Of a DNA stretch of 64,000 nt, positions 1 through 64,000 are shown one piece after another. Below the pieces are notes generated by a model, which was not told the DNA's origin, did no database searches, and worked only from the letters and a program-made list of their open reading frames with translations. A program made the position numbers and the translations under genes. The DNA is from a bacterium (GTDB taxonomy: Bacteria > Zhuqueibacterota > Zhuqueibacteria > Residuimicrobiales > Krinioviventaceae), in assembly GCA_963674595.2 (NCBI GenBank), contig CAXXFV010000036.1:15496-79495 (forward strand), written 5' to 3'. Numbering within the stretch: position 1 is the first letter of the stretch; every line of letters begins with the position of its first letter.

Positions 1-2019
1 GGCAGAACAGACCCGCCTGATATCGATGTCGATTTTCCATGGGACGAGCGTGACCAGATCCTTGATTATATTTTTACAAAATACGGAATCGAATGTACGG
101 CCATGATTTCCAATCACAATAGTTTCAAAGCGCGTTCAGCCGTTCGTGAAATTGCCAAAGTTTATGGTATTCCGGAAAATGAAATTAGTTCGGTCACCAA
201 AAAACTGGGATTTTTTTGGCAGCCGGATAATATCTGGGAAATTACACAATCACATCCGGTTTACAAAAATACATTTTTAGACCAACCCTGGCCGGAAATT
301 ATTGCTCTGGCTGAAAAAATCAGAGGTTTTCCACGTCATTTATCCATTCATTGCGGCGGCGTTATCATTGCACCTGACGGCATCGAACGTTATGTGCCGA
401 CTCAGCCGGCAAAAAAAATATTACGTTCACTGCAAAAAGACAGCCTTGTGGATATACCCCAGGTCCTGTATGGTGAAAATAAAATCAACGTCATTCAATG
501 GGAAAAGGACCAGGCCGAGGAGATGGGACTGATAAAGCTGGACATTCTCGGCAATCGTTCTCTGGCTGTTATCCGTGATGCTTTACAGTCCATTTCGGAT
601 AACTATAATGTAAAAATAGACTATGCCCAATGGAATCCATTGAATGATGCCAAAACTCTTTCTATGCTGGCGCAGGGTGACACAATTGGTGTCTTTTATG
701 TGGAATCTCCGGCCATGCGTTTACTGCAAAAGAAAACCGGACAAGGTGATTTTGAGCATTTGGTGATTCACAGTTCAATTATCCGGCCTGCCGCCAATGA
801 GTATATCAATGAGTATATACGGCGACTCAAAGGAGGGGCTTATGATCCGCTTCATCCTCTTTTACACAATATTCTGGCAGAAACATACGGTATCATGGTT
901 TATCAGGAAGATGTTTCCAAAGTCGTCATGGCTTTAGCAGATTTTTCCGCTGCCGAAGCGGATGACTTGCGTAAAGTGATTTCGAAAAAACATAAAGCAA
1001 AAAAGATCCTTGATTATAAAAACAAGTTCTTTCATGGCTGCAAAGTAAAACACATTCCTGACGATACCATTCAGAAAATATGGAACATGATTATGAGTTT
1101 TTCCGGATACAGTTTTTGTAAACCGCATTCGGCTTCTTATGCGCTTGTTTCTTTCAAGTCCGCCTTTCTCAGAGCTCATTATCCGACTGAATTCCTGGCG
1201 TCTGTTATTTCCAACCAGGGCGGTTATTATTCAACTTTTGCCTATATTTCCGAGGCCCGGCGTATGGGTATTTCCGTTTTGATGCCGGATATTAATAAAA
1301 GCGCTTTTTATTACACCGGGTATCAAAATGAAATACGTGTCGGTTTTATGCAGTTAAAAGGCATTTCTTCAAAAACTATTTATGCTGTTTTAAATGAACG
1401 TAAAAAAAATGGTGTTTTTACATCTTTTGCAAATTTTTTGTCCCGTGTCACGATTCCTGTAGTTGATTTTACTATATTGATTAAAGCAGGTTGTTTTGAT
1501 GAGCTGGAACCGGAAAAATCCAGGCCTGAACTCATCTGGCAGGTCCATATTCATCATGCCAGAAAGAAAACAGTGCAAAAGCAAGCATCTTTATTTGAAG
1601 TAGATGCAGAACCCATGTCCCTGCCAAAACCGCAGAATTATGAGGATAAAATAATATGGCAGCATGAAATTGATACGCTCGGTTTTTTGTTATCAAGACA
1701 TCCGTTGGATTTATATAGAGAAAAGCTGAAAAATGTTTCCTATGTTTCAGGCCAAGATTTACATAAATATATAAATAAAAAAGTTAAGACAATTGGTTGG
1801 CTGATTACCCGTAAAACAACCAGTACCAAAAAGTCTCAACTCATGGAATTTATCAGTTTTGAAGATACAACAGCAATTTATGAAACTGTTTTTTTCCCAA
1901 AAACCTATAAAAGATTTGTTTATCTGTTGACACGTTCCAGGCCATATCTGTTATCCGGTATTGTTCATGAGCAGCATGGTGCAATAACTTTGCACGTTGA
2001 GCGTGTTGATTTGGTTTGA
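1..2019 (+). CDS. dnaE: DNA polymerase III alpha subunit, probably DnaE2-like error-prone type; 5' end outside the window
   Basis: Frame 1 is open from base 1 (GRTDPPDIDVDFPWDERD, catalytic PDIDVDF). Also PRHLSIHCGG, KLDILGNRSL, SFSGYSFCKPHSASYA and a C-terminal OB fold. The ORF-track ATG at 103 is internal. Confidence 0.92.
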   Translation, partial: GRTDPPDIDVDFPWDERDQILDYIFTKYGIECTAMISNHNSFKARSAVREIAKVYGIPENEISSVTKKLGFFWQPDNIWEITQSHPVYKNTFLDQPWPEIIALAEKIRGFPRHLSIHCGGVIIAPDGIERYVPTQPAKKILRSLQKDSLVDIPQVLYGENKINVIQWEKDQAEEMGLIKLDILGNRSLAVIRDALQSISDNYNVKIDYAQWNPLNDAKTLSMLAQGDTIGVFYVESPAMRLLQKKTGQGDFEHLVIHSSIIRPAANEYINEYIRRLKGGAYDPLHPLLHNILAETYGIMVYQEDVSKVVMALADFSAAEADDLRKVISKKHKAKKILDYKNKFFHGCKVKHIPDDTIQKIWNMIMSFSGYSFCKPHSASYALVSFKSAFLRAHYPTEFLASVISNQGGYYSTFAYISEARRMGISVLMPDINKSAFYYTGYQNEIRVGFMQLKGISSKTIYAVLNERKKNGVFTSFANFLSRVTIPVVDFTILIKAGCFDELEPEKSRPELIWQVHIHHARKKTVQKQASLFEVDAEPMSLPKPQNYEDKIIWQHEIDTLGFLLSRHPLDLYREKLKNVSYVSGQDLHKYINKKVKTIGWLITRKTTSTKKSQLMEFISFEDTTAIYETVFFPKTYKRFVYLLTRSRPYLLSGIVHEQHGAITLHVERVDLV

Positions 2020-2032
2020 CAGGAAAAATACC

Positions 2033-2061
2033 TTGAGAAATTAATCCATTTTTAGTATAAT
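2033..2061 (+). promoter_or_regulatory. sigma70-type promoter for add
   Basis: TTGAGA-17 nt-TATAAT, about 63 nt upstream of the TTG start. Confidence 0.6.
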
Positions 2062-2124
2062 TTGATTATGTATCAGTTACTATTCCGATTTTAATTTTAA
2101 TGAACTGATTTTGGAGAATGTGTT

Positions 2125-3153
2125 TTGAATGAAAAACTAGAGTTCATAAGGTCAATGCCTAAAGTAGAACTCCATTTGCATTTGGAAGGCTCCATTCAAC
2201 CCAAAACAGCATTGTCGTTTATTAAACGAAACAATAAAAAAAACGTCGATTCTGTTGAGGACATCCGTTCGGTTTACAAATTTGATGATCTCGGAGAATT
2301 CGTTAAAAGCATGCGGAAAGTAACCGATAATGTAAAAACACTGGACGATTTGGCGCTGGTAACAACCGAACTTTTAACAAGTTTAGCCGGCCAGAATGTT
2401 CGATATGTTGAGTTTGATTGTGCTGTTCAAAAATACATGAATCTTGGATTAAAGCTTGATGATGTAATTGAAACTATATATCAGGCCAGTGAAAAAGTAA
2501 ATGCAAAATTCCCGATTCAATCACGAATGCTGGTAAATCTGCAGCGTCATCATGAAGTTGACAATGCTGTAAAACTTGTAGAGGATTTGCATGACTTGCA
2601 CCATCCTTATGTTGTGGGAATCGGTTTATCCGGAGATGAAAGCAAATATCCTCAAGAGATGTTTGCCCGTGCATTTAATTTATCCATAAACGGCTCTTTA
2701 CACCGCACCGTACATGCAGGCGAGGGAAGCGGACCAAAGAGTGTTTGGAATGCCATCAAACTTTTACACGCTGAACGTATCGATCACGGCACCCGTTCTA
2801 TTGAAGATGATAAATTGATGGATTATCTGGTTGAACAGCAAATTCCTTTGACACAATGCATCAGCAGTAATGTCAAGCTTCATATTGTGGAAAATTATGA
2901 ACAACATCCCTTTCGTCTGTTATATGACAAGGGTGTCAAGGTTACGCTGAACACTGACGATCCGCAGGTTTTTGGCGTTTCGATAACGGATGAGTTTGTT
3001 AAAGCGGCCGAATTGTTTAATCTGGAGTATAATGATCTCAGACAGATTGTTTTAAACAGTGTTCACGCATCCTTTTTAAATGAAGATGAAAAAAACAATT
3101 TGGAGCAGAGTATAAAAAACGAGTTTGCTGCCTTGCTGCAATCCAAAATTTAA
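2125..3153 (+). CDS. add: adenosine/adenine deaminase
   Basis: PKVELHLHLEGS, TVHAGE, AERIDHG and LNTDDP motifs; TTG start after GGAG. Confidence 0.92.
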   Translation: MNEKLEFIRSMPKVELHLHLEGSIQPKTALSFIKRNNKKNVDSVEDIRSVYKFDDLGEFVKSMRKVTDNVKTLDDLALVTTELLTSLAGQNVRYVEFDCAVQKYMNLGLKLDDVIETIYQASEKVNAKFPIQSRMLVNLQRHHEVDNAVKLVEDLHDLHHPYVVGIGLSGDESKYPQEMFARAFNLSINGSLHRTVHAGEGSGPKSVWNAIKLLHAERIDHGTRSIEDDKLMDYLVEQQIPLTQCISSNVKLHIVENYEQHPFRLLYDKGVKVTLNTDDPQVFGVSITDEFVKAAELFNLEYNDLRQIVLNSVHASFLNEDEKNNLEQSIKNEFAALLQSKI

Positions 3154-3200
3154 CTCCCCCTGATTCAAATAATAAACAAGTTTTTCGGAGCAGATTTTTT

Positions 3201-5429
3201 ATGAGCCACAGAACGCGCTGGATCGTACTTTACCAGATATTTATTACAACGACACTATTCGCTCAAAGTCAAATAAATATGGAACCAATAACGTTGAACG
3301 ATTATCATCAAAAATATGTGTTTCAACGGTCTGTTTATTCAATCAATTCCACTTTTACATCTAAAGATACCTTATATTTTCTTGAAAAGCCGGAGAATAT
3401 CTCTATTACCGCAGTTGATTCTGTCAGCCGTTATGAGCTTTTAATATCGTTTCAAATAGATTCCGGTTTTGTTCATTTTAAAAAACATTTACTGACGATT
3501 GTTGATGAAAACAAAAAACAAAAAGCCACCGCCCAATTGGATATTCGCTATAATAATATCCCTTATGTGAACCGCGTTAATGTTTATCAAAAAAGTGTTA
3601 AAGTTGATACGGTCAAGCTGACGCGGTATGACAAAAGTTTTGCCTCTGCTGTTTTTAAAGGCACAGGCTTGTTCCCCAACACGACATTTGAATTTGATGA
3701 TCCGGCCGTATCTGTATTAAACGATCCGGGCTGGCGTCTGGAATTTTGTCCTGACAGCATCCGTGTAGGGCTGGAGATTAACAATAACCGGGTCCAGCTC
3801 GGTTTAAAAATGTTTCGGATAAAAAATCAATATACCATGGAAGGCACCGGACAAATTTTTATCCGGAGCGCTTTTCCTCCCAAACTTTTTACGAGGATCC
3901 CAGCGCTTGTAGCCGACGGAAATGAAAAGTCCCTTAAACTTTATGGGGAGAATTTTAAAAAAGGTATGACGGCACATCTTTTACCCAATGAAGGAATGTG
4001 TAATGTGAACGTTATATCTGAAAATCAAATGGATTTGCAATTAAATTTGCCAGTGTTGGATTCCGGGCAGAGTTACCGGCTGGTGCTTGTAAATCCGGAC
4101 GGTCAGGCAGATACAACACGTTATTTTACCGTAAAGAGCAAACCTCTGTCAATCGCAAAAATTAATTCCGTTAAAGACGGACGTATTTTTTATGACAGAG
4201 ACGCGCATATTATTATCACTGTTCAGGCAACAGATCGCTGGAATTTTAAAAAAGATAAAAATTATGAGGTTAATATAGAGGGGGAGAGGTTTCCGGTTTT
4301 AAATGTCATTAATGATACAACCTGCGAAGCAAGTATTCGTGTTAGGGAAAAACCTTCTCAATTACTGCATCAGCATGTTTTTACGATTAATGAAATTGAC
4401 CAGTTACCCAAATGGAAAGGAATTTTAACAGCGCATGCTCAACCAAAAATTACATATATTTCTACCTACAGAATACTTCATCCGGTAGATACTTTGAGCA
4501 TTGTTATAAAGGGAGAAAATTTAAAAAATGCTGTTTTGCGGTTGGATGAGCCGGATGTATTTTTTCAAATAAAAGAAAACCGGGGAGACCTGATCCGGGC
4601 AACCGTTATCGCCGGCGACGAAGCGGCCTATGGAGAGTATCCTTTACACCTTGTGTTGGACGGTGTTACTTTTATTTCAGAACAGAATACATTTACCATT
4701 GAAAAGTGGCAGGATTTTAGTGAATTTGTGGGTATTGAAACAACCAGCCTTGGATTTATCGCCAGTGAACGTCTTTGGAAATCTTCCGGTCTTGCAAATC
4801 CCATAAAAGCCAAGGATGCCATTGAGGTTAAATTTTTTACCCGTAAATTAAAAGAAAAATTGGGGACACAAAAAATTTTAATCAGTGGTGTTTTAATGGA
4901 TTCATCGCTTACCATAAAAGGTGAAGCATTCGATAAAAAACTCGTCCGGTTGTCCAAAGAAAATGATGTTTATATTTGGCGCTGGCGGGCAAAAGAAAAA
5001 ATTAAATCAGGCGACCGTATCGAAATTACATTAAGCAATCCCGGAAATCAGAACAAGGTAACGGAAATTTTATATGCCAAACCACATTGGTTTGAATCGT
5101 TCCACGGGTCTACATCAATCGTACTTTTTAAAATACCATTTGGAGGAAGCAACTCCAAAACTGAAATTTTAAAATCAATCGGTATCGGTTTAACATATCA
5201 ACCGCCAAATGATGAAAATGAATTTATAGCTTTTGATGCCTCTTTTATTATTGGAAATATAAATTCGGACGACAGTGACTTGTCTGTGGATGTTGGCCTG
5301 GGATTAAGCACAATACTTTGGAAGTATATTCAAATAGGTTTGGGGATGAACCTGTCCGGAGATAATTCCGGTAATGCCTTTATGTTTGTTGGGTCTCGTT
5401 TTAATTTACCGTTTAATCTGGGATTATAA
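3201..5429 (+). CDS. exported hypothetical protein with IPT/TIG-like beta repeats and a possible C-terminal membrane beta-barrel
   Basis: Signal peptide (..TTTLFA-Q); repeated P-K-[LI]...[LI]xGEN[FL] units; amphipathic Gly/aromatic strands at the C-terminus. Confidence 0.5.
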   Translation: MSHRTRWIVLYQIFITTTLFAQSQINMEPITLNDYHQKYVFQRSVYSINSTFTSKDTLYFLEKPENISITAVDSVSRYELLISFQIDSGFVHFKKHLLTIVDENKKQKATAQLDIRYNNIPYVNRVNVYQKSVKVDTVKLTRYDKSFASAVFKGTGLFPNTTFEFDDPAVSVLNDPGWRLEFCPDSIRVGLEINNNRVQLGLKMFRIKNQYTMEGTGQIFIRSAFPPKLFTRIPALVADGNEKSLKLYGENFKKGMTAHLLPNEGMCNVNVISENQMDLQLNLPVLDSGQSYRLVLVNPDGQADTTRYFTVKSKPLSIAKINSVKDGRIFYDRDAHIIITVQATDRWNFKKDKNYEVNIEGERFPVLNVINDTTCEASIRVREKPSQLLHQHVFTINEIDQLPKWKGILTAHAQPKITYISTYRILHPVDTLSIVIKGENLKNAVLRLDEPDVFFQIKENRGDLIRATVIAGDEAAYGEYPLHLVLDGVTFISEQNTFTIEKWQDFSEFVGIETTSLGFIASERLWKSSGLANPIKAKDAIEVKFFTRKLKEKLGTQKILISGVLMDSSLTIKGEAFDKKLVRLSKENDVYIWRWRAKEKIKSGDRIEITLSNPGNQNKVTEILYAKPHWFESFHGSTSIVLFKIPFGGSNSKTEILKSIGIGLTYQPPNDENEFIAFDASFIIGNINSDDSDLSVDVGLGLSTILWKYIQIGLGMNLSGDNSGNAFMFVGSRFNLPFNLGL

Positions 5430-5464
5430 CTTTGCCTGAAATTAAATTTATTTATAATAAAAAT

Positions 5465-5497
5465 AAAAAAAGCGAATCTAAAAGATTCGCTTTTTTT
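5465..5497. terminator. bidirectional intrinsic terminator
   Basis: A7-GCGAATCT-AAA-AGATTCGC-T7 between convergent genes. Confidence 0.85.
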
Positions 5498-5520
5498 ATT
5501 AAGAAATTTTTGTAACAATT

Positions 5521-6462
5521 TTATTTAATTTTACCTTCAATAAACGGCACTTGAAATACTTTGGTGTGCATGATCGGACCGTGCCCAAAGTAACCTTCTT
5601 CACCGAATAACTCACCATGATCAGATGTAACCGTAATATAGGTGTTTTCCGGAACGATATCGTATAATTTTTCAAATAGAGTATCGATATAGGCGATGGC
5701 TGCAATCTGGCGGTTTTTCAACTGGTCCAGTTTTTCCTGGTCAAAAAACTTTTCTTCGTTTTCTACCAATTTTCCGCCGACAATATGATCGTCCAGATGT
5801 TTAAATACACCGTGAACACCACTTATTCTGGGCCATTCGTTTTCCGGTTCATCCGGTAAAGCATAGGGGTAATGGGTTTCACCTACATTTAATATATAAA
5901 ATGAAGGATAATCCTTGGAAAATGACAGTTTATCAATCATAGCGTTCATGTCATTATGTTTTTCCATGAGTTTGAAATTATCAAAACCAACATTAATTGG
6001 TGTTTTAGGATTAAGGACCGGCAAGGACACCATCGCATTGGTTTTGTAACCCAGTTTGTTTCTCATAAATGGCGGTAAAAAAAGTTGCGGTACAAGATTT
6101 TTAAACTCGAACCTTTCGACACCAAATCTTTCATTATATTTCAGAAAATCGTTTTTATAATATTCCGATGCATAAACATGAGAAGGTGACGTATGGGGCA
6201 AAAGTCCCATAAGCAAATTATAATGTGATGGAGCTGTCCAGGATGCGTAACTATATCGAGATTCGACATCTCCAAGTTTGAGAATATTTTTAGTTTTTGC
6301 TTCAATAAAAGTATCGTACCGGCAACTGTCCAGAATTATAATTATATAATTATTCATATTCGAATAGGCCGGCGCCGGTCGCGGTGGTAAAATTCTCGGA
6401 ATGGGTCTTGAAATTGTTGTTTGGGTTGATTTTTTTTCTTTTTTCCAAAATGTAAAAGCCAC
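5521..6462 (-). CDS. alkaline phosphatase superfamily (sulfatase-like) metalloenzyme
   Basis: IIIILDSCRYD, SWTAPSH, ETHYPY, TSDHGE and GHG motifs; lacks the C/S-x-P-x-R formylglycine motif. Confidence 0.75.
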   Translation of the reverse strand: MAFTFWKKEKKSTQTTISRPIPRILPPRPAPAYSNMNNYIIIILDSCRYDTFIEAKTKNILKLGDVESRYSYASWTAPSHYNLLMGLLPHTSPSHVYASEYYKNDFLKYNERFGVERFEFKNLVPQLFLPPFMRNKLGYKTNAMVSLPVLNPKTPINVGFDNFKLMEKHNDMNAMIDKLSFSKDYPSFYILNVGETHYPYALPDEPENEWPRISGVHGVFKHLDDHIVGGKLVENEEKFFDQEKLDQLKNRQIAAIAYIDTLFEKLYDIVPENTYITVTSDHGELFGEEGYFGHGPIMHTKVFQVPFIEGKIK

Positions 6463-6524
6463 TACTCGTCTCCTGGTTTGTTCTAATTCACTCTTTCATA
6501 CTAAAAAAAATCAAATTTGCGGGA

Positions 6525-8912
6525 TTAAAAATTAATATTCCACGTAAATGATAGATTTCTTCCTGGTTCTACATTAATAAATCCACGGTTAGAAGACAAG
6601 TGATTTTTATAGGATTTATTGGTTATGTTTTCAAAACCTAGTGTAAAATCATGCCCCAGGTCTGCAAAATGAAATGGAATGGTTTTTATATAAATGTCAT
6701 AATATGTATAACCACCTGTTTTTGTCTCCCATGACGCTGTTCTGTCTTGCGAATCAAAAAATGTGGCACATAAATCGAGTGAAAGATATTTTATATCATT
6801 AAAGGATAAAATAAACTTGCCGTTCAATGGCGCAATTGAAGACAGCGGTGTATTATTATTCAAGTCTTTCCCATAAACATAAGCTGATGCCAGGGAGGCA
6901 TGTATATGCGGGGATACTTTGTATTGTATTTGCATGTCAAATCCGTATAATTCAGCCCGTCCGATGTTGATCATTTGCAGGGCCGGGCCACCTTCAAATG
7001 TTGTTTCCTCTTCACTAACCAGGTCTGTTAAACGATTATAAAAAACATTACAATTCAAAGAGATTTTATCTGTCCATGTACGAAAACCAAAATCGCTGAA
7101 ATATCCTTTTTCCGGTTTTAGCTGATAGTTGCCTAGTCGAACCAAATAGCCTAAATCGATATATTGAAACCGTTCTTCCAGAGATGGTGAACGAAAAGAC
7201 CGTCCCAACGTCATGGTTACATCAAAATTTTTCGGCGTGTGCCAAACCAATCCGACATTACCACTCCAGGACTTGTTGTTTTCCGAAACAGTTGGCCAAT
7301 ACTCTGTTTGTGCCGGGACAGACTTTATGCCGTCTGTTATTTCATAAGCCGGATTTTTAACATTTTCATTTTCTATATGAATAAAGTCATAACGACCACC
7401 GGTTGATACAATAAGACGTTTGGAAAACAGGTCCATATCGTTTTTAATAAAAAATCCAATTGTTTTAAAAGTTGAAGGAGGTAGAGGATAATCAACAATT
7501 GTTTTATTAATTGTTTTCATAACCTGAGAAGTCGCAGGGTTAATGACCTCTATTTTAAGGTCTTTGCTGCGTGTACCGGAATATTCTTTCTGCCATCCGT
7601 CAATTCCAAATAACACAACATATCTGTCTTTAAATTTAAAATCAGATTGTGTATGAAAACCTGTTATTTCATGGGTTGCCTGCGGGCTTATCTTTTGGAC
7701 ATTTATTTTTTTCGTCGGCTGACCTTCAACAGATGTAATATTGACGATATGAGGTATATTTTCAACATATCTTAAAATGTCTTGTTTGAAAATTTTAAAT
7801 TCAAATTTTTTAAACCAGTTGTTGATATTGCTAAATTGGTATTTAACATCTCCCATTTCTCTTTTTTCTTCAGGATAGCGGACCTCTGCATTGGATGGAA
7901 ATAATGTGCTTCCGCCGGGAATACCCACATCTTGTGCAAAAAATCGTTGGTAATTTACACTAATTTGCTGGTTTTTTGTGATTAAAAAGCTGTTTCGAAC
8001 ACTAAAATTTTGGTCCTGAAACTGGCTGTTGGGCAGAATACCTTCCGGTGTTTTTATGTTTTCTGCCTTACGAAATGCACCTGAAACCTTAGCATGCCAC
8101 CAGGAATTTCCCATATAAAACTGAATTCTTGACAAGGCGTTTTTATTAACTGTTGAATACCCGTTTTGAATTTGTGAATGTAAATACAATTTTTCAGCAT
8201 ACCAGGCGTCCTTTGTGATGATATTGACAACACCGCCGGTACCACCGGTGCCATAAAGCGAAGACGCAGCGCCTTTAATAATTTCTACCTGTTCGATATC
8301 ATACGTATCGATCATAGATAAACCGGCTGCCAGATTGGTTGCTGTATCAATCCGGTTGCCGTCCACCAGTGTGATAATGTTTGCTTTACTCAATCCTCTG
8401 ATACTGACATCTGTCCCCCAAATACCGTCGCGTGTCAGAGAAATTCCGGGTTCATAACTGGCAATTTCAGATATGGTTTTTCCCGGCTCTCTTTTTATAT
8501 CATATACTCTTACAATACTCAAAGGTATTGAACTGTCTTTTACTTGTTTTTCGTACTTTGTACTGGAAATTGTTACCTGTTCAAGTTTAATGACTTCCGG
8601 TTTGAGATAAAAATCAATTCGTGTTGTATCTGAATTTATAACAACTTTTTGAGTTAATGCCTGATAACCAATAAAATCAACATTAAAAGTATATTCACCG
8701 TATGGAATTTGTTTGATGGAATAAAGTCCATGATTGTTGGTTGAAGAACCTTTCTGGATGTTAAAAAGTGATATGTTGGCGTTAACAAGCGGTCTTTTTG
8801 TTTCATTATCGTATACATGTCCGGCTAGATAGGTTTGAGAAGATATGGCCGTTGATATGTTATACAAAAATAAAATTAATAATATCGTTCTGGTTTTCAT
8901 TTTTATATCCAT
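6525..8912 (-). CDS. TonB-dependent receptor
   Basis: Signal peptide, carboxypeptidase-regulatory-like N-domain, plug motif IEQVEIIKGAASSLYGTGGTGGVVNIIT, LKPE, YKNHLS, terminal Phe. Confidence 0.92.
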   Translation of the reverse strand: MDIKMKTRTILLILFLYNISTAISSQTYLAGHVYDNETKRPLVNANISLFNIQKGSSTNNHGLYSIKQIPYGEYTFNVDFIGYQALTQKVVINSDTTRIDFYLKPEVIKLEQVTISSTKYEKQVKDSSIPLSIVRVYDIKREPGKTISEIASYEPGISLTRDGIWGTDVSIRGLSKANIITLVDGNRIDTATNLAAGLSMIDTYDIEQVEIIKGAASSLYGTGGTGGVVNIITKDAWYAEKLYLHSQIQNGYSTVNKNALSRIQFYMGNSWWHAKVSGAFRKAENIKTPEGILPNSQFQDQNFSVRNSFLITKNQQISVNYQRFFAQDVGIPGGSTLFPSNAEVRYPEEKREMGDVKYQFSNINNWFKKFEFKIFKQDILRYVENIPHIVNITSVEGQPTKKINVQKISPQATHEITGFHTQSDFKFKDRYVVLFGIDGWQKEYSGTRSKDLKIEVINPATSQVMKTINKTIVDYPLPPSTFKTIGFFIKNDMDLFSKRLIVSTGGRYDFIHIENENVKNPAYEITDGIKSVPAQTEYWPTVSENNKSWSGNVGLVWHTPKNFDVTMTLGRSFRSPSLEERFQYIDLGYLVRLGNYQLKPEKGYFSDFGFRTWTDKISLNCNVFYNRLTDLVSEEETTFEGGPALQMINIGRAELYGFDMQIQYKVSPHIHASLASAYVYGKDLNNNTPLSSIAPLNGKFILSFNDIKYLSLDLCATFFDSQDRTASWETKTGGYTYYDIYIKTIPFHFADLGHDFTLGFENITNKSYKNHLSSNRGFINVEPGRNLSFTWNINF

Positions 8913-8918
8913 ATTTAG

Positions 8919-10874
8919 TTATATATGTAAAATTAAATATATAAATCTGGCGGATAAAGCCACCGCCATAGCAACAAATATTGTAATTAATGTGGCAAAA
9001 ATCGTTTTTTTAGTTCCGATTTCTTTGATTAAAATTCCCAGAGTTGATACACAGGGAATATAAAATACCGTAAAAAGGGTAAATGTAAAAATTTGAATAT
9101 TTGACATAACCGTTGAAATATCTGTGGTGTCAAGTGCCTGAAAAAGCATGAGCATGGAAAGTTCTTTACGTAAAATGCCGAACACCAGTGTTGTGCCTGT
9201 TGCTTTGGGAAGGTCGAGCACAAATGTTACGGGGCGAAATATTAAATTAATTATTTGATCAATATTGTACCATTCTGCCAGGCTTAAAACTATACTTCCG
9301 ATAATCAATAATGGCCATGCAATATAAATAAAGTCTTTAATTCGAAGCCATGTTTTGGCAAAAATGACTTTTATGGACGGCATTTGATAGGCCGGCATTT
9401 CAAGGATCATCCCCGGAATATCTTCGGGAAGTAATTTTGAAAGAATTGTTCCGACCAGTGATATAACAACAATATTGAGCACATAAATAAACAAAGCTGC
9501 CGTGCCGCCAAGATAAAATCCAACAAGTCCCATAATGATTGTCATTCTTGCAGAACAGGGGATAAGTATGGATACAACCGAGGCTATGAACCTGTCCCGG
9601 GAACTGGGTAAAATCCGCGTTGCCATAATGGCCGGCACACTGCATCCGTATCCCAGCATACCGGGAATAACGGCTGTTCCATGAAGACCGATTTTGTGCA
9701 TAAATGTATCCATCAGATAGGCTATTCTCGGCAGGTAACCGATATCTTCTATAATAGAAAGCCCGATTAAAAACGGAAGTAAAAACGGTAATACAATGGC
9801 CGTGCCGCCCAAAATTCCCTGAACACTGCCGCTGACCATTTGAAGAATTAACGGATGCCCGGAAAGATTGTTTTGCAAATACGCAAGAATATAATCAATA
9901 CTGCTGATTATGGGTTTTTCAATATATGAACCAAAGGAAAAAACCAGATTAAAAAAGACATAGAGAAAAACTCCCATAAATACATATCCCCAAAAGGGAT
10001 GCATTAAAACATCATCTACTTTGTCTTTAAAATATGTTTTTGGCCTTTTAATGACGGCTGCTTTTTCAAAAATATGCATGGCCAGTGAATGGCGTTCTGA
10101 GGAGATTATCTGGTCAGTGGGCTGTCCATGATCTGATTCGAGTTTATTTTCAATTTGTAAAATTTCCGGATTTTTACTGTCCGGGGGTGGAAAGAGTCTG
10201 TTGACAAAATAAGGGTCTTTTTCCAATATTTTGATGGAGCATAGTCTTGTTTTTATATTTGGAAAAGTTTGCAGGGCCTTTTCCGAAATGATGTGGTTGA
10301 TTTTTTCTATACTCTGTTCAACATGTTTACTAAAATTTAAATCACCGGTGGTAATATTTTTCTTTTTTGACAATGTCAAAGCTTTATCAAAAAGTTCTTC
10401 AATACCGGTTCCTTTTTGTCCGATCGTTTTTACAATCGGAATGCCTAATGTTTGGCTTAAAATATCCTCATCAATGGATATACCTTTGCGCTGGGCTTCA
10501 TCCATCATGTTCAGGCACAAAATCATTGGAATGTCGGTTTCTAAAAGTTCTATTGTCAGTTCAAGACTTCGGCTAAGAATTGAAGAGTCAACAATGTTGA
10601 TGATGACATCAACTTTTTTATCCAACAGGTATTTTTTGCTTTCTTCTGCTGCCTGGTCAAATGCTATTAATGAATAAATTCCGGGCAGGTCGACAAGGTC
10701 AAAGGTTTTCCCTTTAATGTTTACGTGGCTTTCCGTAAAAGTAACCGTGGCACCGGGAAAATTTGTAGCAATAGAACGGTATCCGGCAACATGATTAAAA
10801 ATTGTACTTTTACCACAGTTGGGCTGTCCGATTAACGCAATTCGTAAATGCTGTGATTCTGGTGAATGAGCCAA
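8919..10874 (-). CDS. feoB: ferrous iron transporter FeoB
   Basis: G1 GQPNCGKS, NFPGATV, DLPGIYS and NMMD motifs; membrane domain with GYGCSVPA, IPCSAR, FYIPC. Confidence 0.95.
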   Translation of the reverse strand: MAHSPESQHLRIALIGQPNCGKSTIFNHVAGYRSIATNFPGATVTFTESHVNIKGKTFDLVDLPGIYSLIAFDQAAEESKKYLLDKKVDVIINIVDSSILSRSLELTIELLETDIPMILCLNMMDEAQRKGISIDEDILSQTLGIPIVKTIGQKGTGIEELFDKALTLSKKKNITTGDLNFSKHVEQSIEKINHIISEKALQTFPNIKTRLCSIKILEKDPYFVNRLFPPPDSKNPEILQIENKLESDHGQPTDQIISSERHSLAMHIFEKAAVIKRPKTYFKDKVDDVLMHPFWGYVFMGVFLYVFFNLVFSFGSYIEKPIISSIDYILAYLQNNLSGHPLILQMVSGSVQGILGGTAIVLPFLLPFLIGLSIIEDIGYLPRIAYLMDTFMHKIGLHGTAVIPGMLGYGCSVPAIMATRILPSSRDRFIASVVSILIPCSARMTIIMGLVGFYLGGTAALFIYVLNIVVISLVGTILSKLLPEDIPGMILEMPAYQMPSIKVIFAKTWLRIKDFIYIAWPLLIIGSIVLSLAEWYNIDQIINLIFRPVTFVLDLPKATGTTLVFGILRKELSMLMLFQALDTTDISTVMSNIQIFTFTLFTVFYIPCVSTLGILIKEIGTKKTIFATLITIFVAMAVALSARFIYLILHI

Positions 10875-10877
10875 TTT

Positions 10878-11114
10878 TTAAACTCCGTCCTGTAAAACAT
10901 GAATATGATGCGCCATACCGCGACCGAGGGCGATGTGAATGTTATGAACGATTATTAAAATAGGCCCACCCAAGGGTCCGCCACGTTTTACATATACTTT
11001 ATCACCAATGTGAATCCCCAATTGATTCAGTCTATGCCTTACGCCCCAACCACCGTCGATTTGTAATACAGTGACAGCGGTTTCGGGTTTTATTTTATCC
11101 AGTGAAATGTTCAT
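10878..11114 (-). CDS. feoA: FeoA family protein (start placed at ATG 11114)
   Basis: RLNQLGIHIG..GPLGGP..IALGRGMA SH3-like signature; directly upstream of feoB. Confidence 0.9.
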   Translation of the reverse strand: MNISLDKIKPETAVTVLQIDGGWGVRHRLNQLGIHIGDKVYVKRGGPLGGPILIIVHNIHIALGRGMAHHIHVLQDGV

Positions 11115-11616
11115 CAACTTGCCTGTCCTTAAAGCTAGGATGGTGCTTATTAAGACAATCATTACATCCTAATACACCGTTACCATATTGCCCACAGTTT
11201 TTAAAATGAGTAAATATTATTTGCCAGTTATGTGGACATTTTTTTATAAAATTTAAAAAATTTGCCATTGAATTTAATGATTCACGACTAATAATATGTT
11301 CCAGTTTACAAGCTTCCTGTTCCGCTTTTTCAGGCTCAACATCGAGAATATTTACAAGCCAATCCTTAATAATACGATGTGTTTTTTCCAAATCTTTAGC
11401 TAATTGACGTCCCAGGGTTGTCAGGGTAACGTGGCCGTATTGTTCATGGGAAACAAGTTCTTTTTTAACCAACTGGTTCATAACCAGTGAAACACTTGAT
11501 CTGGTAACACCACGCCGGTCGGCAATGTCTTTAACTCTTGCCACTTTATTTTCTTTTTCTAAAGCGTGAATGACTTCAATATATTCTTCAGTTGTTGTGT
11601 CATGTGAAGAAATCAT
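11095..11616 (-). CDS. DtxR/MntR/TroR family metal-dependent repressor (start placed at ATG 11616)
   Basis: EEYIEVI, ARVKDIA..GVTRSSVS HTH and EACKLEH metal site; GGAG RBS before 11616; Cys-rich tail. Confidence 0.88.
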   Translation of the reverse strand: MISSHDTTTEEYIEVIHALEKENKVARVKDIADRRGVTRSSVSLVMNQLVKKELVSHEQYGHVTLTTLGRQLAKDLEKTHRIIKDWLVNILDVEPEKAEQEACKLEHIISRESLNSMANFLNFIKKCPHNWQIIFTHFKNCGQYGNGVLGCNDCLNKHHPSFKDRQVDEHFTG

Positions 11617-11628
11617 ATAAACTCCAAA

Positions 11629-11663
11629 GTTTGGTGCGTCAAACATTGTTTGGTGTGCAAATT
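11629..11663. promoter_or_regulatory. tandem imperfect palindromes, likely operators of the DtxR-family repressor
   Basis: GTTTGGTGCGTCAAAC (11629-11644) and GTTTGGTGTGCAAATT (11648-11663), 19 bp apart and adjacent to the RBS. Confidence 0.65.
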
Positions 11664-11738
11664 TAATAACTTTTAATATATAATGCAATAATTAATTATT
11701 GTGAAAATTGTCATCTTAATTTTATAGCCGACTTTTAC

Positions 11739-11767
11739 TTGACTAAATTTTGTTGATTCGTTATATT
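11739..11767 (+). promoter_or_regulatory. sigma70-type promoter
   Basis: TTGACT-17 nt-TATATT upstream of the AGGAG RBS of the 11791 ORF. Confidence 0.5.
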
Positions 11768-11790
11768 ATTCACGAATTGAATTAGGAGAT

Positions 11791-12348
11791 TTGATGCGGA
11801 ATTATTTTGTTTATTCCATAATTTTTATTGCCGTTCTTTTCACCTCACCATTTTGTAAAAACTCTGAAATGAGTGAAAAGATCGATATTACTTCCCATTC
11901 AATAAAGCTGTTTTTTGATCCTGTTGATAAATACCTGGCAGCAATTGACACTGTTCAGTTGGACTATAAAAAAAAGACGGATTCTATCTCTTTTTTAATT
12001 AATAAAGATCTGGTTGTTGAATTTATTGGGGTAGGGTATCAGGCTTTTAAATTTAAAAAAATTCTGGTCGATACGATTGATAACTCTCAGGCGGATCGTT
12101 ATATTGTTTATTTGCCAAAATCTCTTAGTCCACCAAAAATTGAAATACGTTACAAGGGGTGTATAAAAGAGCTATCTGTTTTACCCAATATGGTACAAGG
12201 ACAGGATGACCTGAGCACGAACGAAAATGTAAAATACATTTTGTATCCGGAAAACATGTGGTACCCATTTTTTAACGATACGACATTAAGTGTTAAAGTT
12301 TATACACAGTCACCCATACAATATGAATTTTCAAAAAATGAGGATTAA
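11791..12348 (+). CDS. exported hypothetical protein resembling the N-terminal beta domain of M1 aminopeptidases; no catalytic domain
   Basis: Signal-like N-terminus; H-x-I-x-L-x-FDP, FLINKDL, IRYKG and WYP motifs; no HExxH. Confidence 0.4.
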   Translation: MMRNYFVYSIIFIAVLFTSPFCKNSEMSEKIDITSHSIKLFFDPVDKYLAAIDTVQLDYKKKTDSISFLINKDLVVEFIGVGYQAFKFKKILVDTIDNSQADRYIVYLPKSLSPPKIEIRYKGCIKELSVLPNMVQGQDDLSTNENVKYILYPENMWYPFFNDTTLSVKVYTQSPIQYEFSKNED

Positions 12349-12430
12349 TCCGAGAATCCTGTTTTAAAATTATCATTAATCCCTGAAATAACCTTTTTCC
12401 CGAATGCTTTTAATATAAAGGAGCAACGTA

Positions 12431-13463
12431 ATGGAAACCATGAAAGCATTAGTAAAAAAAATATGACAAACCCGGATTATGGATGGAACAAGTCCCTATT
12501 CCCGAATATGGTAATAATGATCTGTTGGTGAAGATTAAAAAAACGGCAATTTGCGGCACTGATTTACATATATATAACTGGGACGAGTGGGCCCAACGTA
12601 CTATAAAAACTCCGATGACAATCGGGCACGAGTTTGTGGGCGAAGTTGTGGCCAAAGGAGTAAATGTCAGCGGATATGAGATCGGTGAACGTATATCCGG
12701 AGAAGGCCACATTGTCTGCGGTATTTGCAGAAGCTGTCGCGCGGGCAGGAGACACCTGTGTACAAATACCATTGGTATTGGTGTAAACAGAAACGGTTGT
12801 TTTGCTGAATATTTATGCCTTCCGGCTTCTAATGCCTGGCATATTGACGATAGCATTCCCGATGATATTGTCGCTTTTTTTGATCCCTTTGGAAATGCCA
12901 CCCATGCTGCATTATCTTTTAATATGGTTGGCGAAGATGTGCTGATAACAGGTGCCGGACCAATTGGCGTTATGGCTGTCGGCATTGCAAAACATGTGGG
13001 TGCGCGGAATATCGTTATAACCGATGTTAACGAATACCGTCTGGATTTGGCCCGAAAAATGGGCGCCACCAAGGCCATTAATGTAGCTAAAACCGGTATT
13101 AAAGAAGGCATCAAAGAGCTAAACATGATTGGTTTTGATATTGGGCTGGAAATGAGCGGAAACCCGGCTGCTTTTGAATCCATGCTTGAAAATATGTATC
13201 ACGGCGGCAGAATTGCCTTGCTGGGTATTTTACCAAGTATGACCCAAATTGACTGGGACCAAATCATTTTTAAAGGACTTTTTATTAAGGGCATTTATGG
13301 CCGTGAAATTTTTGAAACATGGTATAAAATGCAAACCATGATACAAAGTGGATTGGATATTTCACCTGTTTTAACGCATAAATTTAAATTTGATGATTTT
13401 GAAAATGGATTTCAGGTAATGAAGTCCGGTGATTGCGGCAAAGTTGTTCTTGAATTAGATTAA
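12431..13463 (+). CDS. tdh: L-threonine 3-dehydrogenase; +1 frameshift in the A8 run at 12454-12461
   Basis: AAGGAG RBS then [10 protein letters not shown]; deleting one A restores [14 protein letters not shown] (343 aa). [35 protein letters not shown] and KGIYGRE motifs. Confidence 0.92.
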
Positions 13464-13489
13464 TATAATATAACTTATCGGAGGTAATA

Positions 13490-14905
13490 ATGAAGTTAAA
13501 ATCGACAAAGTATTTCAGTGTTTTATTTATTGTGCTTATGCTTTTACCTGTTTCATCTTTTGCGTATAAAAAAATCAAAACTTTTGTTTTGCATCCACCC
13601 GAACAAACACTGGAAGGTGTCAAACGTATTGCCGTACTGGATTTTACTGAAACCGGCTCCAAAGAGGAAGAGGGTAACAATTTAGATCGTGAAGATTTGG
13701 CCATTAAAATTATTTCCGATGTTATTTTTGGTGATAAATCCAATCCCAGCACCGTGCAGCATGGAAAAAACTTTACAGATTATTTAATCGGCAAATTAAT
13801 TGAAAGTGATCGCGGTATCGAAAAAGTGCAAACCGGTTTTTTGGGTATGGGAAGCGGACGTGAAGGGAAAACGTTACAGGACGGTGCATTTACCAATGTT
13901 TATGAAATTGTTGAAAGAGCTCAACTTGAACGATTACTTGAAGAACAAAAACTGGGCATGTCCGGCATTGTTAATCAGGACCAGGTTGCACAACTCGGTA
14001 TTATGCTTGGGGTTCAGGCATTTGTTACCGGTAATTTGAGTATTACTCAAAAAGATACCGATTACAAAGAGACCCGCACGAAAAAGAAAGACGGTAAAGA
14101 AGTTAAAGAACAGGTAGCATGTCAAAAACGGGAAATTGTCGTCAAAGTTCGTACCCGCATTATCAGCACAGAGACCGGAAAAATTTTGGGAAGCACCGAG
14201 GCTTCTGAAAAATTGGCAAAATCATCCTGTAATGATAGCTGGGGAAACGATTCCTTCGGCAGATGAAATGATTGATGAATGTTTAAAGAAAAACAGTGAA
14301 ACTATAGCCAATTATTTTGCCCCATACTTTGAACTCGTTTCTTTTGAATTTAAAAAGATTGAAATGGACAAATTCAAAGATATTGGCGACAAAGCGGCTG
14401 AAGAGGCTGAAGATTTGCATGTGGATAAGGCCTATACAATTTATAAAGCAGTATATGATAAAATCCATACAACCCGGAAGTGACATATAATCTTGGTGTT
14501 TTACAGGAAGTTGTGGGTAACTTTACAAAAGCCCATGAACTGTACCAAATGGCCTATCAACTGAATGATGACGGCCGTTATAAAGATGCACTGAAAAGAA
14601 TGGATAAAAACGTAGAATTTGCAACGGCCCTGGCTAATATGGGAATTGAAATTAAGGAACATGACTTTAACACCAGTCAGGCGGCAGCTAAACGTGCTCT
14701 TGCTAAAAAGATCAGAACAAACGGAAACCGTAATGATATGATCAATATTCATCTGAAACCAACCGTTCAAAGTGCTGTTATACAGCGGGTTCCCGGTGGA
14801 TTGACATTTATCGTGCTGGATAGAACAGGAGACTGGTTTCTCATTGAATTGTTGGGCGGGAAACAGGGATATGTAAATCAGGATGCCTGCAAACTGCAAG
14901 ATTAA
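13490..14905 (+). CDS. exported CsgG/HfaB-like + TPR + SH3b-like protein, split into three ORFs by compensating frameshifts
   Basis: Signal peptide; RIAVLDF, VERAQLERLLEEQKLGMSG and RIISTETGKILG (CsgG-like); YNPEVTYNLGVL (TPR); GDWFLIEL..GKQGYV (SH3b). Extra base near 14241-14247 and missing base near 14460-14463; merged length 471 aa. Confidence 0.7.
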
Positions 14906-14941
14906 CAGTTAATTGATTGAATATTTTTTGATGATAAAGAA

Positions 14942-14971
14942 AAAGCCTCATATTTTTAAATATGAGGCTTT
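14942..14971. terminator. bidirectional intrinsic terminator
   Basis: AAAGCCTCATATTT-TT-AAATATGAGGCTTT between convergent genes. Confidence 0.8.
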
Positions 14972-14987
14972 ATTATAATGTTAAATA

Positions 14988-15314
14988 TTACCATGATCGT
15001 GAACGCGGACCCTGAGATCCGCCTCTTCTCGGACCTCTTCCGCCGCCGCCACCACCGCCACCCGGGCGTCCTTTTTTCGGACGAGCTTCGTTAACAGTTA
15101 TTGTTCGTCCTTCCATTTCGACTCCATTGACTTTTTCAATTGCATCTTTTGCCTCTTCCTGAGAAGGCATTGAAACAAATCCAAAACCACGCAGTTCGTC
15201 AGAATATTGGTCTTTAATCAATTTAACTTCAGTAACTTGTCCGTATTCTTCAAAAAGTTTACGAACAGTTTCTTCGTTAGTGGTTTTTGGAAGATTGCCT
15301 ACATAGATATCCAA
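14988..15314 (-). CDS. RRM (RNP-1) RNA-binding protein with a Gly/Arg tail
   Basis: RNP2 IYVGNL, RNP1 RGFGFVSM, VNEARP; TTG start after AGGAG. Confidence 0.95.
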   Translation of the reverse strand: MDIYVGNLPKTTNEETVRKLFEEYGQVTEVKLIKDQYSDELRGFGFVSMPSQEEAKDAIEKVNGVEMEGRTITVNEARPKKGRPGGGGGGGGRGPRRGGSQGPRSRSW

Positions 15315-15519
15315 TTTAGACTCCTATGATAATAATAAAAAAGATCACCAATATTCGATGTTGAATTCGTCTTGTTTCTAACAAGATGTGACTCTTCAAG
15401 TGCGAACTGGCAAGTGTTTATGTAATGTGAGCAAAATATTTTAATTATTCAAGTATTTTTATTGGTTTTTACTTGATCGTTAAAATTTATCAGAGTTTTT
15501 AAAATCAAATTGATTTCAT

Positions 15520-17565
15520 TTATTTAACCGCTCTATAAGTAATCAGCTCGGAACCGGGTTTATCGAGTATGCGTATATCAACACCGGTTTTGAGTTCCTT
15601 TCCATACCGGGTATACACTGCACCGTTGTTTTCATAACATATTTCATAAAGTGTTTCATCATCCAGCGCTTTAAAACAAATTGTCTGAGATATTTTATCA
15701 CTTTTGGGACGGCGAAAAACAAGCGCCATGCCTTCATTTAAATCGTCACGATGAAACTGGTAAGCCAGCCAATTGTCAAATCCGGTAGAATAATCCGTCA
15801 ATGGATAATAATCGCCCTGGAAAAGATGGCGGATTTTTTTGTATTCGTCATAAATATATTTGGCCTTTTCTTTGGGGAAATCATTATCATACAGGTTCCA
15901 GCCGGTCACCATTGAACCGGAGTAACTACTGCGGGCCACATAAATATCGGTTACAATACTTCCGGTGCCGTGCTGCGGAAAATAATAGGACAGACCAAAG
16001 GTGTGGTTTTGGCGGCCGTTTGGTTCGGTATAGTTATAATCGGAACGCCACAATGCCACGCTTCGTGAGATTGTTTCCAGATCCAGTCTTCTGCCGCCGC
16101 TGGCACAGTTGTCAATAATCAGTCCCGGATGGCGCTGCACTAATTCATCCCAAAAAGCATACAGTCCCTCAATGTGCCGAATTTCGGTCATTCCCTGACG
16201 GTCGGGTGTGTCCAGAGACCGCCAGTAATCAAGAGGACGAATATTAAAGTCCTGACGATATAGGTCAACACCGTTCTCCTTAATCAGGTCTGAAATAAGG
16301 TTTGTCATCCATTTTCGGGCCTCGGGTATTCCCAGGTTAAAAATACCGTTTTTATCATCCGGTTTCCTTTTAATGATCCATTCCGGGTGTTCACGATCAA
16401 CCAATGTGCCCTGGTAAACACGTTCCGGTTCAAACCAGAGCAGGAATTTCAATCCCATTTTTTTAACCGCATCGGCAACCGGTTTCAGCCCGTTTGGGAA
16501 ATGTTCTTTACGAATATACCAGTTTCCCACGTTTTGGTGCCAGGTACCGTTGTTAAAATCCATACTGCCGTACCAACCGGCATCAATCCACCAGTATTCG
16601 GCTTGTAATCCGAATTGCTGGTATCGTTCCGCCAGTGCGATCATGTTATGTTCAGTAGCCATTGTAAATTCTTCAAACATAAAGGCACCGCCGTTGCAGG
16701 CGAGTGGTCCTGTATATGGTTTTCCGTTAATTCGGGGAGTATGATGGGCCAGCACAAACCGGCGCAGTAAATTATGACCGCGCATTCTGTCATCTCCCTG
16801 CCAAAACAGCAGGAGAATACGGGGTGTGCGAATTTTTTCTCCCGGATACAATTTCAGGTGTGTTTTTTCCAGTCCGGCCTGAAAGTTAATACCGCCGCTG
16901 TCATTTCGTTTTAACAGGGCCTGCCATTGTCCGCTCCAGCCAATGGCTGCCATAGCGCCCATTTCTCCGGCCTGAATGTTGAAAAAAGGAAACGAGCTTT
17001 GATCCGAGGAACGTCCACCTTTGGGCGCAAGTGTAATTTCGGAATTCGGGCCGATTTCATTCTTTAACGGTTCAAAATCATTTATCCCGTGGTTACTGCC
17101 GCGCGTATGGTGTAAAATATATTGTCCTTTGTTTGATTCAAAAAGATGTACATCAGCAGCCTGAATGTTTTGTAAAATAGGAGTATCGTTTGCACCCGAG
17201 TTTTCAAATTCCAAAATCCATTCAACCGCTGGAAAATTGTTAAAAACCGTAGCGACACACCTAATGACAAGTTTGGTTTCCGGGTCTTTCCAGGTTAGTA
17301 CATAGTCAGTTTTATCATTGTCCGTTTTCTTTTTCTCAATACTGATATCCCAATCCTTTAAAAAAGAGGCGGATTGGTTATCGTTATAGATAAATGAAAA
17401 CAAGGGTTCCGGTTTATCGATCAAATACCTGCTGGTCCATTGTTTAACAGCCTGATTTTCCTTTTTTACCAGATAGGCATTGTTTTCTTTAGCGGTTAGT
17501 AAAGGGCCGGTTATTAAAAAAAATCCTAAAAACAGCACCCATAACCGATAAGATAATCTAGCCAT
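15520..17565 (-). CDS. alpha-galactosidase, GH36-like, exported
   Basis: WWIDAGWY, FPNGLKP, LWFEPE, RQDFN, DNCASGGRRLD and WRSD motifs; signal peptide. Confidence 0.85.
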   Translation of the reverse strand: MARLSYRLWVLFLGFFLITGPLLTAKENNAYLVKKENQAVKQWTSRYLIDKPEPLFSFIYNDNQSASFLKDWDISIEKKKTDNDKTDYVLTWKDPETKLVIRCVATVFNNFPAVEWILEFENSGANDTPILQNIQAADVHLFESNKGQYILHHTRGSNHGINDFEPLKNEIGPNSEITLAPKGGRSSDQSSFPFFNIQAGEMGAMAAIGWSGQWQALLKRNDSGGINFQAGLEKTHLKLYPGEKIRTPRILLLFWQGDDRMRGHNLLRRFVLAHHTPRINGKPYTGPLACNGGAFMFEEFTMATEHNMIALAERYQQFGLQAEYWWIDAGWYGSMDFNNGTWHQNVGNWYIRKEHFPNGLKPVADAVKKMGLKFLLWFEPERVYQGTLVDREHPEWIIKRKPDDKNGIFNLGIPEARKWMTNLISDLIKENGVDLYRQDFNIRPLDYWRSLDTPDRQGMTEIRHIEGLYAFWDELVQRHPGLIIDNCASGGRRLDLETISRSVALWRSDYNYTEPNGRQNHTFGLSYYFPQHGTGSIVTDIYVARSSYSGSMVTGWNLYDNDFPKEKAKYIYDEYKKIRHLFQGDYYPLTDYSTGFDNWLAYQFHRDDLNEGMALVFRRPKSDKISQTICFKALDDETLYEICYENNGAVYTRYGKELKTGVDIRILDKPGSELITYRAVK

Positions 17566-17738
17566 AAATAAACTCCTATATTTTAGTTTTTATTAGTGTT
17601 TGCTTTATAAAAAAGTATTTATCTTTTTATTTTATGTAAAGGAATATAAAAGAAAGGTAGGATATTGTAATAATAAATAAATTTATACACAAGTAAAAAG
17701 CTAAAAGGCGATGTTTTTGAATAATTAAAACTCATAAT

Positions 17739-17768
17739 AAAAAAAAGCCCGTGAAAAACACGGGCTTT
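17739..17768 (-). terminator. intrinsic terminator after the YGW/CTD gene
   Basis: GCCCGTG-AAAAA-CACGGGC stem with a U8 tail on the minus strand. Confidence 0.8.
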
Positions 17769-17791
17769 ATATCTTGAGATGTATCAACTTT

Positions 17792-18977
17792 TTATCGTAT
17801 TCGTGTGACCTTTTGTGTTGTGATATTATTTCCTGCTTTGAGTACCAGTATATATAACCCACTGGGAGTGGGTTGTCCGGCATTGTCCAGACCGTCCCAT
17901 GAAGAGGTGTAACTGCCGGCACTTTGGTTTTCGGTTACCAGGGTTTGAACAGTACGTCCTGTAATGTCGATAACGCTCAATGTTACATCAGAATCGGCCT
18001 CAAGGCGGTATTCAATAGATGTTCCCGGATTAAAGGGATTGGGGTAGGCAGACAGTAATTCTGTTTTATCCGGTAAAACAATATCTGTGGTATTTACAGT
18101 TATCACATGTCTGGATGAGACATTTCCGTTGATATCGATATCTGTAAGGCGGTATAAATAGGTGTTTCCGGATTGGACGTTTTTTATCGGCAAAGTTGTA
18201 TTTAGTTTGGGATGTTTTATTTCCCTGACCAGCCAATTGTGTATGGGTTTTATAACTGGCGATTGTGGCCCAGTTTGTTTCACCTTTTAATTGGCGTTCC
18301 AGAATAAAGCCCAGGTTATCTGTTTCGCTTTCAGTGGTCCAGGAAATATTGATGGCGCCCTTGGCTTGCGAGGCTGTAAAGGAACTCAGTTCGACAGGTA
18401 AGGATTGATCAGAACCGGCATTGATTCCCTGATCCGGGATATCATCATAGGCCCATTCGTTGATTATAAGACTTGAATAGTCGCCTGCCATGGTCAGTTT
18501 TATCCAACCGTAGTGAGTATTGGCACCCAGATTAAATTTAAAACCGGCATATTTTGTACCGGCACCCTGGAATTGGGGGGCTAGGGGACCCCAATTGTCG
18601 TTTAAACGAAAACCACCACCCGGACCGATATAAGCATTTAAATTGAGGGCATTAACCTGACTGTCTGTACCAAGCCAGCCACAGGTGGCTATGTTAGGAT
18701 TGCTAACATGAAAATAGGCCATTACGCTGGGAAAGAAATAAATTTGAAATCTTTCAGTTCCTCCTAAACTGATGGGCTCCACATTTGTTCCTGTAGATAG
18801 AACAATACTACCGCCATTATTATAAACAACGACAGCACCTAAGGCCGGTTGAATGGGTAAAAGTGCTGCACCAGCAGCCACTGGAATTAATAATCGTTTG
18901 TCGAATTTACTTATACGGGCAACTTTGGATTAAGAATCCAAACGTTGCTTTAACGTGTCTCGCGTATCAACATTCAT
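17792..18977 (-). CDS. secreted YGW-motif protein with LPVELSSF linker and FlgD-Ig/T9SS-like C-terminal domain; in-frame TAA and one frameshift
   Basis: GGAGG RBS, ATG 18977: MNVDTRDTLKQRLDS*SKVARISKFDKRLLIPVAAGAALLPIQPALGA (TAA at 18930-18932). YAGFKF..THYGWIKL..EWAYDDIPDQGINAG. An extra base in the T6 run at 18180-18185 joins it to ..YPNPFNPGTSI..WDGLDNAG..SGLY. Repaired length 394 aa. Confidence 0.75.
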
Positions 18978-19129
18978 CAGTACCCTCCATTAAATAAATT
19001 TTTTTAAAAATTAAATAGTAAAACAAGGTGGTAATGAGAATAAGCCGACAATAATGTTATTAAGAATTGGAGAATAAGCGTTTAAGAAGAAGAGTTCCAC
19101 TTGAATAAGACTTTTATTGCCTTTAGTTT

Positions 19130-19158
19130 ATTGTACAATAAATTAGTAGATATGTCAA
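19130..19158 (-). promoter_or_regulatory. near-consensus sigma70 promoter for the YGW gene
   Basis: Minus strand TTGACA-17 nt-TACAAT. Confidence 0.7.
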
Positions 19159-19175
19159 GAAGTATTTTGAAAATT

Positions 19176-19733
19176 TCACTGTTTTTGCCGCCACATCGTG
19201 GTATCAATAGCAGAAGCCATGTTTTCTATGTTTAATTTGATTTTTAGAAAATTTTCAATTTCCTGTGCTTTTTCCAGTGGCTGGCTTAGAACTTCCGGGT
19301 AAAAAAGAAATAGACACCGTACTTTATTAGCAATCAGCCAATTTTGCACCCGGTTTGTTTGAGCCGAATAGGCCTTTGCCAAATCATCTGAGGAAAGATT
19401 AGCACCTGTTTGATCCAGGTTTTTTAACATTTCTCGCTGAGAGTTGATAATTTGTTCCAGAGGACGTACCATATAAAGAACAGAATACTCTTTTTCTTTA
19501 TCGACATAAGGCAAGAGTTGAGTAATAATTTTAACAGCCTTTCCATCCGCCTCCTGCAACCATGTGTTGTCCTGACGCAGTTTTTTTACTTTTTCGTATT
19601 CGTAATAGCCTCGTGTGTTGTTTTCATCTGCCTGGCGGATATTATCTGTTAATATGGGCAAACCGCATTTTTCCAGCATCTGCATCATTAAAGAGGTCCC
19701 TGAACGCGGAAGACCGGATACAATGGTTATCAT
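19176..19733 (-). CDS. PAPS-dependent sulfotransferase family protein
   Basis: 5'-PSB loop SGLPRSGTSLMMQML, N-x-RGYYE and 3'-PB-like YMVRPLEQIINSQ; ATGA overlap with the upstream gene. Confidence 0.85.
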   Translation of the reverse strand: MITIVSGLPRSGTSLMMQMLEKCGLPILTDNIRQADENNTRGYYEYEKVKKLRQDNTWLQEADGKAVKIITQLLPYVDKEKEYSVLYMVRPLEQIINSQREMLKNLDQTGANLSSDDLAKAYSAQTNRVQNWLIANKVRCLFLFYPEVLSQPLEKAQEIENFLKIKLNIENMASAIDTTMWRQKQ

Positions 19734-21739
19734 AAAAGCCTCCCGATTTCTTTGGCGTAAATTTCTTCCAATATTATCTGATGTTTGATGGCTTCTTCAC
19801 TGTTAAATAGTTTATTCTGGTATAAATATTTCAACATGCGGTGCACCGCTTTAAATCCCGGCACAATTACAGCGCATACTTTAAAAGCTTCTGCAGCGCG
19901 TTCATACATACCCAATCGCGATAAAGCAATTCCCAGATGGTAATGAGCAATGGGATTATGATAGATTAAACCGATGGCGTTTAAGGCATAAGAAGCAGCT
20001 TCTTCGTTTTTACGTTGTCGCAGATGTACCATTGCCATGCCATCATGGGCGATATGGCTGTCCGGATCAATTTCCAATGCTTTTGTAAAGGCGCGTTCCG
20101 CATCCTTTACACGTCCCATTTTCAAATAGGTTTGTCCAATTTGCTGATGTAATACCGGTAATCGTGGATCAGCTTTTTCTGCTTTTAATAAAAAGGTTAG
20201 AGCTTTGTTATAATCTTTTTCTGCGAGCGACAGTGAACCCTGTAACAGATCAAATTGAGGATGATATTTTTCATGGGTTTCTATTACTTTTTCAACAATA
20301 TTCCGGGCTTTTTTGTGATCACCTAATGCCTGGCTGCATTTGGCTAATTGAAAAGCATAACGGGTTTGATCGGAATGTTCCGTATATAGTTTTTCAAGGA
20401 TGGGCAGGGCATTCGAGTACATATTTTTATTTATAAAAGCCCGGGCCAGGTAAAATTGAGATTCATTCAATGTCTGATCGATTGCTTTCTGATGGTCTTC
20501 ATCAGGTTTTTCGACATAACCCAGGGCTATCAATTGCTCCATAGCTTCCTGTTCGGCATAAGGGTCCTGTTGAACGTCTTGTGGAAGCAAACCGCATTCA
20601 CCTTCTACATCTTCCCAGGAAGGTATATATTCAGGTTCGATCTGTTTATCAAAGGCCTAGACCAAAGGTTTACCGTCCATATCAGCTCCAATAGGCAGAC
20701 CATAAAGTGTCAGGACTGTTGGGGCAATATCCAGCAGATTAGCGCCGTAAATACGTTCGTCCTGCAGAATATTAGGGCCTTTCATACATACAATGCCGTA
20801 AGAACGATGCTGCCATGCCGGACCGGCCGGTTCTTTGGGAATGGAGGCAGGACGGAGGTGGTCTGAATGAAAACCATGATCGGAGACGAGTATGACGGTA
20901 ACATCTTCACCTGCCAATTGCAGCAAACGACTCAACATCATATCGTGGTATAAATAACCTCCTGTTACAACTCCTTTATAGAGGTCGAACATATCTTCCG
21001 GTATATGCGGCATACGCGGCGGGTGAAAGTTCATAAAAGCATGGCAAAAATGGTCAATGGCATCGAAATAAACCGCCAGGAAATCCCATTCTTCATTTTC
21101 CAATATCCAGGTAGCTGCAGCCTGAATGCTGGAGCAATCGGCAATAATTTTTACAAGCGATTCAAGTCTTTTGTCTTTATCCTGGTCTATTTTTGCAGCA
21201 TCCGGAACGAAAGGAAGAATATGCGCCTGGGTTAGTTCCTGAGGATGCACACGCAGTCTTTGGAATATTTTTTGTTTACTTTTCGGGTGCACCGTTCCAA
21301 CTGACATGGGCCAGGGTTTATCGATTGGTGCGTTCGCACGTTGGTAAAAATTGGATATACAAATACCGTTTATAGGTTCAGCCGGATGACTGGGCCACCA
21401 TCCTATAACGTTTGTCTTGAAATTTTATTGAGTCAATATATTCCATAGAGCCTTAACTTTTCGGGAAGAGGCCATAACCGGGCGGATACCGGCAGATTGT
21501 GGAGCCGGTTCCGTAAAGTTTATGATACCGTGTTTATCGGCATGCATGCCCGTGGCAATGGATGTCCACAACATGGGGGACATGGGAGGGTCCAGCGTCG
21601 CCAGGTTTCCCATTACACCATGATTGATCAAGCTTTCCAATGCAGGCTTTTGACCGTTATCCAATAATGGGTTAATAATTTTCCAGTCAGCGGCATCCCA
21701 GCCTATAAGCAGGACTTTTTTTGCCAATCTTTTACCCAT
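19730..21739 (-). CDS. type I phosphodiesterase/alkaline phosphatase superfamily domain fused to TPR repeats; two in-frame stops
   Basis: Three track ORFs share one frame, separated only by TAA (21425-21427) and TAG (20657-20659). The spacers translate to conserved-looking [20 protein letters not shown] and [15 protein letters not shown]. Motifs [44 protein letters not shown], then TPRs. Repaired length 669 aa. Confidence 0.82.
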
Positions 21740-21944
21740 TACTGTTCTCCTCACTGTTTGCTTTTTTCTCATCTATCTCAGCGCGTTTTTTTCGCCAAGC
21801 CAGTAATCCTGCCGCACCTAATGCCAAAATCCCCAACGAACCTTCGTATGGAATACTTTTATAAAAATCTTCAAATGTATCATAGGATTGGTTTTCAACA
21901 TTAGGGATAATGGATTCGGGAGTAATCTGTTTTTCGTCACTCAT
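21732..21944 (-). CDS. 70-aa peptide with an acidic Tyr-containing N-region and a PEP-CTERM-like TM-basic segment
   Basis: [24 protein letters not shown]; no N-terminal signal peptide; its stop overlaps the next start by 8 nt. Confidence 0.75.
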
Positions 21945-22023
21945 GAAATTGCCCTTAAATAAAGATTAGAGTTTATATATTTTAAGGTGTAGAACAAGTT
22001 TGAAAAAGGTGTCTTTTTCAATA

Positions 22024-22923
22024 CTAAAAAATAATCGTGTATTGAGTGCCTTTTTTATCAGAGACTGTTTTGATATCTGCTTCAAGTTGATTTGACAAGA
22101 TTTCAATCAACGTCAATCCGAGTGAATTTTCTTTTATTTTTTCTTTTTTTATTGAAAATCCAATTCCATCATCTCGAATTATCAGTTTGTATTTTCCTAA
22201 AGACGTTGTTTTGAAAGTTATATCTATTTTTCCGGTTTTTCCATCAGGAAAAGCATATTTTAAAGAATTTGTAATTATTTCGTTTATCATAATCCCGCAT
22301 GGGATGGCTTTGTCAATAGGTATTACAATATTTTCCAGATCAAAATTGATTTTTATTGTTTTTGCCATCTCGTGGGATGAAACCAAATGCTGCACAATGT
22401 CTTTAATATATGAGTTGAAATTCACCTCGGAAAACGATTCTGTTTTATATAGCCTTTCATGAATCAAAGCGATAGAAAATATCATATTGATTATTTCATC
22501 AAGAGCCCTCTCAAGATGTTTTTCTTTGTGATAAGTTTTTTTTAGCCTCAAAAAGCTAATCATTATCTGCAGGTTGTTTTTTACTCGATGATATATTTCT
22601 TTTATTAAGGCTTCTTTTTCTTCAAGGTTTTCCGAAATTATTTTTTTATGCTCTTTTAATAACAGAATCGATTTTTCTTTGTAATTTGAATATATTTTTA
22701 ACAGAGTATAAATAAGACCTGTTGTTATCAGTACATAAATCCATCCTTTATATGTTTGAAATTTTACATAAAAATCATGTGATTGGCTTAATCGATTTAG
22801 AATGCGGTCAGAAAAAAATATCCAACAAAATCCAAAAGTAAAATATATTGTAGAGATTACAATAGGGCCATTAAAATTCTTTTGCAGTCTTTTGTAAAAC
22901 AATTTTAATCTTGAATTTATCAT
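22024..22923 (-). CDS. membrane sensor histidine kinase, HisKA_2/HWE type, with no partner regulator nearby
   Basis: Two TM helices; EIYHRVKNNLQ, NEIITNSLKYAF, DDGIG and SLGL boxes. Confidence 0.88.
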   Translation of the reverse strand: MINSRLKLFYKRLQKNFNGPIVISTIYFTFGFCWIFFSDRILNRLSQSHDFYVKFQTYKGWIYVLITTGLIYTLLKIYSNYKEKSILLLKEHKKIISENLEEKEALIKEIYHRVKNNLQIMISFLRLKKTYHKEKHLERALDEIINMIFSIALIHERLYKTESFSEVNFNSYIKDIVQHLVSSHEMAKTIKINFDLENIVIPIDKAIPCGIMINEIITNSLKYAFPDGKTGKIDITFKTTSLGKYKLIIRDDGIGFSIKKEKIKENSLGLTLIEILSNQLEADIKTVSDKKGTQYTIIF

Positions 22924-23188
22924 AATATACGAATTATATAATATAAAAAATTTTTTCCTGGAGCAGGTTATTGTAGAATTATAATTTTTCCAATGTCCGT
23001 CAGGGATTGTTTTTTAATTGGAATTGCCGATATAACTCTATAAACAATAATCTGTTAAGAGAATAATAATTATACAAAATAAACCAATGTTGTGCAAGGG
23101 TTATTTAAAAAAATTACAGCATTGTGTCATATTGAATTTGAATTTTTCTTTATCAATCCCCGAGTAATTATTCTTGATGCTTCTAATT

Positions 23189-23863
23189 TTATTTTTGATG
23201 TATCTCCTGATCAAATTGTTCCAAAGTTGAAATGATCATCTTGGAAATTTTTTGTAACTGATCATGAGTCGCTTTTGTTATAAAATTTTCGGGCTGTTCA
23301 AGAAATACTTTATAAACTTTGATGGCAAGTACTGCCTGCTGTGTTGAATTTATGGGAATGAATCCTTCCGGAAATAGTTCAGGATGTTTATTTAAAAATT
23401 CTGCTGCCATTTTAACGGCTGTTATATTTTTTGGGTCTTGCTCTGATGATAAAGAAAACTGCCATCGATTCGCCTGTTCTCTAATTAAAGGTTTCTTTTC
23501 ATCTTCAGATAAGCCGGTTGCGGCGAAAATACGACAATCATAGTTGCGGCAGGTTTGCGGGCGGTTTTCATATATTGAACAGTTGTTGTTAATAAACATG
23601 GGGCAATGACCTTTTTCATCATATCCCATTAATACATGTCCTTTTGGGAGACCCGGCGCTTTGAATAAAAGTTCTTTGGGAATTGTTGCAAGTGTGTTTT
23701 TTTCATCGGGTTTTATATGGATGAAATAGGATGAGGTACAGCAGGCCCGGCAATCACCACAGGGCACTTTAGCAGTTTTATTTAATAGCAAGGTTTCCTC
23801 TGTTTGTTCCAGCCATGAGGAAAAATTTCCCGCAGATATTATTTTGGTATCTTTATTTGCCAT
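23189..23863 (-). CDS. YkgJ family cysteine-cluster protein
   Basis: CGDCRACC, CPMF, CSIYENRPQTCRNYDC. Confidence 0.85.
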   Translation of the reverse strand: MANKDTKIISAGNFSSWLEQTEETLLLNKTAKVPCGDCRACCTSSYFIHIKPDEKNTLATIPKELLFKAPGLPKGHVLMGYDEKGHCPMFINNNCSIYENRPQTCRNYDCRIFAATGLSEDEKKPLIREQANRWQFSLSSEQDPKNITAVKMAAEFLNKHPELFPEGFIPINSTQQAVLAIKVYKVFLEQPENFITKATHDQLQKISKMIISTLEQFDQEIHQK

Positions 23864-24109
23864 ATTATTTTTTTTGAAAAGATTTTTTAATCCCTATGTA
23901 TATCAGTTAGAGAATAGTTAAGTAATAGTCATTTGATACTGTATTTGTATGATTATTGAATTTTGTTGAACGATTATACAAAATATCTTTTCATTGTGCA
24001 ATAAAAATATCAACGTATTGACTGGTCTGAACAAGTATAACGCTGTCTGCTCATTATAACATTATTATTTTTGCCTTTGTGGTTTGCATGAAAAAAAATC
24101 AACTAATCG

Positions 24110-24140
24110 TTAAAAAATCGCAAGATTTTTAATTTCGTTT
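24110..24140 (+). promoter_or_regulatory. shared upstream motif, copy 1
   Basis: TTAAAAAATCGCAAGATTTTTAATTTCGTTT, similar to 31258-31290. Confidence 0.4.
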
Positions 24141-24289
24141 TGTTAAAAGGCTATAAAAACTATTGTTTTCTTAAATCTCGAATCTAAAATAGCCGGCTAA
24201 AGTTTATAATAAATTATAGAACAAGATTCAATAGTCTGGTGAATATCCACAAGAACCTTCCAGGTGAGTTTTTCTTGACAGGAGGAAAA

Positions 24290-26083
24290 ATGAAAAAAGC
24301 AAAAATTTTTATTTTATGTACATGCGTTTTTGCATTATCAGCATTTTTAGCATGTGATAACGGGGATGAACTGTTATCTTCAGATAATCAGAACAGTTCC
24401 GGGGATGTCGCTGCGGATAACAGGGATGATTATACTTTTACTGTTGATGATGTTCTTGCAAATAACTGTGATAATCATGAAGAGTCAAGCGATTATACCT
24501 GGAACAACTCTCAAGTTATAAATATCGTATTAAATGATAATGGAATTGTTGTTAATGGCAGCGGTACAACAATTAACGGAAGTAAATTAACAATTACGAC
24601 CGGCGGCACCTATAGCCTAAATGGAACTCTTTCAGACGGACAAATCGTAGTCGATTCGGATGATAATAATATTGTAAGGCTTGTTTTAAACGGAATAGAC
24701 ATAACCAATTCCACAAGCGCACCGTTTTATATCAAAAATTCAAAAAAGACTGTAATTGTTCTTAATGATAATACCGAAAATAAGGTTACCGACAAAGCTT
24801 CTTATGTTTATGAAGATACCGCAGAAGAAGAGCCGAATGCAACAATATTTAGTAAAGATGATCTTTCGATATATGGGAACGGAAAATTGGTCATCGATGC
24901 TAATTTTAATGATGGAATTTCCTGTAAAGATGGTATTGTTATTGCCGGCGGTAATATTGAGATAGATGCTGTTGACGATGGAATAAGAGGAAAGGATTAT
25001 CTGGTCGTTAAGGATGGGGATATTTCTATAAATTGTTCCGGGGATGGATTAAAATCAGATAATGATGCGGACAGCGCAAAAGGATATGTTTACATTGAGA
25101 ACGGTAATTTTGATATAAATTCCGGTGCGGATGCTATTTCCGGTCAATCAGATGTTTTGATCTCTCATGGTACGTTTGATCTGACGTCCGGAAAGGGCAG
25201 CAGTGGTTATTCTTCGGGATCCGTCTCTACCAAAGGAATCAAGGCCGGTACCAGTTTGATTATTGACAATGGCGAGCTGACTATTAATTCGAGTGATGAT
25301 GCCGTGCATTCAAATGGAAACCTTGTCATAAACGGAGGTGATATTACCATCTCTTCCGGTGATGACGGTTTACATGCGGATTCTTATTTAGGGGTTAATG
25401 GGGGAGATGTTAATATCCAAAAATCCTATGAGGGCATTGAAAGCCGCATAGCAATATCACTCAATGGCGGTAATATTTTTGTGACATCAAGTGATGATGG
25501 AATTAATGCTGCCGGTGGTGGCGGCTCTGAAGGTGGATGGGGTGGTCCGGGAGGTGGTAGTACCGGCAGTGGTAATTATTATCTTTACATTAATGGCGGA
25601 TATATTGTGACAAATGCAGTGGGGGATGGTTTTGATATAAACGGATCAATTTTAATGACTGGTGGAGAGGTTATTGTTAATGGTCCTACGTCTAATGCCA
25701 ATGGCGCTATAGATTATGACAGGGCTTTTAAAATAACTGACGGATTGTTTATCGCAGCCGGAAGCGCAGGTATGGCCCAGGCACCTGGTACAGCCTCCAC
25801 ACAATATTCTGTTTTAATAAATTTCAGCTCAACTTTCAAGGCTGGTACGTTAATAAATGTACAATCCAGCAGCGGTGAGGAGATTTTAACCTTTTCACCT
25901 TTAAAAACTTTCCGATCACTGGCTTTTTCTTCATCTAAACTCAAATCAGGTTCTACATACAATATTTATTATGGTGGAAGTTCTACCGGTACTGTTAACA
26001 ACGGGCTTTATGAGAACGGCACCTATACCCCCGGAACCAAATATGGCAGTTTTACCATTTCGAGTGTCGTGACAAAAATTTAA
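24290..26083 (+). CDS. Cthe_2159/DUF4353-type beta-helix carbohydrate-binding lipoprotein
   Basis: GGAGG RBS before ATG 24290; lipobox FLA-C; GTYSLNGTLSDGQIVV; repeated DDGI/GDGL/DDAVH rungs; YEGIES. Confidence 0.82.
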   Translation: MKKAKIFILCTCVFALSAFLACDNGDELLSSDNQNSSGDVAADNRDDYTFTVDDVLANNCDNHEESSDYTWNNSQVINIVLNDNGIVVNGSGTTINGSKLTITTGGTYSLNGTLSDGQIVVDSDDNNIVRLVLNGIDITNSTSAPFYIKNSKKTVIVLNDNTENKVTDKASYVYEDTAEEEPNATIFSKDDLSIYGNGKLVIDANFNDGISCKDGIVIAGGNIEIDAVDDGIRGKDYLVVKDGDISINCSGDGLKSDNDADSAKGYVYIENGNFDINSGADAISGQSDVLISHGTFDLTSGKGSSGYSSGSVSTKGIKAGTSLIIDNGELTINSSDDAVHSNGNLVINGGDITISSGDDGLHADSYLGVNGGDVNIQKSYEGIESRIAISLNGGNIFVTSSDDGINAAGGGGSEGGWGGPGGGSTGSGNYYLYINGGYIVTNAVGDGFDINGSILMTGGEVIVNGPTSNANGAIDYDRAFKITDGLFIAAGSAGMAQAPGTASTQYSVLINFSSTFKAGTLINVQSSSGEEILTFSPLKTFRSLAFSSSKLKSGSTYNIYYGGSSTGTVNNGLYENGTYTPGTKYGSFTISSVVTKI

Positions 26084-26254
26084 ATATAGTATGTTATTTT
26101 ATTTTCGAATTACGACGAATTATCGCAAAAATTAATTATAAGCGTTTTGTGACTATATACTAGAACATTTTACATAATAAATATACTAAATCAATGTTAA
26201 GAATTTATTAACTGAAAATGAATTTTTGGTTATAAAACAAAAAAAAGGAATTTT

Positions 26255-26932
26255 ATGCAAACCCTTTTAAACTATGGTTTTGAACAGATTGAGTGGCAAG
26301 TGGCTCTGTTGTCCTTTTTGCTTGCGTTTATCCTCTCCAGTGTTATTGCCATGATCTATGAGCGAACTTTTCAGGGATTGTCCTATTCCCGCGGACTGGT
26401 GCAAAGTATGGTTCTGGGCAGTATTGTTTCGTGCCTGCTTATGATAGCTATTGGAGATAATATTGCCAGAGGTATTGGTATTGTCGGTTCTTTGGCTATC
26501 ATTCGTTTTCGAACCAATCTTCGTGATCCCCGTGATTTGGTTTTTCTTTTTATTTCACTTGGAATTGGCGTTGCCTGTGGTGTGCAAAGTTATATGACGG
26601 CTTTTATCGGGACATTCGTTTATAGCCTGGTCGTTTTTGCTTTTTACATTTCGCCATTTGGCAACCGTAGAAAACATGATGGTTTGGTCCGGTTTCAAAT
26701 TCCACCGGGACCTCATGCCGTATCAGAAATCTCACATATTATGCAGAATTATACCAAAAATTTTGTGCTTGTAACCATGCGAAATGTTGCACAGGGACAA
26801 ATTGTTGATTTTGCCTATCAGGTCAAGTTGTCCCAGCCAAATGACAATCAACGGTTGATTCAAAAACTGGAAACGGTTGATGGAATCAGGGGAATTACCT
26901 ATACAAATCAGGAAGCGACGGTGGAGGTTTAA
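26255..26932 (+). CDS. DUF4956 membrane protein
   Basis: 4-5 TM segments; GIVGSLAIIRFRTNLRDPRD signature; small C-terminal soluble domain. Confidence 0.85.
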   Translation: MQTLLNYGFEQIEWQVALLSFLLAFILSSVIAMIYERTFQGLSYSRGLVQSMVLGSIVSCLLMIAIGDNIARGIGIVGSLAIIRFRTNLRDPRDLVFLFISLGIGVACGVQSYMTAFIGTFVYSLVVFAFYISPFGNRRKHDGLVRFQIPPGPHAVSEISHIMQNYTKNFVLVTMRNVAQGQIVDFAYQVKLSQPNDNQRLIQKLETVDGIRGITYTNQEATVEV

Positions 26933-29020
26933 GTGAGTCTCAACATGTTTAAAAAATGGCCCCAAACTAACAAATTCAACATATTTACTGTTCTTTGGAT
27001 TATTGTTTTTATAAGTATAATATATCTTTACCAAAACTGGCACATTGATAAAAAGTGTATCGGAATCGTTGAATCACGCTGTCATGTTATCGGCGCTCAG
27101 GAATCCGGAACAATTCAAAGCATGCTTACGGATGTGGGTGAGAGTGTTAAAAAAGGCCAGGTTTTGGCCATGCTTAATATTGCGGATTTGAGAATAAATC
27201 TCGACCGGCTTGAAAAGGAACTGTCCGATATTCAGAGCATGGAAAGTTATCAACGAATTCGATATTCACTGATTGCACAAAAAATGGTGCTACAGTTAGA
27301 AAACGAGATGTCTGCATTAATTGAACGCCTGTCACTCATTGATTCAAAAAATACAGAAATCGAAGGATTGAATAATGAAATTAGCAGGTTGGAAAATGCT
27401 GAAAAAGCAGGTCTTGGCCATAGCCGGGATTTAGCGGATTTGATAATTCAACGCGATGCTTTGGTTAGTTATTTAAAAGAGCTGAATAAAGAATTAAAGT
27501 TAAAAGACAATAGTCTGGAACAGACAAGACTATCGCAACAAATTATTAAAGATGCCAATATTGACCATTTAACAAAAACTCTATTATTGGAACATTTTAA
27601 GTATACGGAATCATTACAACGTGACATTTTCAATATTGAACAGCGGATTAACTTGAGAACGATTGTTTCTCCCTGTGACGGCTATATTACCAAAGTTTTG
27701 GCGCGGTCCGGAGATATAGTTGAAGCTTTTGCCCCTGTTTTAGCTGTTGAGGAACAAAAACCATTGTTTTTGGATGTTTATCTTCCTGAAAAATTTAATT
27801 CACAACCCGCACCGGGAATGAAGTTTGATATTTTTTCTGCTCGTGGCAAAGAGTTTAATACCACAGGTATCGTAACCTTTATTCATCCTGGTTTTTCTCA
27901 GGCATCCGAACGAGTGTCTTTCCGGCAGCAAATTTTTTGGGCACGAAAAATTAGAGTTGAATTGGCAAAGGACCATAGTTTAATTCCGGGAGAAGTTGTC
28001 ACTGTTCACCTGAAAAAGAAAAACTGGCTGAATAGTAAATCGGCGAATGTTTACGCCGGCAATTTACAAATTGAAAATGAAGATTGTTTTAACCGTAATC
28101 CGCAATTAGAGAAAATGCAGGTGCCGGCAACGCTGTTACAAGAGTCTCGTTTTGAACCGTCCGGAATTTGTTGGATTCCCGAAACGAACAGTTTTTTAAT
28201 TGTAAGTGATGATACGGGTATTAAAGATTCCGTGAACGACCATGCGGCACGTTTATTTCTCATGGATGAAAAGGGACAGGTCAATGAAGAAACTGTTTCT
28301 GTAATTGGAACCCGAACCGTAAATGACTTGGAAGCAATTGCACCTGTCGGCAATGGCGACTATTATCTTGTATCTTCTCAAAATATTAGTAAAAAGGGAA
28401 AAAGACCGGCAAACCGGGAATTTATTTTAAAATTAAAAAAACAAAACGAAAACTATATCGTTCAGGACAGGGTCCGGTTTCTATCCTTGCTTTTACGTTC
28501 CTATTCTCAGGATCAATTAAAAGCCCTGGGTCTTGATCAGCTTGAAGAGGATGGGAAACCGGTTTTAAATATTGAAGGTGCGGCTTTTTATGAGAATGCA
28601 TTATATTTTGGATTAAAAGAGCCGGTCTCTCCCCAGGGAGCCATTATCTGGAAACTGGATGATGTGGATAGTATTTTTGGAAAAGAAAAGCTGGAACCGG
28701 GACAGTTGACGGTTTTTGGCTATGTCCAATTGCAACAGTTCAATGGCAACCACGCAAGCATTTCTGATTTATTGTTCGATAATGACGGTAAATTATGGGC
28801 TTTGTCAACTATTGCAAACGTGGATAAACAAAATCAAATGGGAGCTTTATATAGAATCGATCGTTTTACAGATGGCCGGCTCGATGCCAAACTGGTTTCA
28901 AGTTTTCCATGTATGAAACCGGAAGGGATATGTCTTTATGGTTCTGACCGGTTTATCCTTGTTTTTGATAATGATGCAGAATGTCCTGAATATTGTTATA
29001 TCAACAGGGAGGAGTTATGA
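26933..29020 (+). CDS. HlyD-type periplasmic adaptor fused to a DUF3616/phytase-like beta-propeller
   Basis: N-terminal TM; lipoyl-like halves GTIQSMLTDVGESVKKGQVL and VSPCDGYITKVLARSGDIV around a long coiled coil; C-terminal FEPSGI, IVSDD, DLEAI, NIEGA, KPEGI and VFDND motifs. Confidence 0.75.
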   Translation: MSLNMFKKWPQTNKFNIFTVLWIIVFISIIYLYQNWHIDKKCIGIVESRCHVIGAQESGTIQSMLTDVGESVKKGQVLAMLNIADLRINLDRLEKELSDIQSMESYQRIRYSLIAQKMVLQLENEMSALIERLSLIDSKNTEIEGLNNEISRLENAEKAGLGHSRDLADLIIQRDALVSYLKELNKELKLKDNSLEQTRLSQQIIKDANIDHLTKTLLLEHFKYTESLQRDIFNIEQRINLRTIVSPCDGYITKVLARSGDIVEAFAPVLAVEEQKPLFLDVYLPEKFNSQPAPGMKFDIFSARGKEFNTTGIVTFIHPGFSQASERVSFRQQIFWARKIRVELAKDHSLIPGEVVTVHLKKKNWLNSKSANVYAGNLQIENEDCFNRNPQLEKMQVPATLLQESRFEPSGICWIPETNSFLIVSDDTGIKDSVNDHAARLFLMDEKGQVNEETVSVIGTRTVNDLEAIAPVGNGDYYLVSSQNISKKGKRPANREFILKLKKQNENYIVQDRVRFLSLLLRSYSQDQLKALGLDQLEEDGKPVLNIEGAAFYENALYFGLKEPVSPQGAIIWKLDDVDSIFGKEKLEPGQLTVFGYVQLQQFNGNHASISDLLFDNDGKLWALSTIANVDKQNQMGALYRIDRFTDGRLDAKLVSSFPCMKPEGICLYGSDRFILVFDNDAECPEYCYINREEL

Positions 29021-30387
29021 GCTCTGCCCCGGATCGATTAATTAGCCGTATAAGAATGCCTAACATTACACTTTTTTTATGTATGTTTTCTGTAATGGGT
29101 TTTCATACGGCGGGTTTTACAGCTCAGGATAGCACTTTGAATATAGCCCGGATTTCTGAAAAGGACTTTACTGATAATAATAACAATGGGCCGGACATTA
29201 TAACAGAAGATCAAGTCATTAAACTGGTTCAGCAAAACAGCCGCCAGTTAAAATGCCTAACAACCAGGGACCAGGTTGAAGAGTTTCGTGTCAAATCAAG
29301 CGGTTGGTTCCAAAATCCTGAGTTGAGATTGAGTGAAGAATCTGATCGTTATATGTCAAATGATTATAAAGAATTGGAACTTGGTTTACGCTGGCGGCTG
29401 CCCAGACCCGGAGAATTGGGTAAAGAAAAACAAAATGCACGGGTACGTTTATGGGAACAAAAAGTTGAAACGATCCGGCATCAGCAGCGAATCATTTTTA
29501 AGATTAGAAAAGAGTATGCAAATGTTTTGATGTATGACGCGATTGCCCAACTTGAAAAACAAAGATTGGACAAAGAAAAAGAAAGACTGGATATTATAGA
29601 TAGTCTGGTAAAATTAGGACAGCGTACCATTGTCTATTCTATCAAGGCAAAAATTTGGGAAGCAGAATCAGAAAATGATTTTGTGTGTGTTAAAAATAAC
29701 CAGGGACTGGCCCGGAGAAAATTAGCCAATCAAACAGGTATTCCGGAAAACGCAATGCTTGCTCCTCAAAATATTCCGGAATACACGCCTGATGTTAACC
29801 AATTAATCGAAATAGCATTTAATTATCGGCCGGAGATGGAACTTGTTGAACAGCGGATTGAACTGGCTAAACGGCAGAACAAATTTGAAAAGTTTAAATT
29901 AATTCCCTGGCCAACATTTATTGAATCATCCTATCACATTGAAGATAAACATGATAAAAACTGGAATGAATTCAGGATTGGTCTGAGTTTGCCGCTTTTT
30001 AACTGGAACCGTGGAAATATTAAGGCAACTAATTTATCTGTACAAAATAAAGAGTGTGAATATGAATCAATTCGTGAAACCATAAAAGATGATGTGCATT
30101 CCGCTTTTATTATTTACCAGGAACTGTTATCCGATTGGCAAAATTTCAAAAAAAGTTCTGATGAATTAATATCAAATGTTGAAAAGTTACTTGAACAAAC
30201 TGAAAATCATGAAACAATTATGCCTGATGAAATTTTGGAAATGGAATTGGCTGTAATCAAAACAAAAAAGTTGTTATGTGAAAAAAAATGCAATCTTTGT
30301 CACGCATTATATGATTTGTATTATGCAATTGGGATTGGAAATGACGGCAATGTAAATAATGAATGGACACGTATAAATGCTCAATGA
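29017..30387 (+). CDS. TolC family outer membrane channel
   Basis: ATGA overlap and GGAGGAG RBS; two helical repeats with NPELRL, RPEM and GLSLPLFNWNRG. Confidence 0.82.
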   Translation: MSSAPDRLISRIRMPNITLFLCMFSVMGFHTAGFTAQDSTLNIARISEKDFTDNNNNGPDIITEDQVIKLVQQNSRQLKCLTTRDQVEEFRVKSSGWFQNPELRLSEESDRYMSNDYKELELGLRWRLPRPGELGKEKQNARVRLWEQKVETIRHQQRIIFKIRKEYANVLMYDAIAQLEKQRLDKEKERLDIIDSLVKLGQRTIVYSIKAKIWEAESENDFVCVKNNQGLARRKLANQTGIPENAMLAPQNIPEYTPDVNQLIEIAFNYRPEMELVEQRIELAKRQNKFEKFKLIPWPTFIESSYHIEDKHDKNWNEFRIGLSLPLFNWNRGNIKATNLSVQNKECEYESIRETIKDDVHSAFIIYQELLSDWQNFKKSSDELISNVEKLLEQTENHETIMPDEILEMELAVIKTKKLLCEKKCNLCHALYDLYYAIGIGNDGNVNNEWTRINAQ

Positions 30388-31150
30388 TGTGAATGATATA
30401 AAAAGATATGAGCTCAAATATCTGATTTCGGAAGAACTTGCCTGGCAAATTCGCGATTATATTAAGAATATTTGCAGCTTGGACAAACATGTGCCACCGG
30501 GATTAAACGGTTATGTTGTTAATAATTTTTATTTTGATACCCCTGATCTAAAATTTTATTATGATACCAAATTTCGCAAATTAACACGCTATAAACCCCG
30601 TGCCCGATTTTATGGTGATCAGGCATCTGATTTTATATGGCTTGAAATTAAATACAGGAACTCGAGCATTATCTGGAAAAAACGTTTCCGTATTCCTGTT
30701 GATTTGTGGCCGAATCTTTTTACAGAACGAGAGTCAAATAATTATGAACCGGTTTGTAAAAACCAGATAGATGCTTTTAATGACCTGGTTTATTGGTACA
30801 ATGCTCAACCGGTTTTACATGTTCGTTATTTTCGTGAGCCTTATGTAACTGAACTTGATGATTATGGCCGTGTTACGTTTGACCGCCGTTTGTGCTGTCG
30901 CTCCTTAAAAGGCTCCTGCGATTTAAAATATGATGAAAGTGATATGATATATTATGATGATCCTGTTACCAGTAAAAATTATGATTCGGTTGTTTTGCTG
31001 GAAATAAAAGTAGAGACGTTAATACCTGCCTGGGCTATAGAGTTGATTCAAATGTTTAATTTAACGCAACGGTCCTATTCAAAATACTGTTATGGGATCG
31101 ATTATTTTATAAACTATAATGAAAATGGACGGATCGCAGTTTTGGCTTAG
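30377..31150 (+). CDS. VTC-domain (polyphosphate polymerase/CYTH-like tunnel) protein
   Basis: KRYELKY, YFDTP, KPRARFY, WLEIK, RVTFD, LLEIK and YSKY motifs. Confidence 0.88.
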   Translation: MLNDVNDIKRYELKYLISEELAWQIRDYIKNICSLDKHVPPGLNGYVVNNFYFDTPDLKFYYDTKFRKLTRYKPRARFYGDQASDFIWLEIKYRNSSIIWKKRFRIPVDLWPNLFTERESNNYEPVCKNQIDAFNDLVYWYNAQPVLHVRYFREPYVTELDDYGRVTFDRRLCCRSLKGSCDLKYDESDMIYYDDPVTSKNYDSVVLLEIKVETLIPAWAIELIQMFNLTQRSYSKYCYGIDYFINYNENGRIAVLA

Positions 31151-31257
31151 CCTGCCATACCAATTATTTGGATAAAATATTTTAATTACATTAAGATATT
31201 ATGTTGGTTTTTCTTGCTTGAAATTTATGATTTTTATTTAAAAAAAAGATAAAATTC

Positions 31258-31290
31258 TTAAAAAAAACGCAAGATTTATCAATTTGGTCT
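31258..31290 (+). promoter_or_regulatory. shared upstream motif, copy 2
   Basis: TTAAAAAAAACGCAAGATTTATCAATTTGGTCT. Confidence 0.4.
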
Positions 31291-31422
31291 GTTTAATAAT
31301 TCAATGCCTTAGCTAAATGAAACATGTCTAAAGGGATTGTCTTTATTTTTTTTAAGAGAAATAATCTATTTCTATGCTGTTAACTTTTTTCCAACCAAGG
31401 ATTAACAATAAGAGAGGAAATT

Positions 31423-32595
31423 ATGGCAATTATTACAAACAAATTTTATTCTCAAATGGACTCTGGTGATCTGTTAAATAAAGACCGGATGATGCCGGGA
31501 AATACTAAATTGTCCGTGTCCCAACCCCAAAAAAACTTTTTCATGCAAACGACAAAACAGGGATTTGCAAGAATCCTTAAAACCCTGGCAGCCTTTTCTC
31601 TTATCTTTATTATGATAGCAGGATGTTCAGATGGTGACAATGATGATGATGACCTTGTTGGTAACTGGATAGAGTTGTCAGATTTTGAGGGTGTGCCCCG
31701 GTCGGATGCTGTTGTTTTTACAATTGGTACAAAAGCCTATGTCGGCACCGGTTTTGATGGTGATGACCGGCTTACTGATTTTTGGGAATATGATTCTGAA
31801 CTCAATAATTGGACACAAAAAGAGGATTTTCCCGGAGTGGCCAGGAACGGTGCGGTTGGTTTTGGAGCGGCCGGTAAAGGATATATTGGTACCGGTTATG
31901 ATGGCGCTGAACGGCTGAATGATTTTTATGAATTTGATCCCGATTCAAACACCTGGAAAAGAATTGCCGATTTTGGAGGAACTGCCAGATATGGGGCTGT
32001 TGCTTTTTCTATTGATGATAAAGGCTATGTTGGTACCGGAGATGACGGTAATTTTTTAAAGGACTTTTGGGAGTATGACCCTACCTCTGGTGAATGGACA
32101 CAAATTATCAGCCTAGGAGGAGGAAAACGTCGAGACGCTGTTGCATTTGTCATTGATCGCAAAGCCTATGTTTGTACCGGCATAAACAATGGTGTCTATG
32201 AAAATGACTTTTGGGTTTTTGATCCTTCTACAAATGAATGGACTAAAAAACGCCCGATTTCAAATGCTTCTGATGATGACTATGATGACGATTATTCGGG
32301 AATTGTAGGCATAAATAAGGTTGCCTTTTCTGTAAACGGAAGAGGATACGTCGCTACAGGCGGTGCCGGAACAACAGGAGCAGTTGTATGGGAATATGTC
32401 CCGTCAACAGATTTATGGTACCAAAAAACATCTGTAGAGGCTACGGCACGGATCGAGGCTTTAGGCTTTGCAATAGGAGATTTGGGATACGTTACAACTG
32501 GAAGAAACTCTAGTTACTATTTTGATGATTTGTGGGGATTTAAGCCATATGACGAACAAAAAGACCTTGATAAAACATCTATTGTCGGTCCTTAA
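31423..32595 (+). CDS. Kelch-repeat beta-propeller lipoprotein (alternative start at 31543)
   Basis: Six repeats of R..AV.F.I..K.YVGTG..DFWEYD...W; lipobox IAG-C. Confidence 0.88.
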   Translation: MAIITNKFYSQMDSGDLLNKDRMMPGNTKLSVSQPQKNFFMQTTKQGFARILKTLAAFSLIFIMIAGCSDGDNDDDDLVGNWIELSDFEGVPRSDAVVFTIGTKAYVGTGFDGDDRLTDFWEYDSELNNWTQKEDFPGVARNGAVGFGAAGKGYIGTGYDGAERLNDFYEFDPDSNTWKRIADFGGTARYGAVAFSIDDKGYVGTGDDGNFLKDFWEYDPTSGEWTQIISLGGGKRRDAVAFVIDRKAYVCTGINNGVYENDFWVFDPSTNEWTKKRPISNASDDDYDDDYSGIVGINKVAFSVNGRGYVATGGAGTTGAVVWEYVPSTDLWYQKTSVEATARIEALGFAIGDLGYVTTGRNSSYYFDDLWGFKPYDEQKDLDKTSIVGP

Positions 32596-32682
32596 TCGTA
32601 GATAACATTTTACTCAACACGATTAATGCACAATAAAAGTATAAATTCTCGATGAATTTAAAGCATTTAACATGAGAGAAAT

Positions 32683-34002
32683 ATGGCCTATAACAGTACT
32701 GCACCGGGAAATAACTATAACAAATTAATTATATTGTTTTTATTTATATCCGGTCTGTTTCTAAAAGCTTGTGATCAAAATCCTACAGATATTACACTTG
32801 GCGAAGAATTTGTTGAAACTCAGTCAGACCTGGCTTTAATAGACACATTTTCAGTAAATCTTTCTACAATAATTTTTGATGATGTTGAAACATCCGGCAC
32901 CTCAGAAATTTTAATCGGAAATTATCGTGATGATGTTGTGGGTAGAATAACAAGCCATAGTTATTTTGAACTGGGAATACCCAGTGTTGATGATATTTAT
33001 AATGATGACACCTATGATTCATTGAATTTGGTTATAACCTATAATGGGTATTCATTTGGTGATACAACCCAATATCAAAAAATTTCTGTTCATCAATTAA
33101 CTGAAAATATCAAACTCGATGAGGATGAGATTATTACCAGTAATACTCAATTTAATTATAATCCTGCCCCGATCGGTTCTATTATTTATACTCCGGTCCC
33201 AAACGGAACGGTTGATACACTCGCTATCAAAATAAGTGATGAAATTGGTTTGGAATTGTTTGAAATGTTAAAAGATGATTCGGAAACGTTGACCGAAAAT
33301 GAACTATTTAAAAATTATTTTCATGGTTTGGCGTTGATTGCCGATGAAAATTATAATGGTGCTATTGTTGGATTTAATGCCAGTTCGGTTGATGCGAATC
33401 TTGTCTTGTATACGACAAGAACATCCCCAAGTTTAGAACGAATTAATTATAAATTTGGATTAAGCGACACAGACCAGCAATTTAATAATATTATCCATGA
33501 TTTTACATCAACTCAATTTAGTCTTTTAACAGAACAAAGAAACGAGTTACCATCTGTAAATAGCAATGGGATGTCTGTTTTGCAGGGCGGAATTGGTCTG
33601 GCAATACGGGTAGATTTTCCATACTTGAAAGAGATCTTGCTCAATGAGCATGGTTTTGTTATGAAAGCGGAACTTGCCATCAGTCCACTGCAAAACAGCT
33701 ATAACGATTCTGACCTTCCTTCAACATTAAATATCTGTGCTGTTGATAAGCAAAATGAAGAGATTACTGTTACTATTTCATCATCAACACTTTCAATTGA
33801 TGAGCTTTACAATGAAGATACAGAATATATTTTCGATCTCACGGAATATTTAAATTATGATCTAAAGGACTCTTATATAAATCCGGAGAATGGATTTATT
33901 ATAACACTGCCCTCTGAAAGCCAAATATCATCTTTTGAGCGGTTGATTGCAGATGCCAAAAATAACAAACCTAAACTTTTAATTTATTATTTATCTTATT
34001 GA
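32683..34002 (+). CDS. DUF4270-like acidic lipoprotein
   Basis: Lipobox LKA-C; IDTFSV, GNYRDDVVG, YDSL and FKNYFHGLAL motifs; typical Kelch-DUF4270-OMP gene order. Confidence 0.7.
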   Translation: MAYNSTAPGNNYNKLIILFLFISGLFLKACDQNPTDITLGEEFVETQSDLALIDTFSVNLSTIIFDDVETSGTSEILIGNYRDDVVGRITSHSYFELGIPSVDDIYNDDTYDSLNLVITYNGYSFGDTTQYQKISVHQLTENIKLDEDEIITSNTQFNYNPAPIGSIIYTPVPNGTVDTLAIKISDEIGLELFEMLKDDSETLTENELFKNYFHGLALIADENYNGAIVGFNASSVDANLVLYTTRTSPSLERINYKFGLSDTDQQFNNIIHDFTSTQFSLLTEQRNELPSVNSNGMSVLQGGIGLAIRVDFPYLKEILLNEHGFVMKAELAISPLQNSYNDSDLPSTLNICAVDKQNEEITVTISSSTLSIDELYNEDTEYIFDLTEYLNYDLKDSYINPENGFIITLPSESQISSFERLIADAKNNKPKLLIYYLSY

Positions 34003-34014
34003 GATCTGTCCATT

Positions 34015-35250
34015 ATGAATAAAAAATATTTCATTGTGCTTTTTTTTGCATTTTTTACATTTTGTGTGGTTCATACGTCAAAGGCACAATTTACAAATTC
34101 GGTTTACTCAATGTATGGGATTGGACAAATAATTGATAACGGTTTTGGCGTCAACAAGTCTCTTGGCGGTACAGGAATCGCTTTTCAAACCGGACGAACT
34201 TTTAATTATTTAAATCCTGCATCGTATCTGGGAATTCCAACCGGTTCATATAATATGGAAATAGGTGTCGTTGGAATTTTGAACAGATCCAAAAACACAA
34301 AAACTTTTCAAACTGTTAGTAATATTAATTTCAGCCATTGTTCTGTCGGTTTGTGTTTTACGGACAAATGGGCATTAACTCTTGGTATACTTCCCTATAG
34401 TATGGTTGATTATGAAATATATTCCAGTGATCAAATTGAGGGTGAACCTGTTTCATTTGAAAAAAAATATACGGGAAGCGGTGGACTCTCTAAATTTTTT
34501 ATGGGAAATTCATTTAAACTATTTAAAGGTTTGGCCGTCGGTTTCAACACATCTTTTATCAATGGGCCAATTTCCCATTCCGAAATTGCGTTAAGCAGCG
34601 GCGGTTTTTCAGGATATGAGCTTGTGAATGATTATACGGCCAATGCTTTTTATTTGGATTATGGTGTTCAATACTCTGTTGATAAGGATGATTGGCAATA
34701 TACGATTGGTATGGTTTATGGCCCGGGTAAAAAGTTGAATACCATAAATAATTTAGAGTTTACCTATAACGATGAAACGACATATCTAAGGGAGGATAGC
34801 TCCATATATGCTATCAGTATCCCGGAAAGTTTCGGTATTGGTTTGGCTGTTAAATATAGTTATCATTTTCGGGCCGGAATTGACTACAAGTGGAACAGAT
34901 GGTCTGATATAAATTTTTCAAATCCGAATTTTGATACAAAAAACAGCAATCGATTTTCATTCGGTATGGAGTACGTTCCCGGTGATTATAGCGTCTGGTA
35001 TAAGAGGTTCTTTTATCGGTTTGGTGCGTTTTATAAAAATTCATATCTTGAACTGGATAATAACCAAATCAATTCTTATGGTCTTTCTTTTGGTCTTGGT
35101 CTTCCCAACAGAATTTTGAGTGATTTAAATATGTCTCTGGAATATGGACAGGAGGGAACAACCGATAACAACCTGATTAAAAATCATTATTGGATGTTGG
35201 ACGTCAGTTTTTCTGTTTCAGAGTTTTTCGTAAAACGTAAAAGAAAATAA
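34015..35250 (+). CDS. outer membrane beta-barrel, FadL/PorV-like family
   Basis: Signal peptide; SVYSMYGIG, NYLNPAS, GILPYS..DY and GSGGLS motifs; amphipathic strands. Confidence 0.78.
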   Translation: MNKKYFIVLFFAFFTFCVVHTSKAQFTNSVYSMYGIGQIIDNGFGVNKSLGGTGIAFQTGRTFNYLNPASYLGIPTGSYNMEIGVVGILNRSKNTKTFQTVSNINFSHCSVGLCFTDKWALTLGILPYSMVDYEIYSSDQIEGEPVSFEKKYTGSGGLSKFFMGNSFKLFKGLAVGFNTSFINGPISHSEIALSSGGFSGYELVNDYTANAFYLDYGVQYSVDKDDWQYTIGMVYGPGKKLNTINNLEFTYNDETTYLREDSSIYAISIPESFGIGLAVKYSYHFRAGIDYKWNRWSDINFSNPNFDTKNSNRFSFGMEYVPGDYSVWYKRFFYRFGAFYKNSYLELDNNQINSYGLSFGLGLPNRILSDLNMSLEYGQEGTTDNNLIKNHYWMLDVSFSVSEFFVKRKRK

Positions 35251-35307
35251 CAGCGATGTTTTTGCAGAAACAAAATACTTTTGACGGTCTCTGAATATTT
35301 AATATAA

Positions 35308-36114
35308 TCAGAGATCATCAAAAGTATAAAAATGTAATCCTGTTTTTTGTGCATAGGCAAGTAATTTTTCCAAAGGCTCAATGGCGATATAATTTTTAGG
35401 GCCTCTAGTTTCCGGATTTCGAATATCGTGTGCGTACAGCACAACTATTTCATCATTTTTAAACGCTCTGTCCATCCCCTCGTAACTTTGGACCAATATT
35501 TCATCATCAAGGGTATGTGGTTGGCACGAACTGCCGTAAAGGCATCCGGCTTTTGCAATATCCTGTATTTTCATAAATATTTTATTGTTATGAACAAGGC
35601 CCTTATTTTTCAGGTTTGAACCACTTCGCAGGTGACGAAAATATTTCAATAAAGTTGTGTCTGTGCTGTCGTCATTATTACTCATGGGATAGGCAAAACA
35701 TGTGGGGAAGAAACCATTATCTTTCATTATATCAATGGCAGGAATAATTTCATCCTCAATATATTTTGCCATTCCAAACTCTTTATAATATTCAACGGCC
35801 CTGCGGTGTCGTAAACCATGACAACCGATGGCATGCCCCGCTTGTTCAAGATTTTTCAGAGCTTTAATTTGTTCCGGCGAAAGTTTATCAAATTTATCAA
35901 TGAAAAAAGTTACGTGTGCGCCATACTTTTTAAATAATGGAATTTGTTTTTCCCAATTTATCATGTTACAATCATCGAATGTCAACAATACACCGGGTTT
36001 TGTAATAAGCGTTGTAGGAGTTGAATCAACAGGTCCTGCTGCAAAACTTGAACTAAATAAAAAAATGCAGATTAGCATGACCTGAAATATTTTAATGAAT
36101 TTATCTTTAATCAA
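35308..36114 (-). CDS. polysaccharide deacetylase (NodB/CE4-like), exported
   Basis: LTFDD, IGCHGLRH, FAYP and LYAH motifs; signal peptide. Confidence 0.78.
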   Translation of the reverse strand: MIKDKFIKIFQVMLICIFLFSSSFAAGPVDSTPTTLITKPGVLLTFDDCNMINWEKQIPLFKKYGAHVTFFIDKFDKLSPEQIKALKNLEQAGHAIGCHGLRHRRAVEYYKEFGMAKYIEDEIIPAIDIMKDNGFFPTCFAYPMSNNDDSTDTTLLKYFRHLRSGSNLKNKGLVHNNKIFMKIQDIAKAGCLYGSSCQPHTLDDEILVQSYEGMDRAFKNDEIVVLYAHDIRNPETRGPKNYIAIEPLEKLLAYAQKTGLHFYTFDDL

Positions 36115-36147
36115 TTATCAGGTTCCATTTGAAATCGTGAAAAAAAT

Positions 36148-38304
36148 TTAAAAATTCCATGTGGGTATTGGCGTTCCTTTTGAAAATACTTCTTCTACAT
36201 AGCAGCCTGTCTCTGGTGCCGGATGTGCACTGCCCTCAATTTCACCATTATCCACAATTCGAAAAGTCAGAATACTGTGCCATTTTTCATCCGCTAACCG
36301 AACAATTGCCGAATTGGGATGATCAATGCGCCACCAGGACCCGCTAGGCGCCGGACCAAATTCTTTTTTAGCATCACAGGCAACCATCCTGCATTCAAGC
36401 GCTGTCCGGGTTTCATTAATAGGCCAAATAGAAAGCACATCACGAACCCTTCTTAAAGGCGGCGTGTTTGCACAAATGAATGGTGTTCCATCAGCAGCAC
36501 AGTTTATTGAAACAGGAGAGCGGGAACGTCGATTCTTTTCGTAAAGGACCTGGTTCCAGGTTTCTCCATTATCAATAGATCGCCATACACCAATGTCAAA
36601 GGCTATAGTCGGAATGGCCCGATCGGAACTTCGGGCTGAGAACAACAAATTGCCATCGGCTTCCCGAATAAGACTTGGTTCAGACCATGTGACCGAATCT
36701 CCCGTAACCGGTGTGAATGAAACCGGTCGCCAACCTTTAGCGCCATACTGCCATCTTGTAACGCCGGCCACGGCAATGCCGTTCACTCTTGAAATCATGA
36801 CATACAACAGATCTTTACCGTCAGGAATGGCGTTTGTGACAAAATTTCCAACGAGTTTCCAGTCAGATAGTAACGTTGCTTCGTCCACAGGTTGTTTTTC
36901 TGTGACTTTGAATATTTTGCCATCATAAGCAAACTGAAACATCATGGCGTATCGTTCGGTATAGTTTCGATAGTCAAAACGGCCCTCTTTATCAGAGTTG
37001 TGCTTTATCGCCCAACACATGCCGAATCCAGTACCTGCATAAGGATGAGGTGTACCATCCTCTAATTTTGCACCAATTGGTACAAAACCACCCAAAACAG
37101 GTCCCTTGCGCACAATATAGTGGCCGGTTTTAGGATGCCGACCTGTTTCGTAACGGGAAATTCCAATCGCGTTATCGGGTTTGATATTTGAAAGATCATC
37201 AAAGACAACGACGTCCGTACCTATTTCAAAATCAATATTTCCCGATCCTTCTTTTCGCACATTACACAATAATGCCACCTCGGTTGGGCTTATTTGTAAC
37301 GGAAATCCCAAACCATATCGCCAAATTTCGTTTTTTGGAACGTTACTCGGCGAAATAAGGTCTGCTTTCCCATGAGTAAGACCGGTAATACCTGTCGCTC
37401 TGTTATTCAGACTTTTTTGATATGTTTGTAATTGTCTGGTTTCCTCTTGTTGCCGGGCTTGCAGTTTTTTTTGTTTATCCTCAAAAATTTTATCAGTTTG
37501 TTTTTTTAAATTATTTTCAATTGTGGTCGTTTCCTGTTTTGTCAATTTTTCATCCTTGAAAACAAAACGTCCAAAATTTTCAGACTCGTCAAATTCGGAA
37601 TTGACCGGTGACCAACTTGTTTTACGATCTTCGGGACAAATAATGGTTATTATGTTACGACCAATATTGCCCAGCCATACTGTATTTGGTTCGGGTGTTG
37701 TCTGTAATTTTTTAAATGGAATTTTAACTTCCATACTAAAAAAGTCTTTAGCAATATACGTTTTTGCTTCCCAATCGTCTAAGGCAGTCGTTTCTTTTTT
37801 AATACTTTCTCCACTCCAACGAGATCCAATTGCATTAATAATAAAATGGTGTACTGTTTTATTATTATCTGTTTGCAGCAATAATTCTATGCCGTCATCT
37901 TTATTAAAAGTATTTATATCTTTTTTTGTTTCAAGCTGTTTAACCCAGGGCTCCATACATTTTACGGCTACATAAAGATTCAGTGAATCATAGCCCATTT
38001 TGAAAAAAGTTTGTTTGGTGGGAGGAAAATTCATGTCGAATTCTTTGATAAATTCCGTTGTAAAACTGGTTTCAACCGGAATGTTCTGCCAGGCTTTATC
38101 ACTTTCTATTTTACCATCGAGGTGTGGCGCTATATCAAGTTTGTAACAGGGATATGTCCTTTGCACTTTATTCCCGGAACATGCCGTCATAATTAACAGA
38201 ATAATTAATGCTGATTTTGTATACCAATTTAATGCATTTTTTAGATAATTCAATAATAGTCCTTTCGGTTGATGGTTTAAAAAGGTTGTGTCAGGAACAG
38301 ACAA
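36148..38304 (-). CDS. lipoprotein with a CBM9-like domain, charged linker and Asp-box (sialidase-fold-like) domain; start may be TTG 38253
   Basis: MTA-C lipobox-like; PHLDG..W, YDSLNLYVAVKC, DGIE and EVKIPF (CBM9-like); WSEPS and WRSIDNGETW Asp-box. Confidence 0.6.
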   Translation of the reverse strand: MSVPDTTFLNHQPKGLLLNYLKNALNWYTKSALIILLIMTACSGNKVQRTYPCYKLDIAPHLDGKIESDKAWQNIPVETSFTTEFIKEFDMNFPPTKQTFFKMGYDSLNLYVAVKCMEPWVKQLETKKDINTFNKDDGIELLLQTDNNKTVHHFIINAIGSRWSGESIKKETTALDDWEAKTYIAKDFFSMEVKIPFKKLQTTPEPNTVWLGNIGRNIITIICPEDRKTSWSPVNSEFDESENFGRFVFKDEKLTKQETTTIENNLKKQTDKIFEDKQKKLQARQQEETRQLQTYQKSLNNRATGITGLTHGKADLISPSNVPKNEIWRYGLGFPLQISPTEVALLCNVRKEGSGNIDFEIGTDVVVFDDLSNIKPDNAIGISRYETGRHPKTGHYIVRKGPVLGGFVPIGAKLEDGTPHPYAGTGFGMCWAIKHNSDKEGRFDYRNYTERYAMMFQFAYDGKIFKVTEKQPVDEATLLSDWKLVGNFVTNAIPDGKDLLYVMISRVNGIAVAGVTRWQYGAKGWRPVSFTPVTGDSVTWSEPSLIREADGNLLFSARSSDRAIPTIAFDIGVWRSIDNGETWNQVLYEKNRRSRSPVSINCAADGTPFICANTPPLRRVRDVLSIWPINETRTALECRMVACDAKKEFGPAPSGSWWRIDHPNSAIVRLADEKWHSILTFRIVDNGEIEGSAHPAPETGCYVEEVFSKGTPIPTWNF

Positions 38305-38328
38305 TATTATTTTATAAGAGTAATTCTT

Positions 38329-40641
38329 CTAGTTTTCATTACTCAATGAATAGGGCGCATTTTCCGGTTTACTCGCCCAGTTTATATTCGGATTTTTATC
38401 CAGGTTAAAAACTAATTCGCCTCCGTTTTGTATGTCTTTATACCGGATATAGCTTTGATTATAGCTTTTGCCGTTCAAGCCGGCTGATTGGATATAACAA
38501 TTTTGGGCTGAATTGTTTTTCGCTGTAATAACAAATTCTTTACCGTTTTCCAGTTTTAATACTGCTTTGTCAAATAGCGGACTGCCGATGACATACTGAT
38601 CAATACTTGGGGTCACCGGATAAAATCCCAGTGAACTGAATACATACCAGGCTGATGTTTGGCCGTTATCTTCATCGCCGCAATAGCCATCCGGATTGGG
38701 TGTGTAAAAGGTTGTCAGCACTTTTCTAATTTTTTCCTGTGTTTTATAGGGCGCTCCCGCATAATTATATAGATATATCATGTGTTGAATGGGTTGGTTC
38801 CCATGGGCGTAATTACCCATGTTTAATATTTGCATTTCTCTGATTTCATGAATTGTGAAACCATAATAAGAATCATCAAAGTCCGGCGGCATTTCAAACA
38901 CATTATCCAATTGTTTTATAAAATTTTGATTGCCGCCCATCAAATTTATGAGTCCGTTTATGTCATGAAAAACAGACCATGTATAGTGCAAACTGTTTCC
39001 TTCTGTAAAAGCGCCACCCCATTTTAACGGATTAAAGGGGCTTTGAAATGTTCCGTCTTTATTTTTGCCTCTCATTAAATTTGTCGAAGGATCGAACAGA
39101 TTTTTATAATTCTGAGATTGTTCATAATACTTTTTGGCAATTTCATCTTTACCCAATTTTCCCGCTATTTTTGCAATCGTAAAATCAGCAAAAGCATATT
39201 CCAACGTTTGCGCTGCGTTTTCTTTAATGCCGACATCATAGGGAATATAACCGATTGTGTTGTAATATTGCAGACCTACACGTCCGACTGACGGGACGGG
39301 TCTGCCTTCGGATACGGTCGCGTTTTTTAAAACAGCTTCAAAAAGCACATCGATGTCTTTGTCAAAGACGCCTTTTAAATAGGCATCGGCAATGATTGTG
39401 GCGGAATTTGAACCTACCATACACCACCTGTGCCCTGGACTGGCCCATTCGGGCAGCCACCCGGATTCTTTATATGTGTTTACCAGTCCTTTCATAATAT
39501 TGCTGTTTACGTCCTGATACATCATGTTGAAAAATGGAAAGACGGCCCTAAACGTATCCCAAAACCCGTTATCCGTAAACATATATCCGGGTAATACCTG
39601 GCCGTTATATGGGCTGTAATGCACAATATCATTTTCAGCGTTAATTTCATAAAATTTTCTCGGAAACAATAACATTCTATACAAACAGGAATAAAAAGTT
39701 CTGATATGGTCAATATTTCTGTCTTTAATTAAAATTCTGCCCAATTCCTTTTCCCAGGCCAGTTTGGCTTTTTCTTTGGTCCGGTCAAAAGAATCCTGAC
39801 CGATTTCTCTGTTCAGATTAAGCTTGGCCTGTTCCGGGCTGATAAATGAAGAGGCAACCTTTACATGGATAACCTGGCCTTTTTGAGTGTTGAATCCGAT
39901 AATGGCGCCTACATGTTCTCCTTCACTGTTCAATTTGTTTTTTTGTAACTTCCAGTTATCTCCCCATGTATGTGTAATTTCGAATTCCGTATCAAATTCA
40001 GCTACAAAATAGTTTTTAAAATTATCGGGCACACCGGCCTTGTAATTTCTGCAGTATCCGATGATCTTTTTTTCCTGGGGAATAATTTTAACCATAGAGC
40101 CTTTAAAAAATCCATCCAATAAAATATATGAATGTTCTGATTCGGGAAAAGTGAATTTGAAATGTGCTGCACGTTCCGTTGGACTTGTTTCCACAGTGAC
40201 ATCATAGTCCGCCAGATATGCCTTGTAATAATGGGGTTTGGCAATTTCCGCCTTGTGAGAAAACCAGGATTCACGTTCATCTTCTTTGTATTTCAATTCT
40301 CCTGTAACTGCCATTAAAGAAAAAGCTGCATAATCATTTATCCACGGACTGGGTTGATGTGTTTGTTTGATGCCTCTTATTTTATTCTCATCATACTTGT
40401 ATGTCCAGCCGTCACCCATTTTTGAAGTCATGGGTGTCCAGAAATTCATTCCCCAGGGAACAGCTATGGCCGGATAGGTATTGCCATTTGAAAGACTAAA
40501 CTCAGAGTCAGTCCCCATTAACGGATTTACATAATCGAGTAATGAAAAATCAGAATTATAGTAATTGTTATCCTTTTCGTTCCTTTGACATGAGATACAT
40601 GAAAGAACAAGTAAAATAATGAGAATGCCTTTGTAATTCAT
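38329..40641 (-). CDS. GH92 alpha-mannosidase lipoprotein
   Basis: YVNPLMGT, GNTYP, HQPSPWINDY, GFWDTFR, FTEGN, HGNQP and GDEDNGQTSAWY motifs. Confidence 0.95.
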   Translation of the reverse strand: MNYKGILIILLVLSCISCQRNEKDNNYYNSDFSLLDYVNPLMGTDSEFSLSNGNTYPAIAVPWGMNFWTPMTSKMGDGWTYKYDENKIRGIKQTHQPSPWINDYAAFSLMAVTGELKYKEDERESWFSHKAEIAKPHYYKAYLADYDVTVETSPTERAAHFKFTFPESEHSYILLDGFFKGSMVKIIPQEKKIIGYCRNYKAGVPDNFKNYFVAEFDTEFEITHTWGDNWKLQKNKLNSEGEHVGAIIGFNTQKGQVIHVKVASSFISPEQAKLNLNREIGQDSFDRTKEKAKLAWEKELGRILIKDRNIDHIRTFYSCLYRMLLFPRKFYEINAENDIVHYSPYNGQVLPGYMFTDNGFWDTFRAVFPFFNMMYQDVNSNIMKGLVNTYKESGWLPEWASPGHRWCMVGSNSATIIADAYLKGVFDKDIDVLFEAVLKNATVSEGRPVPSVGRVGLQYYNTIGYIPYDVGIKENAAQTLEYAFADFTIAKIAGKLGKDEIAKKYYEQSQNYKNLFDPSTNLMRGKNKDGTFQSPFNPLKWGGAFTEGNSLHYTWSVFHDINGLINLMGGNQNFIKQLDNVFEMPPDFDDSYYGFTIHEIREMQILNMGNYAHGNQPIQHMIYLYNYAGAPYKTQEKIRKVLTTFYTPNPDGYCGDEDNGQTSAWYVFSSLGFYPVTPSIDQYVIGSPLFDKAVLKLENGKEFVITAKNNSAQNCYIQSAGLNGKSYNQSYIRYKDIQNGGELVFNLDKNPNINWASKPENAPYSLSNEN

Positions 40642-40766
40642 TTGTACGCCTTAAAATTATTTGAATGATATATGGTTTTTTATTTCAGAATAACTAGAGC
40701 AGCACATTGTTTTAATGAGATAATATACAGTTTCAAGAGTGATAGCCGGTAAATATTATATTAATA

Positions 40767-41648
40767 TCATTTTTCTTTTGGTGTTGTTAAACCTTCTGAA
40801 ACAGACCAGTCATAAAACCTTTGTATCCAGTTATCCGAAGGTAACCCTTGTTTTCGCATACCAAACCCGTGACCGCCTTTTGAATACATAAACAGACCGG
40901 CATTCAATCCCAGGCTATGCCATGAATTATAAATATCAATTGAACCGGAAGCCAGACCTAACGGATCATCATTGGCGCAGATAATTAGAATGGGAGGTGC
41001 GTCAGTTTTTGGTTTGGTTACCGTTATGGCTGTAGTCCAGGCATAAACCGGTACTACAAAGTTTGGCTTGTTCTCATCAGAATAGTTATAAGCAACACCC
41101 ATTGTAACGGCCCCGCCTGCTGAAAATCCCATAAAACCTATTTTCTCCGGATCGATTCCAAAATCTGATGCGTTCTTGCGAACATAGGAAACAGCATTCA
41201 AACCGTCTTCAATTGCCAGCGGCATCACTATTTTAACATTTTTATATACCTGCGACGGATTTTTTTCAAAAAGGTCTGAAAATTCTGCTACACCGTCTTG
41301 TTGAGTCGGTACCAATCTGTATTTTAGAACAAAAGCTGTTATCCCGTGCTTTACAAGCCATTCCGCAACATCATTACCTTCACTGTTTATGCTCAGTGCA
41401 TATAAACCTCCGCCGGGGGCAATAATAACAGCCGTACCATTTTGTGTTTTCTGGGCGGGTTTAAATACCTGCATTGTGGGGGCTGAAACATTGGTTACAA
41501 CCTGTGTTTGCCACAGATCAGAGAAATATTCTTTTTCCGGTTCCCAGGTGATTTTATCTGAATTTTTACAAGGGAGTTGAATGATGTTTTGTGCAAAGCC
41601 TGACATAGATAAGCCTAATAATACGTAAATGATGATTTTTTTTATCAT
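40767..41648 (-). CDS. alpha/beta hydrolase, carbohydrate esterase-like
   Basis: PGGG oxyanion loop, GFSAGG nucleophile elbow, DD and GGHGFG; signal peptide. Confidence 0.88.
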   Translation of the reverse strand: MIKKIIIYVLLGLSMSGFAQNIIQLPCKNSDKITWEPEKEYFSDLWQTQVVTNVSAPTMQVFKPAQKTQNGTAVIIAPGGGLYALSINSEGNDVAEWLVKHGITAFVLKYRLVPTQQDGVAEFSDLFEKNPSQVYKNVKIVMPLAIEDGLNAVSYVRKNASDFGIDPEKIGFMGFSAGGAVTMGVAYNYSDENKPNFVVPVYAWTTAITVTKPKTDAPPILIICANDDPLGLASGSIDIYNSWHSLGLNAGLFMYSKGGHGFGMRKQGLPSDNWIQRFYDWSVSEGLTTPKEK

Positions 41649-41837
41649 TTTTAAATCTTTATAGTGAAAGTTAATATTGATTTAAAATGTTGCCGGACAA
41701 TTAGAATATAACAATTTCTCGTTTATTATTCCTGCCGAAATTATAAAATAACGATACAACTTTTCATAATCAATATACGGCAAATTATCATAATTTTTGT
41801 TAAAGATTTATTTTTTAGTGATTTTATTGGCAAATTT

Positions 41838-43415
41838 CTAGTTTAAATATTTTGTTTTCTCAATTGACTTTACTTCAACATGCTGTATTAACGGGTTCTT
41901 TTCCGGACTGAGCGTCAGGAATATTTCAATATCTTTATCTTTCCCATGCAATATAATCGTACCGCGTAACTGGTTTATCGCTTTTAATGGACCGATGTCA
42001 ATAATATCACCGGCTTTATCATATACTTGTTTGGAATTTTTTACAAGGTCTTTTACCCGAAAGTCCAGAAAAAAGTTGTCCGCAAACAATCCGCTGCTTT
42101 CAGCGTTTTGCCAGTCGGGCAGAATTTTTATCATTTGGTTTAAGCGTTGTTCAAGAATGTTTGAAACCGGCAATTGGCGAGGCTCCAGGTTTGCCAGGGT
42201 GATAACCGTATCCAGCACCGCTACATTAACAGATGAAGTTCCGCCATAGGTTCTGTTATCAAACGACATGACAGCCAGACCATAATCCGGCATCATACAC
42301 CAATTACTGCCGAATCCGGGCAACCCGCCGGTGTGACTGATATATACCTTGCCGTTACAGTCCTGCATCCATCTAAGACCATAGCCATAAGCTTTAACGT
42401 AGGGACATTTTCTTTTTTCACCTGTCAGGTAATAGAAATCATCAGATAACTCAAAAAAACGCCAGGGATAATGCATTTCCCGTAATGAACTGCGTTTTAA
42501 AATGCCGGTATCTGTATCACTTTTTGGGGGCCAGGCAGACAGGTGCAGATTGACGTATTTGACAAAATCATTAATCGAGGTAATCAGTCCGCCCATGGCT
42601 CCAAAAGCGCCGTGATGTTCCAGGGGAATGTTGACATAGGAAGAATCAATCCAGTTATATCCAAGAGCCAGATTTTCTGTTTGGGCTTTTTCAAATTCCC
42701 AAACAGTTGCGTTCATACCAAGTGGTTTTAAAATATGTTCTGTTGTGTATTTTTCAAAAGGCATCCCCGTAACTTTTTGAATAATCTGGCCCAACAATGC
42801 AAAGCCGAGATTGCTGTATTCGTAAGCGATCCCCGGTGCGTTGGAAAAAGAAAGTCCGTCTTTAACCATTTGCAGAAATTCTTTGTCCGTATCAGCCAGT
42901 TGCCGGTCGCCCCAGGGATTGTCCTCCGGGAATCCGGCGCCATGTGTCAGCAGATGCCGAATGGTTATTTTCGGTGAGTCCATTGTGGGATATACCAGAT
43001 TTTTCATTTCCGGGATATACTTGCTTGCCGGATCATCTAGATTCAGTTTCCCGGCGTCACGTAATTGTAATATTGCAATTGCCGTAAAACTTTTGCTCAT
43101 GGAAGCAATACGAAACAGTGACGCATTATTTACCGGGGTTTGTTTTTCGACATTTTTATAGCCGAATCCACCTGAATAAACCAATTCACCGTCCAGAACA
43201 ATGCCGTAAACAAAGCCGGGTGTATGATGTTCTTTAGCATATTCTTTAAAAATAAGGTCCACGGTTTCTGCTGTGGCTTGAACATTTTTCAATCGGTCCT
43301 GATCTGTAAATATAGCCGGTTTATATGCAGCCTGATTTGATTGTGCAAAAGATAAGGAGGAAAAGAAAAAAAGAGTTACCAGTAGACAAGATGCAATAAC
43401 AGAGTTTGATTTCAT
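41838..43415 (-). CDS. serine hydrolase, beta-lactamase/PBP-like family
   Basis: SMSK, LLTH, YSN and HTGG motifs; signal peptide. Confidence 0.88.
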   Translation of the reverse strand: MKSNSVIASCLLVTLFFFSSLSFAQSNQAAYKPAIFTDQDRLKNVQATAETVDLIFKEYAKEHHTPGFVYGIVLDGELVYSGGFGYKNVEKQTPVNNASLFRIASMSKSFTAIAILQLRDAGKLNLDDPASKYIPEMKNLVYPTMDSPKITIRHLLTHGAGFPEDNPWGDRQLADTDKEFLQMVKDGLSFSNAPGIAYEYSNLGFALLGQIIQKVTGMPFEKYTTEHILKPLGMNATVWEFEKAQTENLALGYNWIDSSYVNIPLEHHGAFGAMGGLITSINDFVKYVNLHLSAWPPKSDTDTGILKRSSLREMHYPWRFFELSDDFYYLTGEKRKCPYVKAYGYGLRWMQDCNGKVYISHTGGLPGFGSNWCMMPDYGLAVMSFDNRTYGGTSSVNVAVLDTVITLANLEPRQLPVSNILEQRLNQMIKILPDWQNAESSGLFADNFFLDFRVKDLVKNSKQVYDKAGDIIDIGPLKAINQLRGTIILHGKDKDIEIFLTLSPEKNPLIQHVEVKSIEKTKYLN

Positions 43416-43542
43416 AGCAGATCCCTTAATTCAAATAAAAGCACAGAATAATTCAATTGTTTTTTCGGTGATTATGGTAATGGGGGTCTCTTTTGAATAT
43501 GATCAAATCGCTATTAATTGGTTCTATGCAATTTGGTTATCT

Positions 43543-43571
43543 ATTATACTAATCTTGTACCAGTTCTACAA
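43543..43571 (-). promoter_or_regulatory. possible sigma70 promoter for the hydrolase gene run
   Basis: Minus strand TTGTAG-17 nt-TATAAT. Confidence 0.45.
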
Positions 43572-43617
43572 CATGTATTTGACAATTTTTTATATTTTTT
43601 TTTGATGATATATCTAA

Positions 43618-44226
43618 TTAAGGAACCTGAAACTGTATCATGTAAAAATCTTCTAAATCCATATATCTTATTCTTTCAAATCCCTGTTCATTTGCCGTTT
43701 TTTCAAGTTCTTGTGGTGAAATCCTCATGTGCATCGGCGGCCCAAAGAATGTCTCTCTTTTTTGGCAATCAAGTGTGATCAGTCTGGCGCCTGGTTTGAG
43801 TATTCTTTTTATCTCTTTAAGCAGTTTTTCGCCGTCTTTATTGATATCAAGAATGTGAAGCACCGTGGACAGAAAACAAATATCTCCTGTATTTTGTGGG
43901 ATAGGGAGGGCTTTTAGGATATCCGCATGAATGACTTGGATGTTTGCAAAGTCAGGAGTACTCGTTCGAATTTTCAAATCACTGATGACATTTTCCTGCT
44001 TGTCAATTGCAATGACTTGTCCTGCTTTGCCGACAAAATCCGTTGCTCGTATTGCATAGTCACCAGTACCGCAACCCAGGTCTATAAAACAATCTCCCTT
44101 TTTTATATCAAGTTCTTTATAAATTACATTCTGATCAACTAAATGATAACTACTGGGTCCCCGTTTATGACTGTTGTTTTTACAGTTTTTTCTGTCCTGA
44201 TGTTTGTTGGCACATATATGGTTCAT
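43618..44226 (-). CDS. class I SAM-dependent methyltransferase
   Basis: IDLGCGTG, VIAID and RILKPGA motifs. Confidence 0.88.
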   Translation of the reverse strand: MNHICANKHQDRKNCKNNSHKRGPSSYHLVDQNVIYKELDIKKGDCFIDLGCGTGDYAIRATDFVGKAGQVIAIDKQENVISDLKIRTSTPDFANIQVIHADILKALPIPQNTGDICFLSTVLHILDINKDGEKLLKEIKRILKPGARLITLDCQKRETFFGPPMHMRISPQELEKTANEQGFERIRYMDLEDFYMIQFQVP

Positions 44227-44255
44227 GGTAACTTCCTATGATAATTTTAAATTGA

Positions 44256-44693
44256 TCAATTAACTTTTTTACAAAAATTATTATTTATTTTTAGCAATAT
44301 TTCACTTAACATTTTAACTTCCTGCCCGGAAAGACCTTTTATTAAGCTAGTTTTTATTTTTTTACGAAAATCAATTAATTGGTCTTTCCTCCCCATTCCT
44401 TTTTCTGTTATCGATACCCGAAATGTCCTCCCGTCATTTTTATTTTTTTCTCGTTTGATATAATTCATTAATTCCAGTTTTTTTAAGGCCCTTCCCACAT
44501 TCGTTCTGTCTACATCCAGTTGTTCAACCAGCTTTTCCTGGTTGCATTCTCCGTCGTACAACAGGTGAAGAGCCATCAAAATTCTCATTTCTGTGTGTGT
44601 TATTCCAAAGGCATAAAGTTCTTTATCACTCATTTTTCGCATGCTTTTTACGATATTGTGCAATAGATTAAAAATATCCGGCTGATTATTCAT
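44256..44693 (-). CDS. MarR family regulator
   Basis: wHTH VDRTNVGRALKKLE and DGR..V.ITEKG. Confidence 0.9.
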   Translation of the reverse strand: MNNQPDIFNLLHNIVKSMRKMSDKELYAFGITHTEMRILMALHLLYDGECNQEKLVEQLDVDRTNVGRALKKLELMNYIKREKNKNDGRTFRVSITEKGMGRKDQLIDFRKKIKTSLIKGLSGQEVKMLSEILLKINNNFCKKVN

Positions 44694-44725
44694 TTTAATT
44701 TCTCCAATAGGGGATAGATTTATTA

Positions 44726-44745
44726 ATATGCGTGCGCACGCATAT
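44726..44745. promoter_or_regulatory. perfect 20-bp palindrome, probable MarR operator
   Basis: ATATGCGTGC/GCACGCATAT, 32 bp upstream of the marR start. Confidence 0.75.
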
Positions 44746-45000
44746 AGTTAATGATTTTTTATGATATAATCAAGATATTTATCCTGGTGGTACAAATATT
44801 TTTTTAAACAATGACTATAAATAAATATCTGATATTTGTAATAAAATTGAAAATATTTGCGTAATTTTTATTGTTATAACTATCGAGATTTCAAAATATT
44901 ATCAGATATGCTTGAATATAGAAATTTCCAGCCGTAATTAATAAATGTGTACGGTTTTCAGATGTTGTCATAGCAGAATTCAGATTACTTAGAGTATGAA

Positions 45001-45648
45001 ATGAAAGCTGTTGTGGTTGTTGCTCACCCTGATGATGAAGTTTTGTGGTGCGGTGGATTTGTGTTATTAAATCCCGAATTTGAATGGACTATTATCGGAC
45101 TTTCACGGGCATCAGATCCTGACCGCCGACCCAGATTTTTCAACGTACTTTTAAAACTGAACGCCAAAGGTGCTCTTGGTGACCTTGATGACGGTCCTGA
45201 TCAGGTCCCGCTCATGCCCATGTTGGTGGACCAGACAATACTGGAGCTATGTTCAGATAAAATATTTGATCTTGTTATAACACACAGTCCTTTTGGTGAA
45301 TATACCTATCACCGACGCCACATAGAAGTTTCCCAATCCGTAATTCGATTGGTCCAGCATGGATTTTTAAAAACCAACGAATTGTGGTTTTTCGCTTATT
45401 CTGATAATGAAAAAAGTCATTTACCCCAACCTATTGTCACGGCCGATTTAAAAATTCCACTTCCAAATAACATATGGCAGCAAAAGTATAACCTTATTAC
45501 TCAGGATTACGGATTTGGCCCCTCAACTTTTGAAGCTATGACGACTCCCAAAACAGAATCTTTTTGGTCATTTAATACTGATAAAGATAAAACAATTCAT
45601 TTGGCTAAAATTGAGGAAAAAATTAATGAAAGTATTGGTGCTGTATGA
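45001..45648 (+). CDS. PIG-L/LmbE family deacetylase
   Basis: AHPDDE and GEYTYHRRH motifs. Confidence 0.82.
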   Translation: MKAVVVVAHPDDEVLWCGGFVLLNPEFEWTIIGLSRASDPDRRPRFFNVLLKLNAKGALGDLDDGPDQVPLMPMLVDQTILELCSDKIFDLVITHSPFGEYTYHRRHIEVSQSVIRLVQHGFLKTNELWFFAYSDNEKSHLPQPIVTADLKIPLPNNIWQQKYNLITQDYGFGPSTFEAMTTPKTESFWSFNTDKDKTIHLAKIEEKINESIGAV

Positions 45649-46768
45649 TTATCCCCCGTCACCGGGCGGATTGGCGACCCAGGGTGATTTGTTATATCGA
45701 GGTTTAAAGGAGATGGGTGTTGAGACTTTTGCTGTCAACTTTGAATCTGCACAGGAAAAGGAATGGTATTATCGCTGGTTTCAGCCTGACGTTGTTGTTG
45801 GTGTCGGATATTGGGGCCATTCTCCGCATATTGTTTTACATCCGTTACGATACGGGGTACAGCCGGTACCCTGGTTGGTCGCAGACGGGTATCTTGCCAA
45901 CTATCGTGAGATTCTAGATGATTTGCCGTTAATATTGGTTACTTCCAATTGGGTAAAGGATGTGTATATCCGGGATGGGCTGAACGGTGAGAATATCAGT
46001 GTGTTGCCTGTCGGATGTGACACAGATACATTTATTCCCCGAGAAAAAAATGATCCGAAAATAGTGGCAGTACGTGAGGCTCTGGGGGTTTCGCCTGATG
46101 ATTTAATGATCTTAACAATCGGTGGTGACGCTTCATCCAAGGGAGCACAGGAGGTCATGCAGGCCATGTCGATTATCGATGCCAAAGTACCGGACTGGAA
46201 ATATGTCTGCAAAGTATGGCCTCAGCCACGGACTGAACAACAAAACCTTTTGGATTTGCAACTGGCTACGCAACTGGGAATTGAAAAAAAAGTTATTTAT
46301 ACAACAAATATCATCAGCAGGAATTTTATGCCTTATTTGATTGCCGCCTGCGATGTCTATGCCGCTCCTTCACGTCTTGAGGGATTTGGGATGATTCAGG
46401 TGGAGGCCAATGCCTGTGAAAAACCGGTCCTTGGAATAAACGCCATGGGATTGCTGGATACCATGATACATGGTGAAACCGCTTATCTTGCCAATGTTGC
46501 AACAGAAATTGTGGTTCGGGAAGTCACTGTCGGCAAGGAATCCGGATATGAAGACGGCCATCATGTTGTTTTTAAGGAACCACGGACTGTTGATTACCGG
46601 GCCAGCGTTCATGATATAGCAAATTATATGGTTGATCTGTTACAAAGTAAAGAACAACGGCAGCAGTTAGGTAAGGCGGGTCGCATAAACGCTGTTAAAA
46701 ATTTTGACTATCGTGTTGTTGCCAAATCATTCGTTAAAATTGTTCAGGAAAAATTAGGAATTAATTAA
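45626..46768 (+). CDS. GT4 glycosyltransferase
   Basis: SKG and PSRLEGFGMIQVEANAC (Ex7E) motifs; overlaps both neighbours. Confidence 0.88.
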   Translation: MKVLVLYDYPPSPGGLATQGDLLYRGLKEMGVETFAVNFESAQEKEWYYRWFQPDVVVGVGYWGHSPHIVLHPLRYGVQPVPWLVADGYLANYREILDDLPLILVTSNWVKDVYIRDGLNGENISVLPVGCDTDTFIPREKNDPKIVAVREALGVSPDDLMILTIGGDASSKGAQEVMQAMSIIDAKVPDWKYVCKVWPQPRTEQQNLLDLQLATQLGIEKKVIYTTNIISRNFMPYLIAACDVYAAPSRLEGFGMIQVEANACEKPVLGINAMGLLDTMIHGETAYLANVATEIVVREVTVGKESGYEDGHHVVFKEPRTVDYRASVHDIANYMVDLLQSKEQRQQLGKAGRINAVKNFDYRVVAKSFVKIVQEKLGIN

Positions 46769-47940
46769 TGAATTCAGAACAGATAGATTTTATTCAACAA
46801 GCGAAAAAAGAGGCCCTTGAGGTTTTATTACATAACCTGCATGGGCCTTTTAAAGGATTACCCCGTACGGCAGGGTGGGGGTATCCTGAGGCCTATACAA
46901 GAGACATGATGATTTCCCTGCTTGGTGTTCTGGTGAGTGGAAATGAAAAACTTATTCAGTGTTACGGTCGTGTGTTAGAGTATCTGGCTAAGAATACAAG
47001 TCCGTTGGGGCATATTCCATCCCTGGCTCACGATTCCCTGGACCGGGGAGCAAGTGATACAACACCTTTGTTTTTATTAGGAACAGCAATTTATCGAACC
47101 GTTACGAAACAGCATGATTTCCTTGAGGAAGCCGTACAAAAAGTGATAAAGTGGATGGAATATCAGAGTCCTGATGATAATGTTCTTGTCGGGCAGTTGC
47201 CCACAAGCGATTGGCGTGATGAACAATGGGTCATAGGATATGGATTATATGTAAATACATTAACCTATGCTTATCTGAAATTGCTGGGTTTTAATGACAG
47301 AGCGCTTGATTTGAAAAATATGATCAGTAAATTTACAATTACTGAAGAAAGACAGCACAAGCACGTTCATGAGGGTCTTGTTGTTAAACACAAACCCTAC
47401 TATGCCATGTGGGCCTATAAAGTTTATCAGAGTGAAAGGTTTGATTTGTTGGGAAACAGTCTGGCTATTTTAACGGGTATTGCTTCGCAAAATCGGGCCG
47501 AATCGATGATTAAATGGATTGAAGACGAATGTTCTGCGTTAAAAGATAAAGGTGAGCTGGCTGTTGATTTGCCCCCTAATTTTTTCCCTTATATCAAAAC
47601 GGGTGATCCGGACTGGAGACGACGTTATGATCTTTATAACAGACCGGGTGAATATCACAACGGGGGAATTTGGCCGTTTGTATGTGGATTCTATATAGCC
47701 GCTATTGTCGCTGCCGGGAAAAAGCATTTAGCCTGGCAAAAATTGTATAATTTGGCAAAATTATGTCAGTTAAAGTGCAGAGAAGATATTGAATTTGGGT
47801 TTAATGAATGGATAAAAGCCCAGGATGGCAAACCTTATGGAAATGATTATCAAACCTGGTCCGCCGCCATGTATTTATATGCCTGTCATTGTGTTGAAAA
47901 TAATGATACTGTTTTTTTTAAACAGATGAGGGATAGTTGA
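46768..47940 (+). CDS. (alpha/alpha)6 glycoside hydrolase, GH100/amylo-1,6-glucosidase-like
   Basis: YTRD, SDWRD, YHNGGIWPF, FNEW and QTWSAA motifs; TAATG coupling. Confidence 0.78.
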   Translation: MNSEQIDFIQQAKKEALEVLLHNLHGPFKGLPRTAGWGYPEAYTRDMMISLLGVLVSGNEKLIQCYGRVLEYLAKNTSPLGHIPSLAHDSLDRGASDTTPLFLLGTAIYRTVTKQHDFLEEAVQKVIKWMEYQSPDDNVLVGQLPTSDWRDEQWVIGYGLYVNTLTYAYLKLLGFNDRALDLKNMISKFTITEERQHKHVHEGLVVKHKPYYAMWAYKVYQSERFDLLGNSLAILTGIASQNRAESMIKWIEDECSALKDKGELAVDLPPNFFPYIKTGDPDWRRRYDLYNRPGEYHNGGIWPFVCGFYIAAIVAAGKKHLAWQKLYNLAKLCQLKCREDIEFGFNEWIKAQDGKPYGNDYQTWSAAMYLYACHCVENNDTVFFKQMRDS

Positions 47941-48249
47941 TTTTTCTAGTTATGCAAAGGTGAGATTTTTCACTTTATTAAAAATTATATTAAGCACCTG
48001 GAATATATAATTGTTTTGCTATGTTATCCTGTCTAAAGTCAAAAGATATGAATTTAATTCAGTTTTTGATAATGAGAATATTGTTGAAGAGACATTGTAT
48101 ATCTTTTGTTAATAAATGTTGACAACGCTTTTTTTTAATACATAATATTTATATAATCAACTCTAAAACTAATCCTGCAAAAACACCTCGCTTTATAAAA
48201 CTAAATATCTGCAACACTAATCCTGAATATGAAAAAAACGGTATGTTGA

Positions 48250-49641
48250 ATGGAAACAATCACTGATGTATTGACGACAAATGAAATTTCCAAACATTTA
48301 CTTGATTCCATTCCTGCCGGAATAATGTTGATCGACGAAATGAATACGGTCCGGTATGCAAATCACCGGCTTGCCGGGATTTTTAATATTTCCGGTGATC
48401 ATAATCTGGAAAAAAGAGTTAATGATTTTATTAAATGTTTAAATTTTTCCGGCGGTTTTAATAAATGTGATAAAACGCATAATTGCCAGGTTTGTAGTCT
48501 GCTAAAACCTAAAATTTCAAAACTGGAAAAGGAAAAAGTTGTAAAAAAGTCTGCAAAAATTATTTTAATATCAGATAAAAAGACCTGTGAAAAAGAAATA
48601 CTTGTAACCTCAACTGCAATAAAACTGCAAAACAAATGTTATGCTCTGGTCCTTGTAGAGGATATTACGGAAATTTCTCATCTGCACCAGCAGCTAAGAA
48701 ACGAATATGATAACATGGGAATTTGGGGCGAGGACCCTAAAATTATATCATTACGGGACAAGATAAAAACACTTGCCCATGTTAAAATACCTGTATTAAT
48801 ATCCGGTGAAAGCGGGACCGGCAAAGAGCTTGTAGCCCGTGCCATTCACAATCAGGGTTTCGGTGATAATAAACCGTTTATTCCGGTAAACTGTGCAGCA
48901 ATACCGGACACTCTGCTGGAAAGTGAGCTCTTTGGACATACTAAAGGAGCATTTACAGGAGCAACCAGTGATCGAAAAGGGCGTTTTGCCCTGGCTGATG
49001 GCGGCACGCTTTTTCTTGATGAAATTGGGGATATTTCGCCAGTCATGCAGGTGAAATTGCTGCGTGTTCTTCAGGAAGGAACATTTGACCGCATTGGTGA
49101 TGAAAAGTCGCAAAAAGTTGATGTGCGTATTATCTGTGCAACGAATAAACATTTAACTGAAGAAATTAAATCCGGGCATTTTCGGGAAGATTTGTTTTAT
49201 CGTATAAGTGTATTTCCGCTGCACGTGCCCCCGTTACGTGATCGCAAAAATGATATTCCGGTTATCACTAAATACCTGATCAATTCGCTCTCTGTTTCTT
49301 TAAATACTTGCCGTCTGCATCTTTCTGACGATGCTTTGACATACTTGATGGACCATAAATGGCCGGGTAATATAAGAGAACTGGAGAATGTTTTAAAATA
49401 TGCTATCGTAAACTGTGATCAGGATGTTATTGATTCCCGGCATTTACCTCTTCATATCGTAGAAAAGGGAGCCAAGATTAATTCGCAGAGACGATCACGG
49501 AAACGTAAACTGGAACGGACTGTTGTTGTAGACATGCTGGAAAAAACAGATTGGAATAAACTTGAAACGGCAAAAAATTTAAACGTGTCCCGGGCGACGT
49601 TGTATCGATACATAAGTGATATGGATATTACAATTCCATAA
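48250..49641 (+). CDS. sigma54-dependent enhancer-binding protein (PAS-like, AAA+, Fis HTH)
   Basis: [36 protein letters not shown] and SRATLYR motifs. Confidence 0.95.
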
Positions 49642-49705
49642 TTTTAAAAGAATCGTTCTTAATGAAATTAATCGTAACCTCTTAAAGAATAGCGCAAAAT
49701 GTCAT

Positions 49706-49742
49706 TCCTGATGAAGCAATAGCTTAGATCAGGATTTTTTTT
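49706..49742 (+). terminator. imperfect hairpin with T8 tail after the activator gene
   Basis: TCCTGAT-GAAGC-AATA-GCTTAG-ATCAGGA followed by T8. Confidence 0.5.
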
Positions 49743-49827
49743 GTCAGCATGTTATTCCTGTATTTGAAGAATTGTAATTCCGAAGACAAGTTGGATTAAT
49801 ATGAATTTTGGGTTGGGATCATTAATA

Positions 49828-49859
49828 AAAAAAGGCCGATAAAGATATCGGCCTTTTTT
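49828..49859. terminator. bidirectional intrinsic terminator
   Basis: AAAAAAGGCCGATA-AAGA-TATCGGCCTTTTTT. Confidence 0.85.
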
Positions 49860-49900
49860 AAATTAAAGGAGTTAAAATATTTACAGGAGGGCTTGATAAT

Positions 49901-50323
49901 TTAATTGCTGGCAAACATGTTTTCGCGTTCCATTTTATTAACAATTCCTTTTAAAACGTTACGCATTGTTTTTTCTTTTTCTACTTTGAGTTGTTCTTTA
50001 AATATTTTATAAATACCTTCATCCCCATGGTCCATCAACGTCAAAGCGGCAACGATACGAATTTGCACATTTTTGTCGTTTTTAAAAGTGCTGACAAGAA
50101 CATTTTTGACCTGTTCGTGTTCGTTTATGGTGCTGTGAAGTTGTTGACGTAATAGTTCAACAGCACTGTAACGAATACCATAATTATCGTCTTTTAAAGC
50201 TTTTATTAAAGCTGTTTGGTTTGAATCGTTGTCGTCTGTAACCTGAACATTTGTTTTTGCAAAAATCAGATTTGAACCGGCAAGGAATAAAACGATGGTT
50301 GCTAAAGCTTTTAAATTTTTCAT
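49901..50323 (-). CDS. small exported HEAT-repeat protein
   Basis: GGAGG RBS; signal peptide; LIKALKDDNYGIRYSAVELL and DKNVQIRIVAALTL repeats. Confidence 0.75.
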   Translation of the reverse strand: MKNLKALATIVLFLAGSNLIFAKTNVQVTDDNDSNQTALIKALKDDNYGIRYSAVELLRQQLHSTINEHEQVKNVLVSTFKNDKNVQIRIVAALTLMDHGDEGIYKIFKEQLKVEKEKTMRNVLKGIVNKMERENMFASN

Positions 50324-50382
50324 GATGACCTCCGATAAGAATGCGATAATAAAATTGATTTTTCAATTTTTATCCTTTTCTA

Positions 50383-50398
50383 TTCAACTGTTGTGCCA
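50383..50398 (-). promoter_or_regulatory. putative sigma54 (-24/-12) promoter
   Basis: Minus strand TGGCAC-AACAG-TTGAA versus consensus TGGCAC-N5-TTGC. Confidence 0.55.
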
Positions 50399-50588
50399 CG
50401 TTTTTTTAATAAATAAATATGTATCTTTAGTTTAATAAAATTAATGGTTAATAGAAAATTGTCCTTTGGAGGTAATAAAAATTGTCTTATTTAATGAAAA
50501 TTAACTAGACACTAAATGAGACACGAGATGATACGGTGAGAATATTTTTTGGTCTAAAATCTAACTTGAAAAAAAAGCCGTTGTAAAT

Positions 50589-50622
50589 AAAAAAAGCGAA
50601 CCAATATGATTCGCTTTTTTTT
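50589..50622. terminator. intrinsic terminator after the GH109 gene
   Basis: A7-GCGAA...TTCGC-T8. Confidence 0.75.
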
Positions 50623-50632
50623 AAATATTTAA

Positions 50633-51991
50633 CTAACCTTCTATAATACCCAGGGGGGGATTTGTTTTCCATTTCCCGCGTGTAAAATCGGGAATGGCAA
50701 TGGGTGCACTTTTTCGGGCAACGGATTGTTCCGTTACTTCGACAATAGCGCTCCAGGCGGCGGCATCATAAACGTCCATATCCATGGGACTGCCGGTGCG
50801 CAGACATTCTATAAGGCGATAATCTTCAATAAAATCCATACCGCCGTGTCCCGAACCTTTACCTTTTTCAGCGATTGCTTTCCACAGGGGGTGTTCATAC
50901 TGTTCTACATATCTATCATAATCTTCCCATTCATGTGCCGGACTGCTGTCTTCAATATAAATTTTATCCGGCCATTTACGGGCAATCCCTTTTGTGCCCT
51001 GGATTAAATTGATCCGGCTGTAGGGACGCGGTGTGTCGCAGTCATGTTTCAGATATATGGTTTTTCCATTTTTCGTTTTTATTAAACAGGTATTTACATC
51101 ACCCAGTGCATAATTCTGTTTTGCCTGCTGAGAATCAGGACCATATTTTTTTTCTGCAAAAAGATGAAGGCCCCTGGAGTTTGAACTCATAGAAACCAGA
51201 TAGTCAAACTGGTCACCCCGGTTAATATTCATAACCTGGGAAACCGGACCAATTCCATGTGTGGGATAGAGATTGGCATTTCGTTTTATGGAATGGGCAA
51301 TTCGCCATAACCCTTCTCCATTATCGCTGAACTTTAAGGCACGTAAATCATGCAGATAGCCTGCTTCCGCATGCAAAATTTCTCCCAGCAGACCTTTTCG
51401 AACCATGTTCAGGGTCATCAGTTCAATACGGTCATAACAACAATTTTCCATCATAACACAGTGCAGATTTGTTTTTTCAGCCGTTTCAACAAGCTGCCAG
51501 CAATCGTCAATATAAATAGCAGCAGGAACTTCTGTTGCCGCGTGTTTTCCGGTATTCATGGCTTCCAAACAGACCGGTACATGCCATTTCCAGGGCGTTG
51601 CCGTATAAACCAGGTCAAGATCATCCCGTTCGCACATGCGTTTAAAATCATATTCACCACGAGAGTAACCATCCGGCTTTGGATGTCCGGCCTCAACAAT
51701 ATAGTCCTGTGCGCGTTTGACTTTATCTTCCACAATGTCACATACAGCTTTAATTTCCACACCTTCAATTTTCATCAATGTTTTAACATGATGAAAACCC
51801 ATACCGCCGACACCGACAAAACCGATGCGGACTGTTTCAATAGGAGGGACTTTAAATTCCGTACGGGCCTCGCCGGCTATTCCGGGTTTGGAGCAGTTTA
51901 TGTTTCCAAGGCCTGTCAGTGCAGTACCTATACCTGCTGCAATCGCACTTTTTTTTATAAAGTTTCTTCGATCCAGGTTTTTGGGGGTCAT
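50633..51991 (-). CDS. GH109-like NAD-dependent glycosidase (Gfo/Idh/MocA), Tat-exported; start placed at ATG 51991
   Basis: DRRNFIK Tat motif; ATPWKWH, TEVPAA, MENCCY, YLHDL, NLYPTHG and GHGGMDF motifs; AAGGAG RBS. Confidence 0.9.
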   Translation of the reverse strand: MTPKNLDRRNFIKKSAIAAGIGTALTGLGNINCSKPGIAGEARTEFKVPPIETVRIGFVGVGGMGFHHVKTLMKIEGVEIKAVCDIVEDKVKRAQDYIVEAGHPKPDGYSRGEYDFKRMCERDDLDLVYTATPWKWHVPVCLEAMNTGKHAATEVPAAIYIDDCWQLVETAEKTNLHCVMMENCCYDRIELMTLNMVRKGLLGEILHAEAGYLHDLRALKFSDNGEGLWRIAHSIKRNANLYPTHGIGPVSQVMNINRGDQFDYLVSMSSNSRGLHLFAEKKYGPDSQQAKQNYALGDVNTCLIKTKNGKTIYLKHDCDTPRPYSRINLIQGTKGIARKWPDKIYIEDSSPAHEWEDYDRYVEQYEHPLWKAIAEKGKGSGHGGMDFIEDYRLIECLRTGSPMDMDVYDAAAWSAIVEVTEQSVARKSAPIAIPDFTRGKWKTNPPLGIIEG

Positions 51992-52105
51992 CTGTTTCTC
52001 CTTATGCGGTTTTGTTCTTTTAACAATTCCCTCTGCTAAATTGGATTTAATCTCAAATATGATTAACAAATTATCGCTGCTGGTATGTTCGAACGCTGCA
52101 AAAAT

Positions 52106-54175
52106 TTATTGATCTAAATACCGTTCTTTAAAAGTCGGTTTATTACCAACCATTTTTACAAAAATATCCAGCGGCACCAGTTCAAATTCCGATCCCAGTT
52201 TATCGAGGATCCGTTTTACGCGTTTAATATCACTCGATTCGCGTACATGAAACAGCAGAAAATAGGGACGTTTAGAGTTCAGGTCCGCCAGTTCATAAAT
52301 ATCTGCTACGGCCTCATCTTCCGGTTTGGATGGAGACAGGTAATAGTCATAGGATATAAATGGTTTTTTATCACGAACAGTAAATGTAAAAGCCGGTGCA
52401 TAGCCGTTTAAAAAACCGGCTGCTTCAGGCATCCCTTTATAATATGCATCCACAACATTTTCTGTTAATTCCGTGTTACCTTCAACAGTGGCGCCTTCGG
52501 AATAATCCATAATCATAAAAATATTAAGGTCCAGCAGTTTCATGAGACGCCAGGCTTCATCGATCAAAGGTGGGAGCAGTTGTTGCGGAACCGCTTTGGG
52601 ATACACATAACCGGGACCTGACAAACAGCCGATAAAATAGTCATTCGGTGTTGCCTGAGAGTAAAAGAATTCCAGCATTGCCGGCGCCATCCATTGGTAG
52701 TTCATGGTAACTTCCCAGGCATAGGGAATTTCACCCCGACCGGGTTTTGTCCAGGCACCGAGACCGATTCCGTCTGTCTGCACACATGTAATATAGACTT
52801 TGTTTTCCGGTTTGTATTCTTTACCGGGAACAATGTTATGGTGATTTTTATATTCAAATCCGGGTGAGGCAGGTACCTGGCTGCTGAAACTCAGGTTTGG
52901 TAAGGTATGCAAACCTTCGACGCGGTGGCCGTAATGAGAGGTTAGTTTTACATGGTCCCGTTCTTTGTCTTTGGCATAACTGTGCCATCCCATTACTACA
53001 GACGTGGGATTCATTTCGGCCAGCAGACGGTTTGCCAACGCATACTCGGCCGTATCTGCCGGTAATGAGGACAAATCGTTGAAAAACGTTTTATTATATA
53101 TTCCCCAGTCTGCTACGCCGGGTTTCATCACCGGACCGGAATCGCCGCCCATCCAGATAATGTAGTCTTTACTGCATTGGTCCCAATATTGATCATAGGC
53201 CCATTGATATATTTCAGCATCGGTTTGTCCGGTAAACTGACCTCTAAAATCAATGACCTGTTTTAGCCCATATTCTTCGGCAAGTGGAATTAAAGCCGGA
53301 CTAATAACAACCGCGTCTGTTAAACCTGATGCGGTAAAAGCAACGATCAATGAAGAGCGAACATCCGGGTCCCAAACGATATATCCTTTCGCTTTTTCTG
53401 AAAAGGTAGAAAGGGCCTGTTCCAGAGATTTAATCTCGGTAAAAGTATAGTTGCGGTCATTTTTGTAAAAATCAAATACCGGTTGTGTATATGTAAACGG
53501 CCAGTCTTCCGGATAAATAAAATATAACAATGGACCGTTTTTATTTACAATACCCTGCAGGCTGATTAACAAGGCGTTTTTATCCAGGTTGTTTTTAACC
53601 TCCCAGCCGTTTTGGACTTTATAAACATAAGCATTTTTATAGTTTTGTTTTTTTAATATATACTCTAGTATCGGACCTTTTTTCCTGGAGGTTCTTTCGA
53701 CGGTGTATTGTAACAGTTCATTATGGTTTATCAGCTTGTAGGCATGAATCGCTTCTATCTCTTTTTTCCCCTGTGATACCAATACAGGATAGGTTTCTTT
53801 AACAAAAAGAGTCTTTTTGTCCTCAGACCAATAAGCACTTGTCTTTTTTGTTTTTCCCACGGCAAGGGAGAGTCCCATAAAAACATTTGTCGGAAAAACG
53901 CGGTCATCTATAATTTTTTCAATCGACTTGCCGTTCAGATCAATTGAAACGGTATCATTAAATGATCGACTAGTACCCCATTTTTGAATGAGGTCAAGAT
54001 GATTACCATTCATGCTAATTTCAACAGACATTGTTCCATATAAATCAATATTAGAACTTTTTGTTGGAATTATCTGCCACTGGCCGTTGAAATCATTTTG
54101 CTCTTTTCCTGTAACCAACGATGAGGTAAACAACAGAAAAAACAGGAAGAAAAATAGGTATTTTTTGTGATACAT
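52106..54175 (-). CDS. GxGYxYP-domain putative glycoside hydrolase with an extra N-terminal domain
   Basis: SLQGIVN, VMGWHS, NLSF, RGEIPYAW and SGPGYVYP motifs; signal peptide. Confidence 0.8.
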   Translation of the reverse strand: MYHKKYLFFFLFFLLFTSSLVTGKEQNDFNGQWQIIPTKSSNIDLYGTMSVEISMNGNHLDLIQKWGTSRSFNDTVSIDLNGKSIEKIIDDRVFPTNVFMGLSLAVGKTKKTSAYWSEDKKTLFVKETYPVLVSQGKKEIEAIHAYKLINHNELLQYTVERTSRKKGPILEYILKKQNYKNAYVYKVQNGWEVKNNLDKNALLISLQGIVNKNGPLLYFIYPEDWPFTYTQPVFDFYKNDRNYTFTEIKSLEQALSTFSEKAKGYIVWDPDVRSSLIVAFTASGLTDAVVISPALIPLAEEYGLKQVIDFRGQFTGQTDAEIYQWAYDQYWDQCSKDYIIWMGGDSGPVMKPGVADWGIYNKTFFNDLSSLPADTAEYALANRLLAEMNPTSVVMGWHSYAKDKERDHVKLTSHYGHRVEGLHTLPNLSFSSQVPASPGFEYKNHHNIVPGKEYKPENKVYITCVQTDGIGLGAWTKPGRGEIPYAWEVTMNYQWMAPAMLEFFYSQATPNDYFIGCLSGPGYVYPKAVPQQLLPPLIDEAWRLMKLLDLNIFMIMDYSEGATVEGNTELTENVVDAYYKGMPEAAGFLNGYAPAFTFTVRDKKPFISYDYYLSPSKPEDEAVADIYELADLNSKRPYFLLFHVRESSDIKRVKRILDKLGSEFELVPLDIFVKMVGNKPTFKERYLDQ

Positions 54176-54353
54176 TATTATTTTCCTTTCGGTAGAAATA
54201 AAGGGATTTTAGGAGTTCCATATTTCCCGGAGGTTGGGTTTATTGTATTTCCCTCAAAATATTAAATTAGAGTTTTAAAATCAACATGTATCCGTCGTTA
54301 CTAACATATTGATAATAATCATCAAACATTTTGTAAATCGATTAGCTTGAGAT

Positions 54354-54382
54354 GAAACCGGTATATAAAATATACCGGTTTC
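54354..54382. terminator. 13-bp perfect inverted repeat after the fabF operon
   Basis: GAAACCGGTATAT-AAA-ATATACCGGTTTC. Confidence 0.6.
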
Positions 54383-54433
54383 TGAAAATATAACAGGATT
54401 GTGAAATGATTATATTTTTAATGGCGGGTTGTT

Positions 54434-55513
54434 TTATGCCTTTTCCAATTCAGATACCAGTTCCTGGAAAAGCTCATTTACAGAAATTATTTTATCTATA
54501 CGATATGCATTTTGCCCGCAGAACATGAGTCCGTTTTCAACGTCGCCAAAGTATGAATTTAACAATACCTTGGCAATACAATACTTTGCTGTTTTTACCT
54601 GGCAGGCAGTAAGACATCTATATGGACAGTTAATACCAACTTTCTCATTATTCTCCAGGTTTTTAAGAAATTGATTGTTTAAGGCCCGGCCCGGCATACC
54701 AACCGGACTTTTAATTATAACAATATCTTCTTTTTTAGCATCCAGATATGCTTGTTTAAATTGTTGTGAAGCATCACATTCGTTCGTACATACAAAACGG
54801 GTCCCCATTTGAACACCTGATGCTCCCAGGGAAAGCATTTTTGCAATATCTTTCCCGGTATAAATACCGCCTCCTGTAATAATCGGGATTTTCTTTCCGT
54901 ACTTGTCTTCATAAGGTTTAATGGTTTCCAGTACCTGTGGTAATAAAATTTCAAGAGAAAATTCTTCCGGATTTTGCAATTGTTCTTCTGAAAAACCAAG
55001 ATGACCGCCTGCCAGCGGACCTTCGAGAATGAAGGCATCAGCAACTCTATTGTACCGCTTGTCCCAGGATCGCAGGATAAAATCAGCGACTCTTGCAGAA
55101 CTGGTAATCGGTACAAGGTTTACACTGGTATCCTCAACAAGAGCCGGAAGTTTTGTCGGAAGGCCGGCCCCGAATACAATCATTTTTATGCCTTCCTGAA
55201 CAGACGTTTTAATAAGGTCTTCTACGTTGCTGAGTACACCCATAAGGTTTACCGCCAAATTTCCATTGGTCATGGTTTTGGCCTTGCGAATTTCGTTTTG
55301 TAATGCTTCTCTGGATGTTTTTTCATAATCATTTGCTGCAATATTAACATCGCCAAGCCCAATACTTGAAATGGTCCCGATTCCTCCTTGATTAGCGACA
55401 GCAGAAGCCAGGGAAGCCAACGAAACTCTAACACCCATACCTCCCTGAACAATAGGTATTTCAGCAGATAAACTTCCAATTTGAAGTTTAGGAATTTTCA
55501 TTAATTTCTCCAT
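54434..55513 (-). CDS. nitronate monooxygenase family flavoprotein, FabK/FabX-like
   Basis: PIVQGGMGV, GAGLP, EGPLAGGHLG, GVQMGTRF and SPVGMPGRA motifs; C-terminal CPYRCLTAC..YCI. Confidence 0.85.
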   Translation of the reverse strand: MEKLMKIPKLQIGSLSAEIPIVQGGMGVRVSLASLASAVANQGGIGTISSIGLGDVNIAANDYEKTSREALQNEIRKAKTMTNGNLAVNLMGVLSNVEDLIKTSVQEGIKMIVFGAGLPTKLPALVEDTSVNLVPITSSARVADFILRSWDKRYNRVADAFILEGPLAGGHLGFSEEQLQNPEEFSLEILLPQVLETIKPYEDKYGKKIPIITGGGIYTGKDIAKMLSLGASGVQMGTRFVCTNECDASQQFKQAYLDAKKEDIVIIKSPVGMPGRALNNQFLKNLENNEKVGINCPYRCLTACQVKTAKYCIAKVLLNSYFGDVENGLMFCGQNAYRIDKIISVNELFQELVSELEKA

Positions 55514-56744
55514 ATTTTTTAATTATGAGGCAGGCATTGCCTCCGCCAAAACCAAATGAATTACTCATTGCCGCGTATAAATCAAGTGACTCAGCGCCGT
55601 TTGTTACATAATCCAAAGGACAGTCTGCATCAGCTTCTTTATAATTAATGGTCGGTGGAATGATACCACTAAATATACTGAGTACTGTGGATATAAATTC
55701 CACAGAACCAGCCGCTGCAAGCAGATGCCCAATCATTGATTTTATAGAACTTGTTTTTAAATTCTTTGCATGGTCTCCAAATACATTTTGAATCGCCATG
55801 CTTTCACATTTATCATTTAAAACTGTTGATGTGCCATGAGCATTGATATAACCGATTTGGTCGGTTGCCAAATCAGCATCCTTTAACGCAGTTTGCATGA
55901 CCCGGGTCATTCCTTTTCCTTCCGGTTCCGGAGCGGTAAAGTGAAAGGCGTCTGCGGTATTTCCATATCCGGCCATTTCTGCATAAATTTTTGCACCTCT
56001 GTTAATAGCGTGTTGTTTGGTCTCCAAAACAACAATTCCGGCACCTTCTCCCATAACAAAACCGTCACGATTTTTATCAAAAGGTCTGCACGCATTATCA
56101 GGGCAATCATTGGGTGTCATGGAGCGTGTGGCGCAAAAACAACCGTAGGGCAGAGGGGTAATGCAGGCCTCGGAACTCCCTGCAAGCATGATATCGGCAT
56201 CGCCTCGTTGCAGAATCCGAAAAGCATCACCAATAGCATTTGAACCTGTTGAACAGGCAACAGATGGTGCAGACAGCGGGCCTTTTAAATTATATTTTAT
56301 TGAAACCATGCAGGCTGCCATATTAATGAGTAATTTTGATACGAAGAATGGGTTTAGGCTTTTTGGTCCGGTTTTATCAAGTATGGAATAACCGTCTTCA
56401 ATTGTTTGTGATCCCCCAATCCCGGATCCTATAATAACACCGGCTCTGTTATTATCAAATGAGAAAGAATCTAAACCAGCATCATTAACTGCCATAGTTG
56501 AGGCGGCAATTGCAAACTGTGTAAAACGGTCCATACGTTTTATTGATTTTTTATCAATCCACTCTTCCGGATTAAAATTAGTTACTTCAGCCGCAAGTTT
56601 TGAACGATATTCTGATACATTAAACCGACTAACTTTAGTAATTCCGTTTTTTCCAGATTTTAGTGCATTTTGAAAATCATTCATACCTATGCCAATAGGT
56701 GTTATAATGCCTAGTCCCGTTATAACGACCTGATTTTCTTTCAT
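55488..56744 (-). CDS. fabF: 3-oxoacyl-ACP synthase II
   Basis: VACSTG, NAHGTST and KSMIGHLL catalytic triad; DGFVMGEG, SNSFGFGG. Confidence 0.93.
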   Translation of the reverse strand: MKENQVVITGLGIITPIGIGMNDFQNALKSGKNGITKVSRFNVSEYRSKLAAEVTNFNPEEWIDKKSIKRMDRFTQFAIAASTMAVNDAGLDSFSFDNNRAGVIIGSGIGGSQTIEDGYSILDKTGPKSLNPFFVSKLLINMAACMVSIKYNLKGPLSAPSVACSTGSNAIGDAFRILQRGDADIMLAGSSEACITPLPYGCFCATRSMTPNDCPDNACRPFDKNRDGFVMGEGAGIVVLETKQHAINRGAKIYAEMAGYGNTADAFHFTAPEPEGKGMTRVMQTALKDADLATDQIGYINAHGTSTVLNDKCESMAIQNVFGDHAKNLKTSSIKSMIGHLLAAAGSVEFISTVLSIFSGIIPPTINYKEADADCPLDYVTNGAESLDLYAAMSNSFGFGGGNACLIIKKYGEINENS

Positions 56745-56910
56745 AATTATTTAATCCTTAAAAATTGACTTTTTAATTATGTGGAACACCCCAATTTTAA
56801 ATGATTAATTTTTTAAAGAAGAGTCAAGGTTCCAGGTATTTATTGGTTTTTATGCGGGCTTTTATCTGCCTTTACAATAAATTTTTATCATGAAAATAAT
56901 AGGGTTATGT

Positions 56911-57648
56911 TTATTCCCTGTTTTTTACAAAGATTAATTTAAACCGACCTTTTGGGCTTTCGCGTTGTTCTATTTCAAATTTTTTAACGGATTTAATTAA
57001 AGGAGTTAATTTTTGAAAACCATAATTTCGGGAATCAAAATTAGGTTGTTTTTTTTGTAAAAGGTTACCAACCTCTCCTAAAAATGCCCAACCATCATCA
57101 TCCGCCAAATCTGAAATTGTAGAGGAGATAAGTTTTATTACCTTTGGTGTTATTTTATCAAAGTTCGTTTTTTCTAAAGACTTGTTCTTATGTGTATCAG
57201 ATTCTGCTTCTTCATTATTATTTTTTAATATTTCAATATAAATAAATTTATCACATGCGACGATAAATGGATTAGGGGTTTTTTTCTCACCGATTCCAAT
57301 TACTTTCATTCCGGCTTCCCGAAGTCGTGTTGCCAAACGTGTAAAATCACTGTCACTTGTCACCAGACAAAATCCATTGACTTTTCCGGAGTATAATATA
57401 TCCATAGCATCGATGATCATTGCTGAATCGGTTGAGTTTTTTCCGGTTGTATAACTATATTGTTGGATGGGTATAATAGCGTTTTCAAGCAGGACATTTT
57501 TCCATTTTGTCAGAGTAGGATTTGTCCAGTCCCCGTATATTCTTTTTATAGTTGGATTGCCATACTTGGCAATCTCTTCCATCATCTCTTTAACGTATGC
57601 AGATGGAATATTGTCTCCATCTATTAATACTGCAAGTTTTATATCCAA
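56911..57648 (-). CDS. NYN (LabA/DUF88) domain protein with OST-HTH/LOTUS; start placed at TTG 57648
   Basis: AVLIDGDN, RIYGDW, GKNSTD, TSDSDF and FDSRNYG motifs. Confidence 0.88.
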   Translation of the reverse strand: MDIKLAVLIDGDNIPSAYVKEMMEEIAKYGNPTIKRIYGDWTNPTLTKWKNVLLENAIIPIQQYSYTTGKNSTDSAMIIDAMDILYSGKVNGFCLVTSDSDFTRLATRLREAGMKVIGIGEKKTPNPFIVACDKFIYIEILKNNNEEAESDTHKNKSLEKTNFDKITPKVIKLISSTISDLADDDGWAFLGEVGNLLQKKQPNFDSRNYGFQKLTPLIKSVKKFEIEQRESPKGRFKLIFVKNRE

Positions 57649-57841
57649 AATTACCACACTTTCTGTTGAACGTAATATACGAACAAAACAATTGAAATGC
57701 ACTGTAAAATTTATTTAAAAATGATTCTTACCGGAGAGTGTCAATATTAATTCTGTTTTGTATAATCAGTAAGGTTAAAGGGTGGTGATAGTTGATTTGA
57801 GAGTGGGAGAGTATTAGATTAGTAATCGAATTTATAATGAT

Positions 57842-57869
57842 AAAAAGCGGATTATAAGATCCGCTTTTT
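57842..57869. terminator. intrinsic terminator
   Basis: AAAAAGCGGAT-TATAAG-ATCCGCTTTTT. Confidence 0.8.
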
Positions 57870-57890
57870 ATCGAAATATTTTTTTATAGA

Positions 57891-58451
57891 CTAGTATTCA
57901 ACAGCTACTTTAATAACAGCTTTGTGAATTTCACCGGGACCTATCTGTGGAAGATGAGCATCATTTGGGAAAAAGATAGTAAACATTCCTGGTGTTACTT
58001 TTTCCCATTGGGTGGGTTCATCTTTAAAAAGCATATAGTCTTTTTCTGCATTATATTCAGTATCAATTGTCTTGCAATCCGGTGTATGTTTCCATCCCAT
58101 TTCATCTGTTCCGGAGATCACGTATTGTATATCAATGTATTTTTTGTGAGCTTCCATAACCTGACCTTCTTTAGAGCGACCCGGTCCTGTTGACAGCATG
58201 CAAAAAATTTTGTCTCCATCAATTTCATATTTTCCATCAGGCAAATCCGCCAAACTGTCCTGCTTTATAAATTGAAAGGCTTTGGCAAAACCCGGATGTA
58301 AATCGACATATTTATCCGAATTTTCAAGTTTATCGACAATCATGGCAGGTTTTTTCATGTTTTCGTTATTCTCCTTTTTGGCTGTACACTGAGTCATTAT
58401 GGCAATGACGAGTAAAAGAATTGGAAATCCTGTTAATAATTTGATTTTCAT
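57891..58451 (-). CDS. YhcH/YjgK/YiaL family protein with an N-terminal lipoprotein-like signal
   Basis: EAHKKYIDIQY, FFPNDAH and HKAVIKV motifs; GGAG RBS then MKIKLLTGFPILLLVIAIMTQC. Confidence 0.85.
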   Translation of the reverse strand: MKIKLLTGFPILLLVIAIMTQCTAKKENNENMKKPAMIVDKLENSDKYVDLHPGFAKAFQFIKQDSLADLPDGKYEIDGDKIFCMLSTGPGRSKEGQVMEAHKKYIDIQYVISGTDEMGWKHTPDCKTIDTEYNAEKDYMLFKDEPTQWEKVTPGMFTIFFPNDAHLPQIGPGEIHKAVIKVAVEY

Positions 58452-58557
58452 GGCCTCTCCTTTGGCAAAATTTAACTTTTGCATTTATTATAAGGTAATC
58501 TCAATTTGAAAAGGTAAGAAAATCCTTTTACTAATTCAACGAATATCTGTTAAATGT

Positions 58558-59559
58558 TTAATTTTTTTGATTCTGAATTGTGCGGCACATGGCGATATAA
58601 TTTTCATCCGGAATATAATCTTGTGGACTGGTATTACAGGCGGCAATAAATTTTTGCTTTTTTAGTCCCGTATTCAGCATTTCCTGTGTTTGTTCCTTTA
58701 CCTGCTGCTGTGTTGCATTTGTTAAAAACACGACGTCCATATTGCCAACGAGACAAATGTCGTCACCAAATTTTTCAACCAGGAAGGCAAGGTCATTGGC
58801 CTGCTTTTCACAGCCGTGAACGGCTGAAAATCCCAGTTCAATCAGGATGGGTAAAACATCATCCAGTTTTCCATCCGTATGAAAAGTATAGGGTATATTC
58901 AAATCCTTGAGTTTGGAAACCGTTTTTTTGGTTTCCTCAAAAACAAGATCTCGAAAAACGTCCGGCTGTACCATAAGACCGTTTTTATAGGCGCAGTCTC
59001 CGTCAAATAAAACAATATCCGGGCGTACTTTAGAAACAACCTCATCAATGGCAAGTCTGTTCCGTTCTTCAACCCACCTCATGCAGGTTTTGATAAATTC
59101 AGGTTCATCATAAAGTTTATAGGAAAAATTTTCCAAACCCATACCGGTTGCAATTGTATGAAAGCACCAGGGCAAATACAATACACTTGCAATGTCTGCT
59201 TTTAATAGTTTTTCAACTTTTTCTTTTATTACTGGAATGACCGTATCCCAGGTCGGCAGGGGGCGTTCCTCTAATTGTGACAGGCTGGTCAGAACACCAC
59301 CGGCATATCGGCTATCACCGTCATCTGTTGTGTGGTTTTCACCGAAATGACAATTCGTATCAAGATAGCCGACCGAAAGAGCCGCCATTCCCAAATCATG
59401 GGCCATAGCTATGGTCGATTCTATGTTTGCCGGATCACCATATAATTTTTCCTGCATTTTTTGTTTTTTAAACCATACTTCCCAAAAAGGAGCGGTCGGT
59501 GAATTGTGTCCATGGAGCAGCGATAAAAGATGTTGTTTTGGTGACGGGGAAAGGGACAT
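58558..59559 (-). CDS. uroporphyrinogen decarboxylase/MtaA-like TIM-barrel protein (not canonical HemE)
   Basis: MGLENF, DCAYKNG, FHTDG, GNMD and IPDENY motifs; lacks the HemE RQAGR motif. Confidence 0.75.
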   Translation of the reverse strand: MSLSPSPKQHLLSLLHGHNSPTAPFWEVWFKKQKMQEKLYGDPANIESTIAMAHDLGMAALSVGYLDTNCHFGENHTTDDGDSRYAGGVLTSLSQLEERPLPTWDTVIPVIKEKVEKLLKADIASVLYLPWCFHTIATGMGLENFSYKLYDEPEFIKTCMRWVEERNRLAIDEVVSKVRPDIVLFDGDCAYKNGLMVQPDVFRDLVFEETKKTVSKLKDLNIPYTFHTDGKLDDVLPILIELGFSAVHGCEKQANDLAFLVEKFGDDICLVGNMDVVFLTNATQQQVKEQTQEMLNTGLKKQKFIAACNTSPQDYIPDENYIAMCRTIQNQKN

Positions 59560-59577
59560 GTCTGGTTCCTTGTTAAT

Positions 59578-60201
59578 TTAAAATATGGTTATAAATGTAT
59601 AAACGGCAACACATACCAACAAAATAGCAATAATCTGAAATAGCTTTTTAAATGTGGACTGTTTGAATTGATGATGATATTTTTCAACATATTTTGTTAA
59701 AATTACATACCAAAGTGATGCTCCCAGCCCCACTGATATTGCCAGGGTTAAAGAGTCTGTATGTGAATTACAGATAATTTTATGGGCTGAAAGAAATCCG
59801 GCTGTGGCAATCCAAAAAGCATAAATAGCCGGATTGGTTATATAAAGGAAAAACGATGTCAGGATCGGTTTGTGAGCTGTGGCAATTAAATTTTGTCTGG
59901 ATTTGCGTATTTCCTGAATTTTATTCGATTGTTTATATAACCGGTAAGCAATGCCAAGCAACAGCAAAATTGCAGCAATTTTCATGTATATAATCAAATG
60001 GGCGAGATTTAAAACAATATGATTAAAACCGGTAACCGCCAAAAATGCAAAACCGGCGTCCAGCAAAGCGGCTGTAATTCCAACCAGAAGGCCATGAAAA
60101 AAATCTCTTTTAATAACCTGTGATATAGCAAATAAATTTAAAGGACCAACCGGAATAGCGGCAACAAATCCGATTATAAATCCTAAAATAAATACTATCA
60201 T
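59578..60201 (-). CDS. LysE family exporter
   Basis: AIPVGPLN and TNP motifs; six TM segments. Confidence 0.82.
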   Translation of the reverse strand: MIVFILGFIIGFVAAIPVGPLNLFAISQVIKRDFFHGLLVGITAALLDAGFAFLAVTGFNHIVLNLAHLIIYMKIAAILLLLGIAYRLYKQSNKIQEIRKSRQNLIATAHKPILTSFFLYITNPAIYAFWIATAGFLSAHKIICNSHTDSLTLAISVGLGASLWYVILTKYVEKYHHQFKQSTFKKLFQIIAILLVCVAVYTFITIF

Positions 60202-62585
60202 TCCTTAGAACCTTTAATAATTTGTGGTGAAAAGCTGTGTTTACCTAAAAAGTATAACACCAAAAGTATATCTGTTTTTAACAACTCTTTATTATCAATG
60301 TTTTTTAATCTTTCCCGGACTTCTTTTAAAAACCAAAATGCTAAACCCAGTTTTGTATCCCTGTATATTGTATAATATAACATAGCTTCATCGTTTTTAC
60401 TTTGCTGACCATATATTTGTTCTATAATATCTTTCATAATGTTATATAATATTTTAACAGATGAATTAAAGGAATCATTCTGGAATAATTTTTTTAGAAT
60501 TGTCAGATTTTTCAAAATCCTGGAATTATTATTATTTTTCAGGTTTTTATTGATGTTTTTGATTATTTCTGTAAAAAGTTTATTTAAATGACTGCTTTTA
60601 GCTTGTTCACTTGTTATAAAGGGGTAAAACTCACCCGGTTTTCCAATTAAATTTCCAAAGGCAATAGCTAATTGTTTTCTTAGAATAGGATTGCTGGTGT
60701 TATGCATTCGTGGCAGTATAAACCAGGCGGCTTCAATAATTCCATGTTGTGATACAACCTCGGCGCTTTGAGTTACCACTCTTTCAGTATGGTTTTCATC
60801 AAGCAAACCCAGCAACTGTTTTACTGAACTTTTGTCACCAATGTTCCCAATGGCTTCAATGCAGGCTGTTTGCACTTCTTCAGAAGAGCTGTCCAGGCAG
60901 GCAATGAGCGACGGCAATGCTCGTTTATCACCAATTTTCCCAAGAGCCTTTGCTGCCTGTTGTTGAATTCCGTAATCCGCATTATTCAGCCTTTCAATAA
61001 GTGCTTCAACAGAATCCGGTGACTGTATTCGTCCCAACGCTTCGGCTGCTTCTTTGCGAACATCCGTATTCGGATCATCAAGTCTTGTCATAACTTCAGT
61101 TAAAGCAAGTGACCCGGAGGAACCTTCTATGTCCCGCAAGGCTTTAACAACTTTGTCTGAACTCGTCGGTTTTGTTATAATGCTCATGTTTGAAAAGGTT
61201 TTTAATATTCCCGGAGAAGCAATACGTGATACAACAAAACCAATCGGTTTTTCACCGCCTTCTTTTATTCGAAAGAGTATAAGAACACTGATGGTGCATA
61301 AACATAAATTGGCCAATACAACGATATGAAAACTTGAAATAACAAAACCGGACCATAATTCCGTTCTGAACCCTGCCAACATATCATATAATATACCACC
61401 CAGTAAAGAACCGGTCCCGTTTGCAATACCGGCGAATGCCATGAACCAGCTAATGTAGGTTGTTTTGTTTTTTTGCGGGGTGATTGTCAACATGAGTTGG
61501 TTAATACCTTCCAAAAAGACAGGTAAGCCAATACCTGTTATAATGGCAATAAACGGTATGATTAACGCATAGTTTGACGATGTTAAAAGAAACCAGCCAA
61601 TACCTGCCAGATAGGACAAACTCCCCAAAAGAACAACAGGCTTTCTGCCAAAACGGTCCATTATTATGCCCCATTGTGACATTGTTGCAATGGTAGCCAG
61701 TTGGGTATTTATAACAAGAAGACCAAGCCAGATGTTTGGCGCGCCGATGGTGTCTTTTCCTGTTAAATAGGGACCTAAAAATGGCGCTAAAATGTTATTG
61801 GATAACATATATAACATAAAAGACAGGAAAAAGCGGCGAAAGTTTTCGTTTTTCAGGGGTTCTATAAAACTATTAAACTTGATTGGTTCGCGTGGTTCGA
61901 AATTCTTTTTTTCCGGAATAAAAACATGCAAAACGATATCAATAACGCCACCGAGAGCAGCTATGATAAATACCACGGTAAATACCGTTAATACATGGCT
62001 GCTAAAGATATCCAGAAAAAGCATGACTAAAAAGAACCACACCATACTGACAGCTTTTGTCACAGCAACCCGTCGACCAAAAAAAGAGGCCCTGATATTT
62101 TCCGGTATTAAATCCGACATCCAGGCATACCATCCGGAAGAACTTGTGTTTGCTACTGAAAAAGAAAGTGTTAATGATATAATAAATACAAGAATTCCGG
62201 TTTGCCGGTCCCCGCCGTTTATAATATAAAGGGTTACAAAAGCAGGGGCAAAACCTAAAAGCCTGTGTATAATATGAAAAAGATACCAGAAAGGTTTTAA
62301 AGAAACCAACCGGCTGTAAATCGGAATTTCAACAAGGTGGAACACATTTGTAAAATGGATCAATGCCACCATTAAACCAAGTAAAAAGGCAGAACCACCC
62401 AGATGGTTTTTAAAGAATATATTTAAAATGTATTCCGGGACATACGTTGCAATCCATAAGGTACCAATGGCGCCTGCCCAAATGCTCATGGACATTGATC
62501 CTTCAAGTTTGCCGGCGGAAATTGGGCGGCTGGTTGGGCGAAAGTATTTCCCGAATTTTATTGTCATTTTTCGTTTTAAAGTCAT
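60198..62585 (-). CDS. MFS transporter fused to HEAT repeats
   Basis: About 12 TM with WMSDLIP..R..FFG and MDRFGRKP; C-terminal VRKEAAEALGRI and IQQQAAKALGKIGD repeats. Confidence 0.85.
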   Translation of the reverse strand: MTLKRKMTIKFGKYFRPTSRPISAGKLEGSMSMSIWAGAIGTLWIATYVPEYILNIFFKNHLGGSAFLLGLMVALIHFTNVFHLVEIPIYSRLVSLKPFWYLFHIIHRLLGFAPAFVTLYIINGGDRQTGILVFIISLTLSFSVANTSSSGWYAWMSDLIPENIRASFFGRRVAVTKAVSMVWFFLVMLFLDIFSSHVLTVFTVVFIIAALGGVIDIVLHVFIPEKKNFEPREPIKFNSFIEPLKNENFRRFFLSFMLYMLSNNILAPFLGPYLTGKDTIGAPNIWLGLLVINTQLATIATMSQWGIIMDRFGRKPVVLLGSLSYLAGIGWFLLTSSNYALIIPFIAIITGIGLPVFLEGINQLMLTITPQKNKTTYISWFMAFAGIANGTGSLLGGILYDMLAGFRTELWSGFVISSFHIVVLANLCLCTISVLILFRIKEGGEKPIGFVVSRIASPGILKTFSNMSIITKPTSSDKVVKALRDIEGSSGSLALTEVMTRLDDPNTDVRKEAAEALGRIQSPDSVEALIERLNNADYGIQQQAAKALGKIGDKRALPSLIACLDSSSEEVQTACIEAIGNIGDKSSVKQLLGLLDENHTERVVTQSAEVVSQHGIIEAAWFILPRMHNTSNPILRKQLAIAFGNLIGKPGEFYPFITSEQAKSSHLNKLFTEIIKNINKNLKNNNNSRILKNLTILKKLFQNDSFNSSVKILYNIMKDIIEQIYGQQSKNDEAMLYYTIYRDTKLGLAFWFLKEVRERLKNIDNKELLKTDILLVLYFLGKHSFSPQIIKGSKE

Positions 62586-62928
62586 TTTTTCTCGCTGTTA
62601 GTAATAGTTGTAAAAACGATTAAAGTATAAAAAAGTTAATTATAATGCAATGAACTTTTTAGTGCCGGCATAAGCTTTTATTACCTTTCATTTCAAAGGG
62701 CTGTTTGTTTTATACATTTTGGTATAGTATATGCTTTATACAAAGTGTTAAAAAAATTTTTTTTTAATAAAGAATATAAACTTTTCTCTTATTGTTTTAA
62801 TTAGTGTTACAGTTAATCAGTTTTGTTGCGATTTGAACTGTGGGACAAATTATAACCAATTTGTGGCATATCGTATACAAAACTGAATATTGGTAAAATT
62901 AATTCAAACTAAAATTGGCAGCGATGTG

Positions 62929-64000
62929 ATGCAGCGTATGATTTCTCAATTTCAGATAGTAACAAAGCTCGTTATATTATTTCTTTTCCTGTCTTCCGGT
63001 TTATGGGCAACAACCGTTGCTCAATACGAAATTGCTGATATTGTTCTGGAAGGAGGAACCTACAGTAATCCGTATACTCAGGTTGATTTGGCTATAGAAT
63101 TTACAACACCAGGTGGTTCAACTTTCGCTCTTAATGGCTTTTGGGATGGGGACAGTACCTGGATTATCCGGTTTACACCGACCATCGTTGGTGACTGGAG
63201 CTATACCACAACTTCAAATGATACGAAATTAAACGGATTAACCGGAACCATTACCTGTACGTCATCTTCATATCATGGTTTCCTGCAGAAAAGCGGTCTG
63301 TTCTTTCAATATGAAAACGGGTCTCATTGCTTTAGGATGGGCGACACATGCTGGCGTATGTTTCGTAGTAAAAATGCAGCTTTTGAAACTCATTTCAAAC
63401 CGCTTGTGAATGCAAGAGCAAATCAGGGTTTTAATTATATCTGTGGCTCAATATACCACCTGGGTGATCCGAATATTAATGAGGGTGGCAATTTATGGTA
63501 TGATGATTCGAATCTGGATTCATTGCAGACAGGTTATTTTACGTGGGTTGATAAACGAATGGATTATTTAAGGTCAAAAGACTTTATTGTTGGTTTATAT
63601 TTAACATGGGCACAAAATTTTGTTTTATTTTCGCAGGAACAATTTGAAAGATTCACAAAATATGTTATAGCGCGCTATGCTGCTTATAACGTTGTATGGG
63701 TTATTTCCGGTGAATATAGTGAAGTAGGCCAGCCTTCTGACTATGGATATTTTGGATCTGTTATTGAAGCCAATGATCCTTATAATCATTTGATCTCCAT
63801 TCACCCCAGTGGTAACGAATCCAACTCTCAGGATTTTGGTGTTTTCAGTCCGTGGTTGTCGTTTATAATGCAGCAATATTTTGGTACACCTGATTATTTA
63901 GGTCAGACAATTACGAATGACCGAAACAGGGGTATTCCCGTTTGTAATGATGAGTTTGGTTATGAAGGCCCAACAGACACCGGCAATCCTTTTTATTTTC
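62929..64000 (+). CDS. exported DUF5060/DUF4038 (apiosidase-like) protein; runs off the 3' end and is absent from the ORF track
   Basis: Hand translation: MQRMISQFQIVTKLVILFLFLSSGLWA..YSNPY..GFWDGDSTWIIRFTP..GDWSY..MGDTCW..ARYAAYNVVW..GE..ISIHP..NDEFGYEG. Confidence 0.8.
   Translation, partial: MQRMISQFQIVTKLVILFLFLSSGLWATTVAQYEIADIVLEGGTYSNPYTQVDLAIEFTTPGGSTFALNGFWDGDSTWIIRFTPTIVGDWSYTTTSNDTKLNGLTGTITCTSSSYHGFLQKSGLFFQYENGSHCFRMGDTCWRMFRSKNAAFETHFKPLVNARANQGFNYICGSIYHLGDPNINEGGNLWYDDSNLDSLQTGYFTWVDKRMDYLRSKDFIVGLYLTWAQNFVLFSQEQFERFTKYVIARYAAYNVVWVISGEYSEVGQPSDYGYFGSVIEANDPYNHLISIHPSGNESNSQDFGVFSPWLSFIMQQYFGTPDYLGQTITNDRNRGIPVCNDEFGYEGPTDTGNPFYF

Follow-up and report, generated by a model that had tools for sequence, protein, structure and literature searches.

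To our knowledge, very few systems of protein sulfation are known in bacteria. RiPP enzymes are activated by leader or follower peptides, which may also act in trans or be fused to the enzyme. In Xanthomonas, RaxST, RaxX and RaxB are reported to yield a tyrosine-sulfated RiPP from a cytoplasmic PAPS sulfotransferase gene that stands beside a small peptide gene and is tied to export (10.1101/442517). The lanthipeptide sulfotransferase SslST is reported to be leader-independent (PMC11143521). Proteins of the AP superfamily are described as able to act as sulfotransferases, and Agl30/Agl31 of Halobacterium salinarum have an alkaline-phosphatase-like core that is implicated in sulfate addition; they act on the N-glycan in a glycosylation cluster, and no TPR, tail peptide or leader is described for them (PMC11980604). 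The PEP-CTERM/exosortase system (EpsH; PF07589, TIGR02595, PF09721) is characterised by tails with a basic cluster after a Gly/Leu stretch (PMC1569441). Its substrates begin with a signal peptide and a passenger domain, and their tail has a Pro-Glu-Pro motif ahead of a transmembrane helix and the basic cluster.

No published description of the cassette reported here was found in the literature searched. The cassette lies in a bacterial window of 64,000 nucleotides, the window being the whole stretch of DNA that was analysed, and all features placed below by coordinate lie on its minus strand. An earlier note had proposed four co-directional genes with the first three translationally coupled. 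This is borne out, as all four are on the minus strand, in the order micropeptide, AlkP-TPR, sulfotransferase and YGW protein, and the overlaps, one of 8 nt and one ATGA, are exactly as described. The micropeptide gene (21732..21944) is intact and encodes 70 aa with a free-standing tail motif, GSLGxLAxGxxGxxxWR, related to PEP-CTERM tails. It is followed by 669 codons for an AlkP-superfamily (PF01663) domain with a TPR array (19730..21739) and by an intact gene (19176..19733) for a short protein of 185 aa, of sulfotransferase fold and PAPS-dependent type (PF13469/PF00685). The fourth gene (17792..18977) comprises an atypical signal peptide (18852..18977), an all-beta, highly variable passenger domain outside known families (18390..18851), and an Ig-like linker with a T9SS-type C-terminal sorting domain (FlgD_ig/Por_Secre_tail; 17792..18389). 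This gene had also been credited with its own promoter and terminator. A predicted intrinsic terminator-like hairpin of 10 pairs does follow it (17744..17768), and the top promoter-like site of the region, agreeing with a sigma-70-like consensus at 11 of 12 positions, lies upstream (19130..19158); the latter is a consensus match only, and the count of such sites is not above chance, with 14 found and 13.4 expected from shuffles.

We interpret the intact system, with a probability of roughly 0.5, as a platform in the cytoplasm that tailors one class of surface proteins destined for export, with a swappable writer that here would be a PAPS sulfo-relay. As in Rax, a cytoplasmic PAPS sulfotransferase gene stands beside a small peptide gene with a tie to export. 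Unlike Rax, the cassette adds an AlkP-TPR platform, its cargo is a full-size protein of Sec/T9SS or PEP-CTERM type, its micropeptide bears no conserved Tyr acceptor comparable to that of RaxX, and no peptidase-containing T1SS transporter in the manner of RaxB is conserved around 82 related loci. The earlier proposal of a dedicated protein-modification or sulfo-relay cassette is supported in part: the families co-occur, both catalytic sites are invariant, and the YGW proteins are the likely cargo. The micropeptide as anchor, the micropeptide as sulfated substrate and peptide binding by the TPR array are not supported, and the copy here is broken.

Species-representative genomes contain 522 relatives of the AlkP-TPR family, spanning Bacteroidota, Acidobacteriota, Planctomycetota, Verrucomicrobiota, Nitrospirota, Proteobacteria and others, with culturable marine flavobacteria included. 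Neighbour conservation was assessed by BLAST clustering of the 6 kb flanks of 82 loci, which are the best 80 of the 522 relatives plus those of genomes G008 and G015. YGW proteins occur at 64 of these loci, sulfotransferases at 60, and YGW is the sole neighbour family conserved across phyla. A free micropeptide is found at 30 loci and a tail on the YGW protein at another 30, never both together; no tail form passes the chosen cut-off at 21 of the 82, including five Bryobacteraceae and four Terriglobia-type loci without linked cargo. Among 201 Flavobacteriaceae genomes, the sulfotransferase, micropeptide and leader profiles match the identical 24 (12% of the sample) and none of the other 177, and the YGW profile matches 23 of the 24 plus seven enzyme-less genomes. 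The families thus co-occur far beyond chance, in figures that are inflated by physical linkage and kinship. For Acidobacteriota, where eight candidates were scored per genome, the leader count of at least 1 in 151 is a lower bound, because the leader profile is insensitive across phyla and missed a Bryobacteraceae genome.

Both catalytic sites are invariant. The AlkP domain matches PF01663 above cut-off, and no signal peptide is seen in the AlkP-TPR protein. Its residues D14, S53, D228, H232, D286, H287 and H310 (metal/nucleophile) are unchanged in all 68 active members; we assume their metal-ligand roles from the NPP layout. A weak alignment places S53 opposite the sulfatase nucleophile. PDB sequence searches with the AlkP domain returned no more than weak matches to sulfatases and mutases, and TPRs swamped the profile search. 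The sulfotransferase matches PF13469 above cut-off, and its GLPRxGTS motif, R90 and S98 are invariant (56/56), so that the PAPS-binding fold and motifs are present as in RaxST. Foldseek places it among sulfotransferases at probability 1.0, with TPST1 on top (E 3.6e-5) and CurM and cytosolic SULTs nearly tied; the modelled fold alone does not pick a substrate class. It is fused to the TPR array at 46 of the 82 loci. No PAPS-synthesis gene lies in the window, as noted before; APS kinase occurs twice in the genome, both copies outside the window and one directly behind ATP sulfurylase.

The evidence points toward YGW proteins as the cargo, in keeping with the earlier suggestion that this surface protein is tied to the system. 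TIGR04183 and PF18962 are above cut-off on it, and PorV (PF19572), the T9SS component looked for, is above cut-off at eight places in the genome, by which the YGW protein would be a T9SS type A cargo. Its passenger fold has no Foldseek match at E 0.001; the best VIA hits (Z 6.0-6.1; DUF4466 and HmuY-like, rmsd 3.5-3.7 over 110-117 aligned residues) are below a level worth trusting, so no function is taken from them, and an atlas search returned unnamed clusters only, under 0.9. The tie between platform and cargo is the atypical signal peptide, which is weakly hydrophobic and has a conserved Tyr where the n and h regions meet. Linked leaders (80) have a mean maximal KD9 of 1.99, against 2.3-3.6 for all eight YGW proteins of the enzyme-less genomes, whose N-termini, examined in six of the seven, carry ordinary Leu-rich signals. 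In Bryobacteraceae, neighbours other than YGW proteins bear the same leader. A weak test of nine linked against three unlinked passengers, with a further three unlinked left out, showed no enrichment of Tyr, Ser or Thr in the linked ones.

The tail motif occurs in several forms, with the micropeptide at one per genome. It is the C-terminus of the cargo itself in Acidobacteria, Planctomycetes and Verrucomicrobia, is a free micropeptide where the cargo ends in a T9SS-type or other signal, and is fused N-terminally to the enzyme in nine protein clusters. Free and fused micropeptides fall into one clade (support 89 in a quick tree), so their exclusivity may reflect a single event. In Planctomycete and Solibacter cargo the tail passes the PEP-CTERM cut-off. 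In this genome, which is 97.6% complete, exosortase (PF09721) was not found, extending the earlier remark that the window lacks it, nor was it in G008 and G045; G042 and G401, whose cargo itself bears the tail, do have it. The micropeptide differs from PEP-CTERM proteins in being free-standing, with no PEP, passenger, signal peptide or exosortase and mostly no membrane helix, and in being predicted to bind a cytoplasmic enzyme; it shares the basic cluster after the Gly/Leu stretch. It does not match PF07589 or TIGR02595, and its consensus reads IPxEG instead of Pro-Glu-Pro.

The earlier note had pointed to peptide binding by TPRs and suggested predicting TPR-peptide complexes. The predicted complex of micropeptide and AlkP-TPR protein scores 0.85 in three runs (best of three controls 0.01); of 157 solved pairs 116 attain the score mark, as do 2 of 215 mismatched ones, figures that hold only roughly with own alignments. 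At least 75% of contacts recur between the runs, and partner pLDDT is at least 69. The peptide is predicted to dock on a groove of the AlkP domain (residues 160-270) and not on the TPR array; metal ligands and TPR are not among the listed contacts, and the predicted interface is on average no better conserved (0.62) than the AlkP domain as a whole (0.67). DltX may be an analogue as a peptide carrier. Given this predicted binding and the cis, free and enzyme-fused forms, the tail would serve the enzyme as an obligatory subunit for docking or activation, much as a follower peptide acting in trans does for a RiPP enzyme.

On the tailoring reading, cargo, mostly YGW, would enter with its weakly hydrophobic Tyr leader, which is co-inherited with the enzyme, and the platform would read that leader, most likely via the TPR array, while the short tail motif occupies the predicted AlkP groove. 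The sulfotransferase would bind PAPS and, together with the two-metal AlkP site and its nucleophilic Ser, may form a relay that sulfates the cargo ahead of or in the course of its export; the prime candidate site would be the leader Tyr. A narrower version can be offered tentatively: RiPP-style logic on full-size surface proteins, in which the Sec signal is the leader, its Tyr is sulfated through a sulfotransferase-to-AlkP-serine relay, the sorting tail is an allosteric follower in trans, and GNAT-like writers serve elsewhere. As in RiPPs, a short recognition peptide occurs in cis, in trans or enzyme-fused, with exchangeable tailoring enzymes and a variable core. Unlike in RiPPs, a folded surface domain of 150 residues takes the place of the core, the leader doubles as secretion signal, and an AlkP groove is the predicted binding module. 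If true, a signal peptide can be a modification leader, a sorting tail an enzyme subunit, and the AlkP fold a peptide-docking scaffold with exchangeable chemistry.

Writer exchange is represented by a sister clade, in which the AlkP site is dead, the sulfotransferase is missing, and the peptide groove and same cargo type are retained beside a domain labelled GNAT-like from sub-threshold matches in 3 of 8 proteins (E 0.003-0.27); the arrangement is observed, and its chemistry would be a different one on the same cargo. Across 82 homologues, the AlkP site is kept in all 30 sulfotransferase fusions, and none of the 42 dead-site proteins has such a fusion. Groove residues persist in the latter (H205 in 40/42, T209 in 39/42), and cargo with the Tyr leader adjoins dead-site proteins at two places (G530 and L241). 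That scaffold, groove and cargo link outlast the loss of all catalytic residues would also suit an export chaperone or checkpoint, which holds weak-signal cargo for the translocon, with sulfation or acylation transient or with AlkP erasing the mark or clearing PAP. Weakly hydrophobic leaders track the platform, and a Tyr within the signal peptide would be lost by cleavage at export. Yet a pure chaperone needs neither enzyme, and the seven catalytic residues are strictly kept wherever the sulfotransferase is fused, so we regard this alternative as doubtful.

It is unlikely that a glycan or lipid receives the sulfate and the protein chain stays unsulfated, for instance a lipid-linked glycan later placed on the YGW protein, or the YGW anchor. 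No conserved glycosyltransferase, flippase or other glycosylation gene was found in the 6 kb flanks of the 82 loci, and the specific link of signal peptide and tail, together with the GNAT-like swap, argues for a peptide target. The AP-fold Agl30/Agl31 of Halobacterium offer a precedent, to the extent described (PMC11980604), and a separate AlkP membrane protein sits within a polysaccharide cluster of this genome. The short sulfotransferase also pairs with other AlkP proteins and a membrane protein away from any cargo, which favours this alternative. It counts against the tailoring reading that this sulfotransferase is a generic partner, since it occurs in 40 of 151 Acidobacteriota genomes, against one with a true AlkP-TPR orthologue, and stands beside other AlkP proteins without cargo or tail at 6 of 16 loci. 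Its finding elsewhere in the genome in 9 of 9 cases weighs little against the 26% Acidobacteriota background.

The cassette is real, yet the copy here is a pseudo-operon. The AlkP-TPR gene is a single reading frame interrupted by a TAA (21425..21427) and a TAG (20657..20659), both in sequencing run X1 and replaced by another base in runs X2 and X5. The YGW gene has a TAA inside the leader (18930..18932), at the position of the homologues' conserved Tyr, and a +1 frameshift in an A-run near 18180. Two genomes of the same family have an intact cassette, and intact AlkP-TPR orthologues, 82% identical, occur in G008 and G015. An alternative genetic code is rejected, because genes across the genome end mainly in TAA and TAG, and no tRNA that would suppress them turned up. 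That the breaks are sequencing or assembly errors in an operon active in the organism is improbable, although the matching contig has a depth of only ~5.5, no X1 contig bridges the frameshift, and X2, 14 differences away, is free of at least three of the four breaks. The three stops sit together on one X1 contig with zero differences to this stretch, and the background is one frameshifted gene (plus one shadow ORF) per 21,125 aligned residues against four breaks in ~1,300 (Poisson P at the upper background rate 0.0002 for four breaks, 0.003 for three); both points also disfavour general assembly noise. By comparison of the runs, of which X4 covers almost none of the stretch, sister strains are free of at least three of the four breaks, and the operon has recently been inactivated in this genome. 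Strain X5 carries another allele of the YGW passenger domain. The variable passenger, its swap between near-identical strains and the operon loss may mean that phages, predators or kin exert selection on this surface trait.

The micropeptide is probably a detached PEP-CTERM-like tail, and neither anchor nor substrate. The top 150 homologues have a length of 45-100 aa and polar N-termini, and lack both signal peptide and passenger domain; membrane-helix hydrophobicity (KD19 1.6) is reached by 8 of the 150, a charged residue falls within the tail motif in 116 of 146, and no conserved Tyr column was found among the 150, any Tyr being present in 109 and none in 41. It is therefore highly improbable that the peptide is a TPR-bound membrane anchor and/or a RaxX-like sulfated product, for all that its gene is translationally coupled to the enzyme and the window's own copy has four Tyr (three within an acidic stretch), an uncharged core and weak CTERM-type profile matches, given that the prediction puts the peptide in the AlkP groove, that nine clusters have it as part of the enzyme and that no peptidase/T1SS exporter is conserved nearby. 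Compared with G008, the codons of the tail motif show 10 synonymous and 3 non-synonymous differences.

The four genes of the cassette lie on the minus strand and encode a micropeptide (gene 1), an AlkP-TPR enzyme (gene 2), a sulfotransferase (gene 3) and a YGW protein (gene 4), the presumed cargo. On re-examination of the window, the positions that the earlier note gave for the genes, their two overlaps, the promoter-like site between them and the terminator were all confirmed. Pfam recognizes PF01663 and TPRs in gene 2, a sulfotransferase in gene 3 and FlgD_ig/Por_Secre_tail at the end of gene 4. The micropeptide, the enzyme and the YGW domain have no NCBIfam model above cut-off, except for a marginal GlyGly-CTERM score in one homologous micropeptide. 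PAPS synthesis genes are located on other contigs, PorV homologues are present, and no exosortase was found in the genome.

The families do co-occur across genomes. A scan of species-representative genomes yielded 522 relatives of gene 2, of which the best 80, together with those of two same-family genomes bearing an intact cassette (G008 and G015), made up 82 loci. This set is biased to close relatives, and the profiles used to score it were derived from its own loci. It has YGW genes at 64/82 loci and the sulfotransferase at 60/82, 46 of them fused. The PEP-CTERM-like tail is a free micropeptide in 30/82 loci and the same motif ends the YGW protein in another 30/82, with both forms together in 0/82 (these counts leave out a tail fragment of 49 codons on the opposite strand of L037). 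The YGW protein has a beta-type sorting domain end or is cut short in 27 loci, and 23 of these carry the free peptide; of the remaining four, one is a fusion, two are short contigs and one is a fragment. Because a quick AlkP tree places free and fused forms together in a single clade (support 89), they probably separated once. In a less biased test, the sulfotransferase, micropeptide and leader profiles matched an identical 24 of 201 Flavobacteriaceae genomes (centre included). The cassette is very probably a dedicated system for leader-bearing cargo. One locus labelled Algicola (L085, Pseudomonadota) is nested, flanks included, among Flavobacteriaceae, representing a mislabelled bin or a transfer.

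The leader, in which a weakly hydrophobic stretch rich in Ala and Gly follows a Tyr, is present in 80 of the 85 YGW genes in the loci under a permissive pattern; the invariance of Tyr in the leader alignments A5 and A6 is by construction, because rows were picked by Tyr. YGW domains from enzyme-less genomes serve as the informative control. Seven enzyme-less Flavobacteriaceae genomes have YGW proteins, and the N-termini read in six of them were ordinary signals in 8/8 proteins. Among 151 Planctomycetota, the enzyme occurs in 4 and YGW in 5, and the YGW protein of enzyme-less G547 has no Tyr leader. G530 is an apparent exception, in which divergent AlkP-TPR genes adjoin the leader-bearing cargo; in G446 the enzyme sits on a 4-kb contig and YGW was not found. 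Genomes with the enzyme also contain unlinked leader-bearing genes, one of them intact in the present genome, and the leader occurs on non-YGW neighbour genes too. That intact second YGW gene (L112:6520-7656, contig C14) carries a Tyr leader and has its C-terminal domain in common with gene 4; the genome now lacks a working enzyme. Five Bryobacteraceae loci (L071, L076, L080, L095, L104) lack both YGW and tail; two genes upstream they encode a protein with Soli_cterm (TIGR03437) whose Tyr leader is extended, and then a conserved uncharacterised protein of ~367 aa.

Behind the leader, the passengers are 27-63% identical versus 58-87% for the sorting domains (six copies, three related genomes). 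Structure prediction gives the passenger an all-beta fold with confidence (pLDDT 82), and a structural search yielded no match that can be trusted. In run X5, from a close strain, window 18412-18978 (leader and passenger) is replaced by 585 other bases with the flanks kept, an allele exchange of the variable domain.

The micropeptide family comprises 970 clusters at 50% identity, the best 150 all being 45-100 residues long, and its motif is nearly invariant and is under purifying selection. When the intact G008 pair was folded, the score was 0.85 in three runs against 0.01 for the best control; this mark is reached by 116/157 solved and 2/215 mismatched pairs, a calibration that is rough here because our own alignments were used. 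At least 75% of contacts are common to the runs, and partner pLDDT is at least 69. The listed contacts fall on AlkP residues 160-175, 198-213 and 263-270, and none on the TPR or the metal ligands. The model supports predicted binding of the micropeptide to the AlkP domain. Independently of it, the motif is fused to the enzyme N-terminus in 9 clusters, and the five Bryobacteraceae enzymes without a tail, a single clade, have Glu or Gln at contact position M266.

The NPP-like bimetal site of the enzyme has seven residues, all invariant in 68 sequences, whose roles we presume from the NPP-like layout. PAPS motifs are kept in 56/56 sulfotransferases, and the fold resembles TPST1, CurM and SULTs with no clear winner. 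The sulfotransferase is a generic partner, since this short protein occurs in 40 of 151 Acidobacteriota versus 1 of 151 for the orthologous AlkP-TPR, and it adjoins other AlkP genes in 6/16 loci. These loci (L173, L177, L185-L188), without YGW or tail, mostly hold a 650-720 aa AlkP pair and are a separate uncharacterised sulfotransferase-AlkP module; five also encode a membrane protein of ~276 aa that belongs to no Pfam family. In a set of 82 homologues, the catalytic site is kept in 30/30 sulfotransferase fusions, and the sulfotransferase accompanies 0/42 dead-site proteins, a pattern of few events, as a single branch of the tree separates the dead-site sequences from the rest. This sister clade has every catalytic position scrambled, lacks the sulfotransferase and retains the groove, where the tail is predicted to dock, and the TPR. 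The pattern suggests that AlkP catalysis serves the sulfotransferase and that docking is a separate, lasting job.

Our main reading, with a probability of about 0.5, is that a cytoplasmic platform would read the leader, with the tail peptide docking to it or activating it, and would pass PAPS-derived sulfate to the cargo by relay. An unlikely alternative is an export chaperone or checkpoint whose mark is transient; the groove and TPR kept by dead-site enzymes favour it, and the intact site of every sulfotransferase fusion speaks against it. Glycan or lipid sulfation is somewhat more doubtful; Agl30/Agl31 (PMC11980604) provide a precedent for it, and the link of the enzyme to a specific leader in the genomes compared speaks against it. 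That the micropeptide is itself the anchor or product is very improbable; in most homologues the motif is too polar to form a helix in the membrane, and Tyr is not conserved among them. By the tests that define each of them, the cassette falls outside PEP-CTERM/exosortase (PMC1569441), from which one part is borrowed, and outside RaxST/RaxX (10.1101/442517), though it may work similarly to the latter. The lanthipeptide sulfotransferase SslST (PMC11143521), also compared, acts independently of a leader. A search of the open literature yielded no description of the cassette.

The copy in this genome is broken. Two stops interrupt the single frame of gene 2; in gene 4 a stop occupies the position of the leader Tyr, and there is a one-base frameshift. 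Contigs of four public runs were aligned to the stretch. All three stops appear in a single contig of X1, probably the source run, with zero differences, and no X1 contig bridges the frameshift site. X2 (14 differences) and X5 lack the extra base and have other bases at the two stops of gene 2. Against a background of one frameshifted gene plus a single shadow ORF across 55 matches to G008 proteins (21,125 residues; 276 queries, 400 kb), three or four breaks in ~1,300 residues are an excess. Recent loss in one lineage is highly likely. Among 40 relatives, two same-family genomes keep an intact cassette at 82% identity, with two YGW genes each. The cassette here is at a different site, because its flanking HisKA_2 kinase (22024-22923, -) and GH36-like glycosidase (15520-17565, -) are unlike the flanks in those two.

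Elsewhere in the window, overlapping CsgG-like, middle and TPR/SH3 ORFs in different frames (13490-14905, +) may be another frameshifted gene, and an HlyD-family/DUF6929 fusion with outer-membrane efflux genes (26933-30387, +), 5 kb upstream, is not conserved near related cassettes. Near 97846 of contig C1, a match to a G008 housekeeping protein, which we take to be phosphoglycerate kinase from its N-terminus, is split across three frames. A polysaccharide cluster on contig C16 holds a membrane AlkP/sulfatase-like gene (L113:4801-7745), a carbamoyltransferase and, adjoining the AlkP gene, one whose PRSG motif is sulfotransferase-like (no Pfam match at 1e-5), an arrangement that resembles the Agl30 type. 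An AlkP paralogue (L114:4877-6874, contig C27) has, by eye, a twin-arginine-like N-terminus, and many relatives have comparable paralogues of 660-710 aa.

The sister system (L237 in G530:C60, L238, L241, L242, L244; proteins P0160-P0194) couples the catalytically dead AlkP-TPR, often present in two copies, to a GNAT-like C-terminal domain; most of the proteins end in this domain of ~350 residues, which has sub-threshold GNAT matches. Its loci carry one to three copies of a ~670-residue protein of no credible Pfam match, and an N-acetyl sugar amidotransferase-like gene lies near the G530 locus. YGW genes with Tyr leader and PEP-CTERM tail adjoin the sister-clade enzymes at two places, G530 and L241; at L244 the neighbour is a cut YGW end.

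Follow-up and report, generated by a model that had tools for sequence, protein, structure and literature searches.

A conserved gene cassette with a predicted polyphosphate polymerase, an adaptor and a TolC-like channel: a candidate for synthesis-coupled polyphosphate export

How could a bacterium drive a product through a periplasmic adaptor and an outer-membrane channel when no pump is encoded beside them? The question is raised by a group of genes in the window, the whole stretch of 64,000 nucleotides of bacterial DNA that was analysed (its genome is called G000 here; Table 1). These genes stay together as a unit, and the folds of their products are a tunnel enzyme, a membrane protein, an adaptor and an exit duct. 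The reading that we favour, with somewhat better than even confidence, is synthesis-coupled export of polyphosphate by a single machine that would span the envelope and be driven by synthesis instead of a pump.

Table 1. Features of the cassette and the preceding gene (positions in the window)
Feature	Position	Strand	Evidence
Cthe_2159-type beta-helix lipoprotein gene	24290-26083	+	PF14262 E 4e-93; lipobox read from sequence
DUF4956 gene	26255-26932	+	PF16316 E 3.8e-11
Adaptor-propeller fusion gene	26933-29020	+	HlyD_D23 E 9e-10; DUF6929 E 1.3e-6
Periplasmic adaptor (MFP/HlyD) part, residues 1-362	26933-28018	+	TIGR01730 E 4e-19
Fused five-bladed beta-propeller (YjiK/SdiA-regulated, phytase-like), residues 388-695	28094-29020	+	Fold match
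TolC/CusC-like outer-membrane factor gene	29017-30387	+	OEP E 4.2e-17
Cytoplasmic VTC-type triphosphate tunnel enzyme gene	30377-31150	+	PF09359 E 2e-34

Layout and conservation of the cassette

A sequence-only reading of this DNA had described the DUF4956, HlyD-propeller, TolC and VTC genes as abutting or overlapping, and the coordinates, all on one strand, bear this out. The adaptor gene begins directly after the DUF4956 stop codon. Its own stop lies in a 4-nt overlap with the channel ATG, and 11 nt are common to the channel and VTC genes. These four genes, present in one copy each in G000, are the conserved core. The lipoprotein gene does precede them, as that reading noted, but its place as a core part did not hold: 171 nt separate it from DUF4956, and such a gene is near the cassette in only 2 of 52 loci. 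The lipoprotein, which has a net charge of -39, is an optional accessory. A close homologue is found in 19 genomes of the phylum, all 19 with VTC, and is beside the cassette in 5. The kelch, DUF4270 and BamG-like genes downstream (31423-35250) were considered as further parts and rejected, since they clustered with none of the other loci. Scans of promoters (34 found, 29.8 +/- 5.4 expected) and terminators (6 found, 5.1 +/- 2.2 expected) were at chance level, and a search of sequencing runs listed no RNA data set with this DNA.

A search for related loci from a single protein gave no match, and a broad alignment (A1) lacked conserved stretches that could be used. In terms of linkage, counts refer to the testable cases among 60 related loci. 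DUF4956 lies 5' of the adaptor in 53/53, directly before it in 52/53 (an LTD gene lies between them in L048). The channel gene is 3' of the adaptor in 55/56, being missing in L085, and VTC is present in 52/53; L086 has no VTC nearby but carries one elsewhere in the same genome. The position of VTC varies, at the 3' end of the cassette in 37 loci and at the 5' end in 15. This linkage is far from chance and is kept across many phyla, in line with the predicted co-occurrence of VTC and DUF4956 with this HlyD/TolC subfamily. Long ORFs in L085, L089, L091, L095 and L101 were checked as possible fusion genes that would join DUF4956 or VTC with the adaptor; they are upstream open-frame extensions with no second domain.

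At the level of genomes, VTC is present in 95/167 of this phylum and in 28/151 sampled from another, counts taken among kin, which overstates their independence. The adaptor of the window's family occurs in 23 of the 167 genomes, all with VTC. Strong matches to the channel subfamily (E 1e-50 or better) occur in the same 25 of 167 genomes as this VTC subtype and only there, so that the channel too is tied to VTC as proposed.

A second cassette type has the order adaptor-VTC-DUF4956 and no channel gene. Its adaptors form a distant family (HHalign 99.6%; MacA/EmrA matches), lie at most 600 bp from VTC in 49/54 places and keep the TolC-binding RLS motif in 14/16. VTC places of this type have no adjacent adaptor in 22 of 71 cases, and 25 of the 95 VTC genomes, some of them fragmentary, have neither adaptor type. 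Many VTC-DUF4956 pairs occur without an adaptor, and two single-membrane bacterial records show CotH-VTC-DUF4956 in this way.

The proteins and the missing pump

As for VTC, a protein of 257 aa with no hydrophobic segment (Pfam VTC domain 9-243), a profile search of the PDB found Vtc4 as best match (1e-18). Only Vtc4, Vtc2 and Vtc3 were at E < 0.4, and other tunnel enzymes did not appear even when matches up to E 10 were counted. All nine catalytic residues of Vtc4 (K200, R264, R266, K281, Y359, R361, E426, S457 and K458) are kept in the window protein. Among aligned members, K14, R75, R77, K92, Y151, R153, E209 and K236 are found in 54/54 and S235 in 49/54, and the positions of R10, K101 and K211 are basic in 54/54, as in the Vtc4 exit path. 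Only one of the three glutamates of hydrolase metal site 2 is present, E12, which is acidic in 54/54 and takes the place of Vtc4 T198; R10 and K211, corresponding to Vtc4 R196 and K428, replace the other two. For this alignment we take the ExExK motif to match Vtc4 R196-K200, from motif spacing and recall.

The nine residues are largely common to the hydrolase AtTTM3, which makes no polyphosphate according to the available text of PMC4641920. As described there, AtTTM3 and E. coli YgiF share with the cassette VTC the tunnel fold family, the site-1 glutamate and the substrate-binding basic residues, but two of their three water-activating site-2 glutamates are R10 and K211 here. By profile, catalytic residues and these two replacements, the cassette VTC looks like a Vtc4-type polymerase and not a standard triphosphatase, in agreement with the earlier claim, and is a predicted polyphosphate polymerase of the cytoplasm. 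G000 has PPK2 and no PPK1 match. A role of VTC as replacement for PPK1 gained no support: PPK1 is found in 37/95 genomes with VTC versus 18/72 without, and is not excluded by it.

DUF4956 has five predicted helices (14-132) followed by an ACT domain (143-218), with an AF2 model of pLDDT 81. PF16316 matches 55/55 aligned members and MgtC (PF02308) 33/55, the latter below cut-off (23.1 bits versus 31.4 for the window protein); the only other Pfam match, seen once, is DUF493. The layout of five helices and a C-terminal ACT-like domain matches MgtC, and fold matches of the ACT domain include the MgtC C-terminal domains 2lqj and 7qa5. R84, R86 and R146 are present in 55/55 members. A search of the ESM Atlas found DUF4956 clusters only. 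Fold searches with the model brought up no Vtc1-like chain and no match at E <= 0.001; since hits to the ACT domain took up the lists and the membrane part was barely probed, this absence carries no information. A predicted complex of VTC and DUF4956 (from alignments A4 and A3) scored 0.01 against a mark of 0.32, and its controls did not fold, so that the score counts neither for nor against a contact. DUF4956 thus resembles MgtC and no characterised channel, and we presume that it is the inner-membrane component.

The adaptor part is EmrA-like in its predicted structure (pLDDT 87), with an N-terminal anchor helix, lipoyl domain, long hairpin and beta-barrel; its best Foldseek matches are EmrA 8zal and 4tko (VIA Z 16.8 to 4tko). 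The hairpin tip has no canonical RLS in the window, and RLS is found in 5/56 of the family. The propeller gave VIA Z scores of 20.4 to YjiK 3qqz and 17.6 to the Ca-activated nucleotidase 2h2n, and its residues E408, D426, D427, D465, E467, E548, E664, D679, R491, R495 and K662 are kept in 69/69. It probably binds a divalent metal in the periplasm; loading, gating or trimming of the chain are possible roles. The fused propeller is optional, being missing in L040-L042 and L044 and a separate gene after DUF4956 in L159 and L163. From profile matches to MtrE, CusC, OprM and TolC in the PDB, the channel is assigned as a TolC/CusC-like outer-membrane factor of a dedicated subfamily.

The sequence-only reading had found no ABC, RND or MFS component in the operon, and indeed no such gene adjoins the cassette in the window, where the nearest MFS-like match is at 60198-62585 on the minus strand. 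No RND or MFS pump was found in 98 of 102 flanking ORFs scanned. The one MacB-like case is an ABC permease gene directly upstream of the cassette in L100, the only such locus of 60, and no pump family recurs beside the cassette across related loci. In G000, all 7 RND pumps have their own adjacent adaptor and several MacB-like permeases have none.

Exported partners and known systems

Most often the cassette is accompanied by exported CotH kinases, LTD proteins and ATP-grasp lipoproteins, and large exported proteins flank it in 41/52 loci. CotH is beside the cassette in 20/52 loci and PPDK_N-type proteins in 12/52; by eye, 5/6 inspected PPDK_N proteins have a signal peptide or lipobox. Across the 167 genomes of the phylum, CotH is found in 89/95 with VTC versus 18/72 without. 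In G000, a CotH-LTD gene with a signal peptide is on another contig (L156:6782-9085, minus strand), and its CotH had no PDB match by single-sequence search. CotH kinases use ATP. Metal capture or mineralisation had been suggested as a possible purpose of the system; as its main purpose this was not supported, given these dominant partners, and a role as phosphoryl donor therefore fits at least as well as metal capture.

Eukaryotic VTC complexes have three-helix subunits of the Vtc1 type as a pentameric channel. The closest comparison for the enzyme is the yeast complex of Vtc4, Vtc3 and Vtc1 (PDB 3g3q, 7ytj, 8i6v), for which the available text proposes that polyphosphate synthesis is coupled to membrane passage (10.1101/2023.01.27.525886). 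As far as that text describes it, the cassette shares its nine catalytic residues, has basic residues at positions matched to its exit path, E12 apart, and pairs the enzyme with a small membrane protein in which basic residues are likewise conserved. Unlike it, the window VTC has no SPX domain or fused three-helix membrane domain and has the E12 substitution. It is paired with an MgtC-like protein that carries an ACT domain and gave no link to Vtc1 in Pfam or in fold searches dominated by that domain, and the path continues across a second membrane through an adaptor and an outer-membrane duct.

For the duct, the precedent is glucan export by the synthase, HlyD protein and TolC of Sinorhizobium meliloti (BgsA/BgsB/TolC; PMC13438883), whose available text also cites similar cyanobacterial cellulose systems. 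There, too, a polymer synthase replaces the pump in a tripartite duct. The enzyme linked to the adaptor here, in 52/53 loci and beside 49/54 second-type adaptors, is a putative polymerase in a cassette with no pump of its own. In the Bgs system the channel gene may lie at another place in the genome, which recalls the second cassette type. The Bgs synthase is described as a membrane-integral glycosyltransferase making glucan, whereas the cassette has a separate enzyme and membrane protein, no glycosyltransferase in its core and a predicted inorganic product. With EmrAB-TolC, MacAB-TolC and type I secretion the cassette shares an adaptor fold closest to EmrA and a channel of the TolC/CusC/OprM family, but it has no linked ABC, RND or MFS transporter, its adaptor is fused to a propeller and the hairpin tip departs from RLS.

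The pair of VTC and DUF4956 has been seen before. Genes for cotH, a polyphosphate polymerase and DUF4956 are accessory to Gram-positive pel loci (10.1101/768473) and occur in NELoc-2 of Clostridium perfringens (PMC2879425), again with CotH and beside surface-polysaccharide genes. The accessible text of these papers names no adaptor or outer-membrane factor and proposes no export model. The literature searched describes bacterial polyphosphate as a product of cytoplasmic kinases and names no bacterial exporter of it; the abstract of a Haloferax polyphosphatase paper names no related protein.

Polyphosphate export and the competing readings

Under synthesis-coupled export, VTC would transfer the gamma-phosphate of ATP onto a growing polyphosphate chain, as its active-site residues suggest. 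A DUF4956 oligomer would dock VTC on the cytoplasmic side and let the chain cross the inner membrane past the conserved arginines, which is the weakest step. The adaptor and a TolC-like trimer would then take the chain over the periplasm and outer membrane, as in established adaptor-channel biology. Judging from co-occurrence, the exported polyphosphate could serve exported CotH kinases and ATP-grasp lipoproteins, which would need high-energy phosphate outside the cytoplasm, and in G000 possibly also the Cthe_2159 lipoprotein.

The cargo could instead be small: ATP, another nucleotide or a very short oligophosphate exported as phosphoryl donor, with VTC as loading or energising subunit. The commonest partners, CotH and PPDK_N-type proteins, are indeed exported nucleotide-using families, E12 differs from Vtc4 and the propeller fold resembles a nucleotidase. 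We consider this unlikely, since VTC retains basic residues that in Vtc4 guide the chain outwards, which fits a polymer, and since known synthase-HlyD-TolC systems export polymers. It is also rather improbable that the product of VTC and DUF4956 gets no further than the periplasm, or that the two form a regulatory pair, while the adaptor and channel use a conventional pump encoded elsewhere. MgtC proteins are regulators of other membrane complexes, and the unpaired MacB-like permeases of G000, the MacB-like gene of L100 and the many pairs without an adaptor all point that way; against them stand the position of DUF4956 directly before the adaptor, the tie of two distant adaptor families to VTC-DUF4956, the lack of a recurring pump family and the RND pumps of G000, each with an adaptor of its own.

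Little credence is given to a machine working inwards, with environmental polyphosphate or another phosphoanhydride taken up through channel and adaptor, processed by the propeller and broken down or converted to ATP by VTC. The window propeller is phytase-like by Pfam, below cut-off, its separately encoded relatives match SdiA-regulated and Phytase-like, and G000 has PPK2 without a PPK1 match. But adaptor-TolC ducts are established export conduits, site 2 of the hydrolases is largely missing from VTC, and the genes that accompany the cassette encode kinase-like exported enzymes and not transporters of phosphate. Least probable of all is an unusual type I-like secretion, in which VTC would hydrolyse NTP to power the secretion of CotH, LTD or Cthe_2159 proteins encoded nearby. 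It would account for the large flanking proteins and the long adaptor hairpin, but VTC appears polymerase-like, not hydrolase-like, and other routes out are open to these neighbours through their Sec-type signal peptides, lipoboxes or C-terminal sorting domains.

Beyond this cassette, we propose only tentatively that many bacteria have dedicated, pump-less polyphosphate secretion, with the MgtC-like oligomer as a new polyanion channel, the polymerase as driving force and the polymer as an extracellular currency of energy and phosphoryl groups on which secreted ATP-grasp enzymes and CotH kinases draw. That wider scheme would answer how kinases outside the cytoplasm are fuelled, and would suggest that the VTC enzyme of eukaryotes came from bacteria. 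If the cassette does make and export polyphosphate, it would be a tripartite exporter of a new class, with polymerisation as its drive, and would give a function to DUF4956 and the bacterial VTC proteins. It could also supply secreted CotH kinases with phosphoryl groups, and would bear on extracellular phosphorus cycling and calcium-phosphate chemistry.

A conserved four-gene cassette

The five genes named in the sequence-only reading lie where it had placed them, all on the + strand, with the four core genes abutting or overlapping (see table). The genome carrying the window has one copy of each core gene. As had been claimed, no ABC, RND or MFS gene adjoins the cassette in the window.

Genes of the cassette and features related to it (window positions, or positions within a locus where an L-handle is given)
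Feature	Position	Strand	Remark
Cthe_2159 lipoprotein	24290-26083	+	171 nt from DUF4956
DUF4956	26255-26932	+	abuts adaptor-propeller gene (0 nt)
Adaptor-propeller fusion	26933-29020	+	overlaps TolC-like gene by 4 nt
TolC-like factor	29017-30387	+	overlaps VTC gene by 11 nt
VTC	30377-31150	+	last core gene
Only CotH of the window's genome	L156:6782-9085	-	signal peptide, CotH, LTD, C-terminal sorting domain; contig differs from window's
PPDK_N-bearing proteins beside cassette	L052:6657-8750, L075:2241-4379, L095:5554-7617, L098:5410-7650, L104:4363-6519		signal peptide or lipobox; PPDK_N is the C-terminal domain
Second cassette type	L136-L152, L159-L166, L168-L172		divergent adaptor that Pfam mostly misses; VTC and DUF4956 follow

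Several other features of the window were recorded. At 31423-35250 (+) a kelch-repeat protein, a DUF4270 protein and an outer-membrane protein form a Bacteroidota-like trio not seen in the other loci; its outer-membrane protein scores 323 bits with the NCBIfam BamG model, above the cut-off of 250. What appears to be a single phosphodiesterase-TPR gene cluster at 19176-21772 (-) is split into short ORFs (115, 216, 286 and 185 aa), which may reflect a pseudogene with frameshifts or mistakes in the assembly. An overlapping ORF pair in different frames at 17792-18881 (-), of 271 and 163 aa, probably represents a single exported protein interrupted by a frameshift; the second ORF ends with a FlgD/C-terminal sorting domain. 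The series of iron-dependent repressor, FeoB and TonB-dependent receptor at 6525-11688 (-) is ordinary iron uptake with no link to the cassette.

The family of the adaptor-propeller fusion had 121 matches among 8000 scored candidates and 187 representatives with E 1e-30 or better, and its nearest named homologues mostly carry the KSB1 label. An alignment search with one genome per species gave 60 related loci, whose titles name KSB1, Caldithrix, Neomarinimicrobiota, Ignavibacteriaceae, Cytophagia, Deferribacteres, Myxococcota and other Deltaproteobacteria, Bryobacteraceae, Spirochaetales and Bdellovibrionales. This set partly overlaps the 167-genome phylum set, and two of its loci (L076 and L104) share one genome.

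The loci were mapped in six frames with profiles made from these very loci, and rows truncated by a contig end, as well as a lone propeller (L105), were left out of the counts. DUF4956 is upstream of the adaptor in 53/53 testable loci and the channel gene downstream in 55/56. VTC is present in 52/53, a lenient figure because any VTC-bearing locus was counted and seven short loci without VTC were dropped. The proposed association of VTC/DUF4956 with the HlyD/TolC pair is conserved, and all four core genes share a single contig in 43 of the 60 loci. VTC comes after the channel gene in 37 loci and ahead of DUF4956 in 15. The exceptions are L085, where the channel gene is absent, L086, where VTC is missing nearby but present elsewhere in the same genome, and L048, where inserted genes separate DUF4956 from the adaptor.

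On the short contig of L105, which has neither adaptor nor VTC, the stand-alone propeller (2785-3666) is 3' of a cNMP-binding/HEAT-repeat gene. Nucleotide-sugar or glycosyltransferase genes precede the cassette, as in Gram-positive pel loci, at L179 and, upstream of DUF4956, at L059, L061 and L063, hinting at a link with surface polysaccharide modification.

The VTC enzyme and the putative membrane path

Searched against the PDB, the 54-sequence VTC profile matched only Vtc4, Vtc2 and Vtc3 below E 0.4, with Vtc4, the yeast polyphosphate polymerase, on top at 1e-18. Nine Vtc4 residues are reported to bind triphosphate and Mn2+ and to be required for polyphosphate (10.1101/2023.01.27.525886). 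They correspond to K14, R75, R77, K92, Y151, R153, E209, S235 and K236 of the window VTC; eight are invariant and S235 is kept in 49/54. These residues alone cannot tell a polymerase from a hydrolase, because the hydrolytic AtTTM3 is described as sharing the tunnel centre yet making no polymer (PMC4641920). The same source describes tunnel hydrolases as activating water by a second metal on three glutamates, which Vtc4 lacks (PMC4641920). In 54/54 VTCs, R10 and K211 occupy two of these positions, equivalent to Vtc4 R196 and K428, and K101 of the window VTC is equivalent to Vtc4 K294. The third, E12, is acidic in 54/54, whereas Vtc4 has T198. The N-terminal motif was placed on Vtc4 provisionally, by motif spacing. 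The same pattern occurs in 35-36 of 37 VTCs of a second cassette type. Judged by these residues, the window VTC is predicted to be polymerase-like with one difference (E12), in line with the polyphosphate synthesis proposed earlier.

DUF4956 is the best-conserved core part (65% mean column identity), and in its predicted model five helices are joined to an ACT domain. MgtC is matched by 33/55 members, below the MgtC cut-off, and C-terminal domains of MgtC are among the many ACT folds that its ACT domain resembles. R84, R86 and R146 never vary, and a basic residue (R or K) stands at positions 90 and 93 of 55/55 members. Since basic residues flank the cytoplasmic side of membrane helices (the positive-inside rule), we place these on the cytoplasmic face. 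They resemble the K/R rings at the mouth of the VTC channel, and in a putative pore of DUF4956 oligomers they would be compatible with a polyanion path, the weakest step of the model.

The adaptor part is EmrA-like with a long hairpin. The C-terminal domain of the fusion folds as a propeller of five blades, with YjiK as its closest match (Z 20.4, rmsd 3.0, 223 aligned), followed by glutaminyl cyclases and a Ca-activated nucleotidase (the latter Z 17.6, rmsd 3.7, 236 aligned). Across 69 sequences, eight acidic positions and three basic ones never change, which suggests a candidate metal and phosphate site. The propeller is optional, being absent from L040-L042 and L044, and at L159 and L163 it is a separate SdiA-regulated gene directly 3' of DUF4956. 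SdiA-regulated proteins are listed as homologues of CarP, a Pseudomonas calcium-homeostasis propeller (PMC10574481).

Distribution and a second cassette type

The adaptor family is present in 23/167 phylum genomes, all with VTC. The channel subfamily (E 1e-50 or better) is found in 25, the same 25 that bear the window's VTC subtype, with weaker matches in three further genomes. VTC of any type occurs in 95/167. Most of the remaining VTCs belong to the second cassette, of a ~355-residue protein, VTC and DUF4956 without a channel gene (17/20 sampled), present in 50/167 genomes. Profile comparison identifies the ~355-residue protein as a distantly related adaptor (HHalign probability 99.6%; PDB matches MacA and EmrA), and it lies at most 600 bp from VTC in 49/54 places. 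The TolC-binding motif of adaptors is reported as RxxxLxxxxxxS (PMC3391258), and this occurs in 14/16 second-type adaptors against 5/56 of the window's family. We infer that the second type may borrow a general channel, and that the window's type would have a changed hairpin tip and its own channel. The arrangement is not universal: 22/71 second-type VTC places lack an adaptor next to them, and 25/95 VTC genomes have neither adaptor type.

In the phylum of L050, VTC is found in 28/151 genomes, and 13 of 20 places examined, out of 31 listed, have the three-gene cassette. At two others of these places DUF2490 genes, of a beta-barrel family, adjoin a more divergent VTC-DUF4956 pair (L174:7480-8331, L175:5270-5935), where the adaptor would be, possibly as an alternative outer-membrane exit. 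Two Bacillota records from a plasmid collection have CotH-VTC-DUF4956 with no annotated adaptor, and the arrangement is reported as alike in Gram-positive pel loci (10.1101/768473) and C. perfringens (PMC2879425).

Proposed export model, pump search and partners

The cassette is a real, conserved system, and apparently undescribed so far: among the literature matches listed, with most subscription journals outside them, no description of it or of the export model was found. In its Vtc4-like enzyme and the proposed coupling of synthesis to translocation it resembles yeast VTC, but it lacks that complex's fused SPX and membrane domains. Its plan is also that of a tripartite pump, without the defining transporter. 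The nearest architectural precedent is BgsA/BgsB/TolC, where the glucan synthase, HlyD protein and TolC are each reported as required for polymer production (PMC13438883).

On balance we favour synthesis-coupled polyphosphate export, with some reserve; a small phosphoryl compound as the cargo is unlikely. A pump encoded in trans, or delivery to the periplasm only, is slightly less probable again. For the pump we scanned the nearest two same-strand ORFs per side, giving 102 ORFs without a profile match (98 domain-scanned, as 91 + 7, three assigned via BLAST cluster, one left out), some of which, from GC-rich loci, may be spurious. No RND or MFS pump was among the 98/102 scanned. L100 has a MacB-like permease immediately upstream of the cassette; at L053 a sodium:solute symporter lies two genes downstream. 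In the window's genome each of the 7 RND pumps is encoded next to an adaptor of its own, and no EmrB-type protein above cut-off was found; several MacB-like permeases there lack an adjacent adaptor and could therefore partner the cassette in trans. An import machine is improbable, protein secretion more so, and any other function highly improbable.

Partners were counted up to 6 kb from the core, for the 52 loci with sufficient flank. CotH kinases occur in 20/52, LTD proteins in 27/52, PPDK_N-type ATP-grasp proteins in 12/52 and Cthe_2159 in 2/52, with at least one type in 41/52. By eye, a signal peptide or lipobox was seen in 5/6 PPDK_N proteins inspected and in most CotH and LTD proteins inspected; the PPDK_N partners are apparently exported nucleotide-binding enzymes, as read from these signals. 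CotH is found in 89/95 VTC genomes versus 18/72 without VTC, and PPK1 in 37/95 versus 18/72, with no P value attached because related genomes are not independent. No PPK1 match was found in the window's genome, which has one PPK2; its CotH-LTD protein is a candidate in-trans client of the cassette. Many genomes of this phylum, G076-G093 among them, encode at least 10-12 CotH paralogues, so that the family of exported kinase-like proteins is expanded there.

Close homologues of Cthe_2159 are found in 19 phylum genomes, all with VTC, and lie beside the cassette in five; three of these five belong to the six VTC genomes that lack CotH. The second Cthe_2159 gene of the window's genome (L157:6976-8874, -) is fragmented, with a stop within the match. 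Cthe_2159 binds calcium. The window's protein is strongly acidic (net charge -39), so polyphosphate binding by it would require cation bridges; Cthe_2159 is reported to bind cellulose and polygalacturonic acid (10.1101/401869). An exported product that feeds exported enzymes and binders fits best, and metal capture is a possible purpose.
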